A DNA stretch of 64,000 nucleotides from an uncultured virus (IMG/VR IMGVR_UViG_3300033068_001295) (Duplodnaviria; Heunggongvirae; Uroviricota; Caudoviricetes), in IMG/VR virus record IMGVR_UViG_3300033068_001295; one strand, given 5' to 3'. A program made the position numbers and the translations under genes. The notes beneath the pieces were generated by a model, which did not search any database, was not told where the DNA came from, and saw nothing but the letters and a program-made list of their open reading frames with translations. This document shows, in pieces, positions 1-64,000 of the stretch (within the stretch, counting starts at the first letter, position 1; the number at the start of each line of letters is the position of its first letter).

Positions 1-1
1 T

Positions 2-409
2 AGGGCTAATGTTTGGGCTAATGTTGGGGCTAATGTTGGGGCTAATGTTTGGGATAATGTTGGGGATAATGTTTGGGATAATGTTGGGGCTAATGTTAGG
101 GATAATGTTAGGGCTAATGTTTGGGCTAATGTTAGGGATAATGTTGGGGATAATGTTGGGGCTAATGTTAGGGATAATGTTAGGGATAATGTTGGGGATA
201 ATGTTGGGGATAATGTTGGGGATAATGTTGGGGATAATGTTTGGGCTAATGTTTGGGATAATGTTGGGGCTAATGTTAGGGATAATGTTGGGGATAATGT
301 TGGGGATAATGTTAGGGCTAATGTTTGGGCTAATGTTGGGGCTAATGTTGGGGCTAATGTTTGGGATAATGTTGGGGATAATGTTTGGGCTAATGTTAGG
401 GATAATGTT
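2..409 (+). repeat. 12-bp tandem repeat (D)GGG(A/C)TAATGTT, about 34 units, coding
   Basis: Directly visible; only two positions of the unit vary. Confidence 0.95.
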
Positions 410-1273
410 TGGGAAGATTTACAAAAAACCTTTTCAAACTACTCTAGTTATCTAGGAAGTGGCTCAAATTTTGGATGGGTTTCTTTTTATGACTACTTTG
501 AAAAAATTGGAGTTTTGAACGATGATAAATTTAAAAAATACAAAGACTTAATTCAAGCAGGGGCTTTTGAAGTTTATGAGTATGAGAACTTTGTGTTTGC
601 AATTCAGCCACCAACAAAAATTCTAAGAAACGGACAACAACAAATGAATTCCATAGAAGAGATGGCTTTTGAATGGAGTGATGGGTATGGTTTTTATTAT
701 GTAAACGGGTTAAATCTAACAGAAGAACTATTTTTAAAATTAAAAGAAAATAATTACAATATCGAAGATTTTGTAAAAGAACCTAATGAAGAGATAAAAT
801 CAGCGGTTATTTCTTTTATTCAACAACGAGATGGAGAGGAAGGAGTGTATAGATTTTTCCAACAAAACTTAAAAGAAGTTGACACATACGTAGATAAAAA
901 AGAAGAAAAGTACTTAGAAGGCACAACAAACGGAATAAATATAGGAGTTTACACTTTATTTAAAGGAGAAATTAATAATACAGAAGTGGCTTATGTAAGA
1001 TGCTATTGTCCGTCAACAGACCGTATGTTTTTCTTAGGAGTAGAGACTAATAACACAAATGCAAAAGATGCAATAGCAAGTCTATATCAAATTCCAAAAT
1101 TGTTAAAAGAAAGTATTATAAGTATTTCAAGACAAGGGGAGATTTTCAGCACAATTTTTGACGAAATTACAACAAACAGATTAAAAAATAATGAATTTTC
1201 TTTGGAAGACTTAAAAAATTATGTATCTTTGTCGGGTAAAGAATATTTTGAAAAAATGAATTATGAATATTAA
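2..1273 (+). CDS. 5'-truncated protein with (W/G/R)(A/D)NV tetrapeptide repeats followed by a DUF6745-like domain
   Basis: Frame starting at nt 2 (AGG GCT AAT GTT TGG...) is open and continuous with track ORF 515..1273 (WVSFYDYF...EMAFEWSDGYGFYYVNG, RCYCPSTDRMFFLGV); start lies upstream of the window. Confidence 0.75.
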   Translation, partial: RANVWANVGANVGANVWDNVGDNVWDNVGANVRDNVRANVWANVRDNVGDNVGANVRDNVRDNVGDNVGDNVGDNVGDNVWANVWDNVGANVRDNVGDNVGDNVRANVWANVGANVGANVWDNVGDNVWANVRDNVWEDLQKTFSNYSSYLGSGSNFGWVSFYDYFEKIGVLNDDKFKKYKDLIQAGAFEVYEYENFVFAIQPPTKILRNGQQQMNSIEEMAFEWSDGYGFYYVNGLNLTEELFLKLKENNYNIEDFVKEPNEEIKSAVISFIQQRDGEEGVYRFFQQNLKEVDTYVDKKEEKYLEGTTNGINIGVYTLFKGEINNTEVAYVRCYCPSTDRMFFLGVETNNTNAKDAIASLYQIPKLLKESIISISRQGEIFSTIFDEITTNRLKNNEFSLEDLKNYVSLSGKEYFEKMNYEY

Positions 1274-1538
1274 TAATTAAAAACAAGTAAAAATGGACAC
1301 AGAAATTAAAGGAGTAAATGTTGCATCAAAAGTATCAACATCGGGGCATTTTGTTCAAGAAGCAAGAAAGGTAGTGAATTTAGATGAAGTTAAAGACACT
1401 TACTTTGTTGAGGGTAAAAGTAAATTAGTGACTAAAAACCACACAACCTTAAAACAAGACAAAGATTGTTTAATCACAACACAAGTGGTTTACAACCCAT
1501 TTGCTAAAATGTTTGAACAAAGTAAAGACTAAATTAAT

Positions 1539-1590
1539 TTCGCCAAACTAATAGAGGGGTTTATAAAAAGTTCAATTCTTTTTGGCGAAC
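1539..1590 (+). ncRNA. tRNA-like minihelix (acceptor stem + T-arm only)
   Basis: TTCGCCA/TGGCGAA 7-bp stem directly adjacent to AAAAG-TTCAATT-CTTTT (5-bp stem, 7-nt T-loop-like); intergenic. Confidence 0.4.
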
Positions 1591-4464
1591 TAAAAATAAA
1601 TTATGAAAACAGAACTTTGTAAATGTAATAATTGTCAAAGATTATTAATAGATGAAAACCCACAAATAGGAGCAGAAAAAGTTGAAGTTGGTAGTTTAAA
1701 AGGCTATTCAATGGAATGGATTAAAGAAGAACACCAGAGTTATTGGACTTGTTCACATTGTAAAACAGATGCTTATTTAACAGATATTTCGGGCGTAAAA
1801 AATTAAAAACAGAAAATATAATTTTAATACAGTTTAATTATGGAAACAACATTATTTGCAGTTATCTTTAATGATGGCAGAGTTTACAGAATCAATTGTC
1901 GCGGAAAAAATCAAAAACAAAGGTTTAGAATCCACGCAGAAAAACTAAAAGAACAGATTAAAGAAATTATGGAAATAACTAACGGAATACACAACATAAA
2001 AGAGTTTGAACAATTAACCTTTTAAAAGTTGGAGGCAAAAAGAAATAGATATTATAGTCCTATCAGCAGACATTAATTACCCAACTTTTATTTTAAAATA
2101 TAAAAATCATGCAAATTTTTGAATTAACACCAACAAACGGAAGACAGTCTTTCGGCGGAAAATGCAGAGTAGAGCAAGACGGAGATATAAGTTATTTATA
2201 TAGCTATGATACAAAAGTTGCTCACTACTACCACACGGAAAATAAAATGGTAGTAAATGGCTATTATAGTGCAACAACAGCTACACATATCAATGCTTTT
2301 TTAGCTTATTATGGTTTCGATACTTGCACGAAAAAAGAATTAGAAAATTATAATAATTAACATTATGAAATTAACAACTAATCAAAAAGCGTGTATTGAG
2401 GACAAGTATAATCAAATAAATGAACTATGAAAAATTTATTTAAAACATTATTTTTACTTGCGATAGTAATAGGGATTTTTAGTTGGGGATTTGTGGCGGG
2501 GGAGTATCATAAACAACAAGAAATTGAAAATCGCGCGAAAAAAATTAAAACAGAGGCAATTACGCAACAACAGTTGGAAAAAATAATCTTTAATGAGGTA
2601 CAATTATGAAAACAGTAGTATTACAAGGAACACAAGAGGATTTTAATAATCTATATCAAAATGTTTTTGATGAAGACACAGTACCACAAGAAGTAGAGAT
2701 TAGAGTTTATGTTGTAAACATTACAGAGCTTTCAAAAGACTTACATTGCGACGACGCACGAGAACTAACAGATGAAGAATTTGTGACAGAGTCAGAAAGA
2801 CAAGGAACGGTTTACTCTCTACAAGGGTTTCAAATAGCAGTTAACTATGAGGAACTTTATTTAGACGAGAGTTATGTTAGATTTATTTCAGTTCCATTAA
2901 ACAAATAGCGACATGAAAACAATAACAGCACTTGAAGCGAGTTCAAAAGATACAGAAAGCAATTTAACACCTATGGAAATAGAATCCTTACAAAGAGGTG
3001 ATTGCAGTGTAGAAACTATTTTTAATAATAAATAAGATGAGAAAACTATTTTATGAAATTGAAGTAAGAGATAGATATGGCTACTTATATAAAAAAGAAG
3101 ATGGGCATAAAGTAACTTCTTTTAAGTTTGAAGAAAAAGAGCAAGATGAAAACTTAATTCATTTAGTCTGTCAACATCAATATAATAAATATAAAGCTGT
3201 TTGTAAAGAAGGCAGTTTAATTGAAATTACTGTTAGGTATCATAATACTTTGGTTGGAGTTTATTCTCTTTTATATTCTTTTTACGGCGCGGAAAATAAA
3301 TTTATAAAACATTAAATCGAAAAACATGGGAAGTTTTAGTTGGAATAAAGCAGACAATTTAACAGCTATTGAAAATATAGCTTATGGTGCATCTTTTAAG
3401 TTTTTAATACCGAAAGAATTTGGTGGTGGGTTTATAAAAGACAAATATCAAGATTATGGTTATTTAGGGGCAAAAGAAAATGGCGAACCTAAATACGATA
3501 TGTACGAACTACAAGCATTTTGGAACAAAACTGATGGTTTAAAGTATGAGGGTGAGTATCCACTAATGAAAGAAATTGACGAAAATACAAGCCACAATAG
3601 AGGTTTAGGTATTGATATTGGTTGTTATGACGCTGACATATTAAAATTAAAACACCCTTTGAAATTAGTGTCCTCTTCTTTTAAAGGTACTTATGAAGAT
3701 TTAGATAATCCTAGCTTTGGCGACCCAGACCAAGGTTTTTATTCAAGAAAAAGAAAATTATGATACAATTAGAAGAAAAATTTGACGGTCATATCATACT
3801 ATACTGTAAAGGTTGGTATAATATAAAAGACATTGATTTTATAGCAGGCTTACAACGTGTTTGGGCGGTTAGATGTGGCTTACAAGTTGAGCATATCAAT
3901 AGTTCAATTAACGAATATATGGCAGACAAGTTGCACGAGATATTTGCCAAATGTAATCCTAAAAAACTATCTTATTTTCATCAAATAATGAATAAAGGAC
4001 TTTGTGATGAATGGAGATACGAAGGATTAACAGCAATTGAAAGAGCTATTATGATTTATGCAAATGAACTTTCAATGTTGCAAATTCAAGAAAATGTTGA
4101 TGGTAAATGGAAAAAATTAATTAAAATGCCAAAACCGCAAAAAAGATTATTTAAAAGAATTGTAAGTGGTAAAGGACAGTATAACGATTATAACTTAGTA
4201 AAATGATGAATCTAAAGTATAACTTAATAGTAAAAATAAAAAATCAAATAGTTTTAAGAGCAGTTGATAACAGACTTAATAGAATATTTATTAGTAGTTT
4301 GTTTGAAGGAGATAATTATAAAATTTCTGCCCTTTCTTAATCTTTTTGCGCAAAAAACAAAATATAAAAATTATGAAAAATAAAACAATAACATTACAAG
4401 GAACAAAAGAACAAGATGAAATGGCATCTAAATTTATTGAAGAATCCTTAAAAAACATTTAATC

Positions 4465-4905
4465 ATGCAAACAACAGAAAAAACATTAAAAGAAATTTAC
4501 AAAACTGGAAACAAAGAAACTAGAGAAAAGTTAGAAGCGGAGTTTCCAACAATTTTTCAAACTAAAACAGAACTAGAAAAAGCTATAAACTACTTATCGG
4601 AAAAAGATGAAGAAGTTATTAAGCTAAGAAAATTTGAAAAGATACTTGATGAAAATGACAGAACTTTGGCAGAACAAAGATTGATTGTTTATATAAAGTT
4701 TAAAAACGAAAAGTATATTTTCACAGAGTCAGACTGCAAATACAGAATTTGGTGGAATTTGTATTCCTTTTGTTTCGACGATGTCTTCTTTAGTCGAGCG
4801 AATACTAATTTGCCGCTCGCTCTTTGCTTTAAAAATGAAAAAGATGCTACGAGTGTTAAAGATAATCAAGAAATTTTAGGATATTTTAAAACATACTATT
4901 TATAA
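4465..4905 (+). CDS. DGR target protein (remote), VR at 4765-4833
   Basis: 69-nt VR aligns to TR 20886-20954 with 14 mismatches at TR adenines and 2 elsewhere; paralog of 20425..20862. Confidence 0.9.
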   Translation: MQTTEKTLKEIYKTGNKETREKLEAEFPTIFQTKTELEKAINYLSEKDEEVIKLRKFEKILDENDRTLAEQRLIVYIKFKNEKYIFTESDCKYRIWWNLYSFCFDDVFFSRANTNLPLALCFKNEKDATSVKDNQEILGYFKTYYL

Positions 4906-5282
4906 TGACACATCACGCAATAGCAATTAAAGGAGATTATTGGGTGTTGCTTTCTAAACCTTGTACAAAACAAGAAGCAGAGATGTTTAGAGGTAGTGAA
5001 ATGAAAGACGAAATTTTCGCCGTAAAAACTGAAAAAGAAGTTGATAATCATAAAAAAGTATTAAAATGAGAGAGTTTATCACAGTTATTTTTGCATTACT
5101 ATTAGTAATAACTTTTGCGGTGACTACATTAGTCGGAGTTGCATGGTTATTTGATTTCAAACCTAATAATCTTTATTTTATTTGGAGTATTTGTTATAAG
5201 AGTTTGGCAATTTCTTTCCTGTTTTTTATTTTATTTGGCGGAAATAAGAAATAAAGTATTATCTTTACAAAAAATAATAATT

Positions 5283-5702
5283 ATGACAAGAATCAATGCT
5301 TCAATACGACCCGCAGAACTTTCAAATTCTATGCTTTTTGCCGAATATCGTGAGATTAAACGTGTGGCAAATATGGTAAAAAGTGGTAAGGCTGTTGTAA
5401 AAAATCTTCCAAAAACGTTTAAACTTCAAAGTCAGCACGTGGTTTTCTTTTATGATAAGATTTTGTATCTATCTAAACGCTCAGACGAACTTTATAAAGA
5501 ATGTTTAAAGCGTGGTATAAAAGCAGAAGATTATTCAGAATCATATATAAATATTTCACCTCATCTTTTTAATGATTGGAGCGAAACAAAAGAATCAAGA
5601 GAACTTTTAAAAGAACGAATCAATCAAAGATTAACAGAATCAAAACAAGTAGTTAGATTTTATGATAGAATAGTAACGCTTGAAGAAGCATTAATAAAGT
5701 AA
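5283..5702 (+). CDS. denV: pyrimidine dimer DNA glycosylase / T4 endonuclease V-like
   Basis: N-terminus MTRIN...ELSNSMLFAEYREIKRV and HVVFFYDK..YL..R...L..E...RG match the DenV family; ATG 5283 preferred to track start 5139. Confidence 0.85.
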   Translation: MTRINASIRPAELSNSMLFAEYREIKRVANMVKSGKAVVKNLPKTFKLQSQHVVFFYDKILYLSKRSDELYKECLKRGIKAEDYSESYINISPHLFNDWSETKESRELLKERINQRLTESKQVVRFYDRIVTLEEALIK

Positions 5703-7347
5703 GGTATGGCACAAAATAAATTTCAAACAGAATTTAAGAAAATTCTTAAAAGCTATAATATAGAAGCAGAAAAAGAGTTCGATAGGTTAGAAGCCAAAGC
5801 TAAAACTAATTTAGGAGATGTTTGTATCACTTGTCTTAATGGTTGGATTGCTATGAGATTTGAACAAAAGGATTTTTCAATTTCTAAGTTTTTTGAGAAA
5901 TTTTCTGAGCATGAGCCTTTAAACAAATGGAGCTATAAATGGAATATTCATTTTAGTGATAAAGAAGTTTGCCTGATTGAGTTAGACGCGAGATTAAATG
6001 CTTTAATGAATTAGTTATGAGAACATTTACACCAATAATTATAATTAAGAACGAGGGCGTAAAATACTATCCGCTACCAATTGAAAAAGCGATTACTTTT
6101 GGGGAACGAAATGAAAATCAAAAAGTTTTATTTGAGACAGAATCTTTCAGAGTAAAAGAGGTACTAAATTTATCGCAATTAAAAACAATGTTATGAATAC
6201 AGAAGAAAAAATAGAAAATCAAGTCAGACTACAAAACAAGATGGTTATGGAAGCTAAGATAAACTTAGTTACTTGTGGGAACTGTGGCAGTCCTTTATTA
6301 CACGAAATTGACGAAGAAGAAATAGAATGTCCTTTTTGTGATATGAAAAGCGACCCTTGCGATTTCCCAGATTATTTTTACACAGGAATGGAATCAAATA
6401 ATTAAGAATATTATGAACGAAACATTAAAAAGCAGATTAAAAGAAGATTTAGATACAGTAACAACAGCTTCAGATTATGGAGATTTACTGAAAATACTTT
6501 CTTTTAAAACTAATATTCCTGTTGATGATTTACGAGAAGGAAAAGGAAGTTGGACTTATAGAGGTTGGAATAAAGAACTTAAAAAATATGGATTATGAAA
6601 AACTTAATACAAACAGCAGTTAATTTATGGTTTTGGCTTTATTATGACGTTATTTTTAGTTTTGCGGGCGTTATATGGTATGGAAAATTACCAAAGGTAT
6701 CTACCTATCACAGAGTAACAAGACAAGATTTTTACAGCTTAAAATCTATTTATAATGATATCAATGCGCAAGTTTTAAAAACAGATGACGTACCAACACA
6801 CATTAAAGATAAAGTGATTGAAGAATACCTTGACGCTTTAATGCAAGATATAGTGTTTCGCTCAAATGTTTTAAGTATCGATATTCCAATGTTTGATGGG
6901 AAAGAGGTCATAGGAACATCAGGTATTTATCCACTGTTAAACGAAGTAAAAACTAAACACCTAAACAAATGAATCTACAAGAAGTAAGAAAAAGATATCC
7001 TAAACACAGTTTATTTTTAAGCGCAACAAAAAACATTTCAAAACCTCTTAAAATAACTTACTTAAGATACGCAATTGAAAGACCAGGAGATATTGTTGAA
7101 GACACAGGTGGAGTTATTTATTGTTTTGAAACTAATACGTGGGCTGAAAATGTATAAAGATTTATTATTCGCGCAAGAAAATTACAAACAAGGTCAAAAA
7201 ATAATCTGCCTTGCCACAGGAAAAGAAAAAACAGTAGGTAAATCAATAATTGTTCACGAATTTTACAGTAATTTCATTATAAGCGAAAAACCTTATTGTG
7301 TGTTATACGACAGAGAGGAAAATAAGTGGGCGGAAAAAGTTTAAATT

Positions 7348-7755
7348 ATGAAAAGTAAAACAGATATTATAGCTACAATAGACTTAACGAAATCATACAT
7401 AGGGACTTTTGTAAGGGATAAAATTAATGAAGTAGAATGTGACGATAGATTTCCGCCAAGAGAATTAAAAAAGGGAGATGTTTATACAATTAGTGTTTCA
7501 AAATACCCACGTCCCGTGGTGATTATAAAAGTCTTAAAGGATAAGGTTATAGGAATACCTTTGACTTCGACAGAAAATGTTAATGCTTTATACAAAGGGA
7601 ATTCTAGGTTTTTTGGAGAATCTTATTTTTGCAATTCTTTTACTGTGACAAATAAGGAAGACGCGTTGAAAAGGTTTACATCAGTATATGACAACAGTAA
7701 AGTATTGAATAACGCTATTAAAGCATTAAGAGCATTTATTAATGAAAATATTTAA
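7348..7755 (+). CDS. PemK/MazF-like domain protein
   Basis: KKGDVY...RPVVIIK......GIPLTS pattern typical of the PemK/MazF fold. Confidence 0.5.
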   Translation: MKSKTDIIATIDLTKSYIGTFVRDKINEVECDDRFPPRELKKGDVYTISVSKYPRPVVIIKVLKDKVIGIPLTSTENVNALYKGNSRFFGESYFCNSFTVTNKEDALKRFTSVYDNSKVLNNAIKALRAFINENI

Positions 7756-8899
7756 CTACCATAACTCGGAATACTTCAATGAAACAGATTATTTTTTAAT
7801 TAAAACTAATCTTGGTGGCTATTTTGTAACGCAGTGTCATTGGTATAATGGAAGTTGGTTTTCTAATGATAGTTTAAAGTATAAAATGACTTCTGTTTTA
7901 ACTGTTTCTTGCGGGCAAATAAAAAATAAGGAAGTAAGATATATAAACACAGATGTAAAAGGAACTATCAGTAAATTTGTACAACCTGATGGAATAGGAG
8001 TTGTTTGGAAACAAGGTAGTAAACCACTGCCACATTTTTGGAATAAATTTGAAAACTTAGAATTATGAAAATTACAATCACTGCTGAAAAATATTACAAC
8101 TCACCTCCACCAATTTTGACAAAGAAAATACTTGATTGGTTATTTCTTACAATGTGGTCTACAAGGATGGAGCATTATATCAATAAATTAGAAACTTTAG
8201 AAATACGAACTAACCAAGCTTACAAGGGTAGTGGTAGAATACATTTTTATATTAAGGTGAATGACGAACATGATTTTCATAAAGTATTTGAAGAAAATTT
8301 TAAACTTTACTATCAAAATCCTCCTGTGGGGTCTCAATATGAAAAACGAGAATTTAATTTATGTTGGGGAGGTAAAAAGAAGAGAAGGTCATGGCTCTAT
8401 AATTTAGAAAGCAAAGGAGTTGATTGTGGGGAAGAAGGAAAACGAGAAGTTGAAAGATTTGAAAAATCAATGCGGTTAAAAAAAGAACGAGACGCAACTA
8501 AAAAAGAAAAAGACAGAAAAGAGCAGGAATACCAAGAGTATTTAAAATTAAAAGAAAAATATGAAAAAACTAATAATTAAAGCATTTGAATTACCGTTTT
8601 TCAAAGGAAAGTCGCGGGAAGATTTAGTAAAAGAAGTTGGAGAGAAAATGGTAGAAACACTCACTAAAACTAATTTAGATGGAACACCTTTATCTGCTAT
8701 TGAACTAGCTAGTGTTTTGAACATTATAAATCCTAGTATTTCAACGTTTTTGCGCGAAAACAAATTAAAAACAGAGCAAAAACTGCAAGAAATAGAAACA
8801 GCACTAGAAATGTTAAATAAAAATTAAAATGTTTTACAATACAAATAGTTTTACTATATTTGTAGAGAAATTAACTCTTAAAAACAGAAGTATTACTAT

Positions 8900-9084
8900 A
8901 AACTTTTATATTTAGCTAAGGTACAAAGGCAGGAACATTAGAAACACGTCCGCTTGTGCATATAAAAGTTTTATAAAATAACTATTGTAACTAAATACAT
9001 GTTGGGTATGAATGTTAATCAGTTGAATCGAAGGTTTACACCAACAACCAAGAGAACTTGAAAGACTGTTACAATAGTTATTTT
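8900..9084 (+). ncRNA. two adjacent long-stem structured RNA candidates downstream of a promoter
   Basis: AAACTTTTATAT/ATATAAAAGTTT (8900-8911/8960-8971) and a perfect 17-bp AAAATAACTATTGTAAC/GTTACAATAGTTATTTT (8975-8991/9068-9084) with inner TGTTGG/CCAACA; TATATTTG promoter box about 8855-8862. Confidence 0.5.
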
Positions 9085-9175
9085 TTATTAATTAAAAACA
9101 AAAGAAATTATGAATATACCTGTAGTTGGCAAAACATATAACTGTTTTGTAATTCCATAAATCTAAGAAGAAAAT

Positions 9176-9619
9176 ATGAAAGACATGAAAATCACACCTC
9201 CTAAAGGCTACAAAATTGACAGAGAAAAAAGTACATTTGAACATATTGTATTTAAAGAAATTATTAAAGATATCAGAGAACGTATTCATAGCATGAAAGA
9301 TGTTTTTGAATTAAACAGTACTACGGAGAAGGAGTTTAATAAAAAGTGGGAAGGCTTTAGCGAAGATGAGGTAGGAAACGCACAAGAAAAATTAATAGTT
9401 AGTGCTTATAATCAAGGGCAAAAACCTAATTGGAAAGACTTTAAGGAGAAAAAATATTACCCTTATTTTATAATGGATGAAGATAATTTCTCGTACTACA
9501 CCTGCAACGTTTGGCTTACGGGTTCTAGTGCTTCCGCCCGCCTTTGCTTTTTAAATTATGACAATATGATTGATGCCACAACTAAATTTATTCACATCTA
9601 TAAAAAATCAAGATTATAA
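9176..9619 (+). CDS. DGR-target-family protein with a non-cognate VR-like segment
   Basis: Same architecture as the other targets (KYYPYF...FSY...SARLCF); segment about 9488-9550 does not fit this window's TR. Confidence 0.7.
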   Translation: MKDMKITPPKGYKIDREKSTFEHIVFKEIIKDIRERIHSMKDVFELNSTTEKEFNKKWEGFSEDEVGNAQEKLIVSAYNQGQKPNWKDFKEKKYYPYFIMDEDNFSYYTCNVWLTGSSASARLCFLNYDNMIDATTKFIHIYKKSRL

Positions 9620-9895
9620 TGAAAATAGACCAAAGTTACCACCTAGAAATTGAATCTGACAATGTTGCACTAACATTTACAGAAATCCGCGAAAGAAATA
9701 AAAAAGACGGAGGAAAAGAAAATTACACCTTTGTAGACCAATGGCACTATCCAACTGTACTATCTGCTTTAAAAAAGTACATAGACTTAGTACAAAGACC
9801 AAGTGAAGACGTACTAAAGTGCATTACCATAACAGAAAATCTATTTAAAAAAATTGATGAGTTAAAAAATAATAAATAACAATTACTTTAATAGA

Positions 9896-9929
9896 GTTGC
9901 ATAATTAAAATAAGTTTACTATTTTTGCA
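9896..9929 (+). promoter_or_regulatory. Bacteroidota sigma70-type promoter (TTG...TAnnTTTG); near-copy at 20055-20089
   Basis: GTTGCATAATTAAAATAAGTTTACTATTTTTGCA vs AGTTGCACAATTAAAAAACAATTACTATTTTTGTA; similar TAnnTTTG boxes in intergenic gaps near 8855, 25423, 28392, 35053, 35692, 48422, 52428. Confidence 0.7.
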
Positions 9930-9997
9930 TCATAAGTCCCGTAAGATTTATACTGAAATGCACAGCCCTTTTCAAAGGGACATCACAGAATCAATAG

Positions 9998-10036
9998 TAA
10001 GCCATCCGTAATTTAAAGTGGGTGGCTTTTTTGTTT
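9998..10036 (+). terminator. intrinsic terminator
   Basis: AAGCCATCCG...TGGGTGGCTT followed by a T-run. Confidence 0.65.
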
Positions 10037-11334
10037 AAAATTTTAAAAATAAATATGAATAGAGTTTATAGAAAAATCAAAGGTAGGGTATTGAAGTACA
10101 ATGGGTACGAGGGAGTTGTTTGTGGGTATAGTCACGATAAGTTTATTCTCGCCACAAAAGATAAAACAGAAAAGTCTTTTAGAAAGTTTGACAAAGGAGA
10201 AACACCTTTTATAGAAGAAGAATTTAAATCACTTGAATACAGATATATTTGGTGTAATGAATTAGATGTCTATAAACAACATCATAAAATGAAATACGTT
10301 TAACAACCCATTACCGAATTATTTAAAATTTAAAAATTAGAAATTATGAGTACATTTAAAATAGGAGAGAAAGTGGTTGCATTGACTTCAAATATAGAAG
10401 CTGGAGCACAACCACGTAAAAAGGGAGAAATCTATACCGTTACAGATATTGACGTTTGTAAATGTGGGATGGTATCTTTAAACCTTAACAATCAAATTTC
10501 GCAAAATGGATACATAGATTGTGAATGTGGCTACGAACTTAAAAGCTATAAGTATTTTACCGATTCAAAGTATTTCCGCAAACTAGACTATCAATTCACC
10601 GAGAATTTAATAGCCGAACTAATGCAATCGGAATATCAATTTAATTAAAAAATAAGGATTATGGAAAAGCTATTAAAGCTAATGGATGAAAGATTAGCGT
10701 ACCTTGAAAGCGAACAATCATCTTTAGATGGAATGGATGATATTGAAAAGAAATGGCGCATTAGAGAACTCACACTTGCTATCATAGCCACTCAACAAGA
10801 ACTACTAAACCTTATCTAAACCAATTCTAAATTATACCAATAACTAAAAAATTGTTGTTAAAATATTTTCTATTAGAAAAGTATTTTGTAGTTTTGGGTA
10901 TTATTAATTTAAAAATATAGGAATTATGAAAGACAAGTTACATCAATTAATAGACAATTCAGATTTAGGTGGATTGCAGAAAAATATTCACAAAGGATTT
11001 GTTACAAGAGCGATTGAAAAAGAAGATAGTGAGCGTAAAGATAGAGAACTAATCGAAAAGCACGCAATAATTTCTAACGGTAAAAGTTTTGAAGTTGTGG
11101 TTTCTGCGCCAGATTTTAAAATCTATTGCATATACGGAAAAGACGAATGGGATGTTAAATATCCTTATCGAAGTATATACCTTGACGACAAACAAAATTG
11201 GAATAGAAGCAATACTGTTTCTCCTACGCTTGATGTTGCAATGCTAGTTTATTTAGGACACAAACATTTAGGAGGTAATAATCAATTTACTGCCTTTGCT
11301 ATGAAAATGTTAGAAATTAAAACAGAAGACTAAC

Positions 11335-11565
11335 ATGACCATCCCACAACTAATAAAATCAGACCGAGAACGTAAAGGATTGACGCAGAAACAATACGGT
11401 GAACAAATCGGAATATCCGACAGCTACCTATCCAATATTGAAAGCGGGCGTAAACAACCAACAATTGAAACATTAGATAAAATACTTTCCGTTATTGGAT
11501 TGGGGAGTGTTGAGGTGTTGGTTAATGAGAAAATCAACGGAAGTAAAGTTAAATGGCTTTATTAA
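11335..11565 (+). CDS. XRE/Cro-like HTH transcriptional regulator
   Basis: RERKGLTQKQYGEQIGISDSYLSNIESGRKQPTIETL. Confidence 0.9.
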   Translation: MTIPQLIKSDRERKGLTQKQYGEQIGISDSYLSNIESGRKQPTIETLDKILSVIGLGSVEVLVNEKINGSKVKWLY

Positions 11566-11813
11566 ACATTAACCGCCAACTCACTAAGCGGAATTAATTA
11601 GTGGGATTTAAAGATAAAGATTATGAGTACTCAGAAATACAACCACAACCACTCCGAGCAAAAAAAAGAATTAGATTACGACAATCTTTCAGAAAAGGAA
11701 CGTTTACAAATCGACCATACATTCCTACAATCGGATTTTACCGACTTTGTGAAGAAAGTTGGAACTATTGTTAAATTCGGGCGTTCAATAGAATCGAAAA
11801 ACGGCACAGCGAA

Positions 11814-11867
11814 TATCATACTTAACAAATTAGAAAGCATTATTAACGAATAAAATAAGGGGTATGA
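11814..11867 (+). repeat. about 54-bp direct repeat, second copy 13421-13475
   Basis: TATCATACTTAACA(A/G)ATTAGAAAGCATTATTAACGAA(A)TAAAATAAGGGGTATGA flanks the satellite array. Confidence 0.9.
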
Positions 11868-11943
11868 GTAAAATTCAAAAAATGATTACAGATACAAAAC
11901 CAACATCAAATACAGCCGAAAATCAGCATTTACTATACACGTT

Positions 11944-13349
11944 GTTACCTGCTGTTTATTTTTTTTGTAATTATATTGATTATCTTTACACCATAGAAAT
12001 AACAACAATCCTAAAAAATAGAAATTATGACAACTCAAACATTAAATATCGAAACAGCTACAAAATCAGAAATAATTGTTGCAGCTTCTGTTCAAAAAGA
12101 ATTAATGGCTTTTTTAGGTGGTGTAGCAATGATTAAAGAAAGAAGCGAAGAAACATTAAGAAGTCTTTTAAAAATGTATTTTATGTTAAATACCGAAGTT
12201 GGAGCTTTTTATGATAAAAACGGATTTTAATATGAAAAGAAAAAACATAATAGTTTTTATTACCGTAGATAGAGTATCTGTTTACGGTAATTTTAAAAAA
12301 TGTTGTGACATTGAAAAATTACAATATCACTCATTAAAAATGAAAAGTTTCCCTATTATTTTAACCGACATAGTTATACACAAAGTTGAGTTTAAATAGC
12401 AGGTAACGGATTGCAGATTTGCGATGGGCGGGATTAATAACTAAAAATTTGATATGAAAACAGAACTTAATAATAACGAAAAACTTTCAACTGAGCAAGA
12501 AACCACGCCTATTGCAAATGTGCTGTTATAGGTAGGGCTTCTCACAAAACTTAAATAAAATGAATAAAGTAGTTACAAAAGTACACGGTGAAAATTCACA
12601 AGATTGGCACGAAGATTATGAAATTAAAATTAACTCTATAAATGGTTACGATACTATTTACAGAAGGATTTTTTATAAAAAAGGATATGTAAATAGAATA
12701 GTAATTGGACTTACTGCTGAAGAACGTGATTTAGCATACAATTCTTTGAGTGTTTCAAATGAATTAAATACATTAAAAAAATCATTTTGGTACAAGGTCG
12801 GGAAGTTCTTCGGAGCGTTCTCTTAGCCTTACCTATAACGGTCGATGATATGAGAGTATTTTCGGCAGGATAAATCCCGAACCTTTCAGTTTAAGACCAA
12901 AATTAAAAAGTACAAACCCAAAAATTAAATTAATAACCCAAAGCCGAAAATCTCTTATATCATTTGTTATCAGTAGGCTACATATTTACAAAATTATGAA
13001 AACATTAATTCAAAAAGTACAAGAAAAGCACGATTTTAAATGGTTTGACAAAGTAGTTATCCCCGGTCATTCTAAAATTTTAGTTCTAAATAAATATCAA
13101 TTAAATGTTGATGATGAAATGAAACTAATTCTTTCAGAAATGCACTGCAATAGCGAAACAATAGAAGATGCTTTACGATTAAGCATTACCGAAGTTGACG
13201 ATGATAATTTATTTCACGTTATAGATTTCTTCAATTTTAGCGATGAACAAAAGTTATTTTCATTCTTAGAGTTCTTCGTGAAATAGCTTACTCATAACAA
13301 GCGGGTGCTTTGCTTCAGTTGTTCCAATTGCGCAAAGCGCGAGTTGGGC
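11944..13349 (+). mobile_element. satellite array of three integron-like cassettes (genes 12027..12230 + 12232..12399; 12560..12826; 12996..13286)
   Basis: Cassette ends GTTACCTGCTGTTT/AAATAGCAGGTAAC, GTTATAGGTAGGGCT/AGCCTTACCTATAAC, GTTATCAGTAGGCTA/TAGCTTACTCATAAC; hairpins 12404-12528, 12836-12969; short terminal hairpin 13295-13349 ending GTTGGGC. Confidence 0.8.
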
Positions 13350-13471
13350 GTGAAGAAAGTTGAAAAGATTTATAATGATGGTAGAGAATTACAATCTTGC
13401 GTAAATAGCCGTTCACTATCTATCATACTTAACAGATTAGAAAGCATTATTAACGAAATAAAATAAGGGGT

Positions 13472-13843
13472 ATGAAAGAACAACTTAGAACAGAAGCGGA
13501 GAAAGTGTTGACAGAAAAAGGCATGAATTGCGCTAAATTAAGAAACACTTTTACTTTAGACGGTAACGATGACAGTTTTTTAGATAGAATTATCAACGCC
13601 ATGCTAGACTTCCACGCACAGCAATTGGAGAAAGACAATTGGGTTAGTGTGAGTGAGCGATTACCAGAATTGAAACAATATTGCTTAGTATCTTACGATG
13701 GTCATGTAATGATTGGACAACTTATAAAAATAAATAAACAAGGAATAGGGCTTTGGGATAATCCAGATTGGTTTACTTCTCATTCAAGAATTACCCATTG
13801 GCAACCATTACCGAAATCACCAACAACCACCCAAACACTTTAA
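13472..13843 (+). CDS. DUF551-domain phage protein
   Basis: WVSVSERLPE...ITHWQPLPKSP. Confidence 0.8.
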   Translation: MKEQLRTEAEKVLTEKGMNCAKLRNTFTLDGNDDSFLDRIINAMLDFHAQQLEKDNWVSVSERLPELKQYCLVSYDGHVMIGQLIKINKQGIGLWDNPDWFTSHSRITHWQPLPKSPTTTQTL

Positions 13844-14314
13844 CGAAATGAAAAACTTAATATCAATGACTGCTTTCGTATTGGAAAGAGCAAAAAAATA
13901 TGTTTCAGTAGACACTTGGGAACAAAAAAGACAGGAATCTCTAAGTGAAATATATAAATACGCCAACTTCCTTTCACGCCAAACACAATTAAGCGATTTT
14001 GTGCCTTGTGGTGAAGATGGTTTGCCGTTGGATAAACCTAAAGAACACTTAGAAAATAGAACATTGTATTATCAAGAACTTGAAGCGTATCAACAAGCAC
14101 TAGACAAAGTTTTGTTTAAAGGGTTTTATGTTGCAGAATATCTAGACAATCCAGAATATACAAAAGCAATCTGTTGTGAACATAACGTACTTCATGTAGC
14201 TTGGTATTCTAAAATAACTTGCTCATGGCACTTGTCGAAAGGAATCAAAACCCTCGAACACCTCACGCCATACAACCTAGAACTAACTGAAAAATTAATT
14301 AAAGATTTAGAGAT

Positions 14315-17248
14315 ATGAAAAAACTACTTACACTATTAACGATTTTTCTTTTTAACTTTTTGCCCGCCCAAACTGTGAATTATATTACAAACAATGTAGA
14401 TATAGCAAATCCAGAAAGGGGGTTATATTATCATACATCAACAGAATCAGGTAGTTATACCTTATTAAACCAAACAACGCTGATAAATAATAGGCTCAAT
14501 AACAACATAACTCTGATATTAAGAGTCTTTTATTTGGAGGATTTTAGAAACAGCCCTATTTCAGCTACGTACTTGACAAATATCCAAACAGATTTAAATA
14601 GATGTCGTAATGCAAGAATTAAAGTTATTATAAGATTTGCGTATAACGACGGAGGTTTTAGTGGGGATGATGATGCGCCAAAAGCTGTTGTTTTAAACCA
14701 TATTTCTCAATTATCTCCTATAATGAATTTAAATCAAGATGTTATTTCTTGTGTTCAAATGGGATTTATTGGTAGGTGGGGAGAAGGGTATTACAGTACT
14801 TATTATGGAAATAACGGTGTTCTATCAGTTACAAATATAAGTGACAGAAATGAAGTTTTAATGTCTATTTTAAACTCTTTTCCGCGCCAAATACAAGTTA
14901 GAACGCCTTTACTCAAACAACGACTTGTAGGTACTATAGCTAATGCAAACACACGTATAGGGCATCACAACGATAGTTTTTTATCTAGTAACTCAGAACA
15001 AGGTACTTACAATAATGTGCCTTTAGAACGTTTATATGTACAACAAGAGTCTGACTTTGTGGTTGTGGGTGGAGAATGTAATGAGTTCCCAACAGCCTAT
15101 ACAAATTGTACAACAGCTTTAACAGATTTGTTTAAGTACTCTTGGAATTATTTAAACTCAGTTGGATACGCAAGTGGTCTTATAAACCATTGGCAAACAA
15201 ACGGATGTTATGATGAAATAAAAAGAAGACTAGGATACAGATTTGAATTAGTTTCTTCTACTTTATCAGGGAATAATTTAAATATAAAAATTAGAAATAC
15301 AGGTTTTGGTCATGTTATAAATCCCCGACCCATAAGATTAGTTTTAAAAAACACTATAACTAATGCAGTATCTTATGTAGATATTTCTTCTGACACAAGA
15401 ACATGGCTTAAAAACACTACGATAGAGTTAAACACCGCTATTTCTGTTTCCAATGGAAGCTACAAACTTTACTTATTTTCTCCTGATGAATTTAATAACT
15501 TTCCCGAATATGCCATAAGATTTGCTAATGATAATGTGTGGGACGCAACAACAGGGTATAATGATTTAAATCAAACTTATGTAACTTCATGTGCTAATTC
15601 TACTACTTGGAATGGAATTTCATGGAGCGCAGGAGCACCTAATATAACAACAACGGCTATTATTAATGCACCATATACTGTAAATGGTATTGCACCTACG
15701 GTTAATTTTGATTGCTGCAATTTAGTAGTTAATAGTACTTTACAAATTAATAATAATAGATTTGTATCTTTTCAATACGATGTGAGTGGTGCAGGAAATA
15801 TCGTAGTTAAAAGTGGCGGTAAATTAATTCCTGTAAATGATTTTTCCACTTGTAGCAGTACTAATATTTCCGTTGAACGCACCACAAGTTTGTTAAAGAA
15901 GTATGATTATGTTTATTTTTCTTCGCCGACAAAAAACACCATAATAGGAAATACTTTATCTAATTGGTATGCCGATAGAACATTTTCTTTTAATGGACAG
16001 TATTTTATTGATTTAGAAACTAACTATCAAGGTAATCTTATCTCAAATATCCCTGATGGACAAGACGATGCAGACCCCTCTCCATGGATTACAAGTAACT
16101 TTACAGACACTTTTATTAGTGGTTTAGGTTATCCATCTATGATTTTGAACGGAACTTTTCCGCGCACAGAAACAGTTGCTTTTCAAGGCTGTTTAAATAC
16201 AGGAGTGGTAACAACGCCTTTAATAATTAGTGGAAACCCGACAGCATTGTTATACAACCCTAACATTGTAGGAAATCCTTATAGTTCAAGTATTTTAGCA
16301 GACAGTTTTATAATTGATAATCTACCTAATATATCAGGCACATTGTATTTTTGGGCGCATACAAATAGTTTATCATCTTCATATAGTGGTTTAGAGCAGT
16401 TGAATTTTATTAAAGGTGATTATAGTTCTTATAATCTCAGTGGTGGGATATCATCATCATTTGGGGGTCTTACGCCAAATGGTTTTATTCCTAGTTGTCA
16501 AGGGTTTTTAGTTTATGCCGAAGTACCTAATACATCCTTAGTTTTCAAACCTAGTTATATGGTGGTGGGATATCCAAATTCAGGTAATTTTTACAGAAGT
16601 TCTCCTTTTACAAGATATAGGCTTAATTTACTAGATAACGAGGTTTCTGATGGTTTATTTAAACAAATATTAGTTAATTATAATTCAGACACTTCATTAG
16701 ATTTTGATAAAGGGTGGGACAGTAAGGTAAGTGTTTATAATGAACCTTTAAAATTTTACACTCTAGGAGATTATGAAATTGAATCTCGTGGTGACTTTGA
16801 TATAGAAGATGTTGTACCTTTAGGGTATTCTACAGTTGTTTCCTCTAATTATGTTATGTCTATTAACAGCATGGAGGGAATCAATCAAATTTACTTATTA
16901 GACACATATACAGGAGATTTTGTTGATTTGTTTTTTGGATATAGTTTTTACTCTGAAGTCGGTAAATTTGATGATAGGTTTAAAATTTATTATACAAATA
17001 GTTTAGCCGTAAATAGCTATAAAACAGAGGGTTTTAAAATTATTCCAAATCCTTCCGAAAATATTTTTACAATTTACTTTGATAATTCAAAAATAAGTTC
17101 TATATTTGTACTCGATATGTATGGAAGAACAATACGAGCTAAAGTAAGCAGTTTAAAAAATAAAATTATTGTTGACTTAAGTGATGTTAGTTCAGGAGCA
17201 TACATTATAAGATTAAATAATACTAATTTAAAATTAATTAAAAAGTGA
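14315..17248 (+). CDS. secreted DUF4874/DUF4832-like (glycoside-hydrolase-like) protein with a T9SS C-terminal sorting domain
   Basis: Signal peptide; NPERG, IIRFAY, GFIGRWGEG, IGHHNDSFL, GGE, RRLGYRF motifs; C-terminal IIPNPSEN...DMYGR...DLSDVSSGAYIIRL...KLIKK. Confidence 0.75.
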   Translation: MKKLLTLLTIFLFNFLPAQTVNYITNNVDIANPERGLYYHTSTESGSYTLLNQTTLINNRLNNNITLILRVFYLEDFRNSPISATYLTNIQTDLNRCRNARIKVIIRFAYNDGGFSGDDDAPKAVVLNHISQLSPIMNLNQDVISCVQMGFIGRWGEGYYSTYYGNNGVLSVTNISDRNEVLMSILNSFPRQIQVRTPLLKQRLVGTIANANTRIGHHNDSFLSSNSEQGTYNNVPLERLYVQQESDFVVVGGECNEFPTAYTNCTTALTDLFKYSWNYLNSVGYASGLINHWQTNGCYDEIKRRLGYRFELVSSTLSGNNLNIKIRNTGFGHVINPRPIRLVLKNTITNAVSYVDISSDTRTWLKNTTIELNTAISVSNGSYKLYLFSPDEFNNFPEYAIRFANDNVWDATTGYNDLNQTYVTSCANSTTWNGISWSAGAPNITTTAIINAPYTVNGIAPTVNFDCCNLVVNSTLQINNNRFVSFQYDVSGAGNIVVKSGGKLIPVNDFSTCSSTNISVERTTSLLKKYDYVYFSSPTKNTIIGNTLSNWYADRTFSFNGQYFIDLETNYQGNLISNIPDGQDDADPSPWITSNFTDTFISGLGYPSMILNGTFPRTETVAFQGCLNTGVVTTPLIISGNPTALLYNPNIVGNPYSSSILADSFIIDNLPNISGTLYFWAHTNSLSSSYSGLEQLNFIKGDYSSYNLSGGISSSFGGLTPNGFIPSCQGFLVYAEVPNTSLVFKPSYMVVGYPNSGNFYRSSPFTRYRLNLLDNEVSDGLFKQILVNYNSDTSLDFDKGWDSKVSVYNEPLKFYTLGDYEIESRGDFDIEDVVPLGYSTVVSSNYVMSINSMEGINQIYLLDTYTGDFVDLFFGYSFYSEVGKFDDRFKIYYTNSLAVNSYKTEGFKIIPNPSENIFTIYFDNSKISSIFVLDMYGRTIRAKVSSLKNKIIVDLSDVSSGAYIIRLNNTNLKLIKK

Positions 17249-18662
17249 TGGAAACATTTATACTAAATACAGAAGATGTTATTAAGAAATATATAGCAGG
17301 AGATGGTAAAATATCTTTTGGGATGGGTTTTGCAGGTAAAGATAAAACACCCTTTATTTCAATAGGCGAGTTAAGCGAATCCAAAGAAATAGGAGAAAAT
17401 CTATTAGGTAAGGACGAAAAAGATTTTAATATCACAACAATCTATTTTAAAAATTTAGAATCTCTTGCCGTTTTAGAGAATTGTATTCAAAAAGTTAAAG
17501 ACTCATTTAATGGAAAGAACATTTAGAACCGTCAAAATTAAAGACCGATTACCAGATTTAGGTAAAAAAGTTTTGTTTTTAGACGAGAATTACAAAGGAG
17601 AGTTTATGGCTGAGTATTTGCCCGACGAAAAAATAGAAATTAAGAAAGGTAAATTTATAGAAATCAAAGATTGTAAAACAGCAACAGATTTTCTGATAAA
17701 TAACTTTACATCTTGGCTAGAAGAAATTTAAAATTATAAAAACAGAAAGTAACCTCACATTTAATAAATGGAAATAAGACATACTAAACCAATTGACCAA
17801 GAAAATGGGTATTGGTTTTATAGATGGTGCTTAATGAGATATGAAAAAAACAAATATAAAAATCTACTTGGAAAGTATAGCTATACTTATATTTTAGAAA
17901 CATTGAAGGAAAATAAACGCCTTGTAAAAGAGAATAAACAATTGAAAGAAGTCTTAAAAGAAATAAGAGCAAATTATCAACCAATTAAAGCCAAAATACA
18001 TAATGGTCATTCCAAAAGAAGATAGAGAAAAGTGTAAAGATTTTTAACCGATTAGAAAATATTTAAAGTATGAAACTATCACCACAAGAAAAAGCAGATT
18101 TAGGTAAAATAAAATCTGACGCAAAGAAAATAGGAATATCTCTTTTAATAATTTTTATAATCTTACTAAGTATATGGATAGTGATAAAAGAGGATTTTTA
18201 GATAAAAAATCGGCAGAAGAAGAATTAAAACGTATTATAGAAACACAAAATCGCCCGTGGGCGGAAAGAGACCGTAAACCATGCAGAGCCTACTTCTCAA
18301 ATAAAACAAAGATGTGGCATTTAACAAGTAAAAAATTAATAACAGAATTTAAATAAACAAAAAGATGAAAAGAAAAGACCTATTAACAGGAACATTGACC
18401 GAAAACAAAAATGCAGACACAGTGGTATTAAACACACTAAAAAAGGATGTAAAAGCTATTTCAAAAGCAAAACGAGATGTGTCGGATGAGATTGAAGCCT
18501 CAGAGGAAGCCCTTGAAGAGCGATTGGGTAATACTATCCCACTAGACAAATCAGTTGTTGAAGTTATGTATTCAAACCTTGTAGATTTGAAAGCTAAGTT
18601 AGCACTATATGAATCTTTCGAGAAAGAATTTTTACCTAAAGAAGAAAACTAAATTATTCACA

Positions 18663-18686
18663 GCCCTAGAAATAGGGCTTTTTATT
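18663..18686 (+). terminator. intrinsic terminator
   Basis: GCCCTA-GAAA-TAGGGC followed by a T-run. Confidence 0.75.
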
Positions 18687-18694
18687 CCCTTTAA

Positions 18695-20056
18695 ATGAAA
18701 TCAATTTATTTTATAACTCCAACTCTTTTATCCTATATAGATTTGATGTCTATGGGTGGCTCTGATAAAGCTGGTGATAGCACCCGTTTAGGAAAGTATA
18801 ACTCTGGTTTAAAGTATTCAATTGCTTTAGCCAAACGTAATAATATTGATTTTTCTATTCGTGTTTTTGATACGGTATACTCTGAAAACTTCGATAGGAG
18901 ACGAGATACAATGTATTCTATAGACACTTATATTGAAACTTGCGAACAAACAGGCAAAGAGAAAGAGCTTATAAAAATTAATAAAAATGTCAGTTTAGAG
19001 TCTTTTTTCTCTGTTCATTGCGAAGATTTAGGCGGGGGTGAACTTGAAGAAACTCCAATACTTACAGGATACTCCGTCAAAATGGGGGTAGATTGGGAGT
19101 TGTGGATGTTAATGAGAGAGATTTTTTCTAATATGCTTGACGAAGGTGGAAGTTATGTAGAAGATGCACCACCTGTAATTAAATATGGAACTATCATAAG
19201 GCTGTCTTTTGATGAAGACAGTGAGTTTGCTAATATTTGGAAAAACAGACATTTGTACATTAATGAAAAAGAACCTCTTTATAAACTTTCAGAATCTATT
19301 GAAATATTAGAGAATCCAGAAAACTATCTCCGTATCTATAAGCAGAATATTCTAGTGTATTCTGATGAGACCATACCGAGTAGATTTGCTTATAATGTAA
19401 AAAAGGCAATAATAGATGAGAAAAGAATACTTTCTAACGTTTGGACAGTTGAAAATGAAATCTCTTACGCCATTAAAAATACTCAGAATGAAGATTATTT
19501 AAGAGCAATTATTACTAAAGATTTTAAGCCTGAATCTAAAGAGTTTTTATCCTCTATATCTTCTTATGGCACATCCTCAGATTTAATTCATAATATAGCT
19601 ACAGAAGTTTATGAGCAATTTGGTGAAGTAAAATCTTACCCTTGGATACTTGACTCTATTAAAAAAAGAAAAGACTGTAAAGTCGTCGGAAGAAAAATAA
19701 CAACAATAGAAGATAGTATCTACACTAAAAGTACTACAGTAACATTAGAAACCCAACCCGTAGACTTTTCAACGCCAGAAACAGTAGTTGTAGATGAACA
19801 GGTGTGTGTAGACCCGTTTGCTTTTGAAGTTTCAAAATATTATAACTTTGTGCTAGATGTACCTGTTAAAAAGGCTAAACTTAAAGGAAGTAAAGTTGTG
19901 GCAGATAAGTTTAACAAATGTCTTATTATAGATGAAAACTTTGATGTACAAGCAGATTTTTATGATTTTATTGTAAATTACATAGATTTAACTGTACCTA
20001 CTGGGAACGTGGTAGATAATTTGGCTAAATATATTTGTAAATTATTAGAGAAATAG
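18695..20056 (+). CDS. GHKL/HATPase-like protein
   Basis: MGGSDK...LGKYNSGLKYSIA (G-box-like) and REIFSNMLDEG (N-box-like). Confidence 0.5.
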   Translation: MKSIYFITPTLLSYIDLMSMGGSDKAGDSTRLGKYNSGLKYSIALAKRNNIDFSIRVFDTVYSENFDRRRDTMYSIDTYIETCEQTGKEKELIKINKNVSLESFFSVHCEDLGGGELEETPILTGYSVKMGVDWELWMLMREIFSNMLDEGGSYVEDAPPVIKYGTIIRLSFDEDSEFANIWKNRHLYINEKEPLYKLSESIEILENPENYLRIYKQNILVYSDETIPSRFAYNVKKAIIDEKRILSNVWTVENEISYAIKNTQNEDYLRAIITKDFKPESKEFLSSISSYGTSSDLIHNIATEVYEQFGEVKSYPWILDSIKKRKDCKVVGRKITTIEDSIYTKSTTVTLETQPVDFSTPETVVVDEQVCVDPFAFEVSKYYNFVLDVPVKKAKLKGSKVVADKFNKCLIIDENFDVQADFYDFIVNYIDLTVPTGNVVDNLAKYICKLLEK

Positions 20057-20424
20057 TTGCACAATTAAAAAACAATTACTATTTTTGTAAAATAAATATA
20101 AAAACATGAACATGATAATTAGACAATCAATTGTACAAGAGTCACAAATAAGTGTAAAACAAGAGTACTTAGATGTTTTACAAGAGATGGTTAAATCAGC
20201 CATAACTAAAGGTGCAAATCAATTTGAAATAATAGCAGAAAAAGATTGGGATGGATATATTGAATACTACGATATAACATTCTATAAAAGCTACATAGAA
20301 ACAGACGATGAGCGTATTGTACGAGAAGAAAAAGAGGCTCTTCAAGCTATAAAAGAGCAAGAAGCATACAATACAATGGTAGAACAACAAGAAAAAGAAA
20401 CGTTACGTAAACTAAAAGAAAAAT

Positions 20425-20862
20425 ATGAAAACAACAATTAACATCGACGGAGAGAATGTAGAAATTACTTTAACTCCTAAACAAGTAGAACAGATTAATA
20501 AGTCTAAAGACATCGCAGAAAGAATTAAAAATTTTAAAGATGTTCTTGAGTATCTAACAGAATCTGATGAGGAAGTAATCACTTATAGAAAAATGTTAAA
20601 AGCAGATATTAGTGGTAAATCCTTGCACACTCAAATGGCTGTTTGTTGGAACAAGGCTTTAAATGAGAAATATGAATTTAAAGAAAGCGACTACAAATAC
20701 AGAATTTGGTGGAATTGGTATCCCTTTAGTTTCGACTGTGTCAGCTATGGTCGAACGCTTGCTACTGTGCCGCTCGCTCTTTGCTTTAAAGAAGAGAGAA
20801 TTGCTAGGTATGCTAGCAGTAATAAAGAGTACGTAAAAACTTGTAAAAAGTTTGTAGAATAA
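20425..20862 (+). CDS. DGR target protein, VR at 20722-20790
   Basis: VR vs TR: 16 mismatches in 69 nt, all at TR adenines. Confidence 0.95.
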   Translation: MKTTINIDGENVEITLTPKQVEQINKSKDIAERIKNFKDVLEYLTESDEEVITYRKMLKADISGKSLHTQMAVCWNKALNEKYEFKESDYKYRIWWNWYPFSFDCVSYGRTLATVPLALCFKEERIARYASSNKEYVKTCKKFVE

Positions 20863-20885
20863 TATAATAGGTTACATCACTCACA

Positions 20886-20954
20886 CCCTTTAGTTTCAAC
20901 AATGTCAACTATAGTCAAACGAATACTAATGTACCACTCACTAATTGCTTAAAA
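20886..20954 (+). repeat. DGR template repeat (TR)
   Basis: Intergenic, AAY-rich (CCC TTT AGT TTC AAC AAT GTC AAC TAT AGT CAA ACG AAT ACT AAT GTA CCA CTC ACT AAT TGC TTA AAA); enclosed by inverted repeat 20868-20882/20959-20974. Confidence 0.95.
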
Positions 20955-21048
20955 ATCAGAGTGATGTGACCCTACCAACACGGTAAAAAATAAATATATG
21001 CCGAACTCCTTAGTAAAGGAATTGAAAAGGAGTTTTTAAAGCAATAAC

Positions 21049-21987
21049 ATGAAAAGAAAATTCAATCTATACGACAAAATAATAAGTTTAGAAAATTTAT
21101 GTACTGCGGATAAAATTGCAAGACGAGGAAAATTAAAACAATATGGTGTACAAAAACATATAGAGAACGCAGAATATAATATTGGATGGTTGCATGAATT
21201 ACTGAATCACAGAAAATTTGAAACATCTGAGTATAAAGAGTTTCATATATTTCAGCCGAAACATAGAACAATAGCGAGATTACCATATTATCCAGATAGG
21301 ATATTACAACACGCCATTATTTTACAAATAGGAAGTGTACTAACAAGAACATTTGTTACCGATACCTATAGTTGCGTTAAAGGTAGAGGTATTATGAAAG
21401 CATCTTATACTCTTAGGAAAGCATTACAAAACGAGGAGTATAATAAGTATTGTCTAAAATTAGATATTAAAAAGTTTTATGAGAATATAGACCATGAGAT
21501 ACTAAAAGCGTTATTAAGAAAAAAGTTTAAGGACAAGGATTTACTTAATTTATTAGATGAAATAATAGACTCTAATACAGTAGGTTTACCATTAGGCTCT
21601 TTAGTGAGTCAGTATTTAGCTAATTTTTATCTGTGTTATTTAGACCACTTTATAAAACAGCATTTAAAAGTGAAGTATTTTTGGAGGTACATGGATGATA
21701 TTGTAATTATTGGAAACGATAAGAAAGAATTACATTTTGTTCTCGCCGAAATAAGAAAATACCTATTAGGGTTAAAGTTAGAAATAAAAAATAATTATCA
21801 AGTATTTGAAGTTGAGGATAGAGGTATTGATTTTGTAGGCTTTGTACATCGAAAAGAATACATTCTACTTAGAAAAACAATAAAACAAAATTATAAACAA
21901 AGTAAAAATAAAGAAATGTGGAACTCATGGTTAGTCCACTGTAATTCAATTAATTTAAGAAGAAAACATGAAAAAAGTAACGACTAA
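21049..21987 (+). CDS. DGR reverse transcriptase
   Basis: YPDRILQHA, LKLDIKKFY, GLPLGSLVSQYLAN, YMDD, IDFVG motifs; 312 aa with no maturase or endonuclease tail; adjacent TR. Confidence 0.95.
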   Translation: MKRKFNLYDKIISLENLCTADKIARRGKLKQYGVQKHIENAEYNIGWLHELLNHRKFETSEYKEFHIFQPKHRTIARLPYYPDRILQHAIILQIGSVLTRTFVTDTYSCVKGRGIMKASYTLRKALQNEEYNKYCLKLDIKKFYENIDHEILKALLRKKFKDKDLLNLLDEIIDSNTVGLPLGSLVSQYLANFYLCYLDHFIKQHLKVKYFWRYMDDIVIIGNDKKELHFVLAEIRKYLLGLKLEIKNNYQVFEVEDRGIDFVGFVHRKEYILLRKTIKQNYKQSKNKEMWNSWLVHCNSINLRRKHEKSND

Positions 21988-22375
21988 CATTAACGGTAAA
22001 GAAACAGAAACTACACTAACTAAAGAACAGTTAGAACAAATCAATAAATCAAGTAACATGGATAAGGTATACGCTTATCACAACACTACAAAAGAAGAAT
22101 TTGATAAAAAATATAAGAATGTTTCTTTAAGAAGTAAATATTTTGAAATGGAAGCCATGATTGTAGCTTATAAAAATAATGGTTGGGTTTACAAACAAGG
22201 TGAAAAATTTTATTATCCTTGGTTTGATTTAGAACTCTTTATTTTCGACGGTGTCAGCGATAGTCGAACGTTTGCTAGTGTGCCGCTCGCTCTTTGCTTT
22301 AAAAATGAATCTTTAACTAAAGAAACAGTGTCTGAATTCTTAGAAGAGTATAAATTATCAAGAACTACGTTATAA
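21968..22375 (+). CDS. DGR target protein, VR at 22235-22303
   Basis: VR vs TR: 15 mismatches at TR adenines, 3 elsewhere. Confidence 0.9.
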   Translation: MKKVTTNINGKETETTLTKEQLEQINKSSNMDKVYAYHNTTKEEFDKKYKNVSLRSKYFEMEAMIVAYKNNGWVYKQGEKFYYPWFDLELFIFDGVSDSRTFASVPLALCFKNESLTKETVSEFLEEYKLSRTTL

Positions 22376-22383
22376 TAAATTAA

Positions 22384-22791
22384 ATGAGAGACCAAATTAA
22401 TCAAGTAGCTCAATTTCACAGAGCCTTTGGACAAACTATAGAGCAAAAACCTACTTTAGTTAATAAACAACTATCTAATTTACGATTTGAATTGATGAAA
22501 GAGGAGAATGAAGAATATTTAGAGGCGGTTCTAAATGATGATTTGGTTGAAGTAGCAGATGCTTTAGCTGACCAACTTTATATTCTTTGCGGAACAATTT
22601 TAACTCATGGTATGCAAGATATCATAGAAGATTGTTTTCAAGAAATTCAAAGAAGTAATATGAGTAAATTAGATAATAAGGGGCTTCCTATTATAAATGG
22701 TGAAAATGGAGTTTATGATAAATCACGACCTTTAGGAAAGATATTAAAATCTAAAAATTTTAGTGAGCCTAATTTAAAACAGTTCTTATAA
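22384..22791 (+). CDS. MazG-like nucleoside triphosphate pyrophosphohydrolase
   Basis: LMKEENEEYLEA....DLVEVADALADQLYIL...EIQRSNMSK. Confidence 0.85.
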   Translation: MRDQINQVAQFHRAFGQTIEQKPTLVNKQLSNLRFELMKEENEEYLEAVLNDDLVEVADALADQLYILCGTILTHGMQDIIEDCFQEIQRSNMSKLDNKGLPIINGENGVYDKSRPLGKILKSKNFSEPNLKQFL

Positions 22792-24232
22792 TGGTAATAT
22801 CAGTATCAGACGGAAAATTAAATGTTTTTGATGGGTTAGTAACACATGAAATGAATATTCCAAAAAGAAAGGATATTTATTTAAATTGTGATTGTGGGTC
22901 TGAACTTTTCAGAGTTAGTAAGTGGGAAAATGAACCTGATGAGATATATTTAACATTGTATTCTTATCAAAGTGATAGATATAGTTTTTGGGAACGCCTT
23001 TCTATTTTATTCGGCGGAAAAACTAAAACAGCGGAGATTATATTAAGCCGAAAAGAATTAGACAAATTAAAAAAGTTTTAAAATATGGTCTTTAAAATAA
23101 ATCCAAACACGGTAACACGCATTAAGATATTTGATAAGCATGAGGGAATAACCTCTACATGGCATGGTATTATGAAATATAAATACATGCCTACATCTTA
23201 TTTTAAGTTCTTGTGGCTTTTTAAAACACCTATGGTAAATTACGAGGGTAAATACTATTTAAATGGTATCACTAAATGGATGCAGCCTACACTTGAAAAT
23301 CTATCAGAAGGACAGTTTGATGTTGGTGGCAGTATTTGGACTAAACCTAGAGTAGAGATTTTCGCGGGAAAAGAAATAAAAACAAAGTATTTTGAAAACC
23401 TAACAGAAGCAAATAATTGGGTTAAAAGAAATCTTCCTGATGTAAATATAGAGGTATGAATATCTTTTTATCCTTAATATGTACTATAATTGCCATACTA
23501 ATCGGTTTGGTCTTGTGTGGGCAATTTGATAGTGATAAAGACAATCCTTGGAAAATTAAAAAGTAAAAGATGCATATAAACTACCCAATATTAATTTCAA
23601 AAAGGTTATCTCTTTATGAGCTAACCATCTTACAATTAATTAAACAGAATAAAATAGATGATTTAAGCAAAGAAATAGAGCAAGAGATAAAAGGCACTCA
23701 AACAATAGAAAAATTGCTTAATATTGACTATATCGAGTTTATAAAAGGTAAGAAAGGACAATCTCAGTACCAAACTATAAGAACAACAAAATTAGGAAAT
23801 ACAGTTTTAGAAGATATAGAAACAGCAGAAATAAATACAGACGATATTGCTTTATTTGAGTGGTTGGAGAGTATTTATAAGTCCATGGATAAAGAGACGG
23901 GTAATAAAAGAAAATGTAAAAATTTTATTGCTCAGTTTAGAGCTAATTCAGGAATTTGCCGTAACCACCTCGCTTTTCTTTGTAAAACATTTATAGATGA
24001 TGAATCGCAAATGGAGTATTCTAATAAGTTAGAATTCCTATTTTTTAAAGGGGCTAATTTGTTTTCTACAAAATTTGATATTTATCAGTCGCGGTTATTT
24101 CAATATTATGATAAGAGAAAAGAGTACTTTGAATCAGAATTTTTAAAGATAAAAAACGATTAGTAACACAAAATTTTAACCTCAAAGAGAGTATTTAGGC
24201 TTAGAAACAACGGACGAGTTATTAAGATAATT

Positions 24233-25381
24233 ATGAACAAAGAAGAAATAGATTTACTTTTAACAGGAGAAAACAGAGAAGTTATTATTGCCCACACAGA
24301 TATTGTAAATCTACAAAGAAAATCAACTAGTTTACTAAAAACAGGCATTGACCATCTGGATAATTTTCTAATTGCAGGATTAACAAATAAGTTTGTATTC
24401 ATAGGAAGTAGACCTTCAATGGGTAAAACAACAAGTGCAGAAAAGATATTAACAAACCTCTTAAATTCTGAAATAAATCCTGATAAAAACATTTCTATTT
24501 TAAAGATGAACTTAGAAATGAGTACGCAGTCATTACTTTTGCGTGATTACAAAAAGGCACTCGGACGAGATATGAGGGATATTTTAGAAAGACCTTTTAG
24601 TACAACTGAAATTCCCATTATTCAAAAAGTTGTGGAAAAGCATAACGACAGTAGAATTATAAATTTTAGTAAAACCGTAAACGGAGATGATTTAAGATAT
24701 TTATTGAAAAGATTTGTAGACATTTCTAATTCTAAAGGATTAAAACAAAAGGTATGTATTGTAGACCACTTACATATATACCCTACTAAAAAGGAAATAG
24801 ACGAAGTTTTATTTATTTGCAATGAGGCTAAAATGGCTGACCCTTATTTATCTTTTATTTTCTATTTTCAGTTTGGGAGGAGCCTCGAAGAAATTTGGAG
24901 AGATACAAAAGATAAAAAAGCCAATCCAAAAACATTCCTACCTAATTCGAGTCATATTTACAACACAGATAGTTTAATGCAATATGGCTCTGTTGTTATG
25001 GGGCAAGTTATACCGCAAGTTGTCGATATGGAAGAGTATGCTTCAATTTATAAAGACAGAAACATTCATTTACAGGAGCATTTTCTGGAAGACAATCCAG
25101 ATAATAAAACTGTTAGATTAAAGGGCAGGAATAGAATATATTATAATTACATTAAAATTAGGGATTTGGATGATTTAGATACACCAAGATTATATTGTGA
25201 CATATTAAATCCAGAATATGAAGAGAAGGCTAATAAGATTATGGAAGAAAATAGAAACCCTTTTAAAACAATCGCACCAACATTTACAACACCTACATTC
25301 TCAGCACCAGAATCGCTTAGTAAGTTTGAACCGAGTTTCACAGATTTACAAAAATCCAAGGATAAAAACAGTCCTTTTTAA
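24233..25381 (+). CDS. DnaB-like (SF4) replicative helicase
   Basis: LKTGIDHLD, Walker A GSRPSMGKT, LEMS, Walker B IVDHLH. Confidence 0.8.
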   Translation: MNKEEIDLLLTGENREVIIAHTDIVNLQRKSTSLLKTGIDHLDNFLIAGLTNKFVFIGSRPSMGKTTSAEKILTNLLNSEINPDKNISILKMNLEMSTQSLLLRDYKKALGRDMRDILERPFSTTEIPIIQKVVEKHNDSRIINFSKTVNGDDLRYLLKRFVDISNSKGLKQKVCIVDHLHIYPTKKEIDEVLFICNEAKMADPYLSFIFYFQFGRSLEEIWRDTKDKKANPKTFLPNSSHIYNTDSLMQYGSVVMGQVIPQVVDMEEYASIYKDRNIHLQEHFLEDNPDNKTVRLKGRNRIYYNYIKIRDLDDLDTPRLYCDILNPEYEEKANKIMEENRNPFKTIAPTFTTPTFSAPESLSKFEPSFTDLQKSKDKNSPF

Positions 25382-26626
25382 AAATAATTAGTGAAATACT
25401 TGCGTGTTTCACTTTTTTGTTTTATATTTGTCAAGTAAAAACAAATCGAAGTAATGCTTCGGGGATTATTAACCAATAAAATAGAGAAGTGATGACAGAC
25501 TTTACAGAAAAGGCACAAAATTACCAGTTATTCCGATTGGGACTAAATTCAAATGGTTTCATAACGGAGAATTTAAAGAGCCGTGCGCGGGTAATAAAAA
25601 CGGAACTAATAATGAATATTCAGATTTTATTAGTTTTGGCAGTTACGTTCACAACAATAAAAAATATGTTATTTGCGACTATAAAGAAGACCAAAATTCC
25701 AATCTCAGATTTCTCATCGAACTATCCACAATTGAACGCCTCGCAAAAGAACAAGGGATGTGTAATACTAACAACAATCAAATGAAAACACAAGTAACAT
25801 TAAACGACAACGGAGATGTAACCGTAACCGAAAATAACACAACCACTATTCACAGCAAAGAAACCGCCTTGCAGATTTATGAGGTTGTGAAAGCTGATTT
25901 GGAGAAGCCTAAGTTGGAAGAAATAACTTATGGAAGATGGTATCAAAATAAAACTTCGCCACAAATTATTGTTTTTTACGAAAAAGATGACCGTGTTTTT
26001 GGAGCAGTTGGATACGGTTTTGATGTTGACGCTAGGTTTGGGCATGCAAATAATTGGAATTTAAAATCGTTTAAAGAAGATTGGCAACCCGCATCCCCTG
26101 AAACAGTCGAAACCGCATTGAGGAATGAGTTTATTCGATTGGGCGGTAAAGTTGGGGCGAAAGTAGAGTGTTTGAGCTACCAAACAACTGGAACAGTTTC
26201 AGAAATGAAATTTGAATATTATAAAACAGGTGATTTATGGGTAAAATGTGAGAATAATAGAATGAGAAAAATATTCCAAAACGGCAAATGGGCAACCATC
26301 ATCCAACCCGAAACAATATCAATTCAAGAAGCGGAGAAAAGACTAGATTGTAAAATAGATAAAAATTTGTAGGATATGAATCCAAAAAGACAAATAGAGT
26401 TATCACACAAATTAATAACTTTGAATTTCTTATTACAAGATTGTTTAGACGAACTTAATCCAAGTACGGCGGAAATAAAAGAATACAAAGAAAACTTAAT
26501 AAAACTAACAGAACTGTTATCTAATTCAGTAGCAGATACAACAGCAGTTTTAAACACAACATATTTTCAAGATTTAAGTAATAAAGTAGACACAATAATA
26601 AGAAAGAATTTAAATAAAGAAATGTA

Positions 26627-27583
26627 ATGAATCAGACAATTAAAAAAGTTAATCAAGAACAAGTATTGTTTTTTGATTTAGGAGTTGTACGTAAAAACAA
26701 AGAGTTAGATGTTGATTCTAGGGAGTACACTTTATTTCGCAAAAAACTAAGAAATAAGGAAACAGATGAATTGTTACCACAAGAGGAAATCTTGGAGCAA
26801 TATAATAGAAAAGGAGCTTTAAAGATGTGTTACATGAAAGTTGTATCTGTGGGGGTTGGGTTTATTAAAGATAATGTAGTACATATTAAAGCTTTAGAAG
26901 GGGACGAGGAAAGTATATTAAGGCAGTTTTGTACCATAGCAAATTCCTTTGATTATGTTGCGGGTGCAAATATTTTAGCTTACGATTTACCTGTAATAGC
27001 TGTTAATGGAATGAAATACTTTGATGTACCCTCAAACCTTGTTGATAGGTTTATTACGGGCGGAAAAAAACCTTGGAATTTGGATAGATGTTTAGACTTA
27101 ATGGATATTTTTCGTGGCACACATTACGCAAATACCTCAGTAGATGAAATGTGTTATCATTTTGACTTACCATCACCTAAATCTGAAATAGAGGGTAGCC
27201 AAGTTTCAGAAGAATATTGGAACAACGGTTTAGAAAAAATCAACAAGTATGTAAAAGAAGACGTATTTGCAAACATTAATATATTCAAAAAAATGCGTTT
27301 TGAAGAACCCTTTGAAACATTTCTTGATAAGAATGAATCTACGTTTGTAGAACCTTTCGTAGAAGAACTTCCTTTATTACAAAAAATATACACGTCAGGT
27401 AAATTATCGAACACAATTAAAGAGGAAATTAAAGCTTTAATTGATGATAGTGCCCCCACAGCAGAAGATAAAGAAAATTTAAAAAAGATCTTATTATCAA
27501 ATTACCAACAAAAAGGAGATAAAGTGGGAGTAAAAAAGCAAAAAGAAAAAGAAGTTAACGAATTTATAGATACATTATGCTAA
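26627..27583 (+). CDS. PolB-type 3'-5' exonuclease-like protein
   Basis: LFFDLGV, GANILAYDLP, KPW..DRCLDLM, KYVKEDV. Confidence 0.7.
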   Translation: MNQTIKKVNQEQVLFFDLGVVRKNKELDVDSREYTLFRKKLRNKETDELLPQEEILEQYNRKGALKMCYMKVVSVGVGFIKDNVVHIKALEGDEESILRQFCTIANSFDYVAGANILAYDLPVIAVNGMKYFDVPSNLVDRFITGGKKPWNLDRCLDLMDIFRGTHYANTSVDEMCYHFDLPSPKSEIEGSQVSEEYWNNGLEKINKYVKEDVFANINIFKKMRFEEPFETFLDKNESTFVEPFVEELPLLQKIYTSGKLSNTIKEEIKALIDDSAPTAEDKENLKKILLSNYQQKGDKVGVKKQKEKEVNEFIDTLC

Positions 27584-28365
27584 TATTACCAGGAGTCTAC
27601 ACGGAAGAAATTTGGAAAAGAGGTGGTTCAAATCCACAACACAAAAAATTTATAGGGAAGTATTACGTTTCATGGAGTCAAGTGGAATCTTTCAATGATA
27701 AAAACGGGTTCAATACAGGACTACTAGGAGAGTATGAATACATTTTAAATAAGTTTTGTGGAGTTAAGTTTCCAGAGGTCGGATGGGGGGATTTTGGAAG
27801 CGAGACCGAAGCGTATATAACTTTAAGAAGTCAGGCAGACCTTTCTAACATAGAAGAAAAAGTCCAAGAAGAGTTTGAAAAAGCTAAGATAAGTTTTACC
27901 GCAAAAGAAAAAGAAGTCTTAGAAAAAATAGAACCGTTAGGGGTATTTCAGACAGAGATTTGTTATTATATTAAAGAAATAGATATTTTAGTTTTGGGGT
28001 ACGTAGATGACCATTCTCCCGTTGTAGAAGGTACTATTGAAATGCTAAGAGATTATAAAACAAAGTCTGAATCTTCTAAAAAAGATTTGCACGATAACAA
28101 AAAACACCAAATTGAATTGTATGTTTTAGGATTAAGACAACAAGGATATGAAGTTAAAAATGCTGAATATTGTATTATTGAGAGGTTTGGTGGCAAGGAG
28201 TGTATGAATGGTGGGGGTAGAGAGTCTTTATCTATTGGAGATAGAATTTGGTATGAAAAGTACAAATGGGATGAAGAAAGGTTAAAAGTCACTCACCAAA
28301 TGATTATAGACACAGCGATTAAGATTTCAAGTCTGTACAAAACTTATTTAAAATATTTCAAATAA
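27577..28365 (+). CDS. PD-(D/E)XK nuclease (RecB/Cas4-like)
   Basis: GYVDD...RDYKT...HQIELY. Confidence 0.7.
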   Translation: MLILPGVYTEEIWKRGGSNPQHKKFIGKYYVSWSQVESFNDKNGFNTGLLGEYEYILNKFCGVKFPEVGWGDFGSETEAYITLRSQADLSNIEEKVQEEFEKAKISFTAKEKEVLEKIEPLGVFQTEICYYIKEIDILVLGYVDDHSPVVEGTIEMLRDYKTKSESSKKDLHDNKKHQIELYVLGLRQQGYEVKNAEYCIIERFGGKECMNGGGRESLSIGDRIWYEKYKWDEERLKVTHQMIIDTAIKISSLYKTYLKYFK

Positions 28366-29055
28366 TATTTGGCAGTGTAAATTAAATGTTGTATGTTTGC
28401 TGAGGAATAAGGAAAGTAAGGCACTGTTTTAAAAATAACAAGCTTGTACAGAATTCTTAAATAAGAAGTAGCGTTAAGATTATTTTCTTTTTATTCTTTT
28501 TGCGGGCAACGTTCTTAAACGTATTACAGAAAAATTTAAATTAAAAATTATGACATTACAAGAGTTTTTATTCAGTTTTACATTTGTGTTTGGAGTATTG
28601 TATTTACTTTCTCATACACCTTTATTTACTAAATCACTAGAAACTTTTACGGAATCTTTAGTTTATAAAATAAATAATTTTTGGAAATTGGTAGGGTATT
28701 GGGTATTTTATTTATCTCTTTTTTATCAGTCTTTATTTTGGGCGAAATACCTTAATATTTTATAAAATTAAAAAAAGAAACAAGTATGAGCACAATTAAT
28801 AAGAGTATAAAAACAATACTCTCATGGGAAGATATAGCCCTGATAGCTGTTACTTTTGGTAATTACCAAAGTTTATACAAAGACAGATTAGACGAAGAGT
28901 TTATAAAGCGAGGTACTAGTCTTGTAAATAGGTTAGGTGCAGAAATGAGTGCATACCCTAAAAAAGATTTTACTAAAAAATAATTGCTGTAATAAAGAGG
29001 GTTTGGTGGTTTGGTAACTAATGTCTTATCTTGGAGTTACTATTACAGTTTTTAA

Positions 29056-29132
29056 GGTCTCGTATCTCCTCGCACTCATAATGCGTAGAAAGGGTAATTG
29101 GTTACATGACAGTTCGAGTCTGTCCGAGACCA
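29056..29132 (+). tRNA. atypical D-arm-less tRNA-like RNA, anticodon CAT
   Basis: Acceptor GGTCTCG/CGAGACC+A; T-arm GACAG-TTCGAGT-CTGTC; anticodon arm CGCA-CTCATAA-TGCG (CAT at 29077-29079); no D-arm; extra hairpin GTAA-TTGG-TTAC. Confidence 0.7.
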
Positions 29133-30258
29133 CAAATCAACGATGTCAACTAATTGTAGTATCTACAATTGCTATGAGTCAAACATAGAGGCTATTTATA
29201 GCTAGGAGTTAAAGAGGTAACAGCTCGGATTTTAAACCTTAAAAAACTACTGCTTTGAAATAATGTAGATTGAGAATATAGCTTGCTATGTTTAGATACC
29301 TCAACCATTTGGATAAGTTTTAGTGCGTGATGATATTTTTTAGCTACGGCGGAAATTTTTTGATTCACTTTTTAAATATATTACTATGGAAGATTATCAG
29401 GAAGTTAGTTTGAACAAGTTTAGAGAGGTGATTATTTTTTCCTTTTTGTTCTTTACTTTTTTATCGGGCGAAATTATTAGAACAAATGAATTTTGTAGTT
29501 TTGTAAAAATTCGGCAAGAAAAGATTAAATACAGATGGTTAAGATTTGATGACGGTTGGTCTTATATGTTTTATTGGGCGGGATGGTTATATAAATGGAG
29601 AAAAGTATAAAGTATTATGAGCAGATTTGATTATCCACATACATGTCCAGAAATAGATAAGAACATAAAAAGTTTTAAAGATGAGCTACATAACGGTTTG
29701 CTTGATATAGTAGGAGACTGTTGTCCTATGCTAGAGGGAGAACAACTTACAAAATTTATAGAACAATATGTTTCTCAAATTTATGACAGGTGTTCAGATA
29801 TATTTGAAAATGTACGAACCTGTAATGAGAATATTAGAAAAGGTGCCGAAAGACAATTAGAAGATGTTGAAAATGAAAATTCAGACTTAAAAGCAGAGTT
29901 AGATTATGCAAACACTAAAATAGAAGATTTAGAGTCATCGGTGGTCTGTTTAGAGAGTGAAATAGAGGATTTAGAAACAAGATTAAAAGATTTATAATGA
30001 AAAAACTAATAACAACACTACTTATAGCAACATTAATAAGTTGTTCAACAGAAAGTAGCAACAGAACAGCAAATACAGATTGTAACTGTATAGAAGTAAG
30101 AGAATATGCACTACAAAGTGAAAACTATGAAACGTGGTCTCAAATCTCAATAAGAGAGACAGACTATTCTTGTAGTATGGATAATTATACAGAGTTTTTA
30201 ACTCAGTATTTTAATCCAACTATTAATGATGTTGTGCGTGAACGTATAAGAATTAGTT

Positions 30259-30753
30259 GTGAATAACGACGGTATTTTTAAGCAACTGCCTGAGATAAGA
30301 AAAAATGGCAGTTTATATGAATGCATAAGAGAATTAATAGATAAAACCTTATCTAATAACGGTTTGCGTATAAAAAAAGCGTTTCAATGTTTTTTATACG
30401 CTGTTATAAGTATGTATTATTTTTGTTTTACCGATTAAAAAATATAATTATGGACTGTCAAAGACCAACAAAAAATGAAGAAACTGGTAAATGGGAAGTT
30501 TGGGATTTCGCTTATGAAGAAAATGGTGAAAGATATTATGAACTTCACGAGTTTTGGAAATATAAGGATGCTATTGAATTTTGGAAAATAAGAAACCCAA
30601 AACAAAAATAATATTACTTATAACTTAAATGTATTTACTGTTAAACATAACATAAGCGTTTTACCTAATGGTGAATATTATATGGAAGGTAAAAGAGTAG
30701 AAAAAGAGCAAATTTTTAAAGTGTTTAAACTAAGAAATTATGGAAATAAGTGA
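30259..30753 (+). pseudogene. 76-aa gene interrupted by a solo cassette at TAAC
   Basis: Removing 30361-30624 gives one ORF VNNDGIFKQ...KTLSNN|LNVFTVKH...RNYGNK*, overlapping both neighbouring genes as expected for phage gene packing. Confidence 0.75.
30361..30624 (+). mobile_element. solo integron-like cassette carrying ORF 30450..30611
   Basis: Short hairpin 30357-30406; ends GTTATAAGTATGTATTATTTTTG / CAAAAATAATATTACTTATAAC. Confidence 0.85.
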
Positions 30754-32065
30754 TAAAGTACAAGAGGCAGAATTTGATATAAATAAAAACTTAATAATAA
30801 GATATAAAAAAGGAGCAGGTTTTTATTTTTTAAAAAAAGTAAATGAACAATGGGAATCCCATACAAAAAGTTTCTGCGCAAACCCCTTAGCAATAGGTTT
30901 TAAAGAGCAATATGGCTTTGGTTTTAAAGACATCAAACCTTTCTTATTTGAAACTTTTGATAGTTGTCTCAAAGCGTCAAGAAGTTCTAAAGAGCAACCT
31001 TATTGGGAGTATAATCAATCAACACACCTAAAATATGGAAGTACCATAATGAGAAAAGAAAACCTTGAAAAAACTTTAAGAACGATTTTAAAAGGTTTTT
31101 TAAAATAGACAAAAATGCAAATAACAGACTACATAAATTGGAAAGAAATTTATAGAAAGGTAAGAAAAAACCATCTTAAAGAGTATCCAACAGCAAAGCA
31201 CTACACTGAATACTTAATTTCATTTGAAGAGCCTCATCACTACGTAAAAGACCTTTACGAAGCATTGAACCAAGATTTCTCGGATTTTGATACACCAAGT
31301 TCAGATAATTATGATGATAGTATATTAATTAAATATCTATCAGAAAAGCAGTTGTATTTAGAACTTTCTGTCGGTGGAAATAATGCTACAGAAAATGGAG
31401 ATGATTATTGGGGCTATGGATATGGTTTTACAATAGATTTAGATACAGAACTTTTTGTTGGGTATGATTTTGAAAACTACAGTTGATATGAAAATAACAA
31501 AGGAACAGTTAAATCAAGTTGGGTTATGGCAGTATCCTAAACAACCACATTTATTTGGTGAGTGGGAAGATATTGCATTTAATCAAAAAACAAATGAACT
31601 ATTTTATCACAGTTGTGTAGACGGAAGCTTAGACTTATACAGAAAAGTAAAAGATTTTGAAGATTTAAAAGAAGCCTTATATTATGGATTTTCTCATTAT
31701 TGGAAAGAGGATTAATCTGCCCGCAAAAAAAACTAAAAAATGAAAAGAATTTACATGAAAGCCACCCTATCTCTACTCTTAACAAGTAAGACAGAAGAAA
31801 CACAGAGTCTAATAAGTTCAGGAACGGTAAAAGAATTAGAAGGATTTGAACCATATTTAGTTATAGAAGATGAGTAAAGAACACTACAGTTATAAAGGCA
31901 AAGACTACTACATACAAGAAAAAGTAGAGCTGAAAAATCCCGAAACTAGAAAATGGCAAACAGCTTACATATATGTTCAAGTAGGTAGCGGATTAAAGTT
32001 TTGTAGAGAGATAAGAGATTTCAAAAGATTATTTATATTTGAGGGGTTTATAAAAGAATAATTAA

Positions 32066-34072
32066 ATGATTAATTTAGATAATGTTCTAGTAGGAGATAT
32101 TGAGAGTATTGGATACCTTGAAGAACTGAATTCTTTTGAAGATTTGCATGTATTTTCATGTGGGTATAAGTCTGAGGGAAGTTGGAGTATAAAATCTACT
32201 AACAAGAAAGAAGATATTCAAAAAGTTGTTGGTAATCCAAACAACACAATAGTTTTTCACAATGGAATTTCTTATGATAAGCCTGCACTAATTAGGATGG
32301 GGATAGATTTTAAAGCCCATATTATTGATACTCTTGCAATAAGCTACTATTTGTACAGCGAGAGGGACAAACATGGTTTAGAATCTTGGGGTGAATTTTT
32401 CAATGTGCCAAAACCTAAAATAGAAAATTGGAAGAATCTTACTTTTGAACAGTACAAAGAACGCTGTGAAGAAGATGTAAAAATTAATACTAATCTTTGG
32501 GTTATGATGCTCTCTTATTTAAGAGAGTTATATGATAGCAACGATGAACTTATAATAAAAACTATTAATTATTTAAATCATAAGGCAGAGATGCTTTATA
32601 TACAAGACCAAAACCCCGTTTTAATAGATGTAGAACAGTGTGATAAAAATATAGTATACCTAGAGGGCATAATAGCAGATAAAGAGACTCAATTAACATC
32701 TGTTATGCCAAAAATACCTGTAAAAGCTAAGAGAACAAAACCAAAGAATTTGTACAAAAAGGATGGGAGTTTAAGTGAAGCAGGTACAAAATGGAAGAGA
32801 TTAACAGATGGATGCAGTTTGCCACTAGAATATGATAACACTATTCTTGAAATTATAGGCTACGAAGAGCCAAATTGTCAGAGCCCCACGCAAATGAAAG
32901 ATTTTCTACTAGCTAAAGGTTGGATTCCTACTATTTACAAAGATGGAGCGAATGGTAAAGTAGCACAACTAAGGGATGATGAAAAAAATTTATGCCCTGG
33001 CATACAAAAATTGGCGGAAGAACTACCCGAATTAAACGCTCTTCTAGGACTCTCTCGTGCCCAACATAGATTAGGATACTTGAAATCCTTTAAAAAGCAC
33101 ACAAATAAAGATGGGTACGCAAAGGCTTGGGCACATGCCTATACTCGGACATTGCGATTAAAACACTCTGCACCATTTGTAAATCTTCCTAAACCCAACA
33201 CTGAATACGGAGAATTGGTTAGAAGTGTTATGATAGCTCCTAAAGGTTACAAATGTATAGGGGCAGATTTAAGTAGTATTGAAGACAAATGTAAACAAAT
33301 CTCTATTTATAGTTTAGATAAGGAATATGTTGAATCTATGAATTCAAAAGGTTGGGATGCACACTTAGCACTTGGGCTTAAAGCAGGGATGTTTACAGAA
33401 GATGAAGTTCAATTTTACAAATGGTACAAAAATTTAGGTAAAGAAGATAACACATATACTTGCCCTGAATCACTAGCGAATCTAACAGCGGATGAAAAAG
33501 AACACGCTTTTCATATTTTAGATAAGAAAAGGGCAGTAAGTAAAACAGGAAATTACGCTCTGACTTATGGTTGTGGGGTTGCTAAACTCATGGAGTCCAC
33601 GGAGTTACCTAAAAAAGAAGCTACGGCATTGCACAAAGGATACCATGACATAAATTGGAGTGTTAAGAAATTTGCAGAGACAAGAATAGCTAAGAAAGTA
33701 AAAGGTAGAAATTGGTTGAGATTAAATAAAAAAGTGGGTGGTTTGCAAGAAGTAGATGAGACTGTATGGATTTGGAATGAGTATACAAATCTGTGGCTAC
33801 TTTTAAAAAATGATAAAGACCGTTTTAGCAGTTGTAATCAAAATTTTGGGGTTAAAGTATTTGATACATGGAGCTACTTTTTGATGCAAGAGGGTATTAA
33901 ATTTTCATATCAAGCGCATGATGAACAATTTTGGTATTGCCCTGAAAATGAAGTAGATAAGCATATTGAAATCATCAAAAGAGCGATAAAAAAAACTAAT
34001 AAAGTATTTAACCCGCCTATTCCATTAGAGTGTGATTTTAAGATAGGGGAAAATTATGCGAAAGTCCACTAA
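32066..34072 (+). CDS. polA: family A DNA polymerase with 3'-5' exonuclease
   Basis: ExoI DIE, ExoII HNGISYD, motif A ADLSSIE, motif B RAVSKTGNYALTYG (Tyr at the E. coli 762-equivalent position, as in T7), motif C AHDE. Confidence 0.92.
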   Translation: MINLDNVLVGDIESIGYLEELNSFEDLHVFSCGYKSEGSWSIKSTNKKEDIQKVVGNPNNTIVFHNGISYDKPALIRMGIDFKAHIIDTLAISYYLYSERDKHGLESWGEFFNVPKPKIENWKNLTFEQYKERCEEDVKINTNLWVMMLSYLRELYDSNDELIIKTINYLNHKAEMLYIQDQNPVLIDVEQCDKNIVYLEGIIADKETQLTSVMPKIPVKAKRTKPKNLYKKDGSLSEAGTKWKRLTDGCSLPLEYDNTILEIIGYEEPNCQSPTQMKDFLLAKGWIPTIYKDGANGKVAQLRDDEKNLCPGIQKLAEELPELNALLGLSRAQHRLGYLKSFKKHTNKDGYAKAWAHAYTRTLRLKHSAPFVNLPKPNTEYGELVRSVMIAPKGYKCIGADLSSIEDKCKQISIYSLDKEYVESMNSKGWDAHLALGLKAGMFTEDEVQFYKWYKNLGKEDNTYTCPESLANLTADEKEHAFHILDKKRAVSKTGNYALTYGCGVAKLMESTELPKKEATALHKGYHDINWSVKKFAETRIAKKVKGRNWLRLNKKVGGLQEVDETVWIWNEYTNLWLLLKNDKDRFSSCNQNFGVKVFDTWSYFLMQEGIKFSYQAHDEQFWYCPENEVDKHIEIIKRAIKKTNKVFNPPIPLECDFKIGENYAKVH

Positions 34073-34249
34073 ATCACAAATAATTTTATCTTTTTGGTAG
34101 ATTATAATCAATGCTGTATATTAGTGTTTTGATTTTACATGCAGGTTTAATTGAAAAAATTAGATATATAAGAAATGATAAATAGTTGAAGACTTGTCTG
34201 ATTCCTCTGCATGGGATGGCTGACGAGTTTTCGGAGTTTATAGGATAAG

Positions 34250-34980
34250 ATGAAAAACTAAATAGAGTTGGAGAAAAATTAATCACAAACCAAGGTTATG
34301 AAATAGAAATTATAAATTGTGTAAATAGTAAAGAAATCACCGTACAGTTTAGCGACTTACTAAAGACAATTGTATCGGGTGTTAGGTACAGTGACATAAA
34401 AGGGCTTAGAAACCCTAATCATCTTAGCCACTTTAATCTAGGTTTTTTAGGACAAGGCTGCTATAACACGAAAGAGTATCCTAAAGCATATATTAAATGG
34501 AGAGGTATGTTGGAAAGATGCTATTGTAAAAAGTACCACACTAAAAAACCCACTTACATAGGTTGTTCAGTAGCAGAAGAATGGCATAGTTTCCAAAACT
34601 TTGCGCAATGGTTTTATGAAAATAGTACAGAAAGCTTTGAATTAGATAAAGATATTCTCATAAAAGGAAATAGGGTTTATTCATCTAAGACTTGTTGTTT
34701 TGTTCCTGCTGAGATTAATGTGCTATTTACTAAAATTAGTAGGAGGGGTAATTATCCTGTTGGGGTTTCTTTACACAAAGAAGGTAAATTTCAGGCATCG
34801 ATGTCTGTGAGTAATAAACAAATATATCTTGGTTTATATACTACACCCGAAGAAGCCTTCGAGATTTATAAAGAAGCTAAAGAGGAGTACATTAAAAAAT
34901 TTGCAGACAAATGGGAGGGACAAATTACAGAAGATGTCTATAATGCGTTGTACAAATACAAAGTAGAAATTAATGACTAA
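34250..34980 (+). pseudogene. HNH-type homing endonuclease-like gene with a 1-nt frameshift just after ATG
   Basis: ATG AAAAA CTA AAT AGA GTT GGA vs paralog 46652 ATG AAA AAA TTA AAT AGA GTA GGA; frame open from 34258 through track ORF 34507..34980 (LDKDIL..GN..YS..TCCFVP..IN). Confidence 0.7.
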
Positions 34981-35004
34981 AGAGTCTTTATAGGCTCTTT
35001 TTTT
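34980..35004 (+). terminator. intrinsic terminator
   Basis: AAGAGTCT-TTAT-AGGCTCTT followed by a T-run. Confidence 0.7.
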
Positions 35005-35144
35005 ATAAATAAAATATTTTACTTTTTTCTTGTGTATGTTATTTTATTGTTGTATGTTTGCTGTGTAGAAAACTTCTGTTTTAGTTTTTTTGCGGGCGAA
35101 GTTTTTAAATAAAATACACAAAAAAATAACTTAATTTTTAAATT

Positions 35145-35651
35145 ATGAAAACGCCAATTATTTTTCTTGACCTTGACGGGGTATTAAACTACGAAACCTA
35201 TTGGGCTAAGTGTTTTAAAAATGGGTACTCAGAAGAGTGGCATAAAAGATATTTTTGTCCTTTAGCTGTAAAAAGGTTAAATAGGATTACAGATGAAACT
35301 AAAGCACGAATTGTTTTTAGCAGTTCTCACCGATTTCACTTTGAAACTTTTGCGGAATTAAAAGATGGTTTCAAATTAGCAGGTATTACAGGAGAATTAA
35401 TTGGCGTAACTCCTAAATTAATATACACAGATGATACTTATTCTGTTCCACGTGGTTGTGAAATTAAGGCATGGATGGAACGAAATAAAGGTATTCTAGG
35501 TGCAAAAATTAGTGAAGTTAACTATGTAATCTTAGATGATGATACAGATATGTTATATTGGCAACGTAAGTCTTTCTTTTGTACTAAGGGTAAAGGGGGT
35601 TTAACTGAAGCTATCACCAACAAAGTTATTAAGTTTTTAAGGAGAGAGTAA
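35145..35651 (+). CDS. HAD-superfamily protein (Swiss-Army-knife RNA-repair type)
   Basis: IFLDLDGVLN, IVFSSS, RGCEIKAW, YVILDDDTDM. Confidence 0.85.
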   Translation: MKTPIIFLDLDGVLNYETYWAKCFKNGYSEEWHKRYFCPLAVKRLNRITDETKARIVFSSSHRFHFETFAELKDGFKLAGITGELIGVTPKLIYTDDTYSVPRGCEIKAWMERNKGILGAKISEVNYVILDDDTDMLYWQRKSFFCTKGKGGLTEAITNKVIKFLRRE

Positions 35652-35718
35652 AATTTCTCCTTTTTTATTTTGTAGTGTTAAATATTATATGTATATTTGT
35701 CAAATAAAAATATGAATT

Positions 35719-36999
35719 ATGAAAGACGTACTTATAAACGCAGAATATTCCATTAAGCAAATCAATTCTTTAGAATTGTCAAACAAATTAAAAAGCTACT
35801 TGTCCTTTAAAAATATTGATTTTAAATTATTCAACAGAAATTTATATGGATATCGGAATGAAGAAAAAGAAATGAATATCCCTGTTGAAGCTTATGAGTA
35901 TCAAAATTTTGTAGTTTTGGAAACAGAGAACGGTGATTATATTCTTCTTGATGGTTTTAGAAGACTATTATGGAATACAACCGTTGCTTATAATATAAAT
36001 GTAAGAGTTTACAAGCGAAAAGATTTATCTAGCACACAAATTTTAAGACTTTTAGTCTCATTAAACCACACTAAATTCTTTGCAGGATTAGGAGAATTTT
36101 ATGATAGAGGTTTTGCATTGGCTTTAAAAACTATATTTAACATAGATATATCAAAATTTTACAAATCTTTTGATGGGTATTTAACAGGGGATAAAGCAAA
36201 ATACGATTACTCAAACAGCAAATCAACAGGAGATGAAGCACATAACAAAGTAATTAATAAGATAATAAGTGATAACTTTTTAGCCGACATGGAGTTTTTA
36301 GAAAAGTGCTCTTCTTCTGAAATGATTAAATCTGACTTAGTTTTTGGAACTTTCATCTACAAGCTAAGAGAAGAAAATCCAAACTTATCTTTTAATTTTG
36401 ATGACTTTATTTCTAAAATACAAGTTACTCCTATTTTAATAAAACAAATTACTTCGTTTTTGAAATCTGTTGATGCAAGAGGTCACGATGTAGGAAATAA
36501 GATGTTTGAAATGTTTACCAATATACTGTTGAACAAAGAGGGAGAGAAATCATTTATTGAAAAAGAGTCAGAGGCTAAAGATTTAATTACAAAACTTAAA
36601 AAAGATAAAAAGTGGTATTGCTATACAAAAAGTAAAAAGATTGCATCTTATGATTTTTGGCAAAATCCTACAAAAGATAATAAGGGGATAAATACTTTAG
36701 TTTCTGAATATAAAGAGCAACATGGGTTTTTTCCTAAAGTCAAAGTTGTTGTTCTTCCATCGGAGAGACCTTTGTTAGAGTATGGGGAATACGACGATTT
36801 TGAAATTATAGGATTCAAAAATGGAAGTCATCTTATGAGTACATGGTCTATTCTTCAAGTTAAAAGAGGAGATGTTATGGTAGGGAAAAATTATGGCAAT
36901 AGTAACAGAACCGATTTATCATATATTGAAGATGGTAGCTTTGGTTATACAAGACTTTCTAATAATGTTTATTTATTTATTGAAAATATATTTAATTAG
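35719..36999 (+). CDS. protein with ParB/Srx-like N-terminal motif
   Basis: YILLDGFRRL. Confidence 0.45.
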   Translation: MKDVLINAEYSIKQINSLELSNKLKSYLSFKNIDFKLFNRNLYGYRNEEKEMNIPVEAYEYQNFVVLETENGDYILLDGFRRLLWNTTVAYNINVRVYKRKDLSSTQILRLLVSLNHTKFFAGLGEFYDRGFALALKTIFNIDISKFYKSFDGYLTGDKAKYDYSNSKSTGDEAHNKVINKIISDNFLADMEFLEKCSSSEMIKSDLVFGTFIYKLREENPNLSFNFDDFISKIQVTPILIKQITSFLKSVDARGHDVGNKMFEMFTNILLNKEGEKSFIEKESEAKDLITKLKKDKKWYCYTKSKKIASYDFWQNPTKDNKGINTLVSEYKEQHGFFPKVKVVVLPSERPLLEYGEYDDFEIIGFKNGSHLMSTWSILQVKRGDVMVGKNYGNSNRTDLSYIEDGSFGYTRLSNNVYLFIENIFN

Positions 37000-37514
37000 C
37001 TATGCAAATACTACTATTTACAAAAGGAAATTCAACTATTTATATCGCGCCAAAAAGTGAAAAACATAAACAGCAACTAATTTACAGATACGTAAAACTA
37101 AGAAAATATACACAACTACCTTATGTCGAACCTACGGCATAAGAAAAAACACCTTTTTAATTATGATAAAAATGTTATTACTTGTATTACTAGGTTTGTT
37201 TTTAGAAAGCAAGTATAAACCTAGACCTGATTGGATTAAAGACTCTAAAATGCTTATATTGCATTATAATGATGGTAAGAATGGTAGAAAATATAAAGTT
37301 ATTTTTAGATTATGATTCTTCCTATTTTTATTCCGCGACCCTATGAGTCAGATAACGGTATTTTGCTATACGAGGTTTGGGATAAAAAAGCCTAAATATT
37401 CGAGTTAGCCAAATAATAACCGACACAGACTGAACTTTAAATTGATAACCAAAGCCCAAATCTTGTATAGCAAATGTTAGCGGATGTACGGGTTAATTAA
37501 AAACGAAAATGTGA

Positions 37515-38249
37515 ATGAAATATATGGGAAGCAAAGCAAGATTTACCAAAGATATTTTGCCAATAATATTAGAAAACAGATTGCCAAATCAATATTTTGT
37601 TGATTTATTTACAGGCGGTGCAAATGTGGTTTCATTGGTTGATGGAAACCGAATTGCCAATGACAAAAATAAACACCTTATTGAAATGTTTAAAGGCTTA
37701 CAAAACGGAAATCATAGACCGTTTGAAATCTCAAAAGAACTTTATGACAAAGCAAGAACTGAATATAATAACGGCACAAACATTGAATTTGATGATTTTA
37801 TGATTGGGTGGATTGGATGGATGGGTTCTGCAAATGGAAGATTTTTTGATGGTGGATATTCTGGAACATCTAATACTAAAATCGGAACAGTTAGAAATTA
37901 TATAAAAGAAGCGATTAGTAATATTGAAAAGCAAAAACTAAACGGAATTAAATTTGTAAATCTTGATTATAAAGAAGTGGCAATTCCTAATAACAGTATT
38001 GTTTATTGTGACATTCCTTATGAAAATACAAAGCAATATTCAACATCAAAAGGATTTAATCATACTGAATTTTGGGATTATGCACGGAAATTATCTACTG
38101 AAGGACATTCAGTTTTTATTTCAGAATACAATGCTCCGAGTGATTTTAGATGTATTTGGCAAAAAGAAGCCAAATCTTCATTATCGGCAAATGGACAGAT
38201 TGGTGGGAACAAATGTTCTACTGAAAAACTATTCGAGTATATCCGCTAA
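37515..38249 (+). CDS. Dam-like (D12 class) N6-adenine DNA methyltransferase (cassette 1)
   Basis: MKYMGSK, DLFTGGA, YCDIPY, ISEY. Confidence 0.9.
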   Translation: MKYMGSKARFTKDILPIILENRLPNQYFVDLFTGGANVVSLVDGNRIANDKNKHLIEMFKGLQNGNHRPFEISKELYDKARTEYNNGTNIEFDDFMIGWIGWMGSANGRFFDGGYSGTSNTKIGTVRNYIKEAISNIEKQKLNGIKFVNLDYKEVAIPNNSIVYCDIPYENTKQYSTSKGFNHTEFWDYARKLSTEGHSVFISEYNAPSDFRCIWQKEAKSSLSANGQIGGNKCSTEKLFEYIR

Positions 38250-38318
38250 CGTTATCTCGCTTGCTCGTCGTTGTGGCGAATTAAAACAATATTAACAAAC
38301 AAACCTAAACTTTAAATT

Positions 38319-38993
38319 ATGCCCGAACTTTCAAAAAATACCGAGTGCCACAATGCGTGCAAACGAGTGTTAGCCCCAGTACGGGTTTTACACTTATACG
38401 CTGGACTTGGAGGAACTACGGATTTATTAGATGAAAATAAATTTGAAATAACTCACGTTGAATTAAATCCAAAAATTGCTAAAGTTCTACAAAAACGAAA
38501 ACCAAATCAAAAAGTAATAATTGCCGATGCGCATCAATTTCTTTTAGAAAATTATCAGGAGTATGATTTTATTATTTCAGGAATTCCTTGCCAAACACAT
38601 TCTAAAATGAACCGTGCAACCAGACACAATATGGTAAGGTTTATCGATGGAAAATTGATTGAAGAAATTGTTTTCTTAAAAACTTATTTTAAAGGAAAAT
38701 GGTTTGTTGAAAACGTAGTTCCATATTATGAGCCTTATGGAAATCCTACCAAATTAGGAAGGCATTTATTCTGGTCAAATTTTGATATTCCAGAAATGAT
38801 TGATTTGCCAAAATCGCCAAAAGGAATGATGAACCTTGCAACCGTTGGGCAGAAAAAACAAATGATGGATTGGCTTGGAATTCATTATGAAGAAAATATC
38901 TATTATGATGGAAATCATTGCCCAGTACAGATTTTACGAAACTGTGTACACCCAAAACTAGGACTACACGTCATTGAAAGCGCAAAATTCTAG
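38319..38993 (+). CDS. C5-cytosine DNA methyltransferase-like (cassette 2)
   Basis: LHLYAGLGG, GIPCQTHS, VENV, RNCV. Confidence 0.8.
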   Translation: MPELSKNTECHNACKRVLAPVRVLHLYAGLGGTTDLLDENKFEITHVELNPKIAKVLQKRKPNQKVIIADAHQFLLENYQEYDFIISGIPCQTHSKMNRATRHNMVRFIDGKLIEEIVFLKTYFKGKWFVENVVPYYEPYGNPTKLGRHLFWSNFDIPEMIDLPKSPKGMMNLATVGQKKQMMDWLGIHYEENIYYDGNHCPVQILRNCVHPKLGLHVIESAKF

Positions 38994-39112
38994 TATTGGG
39001 GCTAACGTTATCAGGCTTTGTGTCTGTTGCGTAAAAATAAACCAAAACATTAATTTAAACACTTAAAATTACAGATTATGACTAAACATTCAGAAAACAC
39101 CAAGCCAAGCCA

Positions 39113-39394
39113 TTGGACAAAACGGCTGTTAGCAGTAGTTATTCTATTGATTTATGCTTTGAAAATGTAGAACAAATGTTAATTGAAAATATTGCTGATT
39201 TGTTAGATGAAGAAGAAATTTTAATTCAAGAAGTAATGGCAGAATTAAAAGACCCAGAACCAAGAGAAAAAACAGAATTACATATTAGAATGGCAAAAGC
39301 AGCAATGAAAGAATATAAATCTACAATGTTGCAAAGTTCATTAAAAACTAATAATTTAGAGAATAACGGATTTTCTTTTAAAACAGGTGTGTAA
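39113..39394 (+). CDS. hypothetical protein (cassette 3)
   Basis: ORF filling the cassette; start uncertain. Confidence 0.55.
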   Translation: MDKTAVSSSYSIDLCFENVEQMLIENIADLLDEEEILIQEVMAELKDPEPREKTELHIRMAKAAMKEYKSTMLQSSLKTNNLENNGFSFKTGV

Positions 39395-39552
39395 TTACTG
39401 CTAACGGTTTGCAGATAGGCGATGTGGCACTTGTAGAATGTTGAAATTTAGCACAAATGTTTCTGTGCCATTTCTTATATACGCTGTTACCTGCTGGTGC
39501 GGTTTATTACTACAAAACTAAAATTGAAATACTAAACAAAAAATTATTAAAA

Positions 39553-40389
39553 ATGAGCGTAGGCAAAAAAGAAAAAATAAACGTATTATCATTGTTTGAT
39601 GGTATGAGTTGCGGACAAATTGCACTCAACAGAACAGGCATTTCCTATGGCAAATATTATGCCTCAGAGATTGATAAACACGCAATCAAAGTAACACAAC
39701 ACAATTACCCTGACACTATACAACTTGGAAGTATTACAGAAATTAAAGGCACGGATTTACCGCAAATTGATTTATTGATAGGCGGAAGCCCTTGCCAAGG
39801 ATTTTCATTTGCTGGAAAAGGGTTAAACTTTGACGACCCAAGAAGTAAATTGTTTTTTGAGTTTGTTAGAATATTAAAAGAAACTAAACCAAAATACTTC
39901 TTACTTGAAAACGTAAAGATGAAAAAGGAGTTTCAAGACATTATCAGCGAACAACTTGGAGTAAAGCCTATATTGATAAATTCAAGTTTGGTATCTGCCC
40001 AAAACCGTGAAAGATTGTATTGGACAAATATTCCACTAAACGGAATGCCAAAAGACAAAGGATTATTTTTAAAAGATATAATTGAAAAAGGAGCAGGTAA
40101 AAAACTATCTGAACAAACCGCAGAAAGACCAAGAACATTGAGGAATTACAGAAATGAAAATCAAAAAGCATTTTGTATGCTTGCAACTATGTGGAAAGGC
40201 TCACAAAGCAATGGAATGACAGTAATAGATGATAATGGATTAAGAAACATAACACCTTTAGAATGTGAAAGATTACAAACCGTTCCTGATAATTACACAA
40301 ATGTAGTTGCGGACACAAATAGATACACAATGCTTGGAAATGGGTGGAACGTTGATACAATCGCTCATATTTTCGGAGGACTGTCCTAG
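39553..40389 (+). CDS. dcm: C5-cytosine DNA methyltransferase (cassette 4)
   Basis: LSLFDGMSCG, GGSPCQGFS, LLENV, QNRERLYW, ERLQ, LGNGW. Confidence 0.92.
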   Translation: MSVGKKEKINVLSLFDGMSCGQIALNRTGISYGKYYASEIDKHAIKVTQHNYPDTIQLGSITEIKGTDLPQIDLLIGGSPCQGFSFAGKGLNFDDPRSKLFFEFVRILKETKPKYFLLENVKMKKEFQDIISEQLGVKPILINSSLVSAQNRERLYWTNIPLNGMPKDKGLFLKDIIEKGAGKKLSEQTAERPRTLRNYRNENQKAFCMLATMWKGSQSNGMTVIDDNGLRNITPLECERLQTVPDNYTNVVADTNRYTMLGNGWNVDTIAHIFGGLS

Positions 40390-40531
40390 CATTACGCCTA
40401 ACGGCTGCGTGTATGAAACGTTGCCTACACAAAAGTTAAAAAAATGAACAGAATTATAAATTTAGTATAAACTTAAAAAAAGACCGCGAAAGGCAATGTT
40501 TTATACACGTTGTTATGTGGCGTTAATTGTT

Positions 40532-40720
40532 ATGGAAATTATTCAAAACGATTTTTCAAAGGAATTATCCGAGTTACTTAAAAAGTACAAGAAAATAATA
40601 ACTGCTGATAAATCAGGTATTCATATCATTGATTGTGATAATATCGAAGCGGTTATAATTCAAAAAGCGACAGTTGCTTCTGAGGATTATAGAGATACTT
40701 TAATGTTTGTGGTTTCTTAA
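40532..40720 (+). CDS. hypothetical protein (cassette 5)
   Basis: ORF between cassette ends. Confidence 0.6.
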   Translation: MEIIQNDFSKELSELLKKYKKIITADKSGIHIIDCDNIEAVIIQKATVASEDYRDTLMFVVS

Positions 40721-40807
40721 TGCCACATAACGTCCGCAGGTATATTTCAGTTGCGGAATACGAAGCACTTAATTATCAAATTAGTAATAACTTAAATAGA
40801 AAGAAAA

Positions 40808-41047
40808 ATGTCGAATAAAACACAAAAACCGCAATTGAATATACCTGTTGTTATGCACTGGGTATCAGTTGTATATGAATTACCACCTAAAAACGAAATA
40901 GTTATAGGTTATTTCCCAAGAGGTGCAAAAAGAGGGCAAAAAGCAACTCCAAAAAGCATTACTCAAAAAGAAAGTAGTAAAACATTTACAGGTGTCGCAA
41001 AGGCAATGGCTGAACAATGGTCGGTCGTTCTCACAGCTTGCACCTAA
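40808..41047 (+). pseudogene. chimeric ORF: DUF551-like N-terminus + methyltransferase-like C-terminus (cassette 6)
   Basis: HWVSVVYELPP... joined to SKTFTGVAKAMAEQW; the cassette's two ends do not match each other. Confidence 0.6.
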
Positions 41048-41199
41048 CGTTCGAGTGCTTGGCGAAGAAGCGGATAAAGAAGCCAAAAGCTTCAATTAAG
41101 CACCAAACTAACAAATAAAAAACAAACTTTAAATTAATAACCGAACCAGCTTTTTTGCCAAACACTTGTTATGGTTAGTGCGGTTCATTAAAACAAAAC

Positions 41200-41679
41200 G
41201 TGATGAAACAATTAAATCAAATTATCAAAACATTAAGAGAAGAAACGGCTTTTTCATTTGCTGAAAAGAAATTAGAAATACTTAGAAGTCAAAAAGACTA
41301 TGAAGAAACAATGAAACAATGTTACAGCGGAAAAGATAATCCAACAATTGAAGAATGTGTTCAGAATGCTATTAGAACATTTGTTTCTGAATATCAAAAA
41401 ATGTGTGAGATTTATTCAGGATGGTTGAAAAATGGATGCGTTTTTATTTTAGATAAACGAGATAGATTTGTTCTTGCTTTATACAAGGTTGATGATATTG
41501 CACATACGGCAATTGCACATTATAACCCAATGAATGTTGATTGTATAGAACAATCAACATCTAATAAACATTTTTTTGAACAGTTAAATGCCCGTTTTGA
41601 TATTTCTACGGATGAAAATTTATTAATTGAAGAATGTGACGAATTAGTTAAAAATACCGTTGATAAGGTTATTTCGTAG
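41200..41679 (+). CDS. hypothetical protein (cassette 7)
   Basis: ORF between matched cassette ends. Confidence 0.7.
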   Translation: MMKQLNQIIKTLREETAFSFAEKKLEILRSQKDYEETMKQCYSGKDNPTIEECVQNAIRTFVSEYQKMCEIYSGWLKNGCVFILDKRDRFVLALYKVDDIAHTAIAHYNPMNVDCIEQSTSNKHFFEQLNARFDISTDENLLIEECDELVKNTVDKVIS

Positions 41680-41811
41680 CATTAACCATAACGGATTGCG
41701 GCTTTGTGTCTGTTTGCCCCTTGCACAAAGTTTCAATTTAACGACAAACTTAATGGGGCAAATAGCACAAAACCGCTGTTATGCGTAGTGGCGGTTTAAT
41801 AACGAGAAATT

Positions 41812-42330
41812 ATGAGTAGAAAAGGAATACCAACAAAACCAAACAAAACAGAAAAGGCAACCGCTGCTGATAGTGTATTCACAAAAAACACAACAGCCAA
41901 ATGGATTGTAGATTATTTCAAAGCACAAGGCTCAATATTAGAACCTGCTGCTGGTGAAAATGCTTTTTATAACCTATTTGATAACGAAGAAAAATACCGA
42001 TGCGAAATAACTGATGGGCTTGATTTTTTCGAGTGGGATAAAAAAGTGGATTGGATAATCACAAACCCACCTTACAGTATTTACGATTTGTTTCTTCAAA
42101 AAGCATTTTCTGTTGCTGATAACGTTGTGTTTTTTGTTCCGATTGCAAAGGCTTTCAAAAGTAATAAGATACAACAAATGGTAATTGATTACGGTGGATT
42201 GAAAGAGATAGTATATATGGGCGGTGGAAGTAAACATGGGTTTGCTTTTGGATTCCCTGTCGGTTGCCTACATTATCAAAAAGGTTTTGTTGGTGATTGT
42301 AAGATAACTTATGTAATGGACGGATGGTAG
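41812..42330 (+). CDS. amino (N6A/N4C) DNA methyltransferase (cassette 8)
   Basis: ILEPAAGENAF, DFF, IITNPPYS. Confidence 0.85.
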   Translation: MSRKGIPTKPNKTEKATAADSVFTKNTTAKWIVDYFKAQGSILEPAAGENAFYNLFDNEEKYRCEITDGLDFFEWDKKVDWIITNPPYSIYDLFLQKAFSVADNVVFFVPIAKAFKSNKIQQMVIDYGGLKEIVYMGGGSKHGFAFGFPVGCLHYQKGFVGDCKITYVMDGW

Positions 42331-42407
42331 CCATTACGCATAACGGTAAACGGCTTTGCGTAGTGCCGACTTAAAACTACGAATTATCAACTTAAAACAA
42401 ATTTAAA

Positions 42408-42662
42408 ATGAGTGCAAAAATTATCAGTGAAAAACTAACTAAGGCATTACGCAAAACCGATGTTAGCAGCAGTTTTATTCCTCCCGATAACGGTGATGTG
42501 CGTTGGCAAGCAGGTTCAGAAACATTTACAAGGGAAGAAGTAGCTTCTTTATTGTGGACACAAATTGCAATGATAAGTAACGACCTAAGAATCTGCTGCG
42601 GGAAGGACTTGACAAAAGATATGTATGAAGTTATTGATAACCCTCGAATACCAGAGTTCTAA
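42408..42662 (+). CDS. hypothetical protein (cassette 9), start codon inside the hairpin
   Basis: ORF reads through GTTA 42462. Confidence 0.6.
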   Translation: MSAKIISEKLTKALRKTDVSSSFIPPDNGDVRWQAGSETFTREEVASLLWTQIAMISNDLRICCGKDLTKDMYEVIDNPRIPEF

Positions 42663-42836
42663 AAATTGCTGCTAACGTTTTGTAGCTTGTTGCAGTGGCG
42701 TGCAAATAAGCGAGTAGTTTCGGTTTAAAAACTATAATAACAGAGAAGCCAAAACATTAAATTAAACAACAACAACCAGCCATTGCTACAAACTACTGTT
42801 ATAGGTAGTGGCGGGTAACTAAAACAAAGCGTAATT

Positions 42837-43058
42837 ATGAAAACAAAAAATAGTTTTCCAAGTTCTGAGTTTGAACACAAAGACAGATGTCCTTCTTGTG
42901 GGAGTTATTGTAATATACATATAGATTTAAACGAAAAAGACGAGTGTAATGATTGCAAACACTCTTGTAAAAATTGTGGAGATACGGAAGAAATTTCAGA
43001 AGAATATGATTTATGTTATAAATGTTGGAAGGAATTTTCTCCCGATGCAGATTGTTAG
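42837..43058 (+). CDS. Cys-rich zinc-finger-like protein (cassette 10)
   Basis: Multiple CxxC pairs. Confidence 0.6.
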   Translation: MKTKNSFPSSEFEHKDRCPSCGSYCNIHIDLNEKDECNDCKHSCKNCGDTEEISEEYDLCYKCWKEFSPDADC

Positions 43059-43224
43059 CCATAACCTATAACGTATTGGTGCTTTACGTCCGTTGTGGTT
43101 AAACAAGCCTAAACTTTCCTGTTATCACGAAATTAAACTGATGCAAAACAAACTTAATATTAAACCTAAACCCACAATGGCGTAAAACACTTGTTAGCCG
43201 TTCGGTTTTTAAACACAAATTAAA

Positions 43225-43446
43225 ATGAAAAATTTAGCAAACATTGAAGTATTTAACATCGAAATTACAGAAAAAGGAACATTTGCACACATTTCCTTTC
43301 AAGATTTAGACAACACAGACAACTTAAATAATGGTTACGATAATATTCGTGTGCCAATGAATTTAAGACCAATTCAATTATCTGTTAGAGATAATATGTT
43401 AGTTAATCAATCAGTTAAAAATTATGTAGATGTCGTTGGTTCTTAA
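43225..43446 (+). CDS. hypothetical protein (cassette 11)
   Basis: ORF between matched cassette ends. Confidence 0.65.
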   Translation: MKNLANIEVFNIEITEKGTFAHISFQDLDNTDNLNNGYDNIRVPMNLRPIQLSVRDNMLVNQSVKNYVDVVGS

Positions 43447-43608
43447 ACTGACGGCTAACGTCGGATGCTACACGATGGATGGGAAAAGCACAAACCCATA
43501 TATCGATTTAAGACAGATTAAACAGGTGCAAAAACCAACTTTAAATTTAACCTAAAACCAGCTATTGTGTAGCATATGTTACTGGCTGTGTTTTTAACAC
43601 TAAACGAA

Positions 43609-43938
43609 ATGAAAAAAGTATTAAGATTTTTATCAAGCAAAAAATGGATTTATGAATTAGCATTAAGCATAATAGCTAATAGAATTGTTCACTCACAAAA
43701 TTTATTAAGACCTGATTATTTAATTGCAAAAGGTTGGATTGAAGAAGATGGATTTTATTTTGAGCCAAACACAAAAGACAGAGATAAAATTTGGATTCAA
43801 TTTGAAAACCATTATTTCAGAGTATGGCACGGAAAAGAAAAAACATTCATTGGATTAGAAAGTAAAGTTGAATGGTTTGAAACTTATTTCTTAATGGCTC
43901 ATTCGGATAATGGTCGTTATGAAATGGCTGGCGTGTAA
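43609..43938 (+). CDS. hypothetical protein (cassette 12)
   Basis: ORF between matched cassette ends. Confidence 0.65.
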   Translation: MKKVLRFLSSKKWIYELALSIIANRIVHSQNLLRPDYLIAKGWIEEDGFYFEPNTKDRDKIWIQFENHYFRVWHGKEKTFIGLESKVEWFETYFLMAHSDNGRYEMAGV

Positions 43939-44054
43939 CATAGCCAGTAACGGTTTGCGTATATACGAGGTACGCCTTAACGAAATTTTAAATTATAAAC
44001 AAATGCTTGTAGGCGTATCTTGTATATACGCTGTTATAAGCTGTAAAAAATACG

Positions 44055-44252
44055 ATGATGGAAAACGAACAAATCAAAAAGGAATGTGAACAAATGTATG
44101 CACAAATTAAAAGTGCAGAAGAAAGACTAAAGGAATTGACAGCAATTTGCAAACACGAAAAAACTTTTGAAGGCAATTACTCTTGGCGAGTGGGAAACAT
44201 TCAACCAGCAGACATTTGTGAATACTGTGGCTCGTTGGTAAGGTATAAGTAG
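44055..44252 (+). CDS. hypothetical protein (cassette 13)
   Basis: ORF between matched cassette ends; CxH...CxxC. Confidence 0.65.
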   Translation: MMENEQIKKECEQMYAQIKSAEERLKELTAICKHEKTFEGNYSWRVGNIQPADICEYCGSLVRYK

Positions 44253-44433
44253 TATTTTTTATTGCTTATAACGTTTTCGGGCTTGGCGAAGTGCCGCACA
44301 GCAGAAACTTCGGATTTGAGCAGGAACTTTCTTGCGGCATTTTGGCAAACCGCTGTTATGCGTATGTGCCGACTTGTTTAGCAGGAATTTCATTTGGAAC
44401 ACGAATAGAAATTTTTAATTAAACCATAACGAA

Positions 44434-45039
44434 ATGACAAAAGATTGGACAGGAAACAGCAACAGCATCTATAAGACTTTAGGTGCAAGCAATCATACTG
44501 ATAAAGAAAGGCAGAATGAAGATTATTACGCAACAGACCCGAAAGCAGCCGATTTGCTTTTAGAACTTGAAACATTTTCGCCAAATATTTGGGAGTGTGC
44601 TTGTGGTGAAGGGCATTTAAGCAAGGTGTTTGAAAACGCTGGACATATAGTTAAAAGCACCGACCTAATGGATAGGGGATTTGGTGAAACAGGGATAGAC
44701 TTTTTGAGCATTGACAACTTGGAATGGAACGGAGATATTATTACAAACCCACCTTACAAGTATGCACAGGAATTTATTGAAAAGGCATTACATATTATAC
44801 CCGAAGGAAACAAGGTAGCAATGTTTTTGAAAATACAATTTTTGGAAGGTAAAGGGCGAAAAAAGTTGTTTCTATCACAACCACCAAAGACCGTTTATGT
44901 TTCAAGTTCTCGGCTGCTTTGTGCAAAGAACGCTGAATTTGAAAAAATGATTGCTGGAGGTGGAAGTGCTGTTGCTTATGCTTGGTATGTATGGCAAAAA
45001 GGCTTCAATGGAACGACAGAACTCAAATGGTTTAATTAA
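44434..45039 (+). CDS. amino (N6A/N4C) DNA methyltransferase (cassette 14)
   Basis: DYYATDP, IWECACGEGHLS, IITNPPYK, YAWYVW. Confidence 0.85.
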   Translation: MTKDWTGNSNSIYKTLGASNHTDKERQNEDYYATDPKAADLLLELETFSPNIWECACGEGHLSKVFENAGHIVKSTDLMDRGFGETGIDFLSIDNLEWNGDIITNPPYKYAQEFIEKALHIIPEGNKVAMFLKIQFLEGKGRKKLFLSQPPKTVYVSSSRLLCAKNAEFEKMIAGGGSAVAYAWYVWQKGFNGTTELKWFN

Positions 45040-45145
45040 AAATTTCAAACGAGAATGTCAATCGGAGAACGTCTGCAAGGCATTACGCATAACTGCTATA
45101 TATCCTCACCTATATAAAAACACTAATAAAATAAATATCTGACAG

Positions 45146-45946
45146 ATGAAAATTCTACAAATTTTTGAAAATAAATTGAGATATAAAAATTACTCTGAAA
45201 ACACAATAAAAGTATATGTACAAACTTTATCGCAATACTTAAAAGAAACTAATTGTAAAGACCCTTACAGAGTATTAGCTAAAGATATTATTTCATACTT
45301 AGAAAACAAAAAGTTTACTTCTATTGCTCAACAAAATCAGTTTATTGGTTGTTTAAAACTTTTTGCTCGATATATCTTAAATAAGAAAGATGTTCACTTA
45401 GATAAAATAGAAAGACCTCGTGGGGAAAGAAAATTACCAAAGGTAATTGAAAAAGAGTTTTTACTTGATAAACTTTCAAAAATTGAGAATATAAAACATA
45501 AAGCTATTTTAAGTTTAGCTTACTCAACAGGTATGAGAGTTTCAGAAATTTGCAGCTTAAAACAATCTGATATTGATAGTAAAAGGATGTTAATACATAT
45601 TAAGAATGCAAAAGGTAGAAAAGACAGAATTGTACCTTTAAGTCAAACTATATTACATTTATTAAGAAACCAACATATAAAAGAGAGACCTGTTGTTTAT
45701 GTTTTTAATGGACAAAATAAAGGAGAAGAGTATTCACATACAAGCTGTAATGAAATTGTTAAAAAGTATATTGGAAAAGAGTATCACATGCACCTTCTAA
45801 GACACTCACATGCCACGGCATTACTGGAGTCAGGAACAGATTTGAGGTATATTCAAGACCAATTAGGGCACGCAAGTAGTAGAACAACAGAAATTTATAC
45901 GCACGTTTCAACAGCATACAAGCATAAACTAAATCTGCCTATATGA
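45146..45946 (+). CDS. tyrosine recombinase, integron-integrase/Xer-like, with SAM-like N-terminal domain
   Basis: LRYKNYSENTIKVY; catalytic GMRVSE, KGRKDR, HLLRHS, LGH, TTEIYTHV. Confidence 0.93.
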   Translation: MKILQIFENKLRYKNYSENTIKVYVQTLSQYLKETNCKDPYRVLAKDIISYLENKKFTSIAQQNQFIGCLKLFARYILNKKDVHLDKIERPRGERKLPKVIEKEFLLDKLSKIENIKHKAILSLAYSTGMRVSEICSLKQSDIDSKRMLIHIKNAKGRKDRIVPLSQTILHLLRNQHIKERPVVYVFNGQNKGEEYSHTSCNEIVKKYIGKEYHMHLLRHSHATALLESGTDLRYIQDQLGHASSRTTEIYTHVSTAYKHKLNLPI

Positions 45947-46651
45947 AAACAATAGAAGTAGAATACATACAACTTAAATCAAAAAAACACTTTGTCGAAG
46001 TGATGGGGCAATATGGTGTTAATCATAAGTCTTGGATATGGGACACATTTAAAGAAAACACTTGTTACATACCTAAAGAAAATTGTTTTATTAGTTTAGA
46101 TAGAGTTAACCTCATTAAATAAAAATTATGGATTATACATTGTGTTCAGGAAAAAATTGTCATCTAAGTATGGAATGTTTTAGGTTTACCGCAAAAAGTA
46201 ATAGTATGTATCAAAGCTATTTTACAGAACCGCCTTACAGCAAGGAAAAAGAAAATTGTGAGTATTTTTGGAAAGAGAAAAGAGATGTATAGAAAATTTG
46301 AAGATTATTTTTCCGCTGTAAGAAATAGGAGAACAGATGATAATTACCCTTATACAGATGAAAATTTAGAAAAACATAAAGGGTATTTTAAAGATTGTTG
46401 GAAAATTAACTTGAGCCCGTACAAGGCACTAGAGTGGTTATCTTTTGAAATAAATAGCAATATATGAAATATTGTGAAAACCAAGTAGTTATGCACGCTT
46501 TTAGCTTTTCTAATTGCGAAAATTGTGGAAAAGAAATAAGTACTCCTCACTTACCTAGTTATGTCTTGTGCTACGATTGCGCAGGAGATGATAAATGTAT
46601 TCAATGTGGTGATAAAATAGATAAAGATGAGTAACTATTGCACCTATACTT

Positions 46652-47383
46652 ATGAAAAAATTAAATAGAGTAGGAGAAAAATACGTTAACAATAAAGGTC
46701 AACTATTAGAAATAATTGAATATATTGGAAAAGATAATTGCTCAGTTATGTTTGAAAATGGTTGTGTGGTAAAAAATATAAAATATGGAAATATAAAAAG
46801 AGGTAATATAACTAATCCGACAATCCCTTCTGTATTTAATAAAGGTTATATTGGGCAAGGTATTTTTAAAAGTTGTAGGAATGGTAAAGAAACTCCACAT
46901 TATACAAGATGGCATAATATTTTCTATCGTTGTTATTCTAATAAAAATGATTCTTATGAATATGTAAGTATTTCTAAAGAATGGCATAATTTTCAAAATT
47001 TCGCACAATGGTTTGAAGAAAATTGGAAACCCTACATGAAAGGTTGGCACTTGGATAAGGATATTTTATTGAAAGGAAATAAAATTTATAGCCCTGAAAC
47101 TTGTTGTTTTGTACCGCAAGAAATTAATAGTTTATTTATTAGAACTACTAATAAAGATATATCCTTTAATATTGATAGAAACGACGGTAAGTTTATTTGC
47201 TATATTAGTAAAAAAGGTAAAACTGTTAACTTAGGAAGATTTAATACTTATGAAGAAGCATTTATTGTATACAAAACAGAAAAGGAAAAATATATCAAAG
47301 AAATAGCTGATGAATGGAAAGATAAAATTGGATTGAAGGTGTATCAAGCTATGTATGAATATAAAATAACACGAGATGAGTAA
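46652..47383 (+). CDS. HNH-type homing endonuclease-like protein with AP2-like C-terminus
   Basis: WHNFQNFAQWF, LDKDILLKGNKIYSPETCCFVPQEIN, LGRFNTYEEAF. Confidence 0.75.
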   Translation: MKKLNRVGEKYVNNKGQLLEIIEYIGKDNCSVMFENGCVVKNIKYGNIKRGNITNPTIPSVFNKGYIGQGIFKSCRNGKETPHYTRWHNIFYRCYSNKNDSYEYVSISKEWHNFQNFAQWFEENWKPYMKGWHLDKDILLKGNKIYSPETCCFVPQEINSLFIRTTNKDISFNIDRNDGKFICYISKKGKTVNLGRFNTYEEAFIVYKTEKEKYIKEIADEWKDKIGLKVYQAMYEYKITRDE

Positions 47384-48287
47384 CTATATGGATGTATCCT
47401 TTCAATGGTTTTCCAAAGGTATAAAGACAATCAAGCCTTCGGGAAATATTACTTTAAGGCAACTTATAAATGCAATTATTTCTCCTAAACCTGAAATGAT
47501 TGAGGCTTTTAAGTTAATTCAAGAAGCAGGTGCAAAAGGAGATAAAGCAGAAAAAGATAGATTAAAAGCTGAAAAATTATTTTTTACTACCCCTTCAGCT
47601 ATATTTGACCCCATAAGAAATTATGATTCAATTAAAGAATTTCGCCCCTTTGGAATTTTTGAATACGACGATATACCTCACTGTGAGGAACTCAGAGATT
47701 ATATTTTTGAAAAAAGAAAAGATTGTATTTTTGCATTTTCTTCGCCGTCTTTTACTGGCTGTAAATTCATATTTTTATTCGGGGAAACTCCTACAAGTAT
47801 AGAACACTATAAGAAACTTTGGTTTGGAATTGCACATGACTTAGATAAATTTATTAATTTGGATTTAAGTAATGAACGATGCACTCAACCTCTTTATAAT
47901 AGTTTTGACCCTAATGCAAAGTTTAGAGAGGATGCTGTTGGGAGCGTAGTTTATGGGTACAAAGAAAATTCGTTTGTCCCATTTTTAGGCGAAATTCAGA
48001 TTCCAGAAGAAGTTAATGAAGAGGACGTAGAGCAATGTTTTAACCTAATATCCTACTTAATTGACAGAATAGAAGGCTCAGCTCACAACCAAGTTTTATC
48101 GGCTAGTTTTTTGAGTGGTGGGTTAGTTTCTTTTTATGGTATAGACCAAGATGAAATGTGGGCTTTATTAGAAGACAGGATTAGGGATAATTATTATATG
48201 AAAAAGGGAACGGATGGCTATCTTACTACCGCTAAGACCTTATTTTTAAAAGGATTACTAAATCCTACACCCATTTCTAAAAAGTAA
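47376..48287 (+). CDS. BT4734/VirE-N-terminal-like (primase-associated) protein
   Basis: RLKAEKLFFTTPSAIF, EYDD, FSSPSFTGCK, D.S....TQPLYNSFDP. Confidence 0.6.
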   Translation: MSNYMDVSFQWFSKGIKTIKPSGNITLRQLINAIISPKPEMIEAFKLIQEAGAKGDKAEKDRLKAEKLFFTTPSAIFDPIRNYDSIKEFRPFGIFEYDDIPHCEELRDYIFEKRKDCIFAFSSPSFTGCKFIFLFGETPTSIEHYKKLWFGIAHDLDKFINLDLSNERCTQPLYNSFDPNAKFREDAVGSVVYGYKENSFVPFLGEIQIPEEVNEEDVEQCFNLISYLIDRIEGSAHNQVLSASFLSGGLVSFYGIDQDEMWALLEDRIRDNYYMKKGTDGYLTTAKTLFLKGLLNPTPISKK

Positions 48288-49997
48288 AATGTTATAATTT
48301 TGTTAAAATGAATAATCTGCTAAAACTACTACAACCGCCAACATACAAGTCTAAAATCAAACTTTATTGCTCTTTTAATGAATTTAAGATAAATAAATTT
48401 GGAAGTAATGATAATTTGTCGTATATTTGTAAACGTATTAATATCTTAGAAGTTTAATTATGAATAATATTAAAGAAAAATTAAGGTTTAAGTTGTTAGG
48501 TCAGTTATCTAATGATAAAACAGATTTAGATGTTTACAATGCTTATAGTGTTGTTAAGGAAGTTTCCGTTGCTTTTAGTTCTTTTTTCGCGGAAAATTGC
48601 TTTGAAATGCTTGATAGTAAGTTGTATTATATTCGAGACCATCCAACTTATGATGACGCTTATAAGATAGAGGATATATTTTATTTTTGGGAGAATGATT
48701 TATTAGGATTAAATAATTTATAGATATGAAAGAAAAGATTAAAACTGTACTTTTAGCGGGAGAATATGAAGATTATGAACAAAACGGTATTTTTGTAATA
48801 AAAGTTCCCGTGGATGAAGTTTTAGATGCTTTAGACCCCGATGATATTAGTCAATATGCTCACAGTTGGTGTGGTATGATAAATAAAGATGATTGTATTT
48901 CGGACATATCTGAGTTTCAAGAGCATGAAATTGTAAGTTATTTAGATGACAGTTATTTTAATTGGTATAGTAAGATTGACGAGGACTCTGCTATTGATTA
49001 TTTAGAAGACAGGGGATATATTGTTTTAGAATCTAAGGATTTACCTAGTAATAGTTATGATTATACAGATAGTGTATTATTTGATGAGATTTCAGAGGTT
49101 TTCGACTCTTTATCTTTTTCTTCGCGCCAAAAATTAAGAGACTTAGTAATTAAATTTAAAGAGGATGAAATTTAAAGTGCCTTTATTCATAAGAACCTAT
49201 AATTCCCCATTTAAACCACTAAAACTAAGATGGTACTTTGGTAAAGTGGCTATAGGAGTACCTTACTTTTTACCGCGTAAGTGGGTAAAATTTACATACG
49301 TGGACGCATTAAAAAAAGCAACAGAAGATGTAAACAATGTTAGACTTATTGTATACGGAATGAATCCGACAGACATAGTAAAAAATTATATGAGTTATTC
49401 AAAACCTGTACCTAAAAAAATGGGTTTTGACTTTCGTGATGTTGGTTGGAAAACTAAATGGACATCAGATGACTACAGATTTGAATTTTCACCTATTGTA
49501 TCTTTTGTATTCTTTAGATATCAAATTGTACTGACTTTTGTTGCAGTAGAAGCTAGTAATTATTGGGAATCTTTTTTATTTTATTATTTTGAAACTGATA
49601 AAAAACTAAGTCAAAAAGAACGCATAGAGGATTGTAAAAAAAGATTTCCTAATATATGGACAACTCATAAAAGTAACGGAGAAAAAACAACAATAAACTA
49701 TTATGATTTAATACTAAAATGACAACACTTTATCAATCATGTGACACCTGTAAAACAGAAAGGCTTTTTAACGTAACCACGCTTGTTTGTTTAACTTGCG
49801 GAAATAAAAATAAATAATGACAAATGACGAAAAAATACAAGCATTAGAGTTTCTCTTAAGAGAACAAATCAAGTGGTACAAAGATTGTGAATCTAGTGAA
49901 GATTATGATGATAGTTACACTTATGACACAAGTGAAGAACAATATGACAGAAGTACCTGTTGTGAAATACTAACAATATTAAGTAAATAAACAATAA

Positions 49998-51002
49998 ATG
50001 CAAAAAATTAAAAATGTTCTCAATCAATCTCATTATAAAGAATTATATGAGATTTACACAAGCGATAATTTCGCAAAAGATAACGTGACAAAGGCAGTAA
50101 AACGTTTTTGTGAAAAAAATTCTATTCCTTATAATGACAACATTCGCCGAATGGGTTCTAAAATTCTTACAGATGGGTTTAAAACAACACTTTTAAACCA
50201 AGACTCTTTTGCGGAGCAACATCAAGCTAAAATTTTACTTTTTGACCTTGAAACAAGCCCTATTTTATGTCGTATGTGGTCTTTATGGCAAAATGGTGTA
50301 AATATAGACGATATCGTCGAAGATTGGACACTTCTTTGTTTCTCTGCTAAATGGTTGTTTGATGATAATGTTATTGCACATGTCTTAACTGAGGAGGAAT
50401 TAATTACTCGTGACGATGAAAGGATTTCAAGAGAGCTTTGGAAACTTATGGATTCTGCTGATATAATTATTGCGCATAATGCGGAACGTTTTGATATTCG
50501 TAAATCTAACAGTAAGTTTTTAAAACATGAGTTGAATCTTCCAAGCCCTTATCAAGTGATTGATACTTTAAAACACGTTAAGAAACGAATTAATCTCACT
50601 TCTAACAAACTTGACTATATTGCTCGTTATTTGGGTATAGAGGGTAAATTAGTTACTCCTTCAGGAATGTGGCGAAAAGTTATGGAAAATGATTACAACA
50701 TGCTTTTAGAAATGGATAAATATTGCCAACAAGACGTTGTTTGCTTAGAAGAAGTTTATTTAAAATTAAGACCTTATATTCAACCGCATCCTAATGTAGG
50801 TTTACATATTGTAGATAACGTTCATTCTTGCCCTTCTTGCGGTTCACATGATTTAGATTGGGATAAAGGTAAAGTATACACAACTAATGCAAATCAGTAT
50901 CATGCTTTTAGGTGCAACTCTTGCGGGTCTATTGGGCGTTCTCGAACTCCTGTTTTAAAGGCTAAAGATAAAACTAATTTAACTGTACCTAATGCAAGGT
51001 AG
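49998..51002 (+). CDS. RNase H-like (DEDD) exonuclease with C-terminal zinc ribbon
   Basis: LLFDLET, AHNAERFD, IDTL, SNKLDYIA, YCQQDV; CPSCG...CNSCG. Confidence 0.8.
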   Translation: MQKIKNVLNQSHYKELYEIYTSDNFAKDNVTKAVKRFCEKNSIPYNDNIRRMGSKILTDGFKTTLLNQDSFAEQHQAKILLFDLETSPILCRMWSLWQNGVNIDDIVEDWTLLCFSAKWLFDDNVIAHVLTEEELITRDDERISRELWKLMDSADIIIAHNAERFDIRKSNSKFLKHELNLPSPYQVIDTLKHVKKRINLTSNKLDYIARYLGIEGKLVTPSGMWRKVMENDYNMLLEMDKYCQQDVVCLEEVYLKLRPYIQPHPNVGLHIVDNVHSCPSCGSHDLDWDKGKVYTTNANQYHAFRCNSCGSIGRSRTPVLKAKDKTNLTVPNAR

Positions 51003-51147
51003 TTTTTTGGTATAATATTTGTTATATAAGTATATTAACTTCTTGCTACGAACACTAAGTTAAATTTAAAATATTATTTTTACCGAGAGACTTCTTTCAA
51101 AACTATTCGTAGTGGTTTTGTCAGAAGTTTTTCATTTTTTTAATTTT

Positions 51148-52353
51148 ATGTGTCAAACAAAAATATGTAAGTCTTGTAGACTAGAAAAAGAATTACCTAA
51201 TTTCAAAAAATGTAACAATACAAAAGATAATCTTACAACTAGATGCTCTATTTGTATAAAATATAATATATACGAAGTTTTAGACGAAAATTTAAAAAGA
51301 TGTACAAAATGTGATATTATAAAAGATAAAGGTTTATTTTCTAAAAGTAATAGGACAAAGGATAAAAAACAGCCTCAGTGTAAAGCGTGTTTATCTGAGC
51401 GAGAAAAAATAAATAAAGAGAGTAGAGTTCCTAACATAAAACCTACTGATGGATATAAAAAATGTTCTAAATGTAACTTAGAAAAACATGTAGATGAATT
51501 CTATTTGAACTCTAATCTATATATGGGAGTCCATTCTGAGTGTATATCTTGTACTGTAGATAAAGTTAAAAATTGGTATTCAGAAAACCAAGATAAGGTT
51601 AAAAGTAGAGTGAGGAAAAAGAAGCCTCTTAAGGTAAAATTGCCTAAGCCTGTTATTTATGAAAAAACCTGCACTTATTGTGGTTTGACAAAACCTTTAG
51701 TCAATTTTGGCAAAAATACTTTACGATGTAGCGACTGTTTAAGTGAGTATATTAAAAATAGAAGTTGTTCTATACTTCTTACTGAAAAACAATGTGGTAA
51801 ATGTAAACAAATTAAACCGTCATCCGATTATAGTAAGGACAAAAACACTGTGAGTGGGTTGTCATCAAAATGTTCTTTTTGTAGAAAAGGAGAGTACGAG
51901 AAAAGAAAGCATCATATAATGCATAATAATAAAATAAAACACGCAGAAAAATATAAAAATGATGAGTTCTATCGTCTCGTTTGCACGATAAGGGGGAGAA
52001 TTAGAAATAGCTTAAATATATACTTAAAAAATAATGAGAAGAAATCTAGACACTCCGAAGATATTTTAGGTTGCTTATGGGAAGAATTTAAAATCCACAT
52101 AGAATCACAATTTTTACCTTGGATGAATTGGGATAATTTTGGAGACGTTTGCGGAGATTCTCCTGATTATAATTGTTCGTGGGATTTAGACCATATTATT
52201 CCTGTAAGTTGGGCTCAGACTAATGAAGAATTATACATGCTAAATCATTGGAGTAATTTTCAGCCTTTATGTAGTAAGGTTAATAGGTGGGAGAAAAAAG
52301 GAAATTTAACTTCTTTGTGTAATAGAGATTTAAATGTAACCATTTATGTCTAA
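51148..52353 (+). CDS. HNH endonuclease-like protein with repeated CxxC modules
   Basis: Five K.C..C...K...F/Y repeats; ILGC, WDLDHIIPVS, NHWSNFQPL. Confidence 0.75.
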   Translation: MCQTKICKSCRLEKELPNFKKCNNTKDNLTTRCSICIKYNIYEVLDENLKRCTKCDIIKDKGLFSKSNRTKDKKQPQCKACLSEREKINKESRVPNIKPTDGYKKCSKCNLEKHVDEFYLNSNLYMGVHSECISCTVDKVKNWYSENQDKVKSRVRKKKPLKVKLPKPVIYEKTCTYCGLTKPLVNFGKNTLRCSDCLSEYIKNRSCSILLTEKQCGKCKQIKPSSDYSKDKNTVSGLSSKCSFCRKGEYEKRKHHIMHNNKIKHAEKYKNDEFYRLVCTIRGRIRNSLNIYLKNNEKKSRHSEDILGCLWEEFKIHIESQFLPWMNWDNFGDVCGDSPDYNCSWDLDHIIPVSWAQTNEELYMLNHWSNFQPLCSKVNRWEKKGNLTSLCNRDLNVTIYV

Positions 52354-52385
52354 CCCCACTAACAAAGGGGGTTTTATTTTTTTAT
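52352..52385 (+). terminator. intrinsic terminator near the strand switch
   Basis: AACCCC...GGGGTT followed by a T-rich tail. Confidence 0.6.
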
Positions 52386-54411
52386 AAAAGTTTTACTCTT
52401 TTACTTGTGTATGTGTAAAATTGTTTGTATGTTTGCTTAATAATCTTCTGTTTTTAGTCTTTTTACGGCGATTTTTGCCTGTCTTTTAGTGTGCTTCATT
52501 AGTATTCTTTTACTTTTAGGTTGTGTCTTTCAAATATTTTCTCCGCGATTTTAGGTTCTACACAAACCCATATAAAGACTTCGCCGTAATCACTGCTACC
52601 TATATTACAACCACCAAATTCCCAATAGTCTTTTTCAGCGAATAATGCAGATTGATTTCTAAAATAGACAGTCCAATGAGGCTTGTTATTTTGAATTATT
52701 TTAAATGCTTCTTCGTAGTTTAATTTACTTGGCTTCCTTTTACAAATTTCAGGATTATCTTTTGTTCCTTTTTCATCTATCCAACAATGATAACTCATAA
52801 ATAAAGCCTCATCAAAAATCTCTTTTGGATTATTTGGTAAATTTTCTATTATTGCGTATTTCATTTGTAATAGAATTTTATAGAGTCTACTAAGATATCT
52901 TTTATCATAAGTGTGTCGATATCTCTTAAATCAGTGTCAAAATCTTTATCATAATCTTGTTTGATGGCTAGTTTTTCTAGTGCGTTAATTTGACGATAAA
53001 CTTCTCTTTTATACACTTCTTGTGTTATTTGACCTGTTCCCATGTGAAATCTTCTTTAAAAGTTACTTTATATAAATCTAAAATCTCTTGTTTGATACTA
53101 TTATAATAAGCGGTTATAACTGAGATTTTCATTATTTCGCATGCTTTTAATACAGCTTCAATTTCCAATAAAGCAAATTTAAATGCGTCTCTGCCTACCA
53201 TCTTTCCTGTAATGATATAAGGATTTCTATCACTGTCAATATCTGATAACATTGTTATTTCTATGTTGCCATATTTATGTAAGATTTTCTGTGCTTCTGT
53301 TAGTTCCATATTTTAATAAGTTTTTATATTTTCTTTAAGTCATCAGTCGGTAACGTTGAAAGTTTGTCATCTTGTCCTATCATACAAATAGACAAGTCTC
53401 CATTTTTTGGATGTTGTCCGACGTATATAAATGTAAGCCCTTGTCGATATTTAACTCTGTCGCCACAATATAGATTACTCGGAAATAATTCCTTTTGGAT
53501 AGACTCATACTCCTTATTAAGTAAATAAATTTGCTTCTCGTTAGTATGCCCTTCCCTGATATACTTAATTAACGTACTCAATCTATAAATAATACTTGGT
53601 AGCTTTTTTCCATGTCTTTTATCCTTTATTTTTATAAATATTTCAATAATTCCTATCACCCATGCGATACATAATAAAAATAGCCCTATAAAAAACATAA
53701 TCTCGTTAATTTCCATCAATCATTTCTTTTAATTTTTCTACATAAAACCACATATTACTTAAAGCTATGTCTCCGCTATATCCCATTGAATTTAAATCTT
53801 CTTTTAGGTTTTTAAGAGTGTTTTCCGACCATCTTGTTTCTAGTGCTATGTTCATACTAGCTATTACGTCTATTATACTTTGACACATTTCAAAGTCTTC
53901 TTCTAATTCTTTTTCCGCCAAAATTATAAGTAAAGGTGCAATTCCATAAGATAATAGTCCTCTTCTTATAGTTCTTTTTAGGTCGTCTTTTTTGATATAT
54001 TCTTTTAAACGGTCAATCGTGTTTAACCAAACTATATCGTTATACTGCTCTACTTCCCAATAATCTACATAATAATGTCCTACATCAAAGGCTTGTTTTG
54101 CAAAATTTTGTTGGTCATCGTTTTTATCAAAGCCTAGTTCTAGTAATTGCTGTTCTCTTGTCATAATTTTATTATTTTATATCCTAAAAATACAGGTCTT
54201 ACTTTTGACATGTAACTTATTCCTGTCATTTCGTCTTGCATTTCTTTTGCGGGCGGTTTATGATATTTAGGCTCTACAAAAACTTCTACCCCCTCTTCTT
54301 CAAAAAGTCTTGTTAAGTGTAAAGTGTCGTTCTCGTTTTTTGATACTATAAATGCTTGACCACATCTGTCGAGTTCTTGAATTATATTGTCTGTGTTTGC
54401 TGTTGTTTTCA

Positions 54412-55026
54412 TTATGCAATATATAAGTTTGTGGGGTTATCTTTATGTAGCTCTAATTCTATATACCCCATTTTGTATTCTAATAACTCTGCTGTTAAAT
54501 TGTTTTTATATTCTAGTACATTAAAAGGTGTTGTAATTAAATGTATTCCTGTTTTACTTGGTATTTGTGCTAATATTTTATTTCCTTGTGGGTCACAAGG
54601 TTGAATAGCATTAATTATTTGCTCTAACCATATAACTTCTTTTTCATCTATATCTACAATCCATTTTTTAGTTTTCTCGTTGTTTAAAAGACCACAGGCT
54701 CTGTCGTAGGACTTCATTAAATGATTATATTCTCTGTTCTGCATTGTGTTAGCTATGTTTTCAAGAGCTTTGAAACCTACTTTTTCATAACTTCTTTTGT
54801 TTAACCTTAATGATGCTCTTGCACTAAATAAGTCACACAATGATTTAATCTCATCATACTTTTCTATGAGATACTCTTTTGAATTTATGTAGTAGTTTCT
54901 TATTACACGAGAATTACTTCCTAGTTGAGGATTTTCTTTTTTTCTTTGGAGTATTTGAAGATAATAAAAATCATCTTTCGATTCAAAGTTTAATAGTGGC
55001 AGTATTTTTTCTAAGTTGTCAATCAT
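54412..55026 (-). CDS. hypothetical phage protein
   Basis: 204-aa ORF; KWIVDID...SKTGIHLIT resembles a primase-polymerase-like motif set. Confidence 0.5.
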   Translation of the reverse strand: MIDNLEKILPLLNFESKDDFYYLQILQRKKENPQLGSNSRVIRNYYINSKEYLIEKYDEIKSLCDLFSARASLRLNKRSYEKVGFKALENIANTMQNREYNHLMKSYDRACGLLNNEKTKKWIVDIDEKEVIWLEQIINAIQPCDPQGNKILAQIPSKTGIHLITTPFNVLEYKNNLTAELLEYKMGYIELELHKDNPTNLYIA

Positions 55027-55109
55027 AGTATTTAATTTATTCTACAAATATATAGCTTTTATTTTTAATATGCAAATAAAAAAGCGAAGAATTTACTCCT
55101 CGCTTTAAA

Positions 55110-55940
55110 TTAAAATAATTCTACAACTTTTAAATTTTTTGGAATAACTCCAAAAGCTTTGTCATATCCTTGTCCTGATATTAAATATTCAATGCCTTTA
55201 CTATTTGTTGTAAAAACTTGGTCAAATAGTTCAAATATTTCTGGTTTAGGTTTATTAATTGTAAGATGACTGACCGCTAAATACAACTTACCACAATTCC
55301 TTTCTTTTAACATTTTAGCTAGACCTATAAATGTACCACCATATACGCAAATATCATCAATAATTAAGATGTTTTTACCCTCAAAATCCTGTCTATCTAT
55401 AACTTGTACTAGTTTAGACTTTCCACTTTCAAAATTTCTTGCTTTGGATGCTCCGTAAATTTCTCCTGTCCAAGAAATCTTATCAGCTAGTTTCATTAAG
55501 GGTTTAAAACCCCCTGCATCACTTGAAAATAGTATAGTGTTTTTCTGATACTCCCCTTGAATACCTTTTCCACTGTTAAAATATTCAGAGAGAACTCGGC
55601 TAATAAATCCAAAGTTATCGATTATGTCAACTCTGTCAAGTAAAGCTTCTACAACTTCTGGGTTATGGGGGTGGAATATTTTAAAATTTGCTTTCATAGA
55701 ATTAAGAAATTTACAAACTAACTTTAAACCACTTGATTCGTTTTTATTAAACCTTCTATCGGCTTGGGCATCAATTAAATTAGGTATGATAACAGTGGGT
55801 GTAAACCCTTGATTGTTTAAAGCATCTACTGTTTGATTTAAGTGCCATAAATCCTCATAGGAGTTCACTCTGTAAGTCAGTCCTTGCGTTGGAAGTACTA
55901 CTGCGTAAGAAGTTCCATCAGGGTATTTTTCTATATTCAT
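55110..55940 (-). CDS. prs: ribose-phosphate pyrophosphokinase-like protein (candidate Adps)
   Basis: YPDG, AQADRRF, SSDAGG, PRPP-binding LIIDDICVYGGTF, LAVSH. Confidence 0.85.
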   Translation of the reverse strand: MNIEKYPDGTSYAVVLPTQGLTYRVNSYEDLWHLNQTVDALNNQGFTPTVIIPNLIDAQADRRFNKNESSGLKLVCKFLNSMKANFKIFHPHNPEVVEALLDRVDIIDNFGFISRVLSEYFNSGKGIQGEYQKNTILFSSDAGGFKPLMKLADKISWTGEIYGASKARNFESGKSKLVQVIDRQDFEGKNILIIDDICVYGGTFIGLAKMLKERNCGKLYLAVSHLTINKPKPEIFELFDQVFTTNSKGIEYLISGQGYDKAFGVIPKNLKVVELF

Positions 55941-56341
55941 TGTTTTACTTCTTTAATTAGTCTAGTTAAATCATTATAAACCTGTAATATGCCTGCTCGG
56001 TCATCTATATACACGTTTGCATAAACTTTTCTTGAATCTTTACCCGAAGCCCAATTTCCATTAATTTGTAAATTTTCATTTATTAAATCCCAAGGAATAT
56101 TGTTATCTGTAAGATAAATATCCATATCATTAATATTCTCACTGCCTGACCAAATAATTATCTTACATCCTATTGAATGTAGGTCTCTAACTAGTTGATG
56201 AACCATTTCATAAGATTCTCCTGTTCCGTGAAAATCAAAAAGAGTGTCGTCATAATCAACAGCAACAATTAAACTTCCATATTTATTATATTCAGCCCAC
56301 AATCTTTCGTAGGCTGAATTTGGTTGTAGATACTTATCCAT
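55937..56341 (-). CDS. HAD-like hydrolase
   Basis: IVAVDYDDTL, IIWS, KVYANVYIDDRA. Confidence 0.75.
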   Translation of the reverse strand: MDKYLQPNSAYERLWAEYNKYGSLIVAVDYDDTLFDFHGTGESYEMVHQLVRDLHSIGCKIIIWSGSENINDMDIYLTDNNIPWDLINENLQINGNWASGKDSRKVYANVYIDDRAGILQVYNDLTRLIKEVKQ

Positions 56342-57803
56342 TCAGTTTTTTTCTAATTTCTGTTAAAGTAGTGGTTCTTAAAAACTGTCCATTTTTAAAT
56401 AAAAGTTTTAGTTCATTTTTCTCTGAGTTAACTTCATTCCATGTACATTGGTCTTTTAATTTTCCGTTAAATACAGCTAACAAACCCTTTGCAGATTTTT
56501 TAGTCCCATCATCAGTAATAGGGTCTTTAAAAATTTCTCTTCCGACCCCATGTATCTCCACATACGTTGCTTTTACGGCACTGCCTTGATTATCACGAGT
56601 TGCATATCCCATAGAATAGGAGCCTACACCAAATACAACATTCGTAGATGCAAAGCCCTTCTCTTTTAATCTTTCACAAATCTCTTCTACTCTATCTAAC
56701 GTAATACTGTCTCCGTAAATTGCTCCAACATGTGAATCCAACACTTTAAATCCTTGGTCATTTACTGTTCCTCCAAAAACTTCCCAAAGTAATTCAATCG
56801 TCCCTTTGTATGCGTGGCTTTTTATTTCTTCACTAGAAAATAATTTATCTTTTCTAGTATTTAAACCACATAAAATGTCGGCAGGGTCTCCACTATCAGG
56901 TCTAAAAACTGCTTTACCCTCACGAGACATAATTTTATCTTTTAATTTTGGTAAAAATTCTGTCAATACTTTCCATAAATCAAATTGGTCACTAACCATA
57001 GATACAATTCCTGTTGGATATAAATCTAAAATTCTACTAAATGACTCTATTTCATTTTCTTTTCCGTATGCTGTCATCACAGCGTGTTCGGATGCAGGTA
57101 CAGAAAAGGCTACATCAGATGTACTATAATAATACTCAGAAGCTTGTAAAACAGGTAGTGTATCTGTGCCACTCGAACCGACTAAAAAGCCTAATGCGCT
57201 TGAAATTGCTGATTCTAAAGACTGCATACCTCTCATAGAAAAATCGTGACATTGAAACATTGTAAAAGGTAAGTTAGCTAAATCTGTTTCCGATGCATAT
57301 TTTTTTACCGTTTTATTGTATGCATAACTCATGGATGCAGAATGCATGGGTTTCCATAAAGTAGTAGAAATTAAGGTTTCTAAAAAGTTTGTTAACCAAT
57401 AGAAACTAGGAAGAGTGTTATGTATTGTTAGGATAGGCATTTTAGGCTCAATAATACTTCCCTCTTCTAAACCCCTTACTTCAATAGGTAAATATCCTAA
57501 GTCATGTAATTCTTCAAAATGAGATATATCATACTCTGACCCCAAATAAGAATTTAAGTGTTTCTGTAACTCATTACAAACAGAACTCTTTTCCCTAGAA
57601 AAGAAATTTTCTTTAAATAGGTCATTTATATACATCATGGTATACTGTGTTCCAAAAACAACTATTTCTTGAGCTTGTTTTGGCATATATTTTACGCTTC
57701 TGGGAGTAAAATTACTAAAAACTAAAGTGGTGTTTTTAGGATACATTAGATGGTGAGAAGACTTGTAACCATCGGTACATAATAGTGGATTTACTTTAAA
57801 CAT
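56334..57803 (-). CDS. nadV: nicotinamide phosphoribosyltransferase-like protein (candidate Namat)
   Basis: TDGYKSSH, HDFSMRG, VPASEHAVM, SDQFD, RPDSGDP, IYGDSIT, GVGS, KKSAKG. Confidence 0.9.
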   Translation of the reverse strand: MFKVNPLLCTDGYKSSHHLMYPKNTTLVFSNFTPRSVKYMPKQAQEIVVFGTQYTMMYINDLFKENFFSREKSSVCNELQKHLNSYLGSEYDISHFEELHDLGYLPIEVRGLEEGSIIEPKMPILTIHNTLPSFYWLTNFLETLISTTLWKPMHSASMSYAYNKTVKKYASETDLANLPFTMFQCHDFSMRGMQSLESAISSALGFLVGSSGTDTLPVLQASEYYYSTSDVAFSVPASEHAVMTAYGKENEIESFSRILDLYPTGIVSMVSDQFDLWKVLTEFLPKLKDKIMSREGKAVFRPDSGDPADILCGLNTRKDKLFSSEEIKSHAYKGTIELLWEVFGGTVNDQGFKVLDSHVGAIYGDSITLDRVEEICERLKEKGFASTNVVFGVGSYSMGYATRDNQGSAVKATYVEIHGVGREIFKDPITDDGTKKSAKGLLAVFNGKLKDQCTWNEVNSEKNELKLLFKNGQFLRTTTLTEIRKKLNG

Positions 57804-57840
57804 ATTTATTAATTTTAAATTTATACTGCAATATTATAAA

Positions 57841-57878
57841 AAATAATCCGAACTACAAAATATAATTCGGATTATTTT
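57841..57878. terminator. inverted repeat / probable terminator
   Basis: AAATAATCCGAA...TTCGGATTATTT. Confidence 0.6.
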
Positions 57879-57896
57879 AAAAATATGTATAAAATT

Positions 57897-60800
57897 TTAT
57901 TTCCCCTCGTCAGGATTTAACACCCAGCTTAAACTTATAAACGTCTCAGAATCTTCATTGAAGTGTTTGTAAATATCAGCCTCCTGGCGCATATTAGTTA
58001 GTCTAGTATAATCCTTAAAGAAAGGTACTAGTTTATTAATTGTTCGCCAAGACTGAGTTTCTCCCGCGTATCTTCCTCTTTTTACAATATCTCCGTTAAA
58101 AAGATTGTAAAACTTACCCATTTCCCCCATCATTTGAAGTGATACAACAGGTGACTTTACTTTTCCAACATATTGAATAGGTAATGCTATTGTTGATGAG
58201 GCTATCTCATTTCCTGTTCTGTAAGTGAAATAATAAGCTATATCAATTGCTTCATCAAAAAAGTCTTTTTCTTCGTCATCATCGCTTCTCATGTTAGCTA
58301 ATAAATACCCCATTAAAAATAAAGCATTTACTACTGCCACTTCTACTCCTGCTCTAACTAAATTTCTTCTTTGTGACTCTAATTCAGCTACATTTATTTC
58401 TCCTTTAGCGTCTTTTAAATTATCACCATTCCACATATTTTTTACATGCTGTAAGTAATTTGCTCCATTAGCTTTTCTATATCCGAAAGTTATGTCTTTT
58501 ATAAATCTTCCTAATGTTTGCCAATTTCCTTCTTCTATAAGTCCTGTTGCTAAATTCAAGTGTTTTTCTTTGAATTTTTTCTGGCTTGCTAGTAATAACC
58601 AACCTGAGTGCTGTAAGATTAAATTAGAGAGTGAGTGACGTGCCATCATAGATTTTTCTTCTTGTGGTATAGCCATATCTACGTCTTGCACAGCAATTTT
58701 AATTCTTGATGTAACCCCTAATATAAACTGATTGAAATATGTTTCTAATTCTTCCCCCTCTAAGCCTAGCTTTATTCCGATGTCTTTTTTATTAAATTCT
58801 AATTGGTTTTTATTTGTTAAAATATCTTTATAAAACAAATCCAATGACTTCCACTTAAGTTCAATATCTTTTAAATCTGTTACTCCCGTCGCTTTTTGAT
58901 AATCCTTAAATTGATTGTAGCTGTATATTTTACCTGAGCTATTTTCATCTTTTTTAAAGTATCTATTATCCATCAAAACTGCTAATACTGTGCGTGGTAT
59001 TGTGGGAAAAGATGCCATTTCATGTGTTGCGTGAGCTAATTTACCAAGACCTCTAGTGGATTTATTGTAATTTGAATTTGCAAATCTTCCTGAAACTAAT
59101 TCAGATTGTCCAAAAAACTCTAAAATTAAATTTAATGTGGACTTTGAATTTATCTGTAACATCTCCCCCATTGAAGCAGGAGCTAATTTTAAAAATTCTT
59201 TATTTCCTAATCTTGATGCTAGTGGATTTACTCTCTCTCCTACAATTGTTTCGACTGTTTTATTTACAGTGGATTGTAATACGTTTGTAAATGGTACAAC
59301 AACTCCCGATAAATTTACAAAACTAGAATATTTTATAAACCCTCTTAAGACTTTTGCTACGTCTACTTTTGTAAAACCTACATCAATACTGTAAGATAAG
59401 TTTTCTTTTATGCCGTAGAAGTTATAGTCTAAGAAACTTTGATACATTTTATATGTATTTGATGCCTCTGCGGATTTTCCTTCAAAACTTGTATCTAAAA
59501 TTGCTTTTTTAATAGACAACATATCTCCAATATTATCTACTCTTGCTCTATATAAAGCTGCTTGTTGACTCATTAAAGCATAAGAATAAAGTAATTCGTC
59601 AGATACATCATCCTGATTTTCTAACTTTTTTGTATAATACATAGGTATGATGTGGGCATTTAATCTTCTCTCTGCGGGATTACCCTCTAAATCTTGCCCA
59701 AATTCTGCTTCATCTTGTCTAAAATTAACTGTGTCTTCAATAGCCTCTTTCCAAACTTTAGGGTCTGACCATTTTTGAATTAAATCTTGTTTTTGACGAA
59801 GACCTCTTTTCCCCACTTGTGGTAATAAATAAAGATTATGGCTATCTGCAATACCACAGTCTTCTAAAGTCTTCTTTTGAACTTTCAATAAAGCATCGTA
59901 AACTTTTTTCTTGTTTGGATTATCGTCAAACATTGTCAAGAAACTCTCATCGTCGAAGTTATAAACATCTCCTTTAAAAAGTTTGTGTTTTAGTTTTATA
60001 TCTCCTTTTTTTATCTGAAGTCTTCCAATTTCTTTATTTTTTAAAAACTCAGGATTTACGTTTTCATTTACCGCATTTTCATAGAAAGAGAAATTTGGGC
60101 TCACTTGCACTAAAGGAGAATTACTAAACTCTTCTAGTCCTATGCTTCCATTTTTTAAATCTTGTAAAAGTTCTGTAAAACCTATTGGTTCAGTTCTTTT
60201 ATAATAAGGTAATAATTTTGACTCCGCAAATTTTAATAAAGCATTATCAAGAGTTTCTCCTTTCATGTCTAAAGATATAAATCTTTGCATGGTGTAAGGT
60301 ACTTCCGATACTTTATCTTTTTTGATATTTTCTACTAGAGTTAGAGCTTTTTCAATGTCTCTTTTACCCTGGTATGTTGTATGCTTTTGAATGAATTCAA
60401 TTTTATCATTTAATGCAGTTATTCCACTATCTTCTAAATCTTCTAAAAATGAGTCATTAACTGCCGACACGAAAAGATTTTCAGAATCTACTTGAAACTC
60501 TGTTTTTAAAAATTTATTGGCTTTTGAGAATAATGCAGACAAATCTTGAACAGCTTCTTTTACAACCGCTTTTTCAGATGAATGCATATTAGCTACATCT
60601 GTTTCTGTTGGTCTGTTGTAAACTCTATTGTTCTTTTGAATATATCTAATCTTTTGTTGATTAGTGTTGATACCTTTTATTAAATCGTCTATCTCTGCAT
60701 CGTTTTCTCCATTTTTAGCCTCTTCTAGTTTTTGTAACGCACTTTTATTTGCTCCGAAATTTTCCCAAAAGCTATCGTTAAATCCTACATAGGCGTTTAA

Positions 60801-63641
60801 GAATAAAAAATCTGTTTTTTCTTCAACCGTTTCATAGCTGTCCCACAATTCAAAAAACTTTCTAGGTATTTCTTTTGTCTCTCCTTTTTCAAAAGAGTTA
60901 CTAATAATGTCTGAAATCTGTTTTAAACCATAAGCTATTTCTGCTTCATCTGATGCATCATCTTCTAAAGTGTATTCGTATTTACCTGTTTCTTTGTTAT
61001 AGGTTGATACTATGCCTTGTTTTAGTTCTCCATCGGGGGTGTAAAAACTAGAGGCTTCGCTTCTTGTTCTATTTATTTCTTCTAGCTCCTCTCTATCATT
61101 TTTATCATAAATAGTGAGTCCATTTTTTGTAGCTCTTGCTCTGACTTCACTTCTCTCTGCGCGGTCTCTCTTATGAAAAGCCAACGCTTTTGGATAAACA
61201 ACAGAAAATTGTTTTTCTTGTGTTTTTAAATATTCGTCTGTGAAAAACCCTTCTTTCACTTCGCTCATAATGTCTTTAAAGTCCTTGTTGAAAGCCGACA
61301 ATTGTTCAGCATCAAAAGAATCTTCTAATCCATCTACATATTCCGTTACTTGCTCTGTGGCGATACTATTGTAAACTCTTAATTTAACCTCTTTTTCAAA
61401 AGCATCTAATTTCATATTATCAATGTCGTTTTTTAAATAACTACCATTGATAAACTCTTTTAGCATTTTAGGAGTGTATTCAGATTCCTCTAAAGTTTGG
61501 ACAAAAGGCTTAATTGTATTTAAAAAACTTTGTCTTGGCTCAGAAGTAGTATTTGCAATAACATCCCCCGCTAAATTTAAAAGAGGTGAACGGGCATGCA
61601 CTAAAGAACCTAAATATGCATGCATTACAGCCGTATCTTTTTGTGTGGCTACAATTGCTTTCTCCAAATATTCTCTTTGTTTGTCAGATAAATTATGTTT
61701 TATAGCCGTGTTATTTGTAAGGACTTGAATGGCATTATTTTTATACACCCCTAGTTTACCCTCTATTTCTGAAAACTTAGAAAGGGTTGTTGTGATTTCT
61801 TCCGCAATTGTTTTTTGGTCTTTTATAATTGAGTCTTGCTCTTGTTTTGAAAGAGGTGTTAGGTCTGCTGTTGTTAGTAAAGATTTCACCTCTAATAATA
61901 GTTGAGATATAACACCTTTATAAACTTCATAAACTGCGTTTTCTTCGTGGGTAAATGGAAATTCATCTTCTTTTTTACTGTGTATTGCGCGGTCTAGTTG
62001 TTCTACTTGCTTTTTAGCAATGGCTGTAATAGCTGATAACGCTTTTATTTTTGAATAAGCGTCTTCTTTCTCAGATAAGTCTTTTATCTTTCTTATGTTT
62101 ACAGATGTCTGTCCTTTACCTTTGGTTAATTGTTTTTGTTGCTTGTAAACCATATCTAATATCTCAGCCGATTTTTTATAAACCTCTGTGATTGGTGTTC
62201 TCTTAGATGTGTCAACTGAGAATAAAGCTATTTGCCTATTTTCAAGCTTTGTAAGGTCTAATTTATTAAATAAGGTATCTTGCATCAAATTGCTATAAAT
62301 GGAGTTCATATATCCATCTAATTCAGTTTGGTACTCAGATTTAAAATAGTTTTGTATTTTAGTGAAGAAATTATTGAAAATATCTTTTAACCTATTTAAA
62401 ATACTTCTTTCTGTTTCATTTTCCGCTGTATTTGCATCGAACTTGTTTTGAATAAATTCCGCCAATACTTTTCCTAATATCTCTTCTCTTACTAAATCTT
62501 CGTTTTTGTATATTTCAAAATAGGTTTTAGAATGTTGTGCCCATTGTTTTGTTTTATGTACATTTCTTAAAAGATTTACAATATCTTCTTTTGGAGTTGT
62601 TGCTACGATAAAGTGGGCTGTTTCTTCATTTAAATCTTGGGCTTCTACAATACCATCTTTAAATGCGATTATTTTTTCTGTTAAGTCTGCCAAAGCTTGC
62701 GCTGATGGTGGGACTCCGTTCTTCTTGCTGTATTTTTCTACATAATCCGCTAAGTTTAATGTTCTAATACCCATTTTCTTTAATAAAGAAAGGATATTTA
62801 GCTGTAACTCGTTCTCAGGAACAATTTTAATAGTGTCCTCTACCGCAGTTTGTGTAGGTGTTGCTTCTTTAACTGCTTGTACAGCTAACTCTCCAACAAA
62901 ATCTTCTGTCTTTGGTAGTTCTGTTGTGTCGAAATACATGTCTCCGTTAGAAAGTGTTTTTACAATTCTACCAAAAGATTCTTTAGCTTGTTTTTTAGCT
63001 ATTTCAGAGTTTATTATACGCTTTACTTTTGAATTTCCTGCGGGGGTGATTAACTTTCTTCCTTTACTATCAATATAAGATTTGTCAGAAAGTAGTCCTG
63101 ATTTAATTAAGTTATTAATTAACCCATTTATAGATTTTATATTTGTACTGGAATTTATGGTGTACAAAGTTTTTAATCCCTCTATTGTATTCAAACCAAC
63201 CTCTATTAACCCATCATTGGTGTTTTTCAATGCTTGGGAGTATGATGTAAATACCTCTCCTTTTGGTGTTGTGTATTTTAGAGTGTTAACTCTATTTTCA
63301 TCAATTGAAAAAGCTATAACAGGGGTTTGTGCGTCTTTTTGTGTTATAGGTGCTTCATACCAATCAAATCCATTTTCATCTGTTACTATTTCAACAGGTT
63401 TTTCTTTTTTTAGTATTTCGGCAAACTGCTTCAAGTCAAATACAGGAAGTGTAAGAGGTAGTTTATCTGCTATTCTTTCTAGCTTTGGAGACAACGTTTC
63501 TAAATAGATATTTAACGCCTCGTCAAAATCTGTAATTTGCGGATTACTGTAAATTTGGTCAAAAAGCGTATCTCTTTTACCATTTTCATCTAATACCCCT
63601 ACTCTATTGTTATCTTTGTCAAATAGTATTTTGCAATCCAT
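57897..63641 (-). CDS. 1914-aa probable virion/ejected protein
   Basis: Very long helical-looking ORF; LNEETAHF...EEILG metalloprotease-like segment; no decisive family motif. Confidence 0.55.
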   Translation of the reverse strand: MDCKILFDKDNNRVGVLDENGKRDTLFDQIYSNPQITDFDEALNIYLETLSPKLERIADKLPLTLPVFDLKQFAEILKKEKPVEIVTDENGFDWYEAPITQKDAQTPVIAFSIDENRVNTLKYTTPKGEVFTSYSQALKNTNDGLIEVGLNTIEGLKTLYTINSSTNIKSINGLINNLIKSGLLSDKSYIDSKGRKLITPAGNSKVKRIINSEIAKKQAKESFGRIVKTLSNGDMYFDTTELPKTEDFVGELAVQAVKEATPTQTAVEDTIKIVPENELQLNILSLLKKMGIRTLNLADYVEKYSKKNGVPPSAQALADLTEKIIAFKDGIVEAQDLNEETAHFIVATTPKEDIVNLLRNVHKTKQWAQHSKTYFEIYKNEDLVREEILGKVLAEFIQNKFDANTAENETERSILNRLKDIFNNFFTKIQNYFKSEYQTELDGYMNSIYSNLMQDTLFNKLDLTKLENRQIALFSVDTSKRTPITEVYKKSAEILDMVYKQQKQLTKGKGQTSVNIRKIKDLSEKEDAYSKIKALSAITAIAKKQVEQLDRAIHSKKEDEFPFTHEENAVYEVYKGVISQLLLEVKSLLTTADLTPLSKQEQDSIIKDQKTIAEEITTTLSKFSEIEGKLGVYKNNAIQVLTNNTAIKHNLSDKQREYLEKAIVATQKDTAVMHAYLGSLVHARSPLLNLAGDVIANTTSEPRQSFLNTIKPFVQTLEESEYTPKMLKEFINGSYLKNDIDNMKLDAFEKEVKLRVYNSIATEQVTEYVDGLEDSFDAEQLSAFNKDFKDIMSEVKEGFFTDEYLKTQEKQFSVVYPKALAFHKRDRAERSEVRARATKNGLTIYDKNDREELEEINRTRSEASSFYTPDGELKQGIVSTYNKETGKYEYTLEDDASDEAEIAYGLKQISDIISNSFEKGETKEIPRKFFELWDSYETVEEKTDFLFLNAYVGFNDSFWENFGANKSALQKLEEAKNGENDAEIDDLIKGINTNQQKIRYIQKNNRVYNRPTETDVANMHSSEKAVVKEAVQDLSALFSKANKFLKTEFQVDSENLFVSAVNDSFLEDLEDSGITALNDKIEFIQKHTTYQGKRDIEKALTLVENIKKDKVSEVPYTMQRFISLDMKGETLDNALLKFAESKLLPYYKRTEPIGFTELLQDLKNGSIGLEEFSNSPLVQVSPNFSFYENAVNENVNPEFLKNKEIGRLQIKKGDIKLKHKLFKGDVYNFDDESFLTMFDDNPNKKKVYDALLKVQKKTLEDCGIADSHNLYLLPQVGKRGLRQKQDLIQKWSDPKVWKEAIEDTVNFRQDEAEFGQDLEGNPAERRLNAHIIPMYYTKKLENQDDVSDELLYSYALMSQQAALYRARVDNIGDMLSIKKAILDTSFEGKSAEASNTYKMYQSFLDYNFYGIKENLSYSIDVGFTKVDVAKVLRGFIKYSSFVNLSGVVVPFTNVLQSTVNKTVETIVGERVNPLASRLGNKEFLKLAPASMGEMLQINSKSTLNLILEFFGQSELVSGRFANSNYNKSTRGLGKLAHATHEMASFPTIPRTVLAVLMDNRYFKKDENSSGKIYSYNQFKDYQKATGVTDLKDIELKWKSLDLFYKDILTNKNQLEFNKKDIGIKLGLEGEELETYFNQFILGVTSRIKIAVQDVDMAIPQEEKSMMARHSLSNLILQHSGWLLLASQKKFKEKHLNLATGLIEEGNWQTLGRFIKDITFGYRKANGANYLQHVKNMWNGDNLKDAKGEINVAELESQRRNLVRAGVEVAVVNALFLMGYLLANMRSDDDEEKDFFDEAIDIAYYFTYRTGNEIASSTIALPIQYVGKVKSPVVSLQMMGEMGKFYNLFNGDIVKRGRYAGETQSWRTINKLVPFFKDYTRLTNMRQEADIYKHFNEDSETFISLSWVLNPDEGK

Positions 63642-64000
63642 TATTTACAATTAAAATTTTCTTCTGTTATTTTATTTTTTTCTGTTTTCTTTAAATACTG
63701 ACTAGCATCTGTAAATTTACCTGGCGACTCATTTAAATATTGGTAAAATGATAAGTCTGTTTCTGTGGTAGGTTGCTCTACATTTACTTGATTATAACTG
63801 CCGACGTTTGTATTTATTTGCAAATATAATGATAAATCTCCAATGTTGTCTACTTTTTCGTAAATATTTTTATTTATTTTTATAAACTCCTCTGTTGTGT
63901 TTTTTGCAATTATCTCTGTATCATTGGCTAAAGTATATATTTGACCCTCGAAACTACTGACTAAATTCGGATTATTTATAACTTTATCGCGTCTGTTTTC
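63641..64000 (-). CDS. 3' end of a gene starting beyond the window
   Basis: Frame is open from nt 64000 (ENRRDKVINNPN...) to the stop at 63641. Confidence 0.75.
   Translation of the reverse strand, partial: ENRRDKVINNPNLVSSFEGQIYTLANDTEIIAKNTTEEFIKINKNIYEKVDNIGDLSLYLQINTNVGSYNQVNVEQPTTETDLSFYQYLNESPGKFTDASQYLKKTEKNKITEENFNCK

Follow-up and report, generated by a model that had tools for sequence, protein, structure and literature searches.

We begin with a segment of 264 nucleotides at positions 30361 to 30624 of the window, by which we mean the whole 64,000-nt stretch of DNA that was analysed. A real gene is interrupted by this discrete unit, whose design is shared by cassette arrays and by stray copies in other phages. 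In our reading, which we hold with good confidence, it is a cassette of a phage-borne integron-like system, and its off-target insertion inactivated a small phage gene. The features of the locus are as follows.

30259 to 30360, + strand: N-terminal half of the interrupted 76-codon gene (34 codons, GTG start)
30356 to 30360, + strand: left junction, the target's own copy of ATAAC, now the 5' box of the hairpin site
30357 to 30410, + strand: attC-like folded site (pattern, arm complementarity, folding)
30361 to 30624, + strand: inserted cassette, 264 nt (deletion registers, recurrence elsewhere)
30403 to 30429, + strand: cassette head, the GTTATAAG box and its extension, an inverted repeat with the tail
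30450 to 30611, + strand: cargo gene, 53 aa (52 homologous clusters, third-position differences)
30598 to 30624, + strand: cassette tail ending in CTTATAAC, followed by the right junction
30625 to 30753, + strand: C-terminal half of the interrupted gene (42 codons plus stop)

The window is AT-rich (about 30% GC) and phage-like, with tightly packed + strand genes that include a DNA polymerase A, a DnaB-like helicase and a reverse transcriptase (21049 to 21987, RVT_1, E 1.4e-20). A 977-aa protein encoded at 14315 to 17248 contains DUF4874/DUF4832 and a type IX secretion C-terminal sorting domain, and this sorting tail hints at a Bacteroidota host. On the minus strand, NAMPT-like and phosphoribosyltransferase genes (55110 to 57803) suggest an NAD salvage module. 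A tRNA search of the window returns none. When the region 29000 to 33000 is compared by blastn with 50,697 phage records, three short DNA-polymerase matches are the only result. A pattern scan of viral contigs gives no relatives of the flanking 122-aa protein or of the DNA polymerase, and a DNA search with 29600 to 31500 in five recombinase-bearing records matches the hairpin head alone.

The interrupted gene is tightly fitted between its neighbors. Its GTG start (30259) overlaps the stop (30264 to 30266) of the upstream ORF 29997 to 30266, its N-terminal half runs to ...CTAATAAC (30360), and its stop overlaps the ATG at 30740 of the next gene. The sequence-only reading had claimed that removing 30361 to 30624 (264 nt) restores a 76-codon ORF overlapping both the upstream stop and the downstream start; making this deletion in the sequence gives exactly one such ORF, with both overlaps present. 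One TAAC was said to be left at the join, and TAAC is indeed there, but the junction repeat is longer, comprising the five nucleotides ATAAC. With ATAAC at each of the two junctions, the deletion can be drawn in six registers (-5 to 0) that all yield the same product. That the insert length is a multiple of three had been raised as a caveat. It proves harmless: there are three in-frame stops in the insert, so the split gene is broken although 264 is divisible by three, and the sister inserts described below measure 262 and 320 nt.

Does an uninterrupted relative of the split gene exist? With the gene read through, its stops written as X, and searched against 1.84 billion representative proteins, P0004 (77 aa, from a metagenome) matches both halves in order with an E value of 1.7e-9. 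The two halves do not go to unrelated proteins; this single contiguous homologue, of the kind proposed earlier as a check on the rejoined protein, spans both. Residues 4 to 31 of P0004 align to the N-terminal half with 50% identity over 32 aligned positions, and residues 35 to 68 to the C-terminal half with 59% identity over 34 positions; compared pairwise with the two halves, P0004 gives E values of 5e-8 and 2e-13. A 3-residue indel separates it from the rejoined protein right at the junction. P0004 is the sole contiguous homologue among the 1.84 billion representatives, the remaining three matches of the read-through search being alternative-frame translations of related cassettes. A further search seeded with P0004 brings no additional family members, the 59-aa truncated ORF has no match in a word-indexed protein search, and pattern scans of viral and metagenome contigs for the P0004-coding DNA confirm nothing.

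This homologue bears on an alternative in which nothing was inserted at all: two unrelated short ORFs would flank an ordinary small gene with a terminator-like hairpin upstream, and the restored frame would be due to chance. An insert length divisible by three and a tiny split-gene family with one homologue would agree with such an arrangement. We regard it as extremely improbable, since one protein matches both halves in order at the pairwise E values given above, the boundaries are those of a recurrent unit, and a sister copy of that unit splits a tRNA gene.

No empty-site allele is seen in the sequencing data: in X6, the run in which the window is found, none of the contigs lacks the 264 nt, which is weak evidence because contigs drop rare variants. 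The four runs (X1 to X3 and X6) consist of contigs only, those of X1 to X3 being short low-depth pieces, and the X6 contigs break at the repeated hairpin (30403 to 30431). One X6 contig (depth 6.9, shorter side 28 nt) joins 30442 to 30593 and skips 150 nt of cargo; this joint may mean that the sample also contains a different cargo with these ends.

Within the insertion that we favor, the hairpin, the GTTA end, the 53-aa ORF and the terminal TAAC all lie where the sequence-only reading had placed them. The folded site consists, in order, of TAAC, the 5-nt spacer GGTTT, a 12-bp stem, a 12-nt loop, the spacer T and GTTATAAG. The hairpin arms (30366 to 30377 and 30390 to 30401) are 12 nt each and 100% complementary. 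In the predicted fold, ATAAC pairs with GTTAT, and a G of the GGTTT spacer pairs as G.T, so that a 4-nt bulge remains on the 5' arm. The window has one occurrence of the hairpin pattern, where 100 shuffles give an expectation of 0.00, and 30353 to 30410, folded as single-stranded DNA, has an energy of -11.1 kcal/mol (z -3.83) that is equalled by 0 of 200 shuffles. The same design is found in the array site 43949 to 44035. The box GTTATAAG at 30403 to 30410 has its complement, CTTATAAC, at 30617 to 30624, and the head (30403 to 30429) and tail (30598 to 30624) together form a 27-nt inverted repeat with 25 of 27 positions matching when read by eye. There is no hairpin 3' of the tail, where 30590 to 30660 folds at z +0.58. 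A group I or group II intron, or another Rfam RNA, was considered for the insert and rejected, as no covariance model matches inside it; the one match in an Rfam scan of 29900 to 31100 is GIR1, outside the insert, with 19.8 bits against a gathering score of 100.

The cargo ORF is a real gene, with 52 homologous protein clusters (63 to 98% identity), and the 53-aa frame is the true one: in relatives' contigs, 9 of the 13 listed differences, counted by hand, fall on third codon positions. The protein has no match in Pfam or NCBIfam. The same gene is also present in seven viral loci. In three of these (L079, L081 and L082) its head and tail are of another type, GTTATGTGGC...GCCACATAAC, which in the window array flank a different 74-aa ORF (40400 to 40731); the remaining loci of the seven show no clear site. 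On one 122-kb phage contig (L078, 2200 to 2700) the cargo gene is found between tRNA-like sequences (GGTTCGAATCC motifs) with no hairpin site. Since three loci combine the cargo gene with another head and tail, an exchange other than whole-unit movement also operates, by which cargo and ends are re-assorted.

We consider now the same unit in other phages. A 22-letter pattern, made of the 3' arm of the hairpin and the GTTATAAGT box, was scanned against viral contigs. The head (hairpin and GTTATAAGT) is found at 14 further distinct places on 13 viral contigs, and at 12 of these 14 the CTTATAAC tail is found too. Together with the window copy this makes 13 complete cassettes with 12 different cargo ORFs, as L066 and L070 share one; 11 cargo genes other than that of the window are thus enclosed by the same head and tail. 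Around these 12 unrelated ORFs the heads and tails are near-identical (L063 to L076, and window 30403 to 30450 and 30590 to 30624), and their inner inverted repeat comes in two mirror-image variants, AAAACAAAAATTAT versus TATTATTTTTGTTTT. Two contig records of other metagenomes (X2 record 13 and X3 record 23) have tail similarity that stops exactly at 30624, and in X3 record 21 head similarity starts at 30357.

At 12 of the 14 places the head is preceded by TAAC, as in arrays; the two exceptions, L070 and L067, are stray copies. In L070 (1474 to 1735; L056/L070, the IMG/VR contig of L003), a 262-nt sister cassette lies inside a tRNA-Met(CAT) gene, 13 kb downstream of that phage's recombinase gene; it separates the D arm from the anticodon stem. 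Run on the native sequence, ARAGORN reports no tRNA; with the 262 nt taken out, it reports a tRNA-Met(CAT). The L067 unit measures 320 nt and deprives an ORF of its final 12 codons. The mobile unit suggested earlier, hairpin-GTTA-gene-TAAC, recurs elsewhere with other cargos, and also inside a tRNA-Met gene, so that movement of whole units is supported.

The window carries the remaining parts of the system at some distance from the stray cassette.

12401 to 13299, + strand: mini-array of two cassettes with sites of the same family, at a distance of 32 kb from the recombinase
37354 to 45093, + strand: main cassette array, 14 cassettes (boxes read by eye, site scan)
45094 to 45145, + strand: attI-like platform TGCTATATATCC..., 52 nt from the last array TAAC to the recombinase start codon
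45146 to 45946, + strand: Xer-like tyrosine recombinase, 266 aa, the presumed catalyst (PF00589, PF13495)

Each array cassette is bounded by GTTAnnnn ... n'n'n'n'TAAC, with hairpin sites of 50 to 140 nt between cassettes. Read by eye, the start and end boxes are complementary in 12 of the 14. In the cassettes 39487 to 40402 and 40850 to 41048 the boxes are not complementary beyond GTTA/TAAC, and these two may be fused or decayed units. Four of the array cargos are DNA methyltransferase-like, which fits a role in evading host restriction. Between 37430 and 43545 the loops of long array sites carry a recurring AACTTTAAATT-like motif, often just 5' of a start codon, which may represent a phage promoter or leader that forms part of the site. 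In the mini-array, the sites start CAGGTAAC/GGATT (12401) and CCTATAAC/GGTC (12832), and the cargos are the ORFs 12560 to 12826 and 12996 to 13286. The boxes of its second cassette match imperfectly (GTTATCAG versus CTCATAAC).

The platform has a motif of its own, namely TAAC followed by a conserved TAYTATATAT-like (T-N-N-TATAT) sequence, roughly 50 to 75 nt (about 55) before the recombinase start. We examined 30 of 55 recombinase loci for it, hand-picked for enough upstream DNA; 29 have the motif, with its TAAC closing a variable cassette tail, and one has CAAC. The idea that the target of the stray cassette mimics the attI-like sequence was dropped, as 6 of 12 positions match after TAAC by eye, the level that chance gives in AT-rich DNA.

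Where, then, is the cassette cut? The ambiguity zones of the three stray copies (window, L070 and L067) are ATAAC, CG and CGAT. Because the three zones overlap there only, they support a crossover on the coding strand at AA/C or AAC/ (the slash marks the cut) of the box 5' of the hairpin. The platforms agree with a crossover in AAC, since 29 of the 30 loci have TAAC immediately followed by the conserved platform sequence. The crossover had been placed at the TAAC core before, and the three stray copies and the platform junctions bear this out and sharpen it to the two positions. The classical cut at G/TT of the GTTA box, with a unit of gene and then hairpin, was rejected: in all three stray copies the hairpin is upstream and target DNA stands directly after the tail, whereas with that cut the hairpin would follow the gene and three array genes would be split. 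These three are cassettes whose ORFs appear to start inside the upstream site, before GTTA (ATG at 38319, 40808 and 42408); the firmest case is the first, where the ORF has a C5-methylase Pfam match from residue 22 onward.

The targets of the three stray copies end in TAAC (window), GCTC and AAGC, so TAAC is present in one of three. TAAC is not required in the target, and the shared requirement seen in the three is a C at the crossover. The earlier statement that the unit can insert at secondary TAAC sites about 7 kb from the array holds for the distance (6.7 kb, from 30624 to 37354), but its restriction to TAAC sites is too tight.

These targets also speak to the possibility that the segment is the remnant of an IS200/IS605-type hairpin-ended single-strand transposon, or a miniature inverted-repeat element moved by a transposase. 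Such an element would account for a hairpin near one end, for an insertion just 3' of a short motif in this window and for the 27-nt inverted repeat around the cargo. It would be expected to have a fixed target tetranucleotide, which TAAC, GCTC and AAGC do not provide, and a hairpin at its second end, which is missing; no target duplication borders the inverted repeats, and the hairpin, although external to them, accompanies them in every case. Among the 130 ORFs of the window, none is found to have a Y1 or DDE transposase domain, and the identical design builds the array that adjoins the recombinase. We consider a transposon origin quite improbable.

For the integron-like cassette, the strand that is folded can be read from the asymmetry of the sites. 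We used a detector that treats both orientations alike, which yields 226 sites in the window and the 55 loci. In 215 of the 226 the 5' arm has the longer spacer, and the spacers of the 5' and 3' arms are (5,1) or (5,2) in 160. The stems of the 226 sites contain 337 G.T/T.G pairs on the + strand against 62 A.C/C.A positions, which would be wobble pairs on the other strand. In the stray site, the + strand pairs the TAAC/GTTA boxes and the minus strand does not. Given the spacer asymmetry, the G.T excess and the box pairing on the + strand, the coding (+) strand is most likely the one that is folded and recombined. The window also has a near-perfect long palindrome at 8979 to 9080, AAAATAACTATTGTAAC ... 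GTTACAATAGTTATTTT, without spacer asymmetry; this is an element of another kind than the cassette sites.

The recombinase gene directly follows the platform. Its product matches PF00589 (2.4e-36) and PF13495, and it scores below the curated cut-offs for XerA (172.6 against 220), XerD (148.3 against 329.6) and XerC (145.5 against 335). Against the IntI model TIGR02249 it reaches 150.3 bits, where the cut-off is 265, and is matched in two stretches. The protein aligns end to end with the archaeal XerA (4a8e), the catalytic R, K, H-x-x-R-H and Y being visible in the alignment, and it is without about 47 residues of IntI4 (2a3v), query residues 177 to 208 facing chain residues 181 to 259. Among cultured phages it has no close homologue, the best match in 50,697 phage records being 35% identical; homologues with 47 to 79% identity are found in 55 viral loci.

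In these 55 loci, 209 oriented sites lie upstream of the recombinase gene on the same strand; 5 upstream sites are reversed, and 5 and 2 lie downstream, the DNA scanned amounting to 346 kb upstream and 456 kb downstream. At least one site is present in 39 of the 41 loci that have at least 1.5 kb of upstream DNA. The site scanner is a home-made heuristic, a looser version of which makes 7 to 10 matches on shuffled copies of the window versus 20 on the real + strand. The arrays are thus tightly linked, in fixed orientation, to the Xer-like recombinase gene. From this we infer that the Xer-like enzyme is the catalyst of cassette movement; a host enzyme could also do the recombination in its place.

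Could the segment have arrived with no site-specific recombinase involved? Illegitimate or microhomology recombination through the ATAAC shared by tail and target, as part of ordinary phage mosaicism, would explain the 5-nt identity at the junction, and exchange not bounded by sites does occur, as shown by the cargo being found with other heads and tails or without a site. For the other two stray copies, however, the identity with the target is just 2 and 4 nt, and they still have the same cut point of the cassette circle, which is also the junction used in the arrays. The fixed orientation of sites and recombinase gene, 209 against 12, is a further argument against this explanation, and we judge it unlikely.

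A mechanism for site-specific cassette insertion can be proposed from these pieces. The recombinase would bind a site folded from the coding (+) strand, in which TAAC pairs with GTTA, four nucleotides bulge out on the 5' arm and the inner stem is formed. Cleavage would take place inside the 5' AAC triplet, at AA/C by analogy with IntI or alternatively at AAC/. That single strand would be exchanged with a target bearing a C at the crossover, and the product would be resolved by replication. An off-target reaction with a site that needs little more than a C would leave a stray copy. With the cut placed in the box upstream of the hairpin, the unit in its linear form would be hairpin-gene, the mirror image of the classical gene-attC, and the site, together with any promoter in it, would travel before its gene. 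The stray copy has a full site on its left side only and is for this reason probably stranded, like integron cassettes at secondary sites. The stem of the stray site is perfect and has none of the extrahelical bases that IntI uses for strand choice, and the analogy with the chemistry of IntI is to be taken with that difference in mind.

How does this system compare with integrons? Integron attC sites are imperfect hairpins with RYYYAAC ... GTTRRRY boxes and a crossover that separates the A from the C of AAC. In a classical integron the bottom strand is recombined, and the gene comes before its attC and is expressed from Pc. The definition of Cury et al. 2016 and IntegronFinder is said to comprise an IntI-clade integrase with a specific additional domain, attC sites and an attI platform. 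The phage recombinase differs in having no IntI-specific insert, and its gene is co-directional with the cassettes and downstream of them, whereas the classical layout is divergent. The stray phage site also lacks extrahelical bases, and its box complementarity reaches 27 nt.

As described in the relevant parts of PMC5027507, AAC...GTT are the sole conserved letters of classical attC and the crossover lies in the AAC triplet; the top-strand AAC lies in R'', and its use would invert the cassette; and each attC has extrahelical bases and a 5 to 6 nt unpaired spacer in each arm. Measured against that description, the phage sites are likewise folded hairpins with AAC...GTT boxes (TAAC...GTTA plus an inner stem) and a putative crossover in AAC; the two ends of a cassette complement each other, a platform beside a tyrosine recombinase borders the array, and the cargos are single small genes. 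The differences from the same description are that the phage system would cut the AAC of the coding strand, the 'wrong' top strand classically, that the hairpin precedes the gene, and that the spacers are 5 nt versus 1 to 2 nt rather than 5 to 6 on each arm.

Classical cassettes can insert genome-wide at attG sites (Loot et al. 2024 Nat Microbiol, as cited in PMC12614218). According to the part of PMC12614218 that treats them, such insertions share with ours a lone cassette outside an array, a minimal target requirement and a full site on one side only. Ours differs in being located in a phage genome, inside a coding gene (a tRNA gene in a relative), in its mirror-image layout and in its non-IntI enzyme.

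Clusters of attC without integrase (CALINs) are described by Qi et al. 2023 in virulent phages, with methyltransferase cassettes and a Polaribacter phage among the examples in the portion of the text concerned (PMC9892861). The same portion reports that phage attC sites are recombined by the bacterial IntI1, with a preference for the bottom strand. AttC-type sites and methyltransferase cassettes in phages are common to both systems; by that description, PMC9892861 reports no such phage recombinase, in-gene stray cassette or crossover mapping. A CALIN is defined by two or more attC and no integron integrase nearby, while the window has no IntI but does have a dedicated recombinase.

According to PMC5027507, XerC and XerD are the one further case of tyrosine recombinases known to use folded single-stranded DNA as a substrate for recombination. 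The best sequence and structure-database matches of the phage recombinase are to XerC/XerD/XerA; it differs from them in lying below every curated cut-off and in heading cassette arrays, and no dif-like function is implied. The PeSL cassettes of T4-type phages resemble the present ones as small phage genes preceded by a stem-loop and shuffled between genomes. Their shuffling is attributed to homologous recombination, and we know of no dedicated recombinase and no AAC/GTT boxes in them. In the literature searched we find no account of a phage Xer-like recombinase heading such arrays, nor of coding-strand recombination or an in-gene stray cassette in such systems. The phage system would thus be a variant of the integron principle, with natural evidence at the nucleotide level for the crossover at this locus.

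The stray cassette amounts to a natural experiment, with an uninterrupted relative (P0004) and edges known to the nucleotide. Combined with the two sister insertions and the array and platform junctions, it narrows the putative crossover to one or two phosphodiester bonds and points to the strand from sequence. Site, strand, cut point and enzyme form a concrete substrate for reconstitution, and the compact pair of recombinase and hairpin site suggests itself for trial as a tool for cassette insertion. How phages come by their accessory genes, and how these end up between or within core genes, is usually ascribed to rare illegitimate recombination. We give about even chances to the broader proposition that large Bacteroidota-type phages carry their own integron analogue, in which a short Xer-like recombinase and sites folded from the coding strand sprinkle self-expressing genes genome-wide, even into genes and tRNA genes. 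If true, phage 'morons' would have a site-specific route of origin in this analogue, and so would genome mosaicism.

Follow-up and report, generated by a model that had tools for sequence, protein, structure and literature searches.

Organization of the cassette array

The window, by which we mean the whole 64,000-nucleotide stretch of uncultured viral DNA that was analysed, holds an integron-like array beside the gene for a 266-aa Xer/IntI-like tyrosine recombinase, which lies 52 nt behind the main array. Cassettes run from GTTA to TAAC and are separated by junction sites of the form TAAC-hairpin-GTTA. The features are as follows.

11944-13298, +, satellite array: cassettes sat1 (11944-12407), sat2 (12525-12839) and sat3 (12966-13298); junction sites 12404-12528 and 12836-12969
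30357-30624, +, solo unit: hairpin (30357-30406), on the left only, and cassette (30403-30624)
37353-37479, +, junction site 0, at the end of the main array far from the recombinase; no cassette matches its left flank
37476-38250, +, cassette main1, D12-class adenine DNA methyltransferase; G 37486 faces T 38240
38247-38372, +, junction site 1, read from the sequence
38369-39006, +, cassette main2, C5 cytosine DNA methyltransferase; ORF start in the upstream hairpin loop (38319)
39003-39131, +, junction site 2; 89% identity with a site of Flavobacterium siphophages
39128-39405, +, cassette main3
39402-39489, +, junction site 3, short type
39486-40402, +, cassette main4, C5 methyltransferase; ends mismatched to each other
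40399-40515, +, junction site 4
40512-40731, +, cassette main5
40728-40853, +, junction site 5
40850-41048, +, cassette main6; ends unmatched
41045-41171, +, junction site 6
41168-41692, +, cassette main7
41689-41781, +, junction site 7, short type
41778-42344, +, cassette main8; weak, sub-cutoff Pfam matches to N6 adenine DNA methylase families
42341-42465, +, junction site 8
42462-42676, +, cassette main9; ORF start in the hairpin loop (42408)
42673-42801, +, junction site 9
42798-43072, +, cassette main10; A.A mismatch at position 10, G.T at 11
43069-43196, +, junction site 10
43193-43459, +, cassette main11; one bulged T, then G facing T
43456-43581, +, junction site 11
43578-43951, +, cassette main12
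43948-44036, +, junction site 12, short type
44033-44272, +, cassette main13; T.T mismatch at position 10, G.T at 11
44269-44358, +, junction site 13, short type
44355-45093, +, cassette main14; no Pfam match; extra T ahead of the G
45090-45145, +, attI-like site: the last TAAC, with no hairpin behind it, then a conserved T-N2-TATAT motif, up to the recombinase start
45146-45946, +, tyrosine recombinase, 266 aa, Xer/IntI-like, without the IntI insertion

A fixed G.T pair in the cassette-end duplexes

The left end of each cassette (GTTA followed by six variable bases, N6) was paired with its right end (the complementary N6' followed by TAAC), and all 18 cassettes of the window were tabulated. 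As the original prediction had claimed, a left-end G faces a right-end T at position 11 in every one of the 16 cassettes with matched ends (12 main, 3 satellite and 1 solo). For 13 of these (main1, 2, 3, 5, 7, 8, 9, 10, 12 and 13; sat1, 2 and 3) the pairing is ungapped, with one further mismatch in three (position 10 in main10 and main13, position 6 in sat3), and the duplex continues beyond the G.T, positions 12-14 or 12-15 being paired in all 13. The remaining three (main11, main14 and the solo cassette) carry an additional base in the left strand, and G meets T only past the one-base bulge that it makes; this base is the extra T that had been described, located two bases before the G in main11. 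The two cassettes with unmatched ends, main4 and main6, also keep G and T at position 11, as had been stated. With base frequencies of about 0.18 for G and 0.30 for T, a hand calculation gives G with T by chance in about one cassette in 20, and hence a chance of order 1e-21 for 16 of 16.

An additional exact-N6 pair, at 7113/9880, likewise has G and T; it has no hairpin, is without the T/G flanks, and was counted as a chance occurrence.

Two arms per site

Within the junction hairpin, the inner arm repeats the outer arm in dyad relation and has a G.T of its own at the corresponding position. This pair was found in 169 of 201 unique sites, and T.G in none, using a site finder that demanded TAACG, TGTTA and at least 12 of 18 Watson-Crick pairs, and that is thereby biased to well-paired sites and makes the core-adjacent G.T invariant by construction. 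Inner-hairpin G.T pairs on the + strand had also been claimed originally, and the example quoted, at 37353-37479, is real, with two such pairs in its inner arm. The base profiles of the inner and outer arms agree at one register only (r=0.81, against at most 0.36 at 13 other shifts). Both arms fit the loose consensus G-T-T-A-K-N-N-G-Y-A-[G.T]-K-T, and in both the G lies on the strand running 5' to 3' away from the centre. An intact TAAC/GTTA core is present in the outer arm only; that of the inner arm is spoiled.

The full site consists of the outer arm, a centre of about 6 bp where a T-rich stretch of 3-5 bases bulges from the 5' strand only, and the inner arm. No single bulged base was seen inside the inner arm in the predicted consensus fold. 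Because the outer arm is built from the two ends of one cassette, it can be fully closed only in an excised circle, or by cross-cassette pairing in single-stranded DNA. In resident arrays the outer arms are hybrids, with strands from different cassettes, and past the 4-base core they pair poorly, positions 5-10 being Watson-Crick in 50-114 of 219 cases.

The covariation proposed with the original prediction was examined in 60 sites, and the neighbours of the G.T do covary around a pair that is itself fixed. Paired cells made up 93.9%, against 64.8% in shuffled sets, and the covariation score was 0.662, a value reached in none of 500 shuffles, against 0.150; slid controls scored 0.096-0.141. 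The G.T column itself was G.T in 57 of the 60 sites.

Conservation in other phages and in bacteria

A set of 167 unique cassette-end pairs was assembled from 58 sources. At outer-arm position 11 there were 151 G.T pairs, 12 more in which G met T past one extra base, two Watson-Crick pairs, and no T.G. Watson-Crick pairing at positions 12, 13, 14 and 15 occurred in 152, 142, 149 and 112 of the 167, and from position 16 on in 33-54. The G.T mark is present in 42 sources, the window and 41 other loci. An unbiased sample taken from consecutive hairpins gave G.T in 139 of 168 and Watson-Crick in 6. Chromosomal arrays of Flavobacteriia have the outer G.T in 16 of 17 unique pairs and the inner-arm wobble in 9 of 11, and relatives of the recombinase down to 41% identity co-occur with the mark. 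The original prediction staked itself in part on conservation in homologous sites elsewhere, and on this count it has survived, both among the end pairs at large and among the bacterial ones. Our literature searches found no paper describing a fixed G.T mark.

The crossover point

In 41 of the 43 loci printed and inspected by eye, as well as in the window, the last TAAC is followed by the conserved T-N2-TATAT ahead of the recombinase gene. Locus L025 is L028 with a single additional hairpin-plus-cassette unit, which sits exactly after the last TAAC. From that TAAC, L028 is 100% identical to L023 and L026 over 2651 nt, and the upstream sequences are unrelated. The array anatomy, the attI-like motif and this natural insertion place the crossover at TAAC on the + strand, beside the attI-like site.

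Four cassette comparisons were informative on the upstream side: L001/L002 for ACCGCT, L001/L002 for ACAAAT, L041/L056, and the window against L053, in which main8 is 95% identical to the L053 cassette from 4 nt ahead of its GTTA (41774) through TAAC. Two of the four break at the GTTA side of the upstream hairpin, and these breaks are not explained by a single crossover at TAAC.

The recombinase

The recombinase has the catalytic RKHRHY residues. The best structural neighbour of its predicted model is the Vibrio integron integrase 2a3v (TMq 0.71), and the IntI insertion is missing: residues 176-209 of the query (33 aligned) correspond to residues 180-260 of 2a3v (80), about 47 residues fewer, and the model has a mere short loop at 181-197. 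Its scores lie under the cut-offs of the integron-integrase models (TIGR02249, 150.3 bits against 265; NF011946, 110.6 against 435) and of all the Xer models (XerA, 172.6 against 220; XerD, 148.3 against 329.6; XerC, 145.5 against 335.2), with XerA the top match by sequence. That this protein acts on the sites of the array is suggested by the gene neighbourhood. A tyrosine recombinase is absent altogether from three array-bearing phage records; the arrays of lillamy9-3 and mumin6-3 come without one, and the entire records of L001 and L002 are without PF00589.

Strand asymmetry and alternative explanations

The explanation that we consider likely is that the position-11 G.T is an integral part of the arms to which the recombinase binds, in an attC-like site that functions as folded single-stranded DNA. 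The two strands of a site are not equivalent. Inner-arm wobbles number 396 on the + strand against 91 on the - strand, and the comparison of folding energies suggested with the original prediction favours the + strand, which has the stabler fold in 174 of the 201 hairpins (mean -1.86 kcal/mol) and the stabler pairing in 134 of the 148 end duplexes (mean -0.93 kcal/mol). The - strand is favoured in 23 of the hairpins and 14 of the duplexes, main14 and the solo cassette of the window among them, and the gap in energy between the strands is small. One mismatch runs the other way: the C.A that recurs at inner position 5 (63 of 201 sites) becomes a wobble when the - strand is read.

The wobbles might work through stability only, the + strand folding while the - strand is left with A.C mismatches, and the protein not reading them. 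The energies agree with this, as do the G.T pairs that part of the sites have elsewhere in the inner arm (positions 1, 9 and 11 in 54, 40 and 49 of 201). Stability alone, however, would permit T.G and any position, yet the position is fixed in both arms, T.G is absent from all 167 end pairs and all 201 sites, and one wobble is worth only about 1 kcal/mol; we hold this explanation to be unlikely.

It is quite unlikely that the mark is read on double-stranded DNA, where G versus A at position 11 would separate the left and right arms of conventional core sites, in the manner of the unequal arms of Xer sites, and would fix the sequence in which strands are exchanged. Such a reading gives no reason for the covariation between inner arms or between the ends of one cassette, nor for the one-sided bulge, even though the hybrid arms of resident arrays keep G and T in 177 of 219 cases whatever faces them, and the stretch from the inner arm to the GTTA end has, when taken as duplex, two arms flanking about 6 bp.

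A frozen accident, or a mutation bias without function (for instance C to T on an exposed strand), would draw on the excess of G over C on the + strand and on a conceivable common ancestor of all the sites. But the adjoining pairs have turned over many times while the G.T stayed, cassette ends unrelated in sequence all carry it, and it holds where its strand is non-coding and in the company of recombinases that have diverged to 41% identity. We regard this as very improbable.

Which strand has the G.T depends on the polarity of the site, whatever the direction of the genes: in phages it coincides with the coding strand, in bacteria with the non-coding one. Among 180 cassettes examined from all sources, 118 have a long ORF solely on the G.T strand; in the window and the other phages the ORFs lie behind their hairpin and point towards the attI-like site. 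Thirteen bacterial cassettes have the long ORF solely on the strand opposite. There the layout is ORF-then-site, with ORFs reading away from attI, and since the marked strand is the non-coding one, the mark belongs to the DNA site and not to the mRNA. It follows the TAAC/GTTA polarity and the side of the recombinase. Invariant G.U pairs are common marks in RNA and the phage G.T strand is the coding one, but the idea of a G.U wobble within folded cassette transcripts, for instance in a stem for their processing or stabilisation, is already contradicted by the 13 bacterial cassettes and by this polarity. No Rfam family reaches threshold on the array, and we find the idea scarcely credible.

A model for strand choice

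We return to the folded single-stranded site. The G.T mark, conserved in many phages and bacteria, probably tells the small recombinase which folded strand to bind and cut. The original prediction had placed a structure-specific determinant on single-stranded DNA, the + strand being the one that folds; at the level of sequence, the fixed pair, the bias in wobbles, the side of the crossover and the polarity in bacteria all lend it support. Each fixed G.T is an A.C mismatch on the complementary strand, and a wobble would therefore mark the substrate strand. Each arm would be bound by one monomer of the compact Xer/IntI-like recombinase, which would cleave the 5' strand of the outer arm after TAA, and the cut strand would be exchanged singly with the TAAC of the attI-like site beside the recombinase gene. 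The wobble would present the protein with a fixed point of reference in the structure, roughly one helical turn away from the cut. Under this model the recombinase would read the wobble and would meet its site as single-stranded DNA; that only one strand is exchanged is suggested by the wobble asymmetry together with the crossover side.

The textbook example of a recombinase guided by DNA shape and not by sequence is that of integrons, where the choice of strand is ascribed to flipped-out bases and to an IntI-specific domain that holds them. The present system combines the same cassette logic with a smaller enzyme without that domain and with another structural mark, so that folded-DNA recognition would have more than one solution. 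On an evenly balanced judgement, Flavobacteriia and their phages may harbour a separate integron-like gene-capture lineage, in which a minimal Xer-type recombinase lacking the IntI insertion reads folded single-stranded sites, with two dif-like arms, through an oriented G.T in each arm, one helical turn from the cut, a wobble code replacing the extrahelical bases of attC. Such a lineage could be a living intermediate between Xer/dif and IntI/attC, and the phages would have turned the layout round, with the hairpin ahead of the gene and the coding strand marked, to shuffle methyltransferases and other accessory genes. The system bears on the origin of integrons from Xer systems and on the exchange of anti-restriction methyltransferases among phages of aquatic Bacteroidota, and, needing only one protein and short oligonucleotides, it is a simple setting in which to ask how a plain Xer-type fold can select a strand. 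The G.T rule is a sharp and cheap signature with which to find and orient such sites in genomes and metagenomes.

Comparison with known systems

In classical integrons, attC sites are recombined as folded bottom strands by IntI, as described by Bouvier et al. (2009, PMC2727003). The present arrays resemble them in that cassettes lie beside a tyrosine recombinase whose model is closest to 2a3v; in that the sites are AAC...GTT imperfect palindromes with a variable loop and, in predicted folds, two binding boxes around an unpaired centre; in that the two ends of a cassette complete the outer box; and in that insertion occurs at a primary site adjoining the recombinase gene. The bacterial relatives alone also share the ORF-then-site layout with a non-coding marked strand. 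In contrast to integrons, the recombinase has only 266 aa, is without the IntI-specific insertion and scores 150 bits against a cut-off of 265, the arms measure about 15 bp against 7, and the ORFs of the phage cassettes face the attI-like site. The mark had been predicted to differ from the extrahelical bases of attC, and this agrees with the missing insertion and with the predicted folds, which have no single extrahelical bases but a fixed G.T in both arms and a one-sided central bulge.

A cluster of two or more attC sites with no integrase close by is termed a CALIN (Cury et al. 2016, PMC4889954). One with methyltransferase genes is reported in the flavobacterial Polaribacter phage P12002L, and one of its sites was recombined by IntI1 when given as the bottom strand (Qi et al. 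2023, PMC9892861); the part of that paper's text available to us mentions no Flavobacterium phage, Xer-like recombinase or wobble. In our analysis the sites of P12002L are eroded relatives, none of their end pairs matching exactly. L001 and L002 share the lack of a recombinase that characterizes a CALIN, whereas the array in the window has its own.

Like the Xer proteins, of which XerA is its top sequence match, the recombinase is a simple two-domain enzyme. A dif-type site has two arms of about 11 bp around 6-8 bp. The profile match at one register gives the array sites a two-arm geometry; with putative cleavage points this would come to inverted arms of about 11 bp on either side of about 6 bp, which may resemble the arms of dif. 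Xer recombination also integrates the folded single-stranded genome of phage CTX (PMC3442271), which by analogy would be a precedent for the exchange of one strand pair between folded single-stranded phage DNA and a duplex, with replication finishing the process. Unlike Xer/dif, the protein lies under all Xer cut-offs, the sites bound gene cassettes in arrays, and one protein would serve both arms.

Cassette arrays and their genomic setting

The window has a G+C content of 31%, and between 1 and 52 kb almost every gene is on the + strand. Its GC skew tracks the direction of transcription and is uninformative on the replication strand. PHROG and Pfam matches gave a large-phage gene set that includes a family A DNA polymerase, a DnaB-like helicase and exonucleases, together with a reverse transcriptase, NAD salvage enzymes and a 1914-aa virion protein. 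The reverse transcriptase gene (21049-21987) matches phrog_1423 and is group-II-RT-like at 110 bits, against a cut-off of 300. Within 20968-21987, this gene directly follows a match to the Rfam RT-17 RNA motif that stays under the threshold (26 bits versus 40.4), and this placement suggests that the match is real. A Megablast search with the window returned short matches only, all to Flavobacterium siphophages and one uncultured record, and the matched segments were the hairpins between cassettes. The cassettes and the associated recombinase gene are arranged as follows.

37353 to 45093, + strand: main array, 14 units, each with GTTA at its start and TAAC at its end
11944-13298: satellite array, three cassettes
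30357-30624: solo unit, with a hairpin on its left side only
45090-45093: last TAAC of the main array, without a hairpin behind it
45146-45946: tyrosine recombinase gene (266 aa), starting 52 nt past the last TAAC

Between the units of the main array stand imperfect palindromes, each about 80-120 nt long, with TAACG at the start and TGTTA at the end. Three cassettes have Pfam matches above the curated cut-off, one to a D12-class adenine methyltransferase and two to C5 cytosine methyltransferases. The eighth cassette of the main array, main8, has weak, sub-cutoff matches to N6 methylase families, and the remaining cassettes, including main14, had no Pfam match above the cut-off. Two cassette ORFs (starts at 38319 and 42408) begin within the upstream hairpin's loop, after a loop motif like AACTTTAAATT, and run through the 3' arm of the hairpin and GTTA; thus hairpin and cassette form one expression unit in the phage arrays. 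The satellite array is flanked by direct repeats of about 55 nt (11815-11870 and 13423-13478), which are the 3' ends of two genes sharing the same last residues.

A G.T pair at position 11 of the cassette ends

All cassettes of the window were tabulated, and in 16 of 18 the two ends pair with each other to form an outer arm. The original prediction of a G.T pair at position 11 in every matched cassette was borne out: in 13 the pairing is ungapped, with the left-strand G opposite the right-strand T and three to four more Watson-Crick pairs beyond it, and in the other three (main11, main14 and the solo unit) one extra left-strand base stands ahead of the G. As had also been predicted, main4 and main6, whose ends are mismatched, still have G and T at these places. 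From base composition, G with T would be expected by chance in about 1 in 20 cassettes (calculated by hand). The left end of main4 (39486) is the same as that of the first satellite cassette (11944) through position 11, and its right end comes from another pair; main8 (41778) and main14 (44355) share the same N6. One further end pair, 7113/9880, was rejected as a chance match, having no hairpin and the wrong flanks.

Conservation in phage and bacterial loci

Fifty-five relatives of the recombinase (47-79% identity) were found on viral contigs, and their loci, the window and two siphophage loci made up 58 sources. End pairs were picked if their N6 matched exactly and the T/G flanks were present, position 11 not being a criterion. 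This gave 197 pairs in one orientation and 1 in the other. Among the 167 unique pairs, position 11 was G.T in 151, Watson-Crick in 2, T.G in none and something else in 14, of which 12 are the extra-base form. This form is concentrated in a few arrays (L010 and L031-L033), accounting for 4 of the 15 cassettes of L010 and 5 of the 11 of L031. Positions 12-15, likewise not used in selection, were Watson-Crick in 152, 142, 149 and 112 of the 167 pairs, and from position 16 on in only 33-54, so the arm is about 15 bp long. In a second sample, for which the ends between consecutive hairpins were taken with no match required, 115-145 of 168 were Watson-Crick at positions 5-10 and 139 of 168 had G.T at position 11.

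The G.T mark was present in 42 sources, the window and 41 other loci. It is carried by lillamy9-3 and mumin6-3, whose whole records are without a tyrosine recombinase. Of 17 unique pairs from chromosomal loci of Flavobacterium, Aquimarina, Croceitalea and Tenacibaculum, whose recombinases show 41-46% identity, 16 have G.T. Absence of the G.T from homologous sites would have spoken against the original prediction; it is conserved in the phage and the bacterial sites alike. Polaribacter phage P12002L was considered as a direct relative and set aside: it has no exactly matched end pair, and its sites are short and worn, one with CAAC for TAAC.

The inner arm repeats the outer arm

The stem of the junction hairpin forms an inner arm, with about 20 paired positions next to the core in 201 unique hairpins. 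In 192 of these, a one-sided bulge of 4 or 5 bases on the 5' strand lies opposite a single T. Inner position 14 is G.T in 169 of 201 and never T.G, and inner position 5 is C.A in 63. When inner position 4 is laid on outer position 1, the base preferences agree in each column (T, A/T, T/G, G at 8, A at 10, G.T at 11, T/G at 12, T at 13). The two profiles correlate at 0.81 in this register, and none of 13 other shifts exceeds 0.36. We therefore conclude that two dyad-related arms sharing one consensus make up the site, and that the wobble is at arm position 11 in both. In either arm, the G of the wobble is on the strand running 5' to 3' away from the centre. On the 5' strand of the inner arm the T that would complete GTTA is found in 0% of cases, so the second core is spoiled; the matching A of the opposite strand, where present, faces C.

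Covariation was examined in 60 of 69 long-type sites, selected by script. RNAalifold gave 23 pairs, of which 16 show compensatory changes, and the G.T column was intact in 57 of 60 sites. The paired cells amounted to 93.9% versus 64.8% in shuffles, a percentage inflated by the preselection of sites with 12 or more Watson-Crick pairs out of 18; the compensatory changes are not inflated by this. The covariation score was 0.662 versus 0.150 in shuffles (0 of 500 reached it) and 0.096-0.141 with slid partners. The core-adjacent G.T (TAACG/TGTTA) is invariant by construction of the filter.

Strand preference

Over inner positions 1-20, wobbles number 396 on the + strand and 91 on the - strand (summed by hand). 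Folding energies computed with DNA parameters were lower for the + strand in 174 of 201 hairpins and 134 of 148 end duplexes (mean differences -1.86 and -0.93 kcal/mol, respectively), which favours the + strand as the folded substrate, as originally proposed. The energy gap is modest, and the exceptions include main14 and the solo unit.

The bacterial arrays have both the recombinase gene and the cassette ORFs on the strand opposite G.T; this is therefore the classical integron layout, the marked strand being the 'bottom' strand. An ORF of at least 60% of cassette length occurs only on the strand opposite G.T in 13 bacterial cassettes, and only on the G.T strand in 118 of 180 cassettes from all sources. 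The G.T mark thus follows the site, not the gene, and the phage arrays are the same sites as the bacterial ones with the genes turned round. A reading of the mark as a G.U pair in mRNA is ruled out by the bacterial ORFs on the strand opposite G.T; an Rfam search of 11000-46500 found nothing above threshold.

Crossover side and array dynamics

At the recombinase-proximal end of the array, a conserved T-N2-TATAT motif comes after TAAC, forming an attI-like site; this was seen in the window and in 41 of 43 loci inspected by eye, and two loci have CAAC instead of TAAC. The distal end has a full hairpin. Locus L028 is 100% identical to L023 and L026 over 2651 nt from the T of the attI-like TAAC and unlike them upstream. 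L025 (119-915) has in addition to L028 one hairpin-then-cassette unit with G.T-marked cassette ends, exactly between the TAAC (L028 2608-2611) and the motif, the contigs being otherwise 98-100% identical. Tyrosine recombinases such as Xer and IntI cut where the 3' end of an arm meets the centre. With the crossover at the attI-like TAAC, it would therefore be the + strand that is cut and exchanged.

The alternative, crossover at the GTTA side with each hairpin belonging to the upstream cassette, is ruled out by the hairpin at the distal end and none at the proximal end. The solo unit, with its hairpin on the left only, and the L025/L028 insertion, with its hairpin in front, also argue against it, as do all five informative cases, in which homology stopped short of the downstream hairpin. 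Of four cassette comparisons informative for the upstream break, two break at the GTTA side, and these may represent occasional exchange at the inner arm. Rare L-box events have been described in classical sites (Escudero et al., PMC4792948). Crossover at TAAC, the wobble counts with the folding energies, and the mark following the site all agree on the + strand.

Contigs assembled from sequencing runs break at the repeated hairpins, and their loose ends cluster at TAAC/GTTA borders (39402, 39489, 41774, 41782, 38246 and 44260-44267). Shared hairpin modules are thus seen joined to other cassettes, but as assembled contigs only, the data are uninformative on excision, circles and strand use. 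In two runs, a pair of TAAC positions is connected by a joint from 42339 to 44268, with only 20-26 letters on its shorter side. Two related Flavobacterium siphophages without a tyrosine recombinase of their own carry two cassettes in opposite order (L001 4804-5468 and 5525-5884; L002 6403-7066 and 4796-5155), an instance of cassette shuffling, with the enzyme presumably supplied in trans. In the bacterial loci L061-L091, a conserved attI-like stretch about 130-170 nt behind the recombinase stop ends ...CGCATATA-N4-5-GTTA on the recombinase strand and, read on the other strand, resembles the phage motif.

The recombinase

The 266-aa protein has Pfam integrase catalytic and SAM-like N-terminal domains, and its catalytic residues are invariant in 34 relatives. 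It scored below every curated cut-off (XerA 172.6 versus 220, integron integrase 150.3 versus 265, XerD 148.3 versus 329.6). An 80-residue stretch of the Vibrio integron integrase 2a3v corresponds to 33 residues of the phage recombinase. The AlphaFold model (pLDDT 87.7) has only a short loop at the place of the IntI insertion, and the best structural neighbour of the predicted fold is 2a3v (TMq 0.71), ahead of XerA and XerH. The insertion is described as 'not fully conserved' in a passage on an integron-like subgroup (Smyshlyaev et al., PMC8138268).

Proposed mechanism

We propose that a closed site would form in an excised circle, or by pairing across the cassette in single-stranded DNA, with two arms of about 15 bp around a centre of about 6 bp with a T-rich bulge. 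Most likely, each arm would be bound by one recombinase monomer. Since an intact TAAC is confined to the outer arm, a single strand would be cut and exchanged with the attI-like TAAC, and replication would complete the reaction, as in integrons. The G.T pair, oriented and invariant, would lie ten bp from the predicted cut in each arm, with an A.C mismatch in its place on the other strand, and probably serves as both a landmark for the protein and a strand selector. Weak points of this mechanism are the poor pairing of the resident array's outer arm, which is a hybrid, and the two upstream breaks at the GTTA side.

Comparison with known systems

Our literature search found no description of this system or of the G.T rule, and such papers could exist outside its reach. 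Clusters of attC sites in phages have been reported, one with methyltransferases in Polaribacter phage P12002L, of which one site was recombined by IntI1 as the bottom strand (Qi et al. 2023, PMC9892861). The main text of that paper does not mention Flavobacterium phages, Xer-like enzymes or wobbles; its supplement may list more. The array described here has the same overall logic as integrons, as these are outlined by Bouvier et al. (2009, PMC2727003), but it departs from them in the IntI insertion, the model score and, judging from predicted folds, the extrahelical bases. Xer enzymes are described as acting on the folded single-stranded genome of the CTX phage (PMC3442271), and this system offers a mechanistic precedent for the array.
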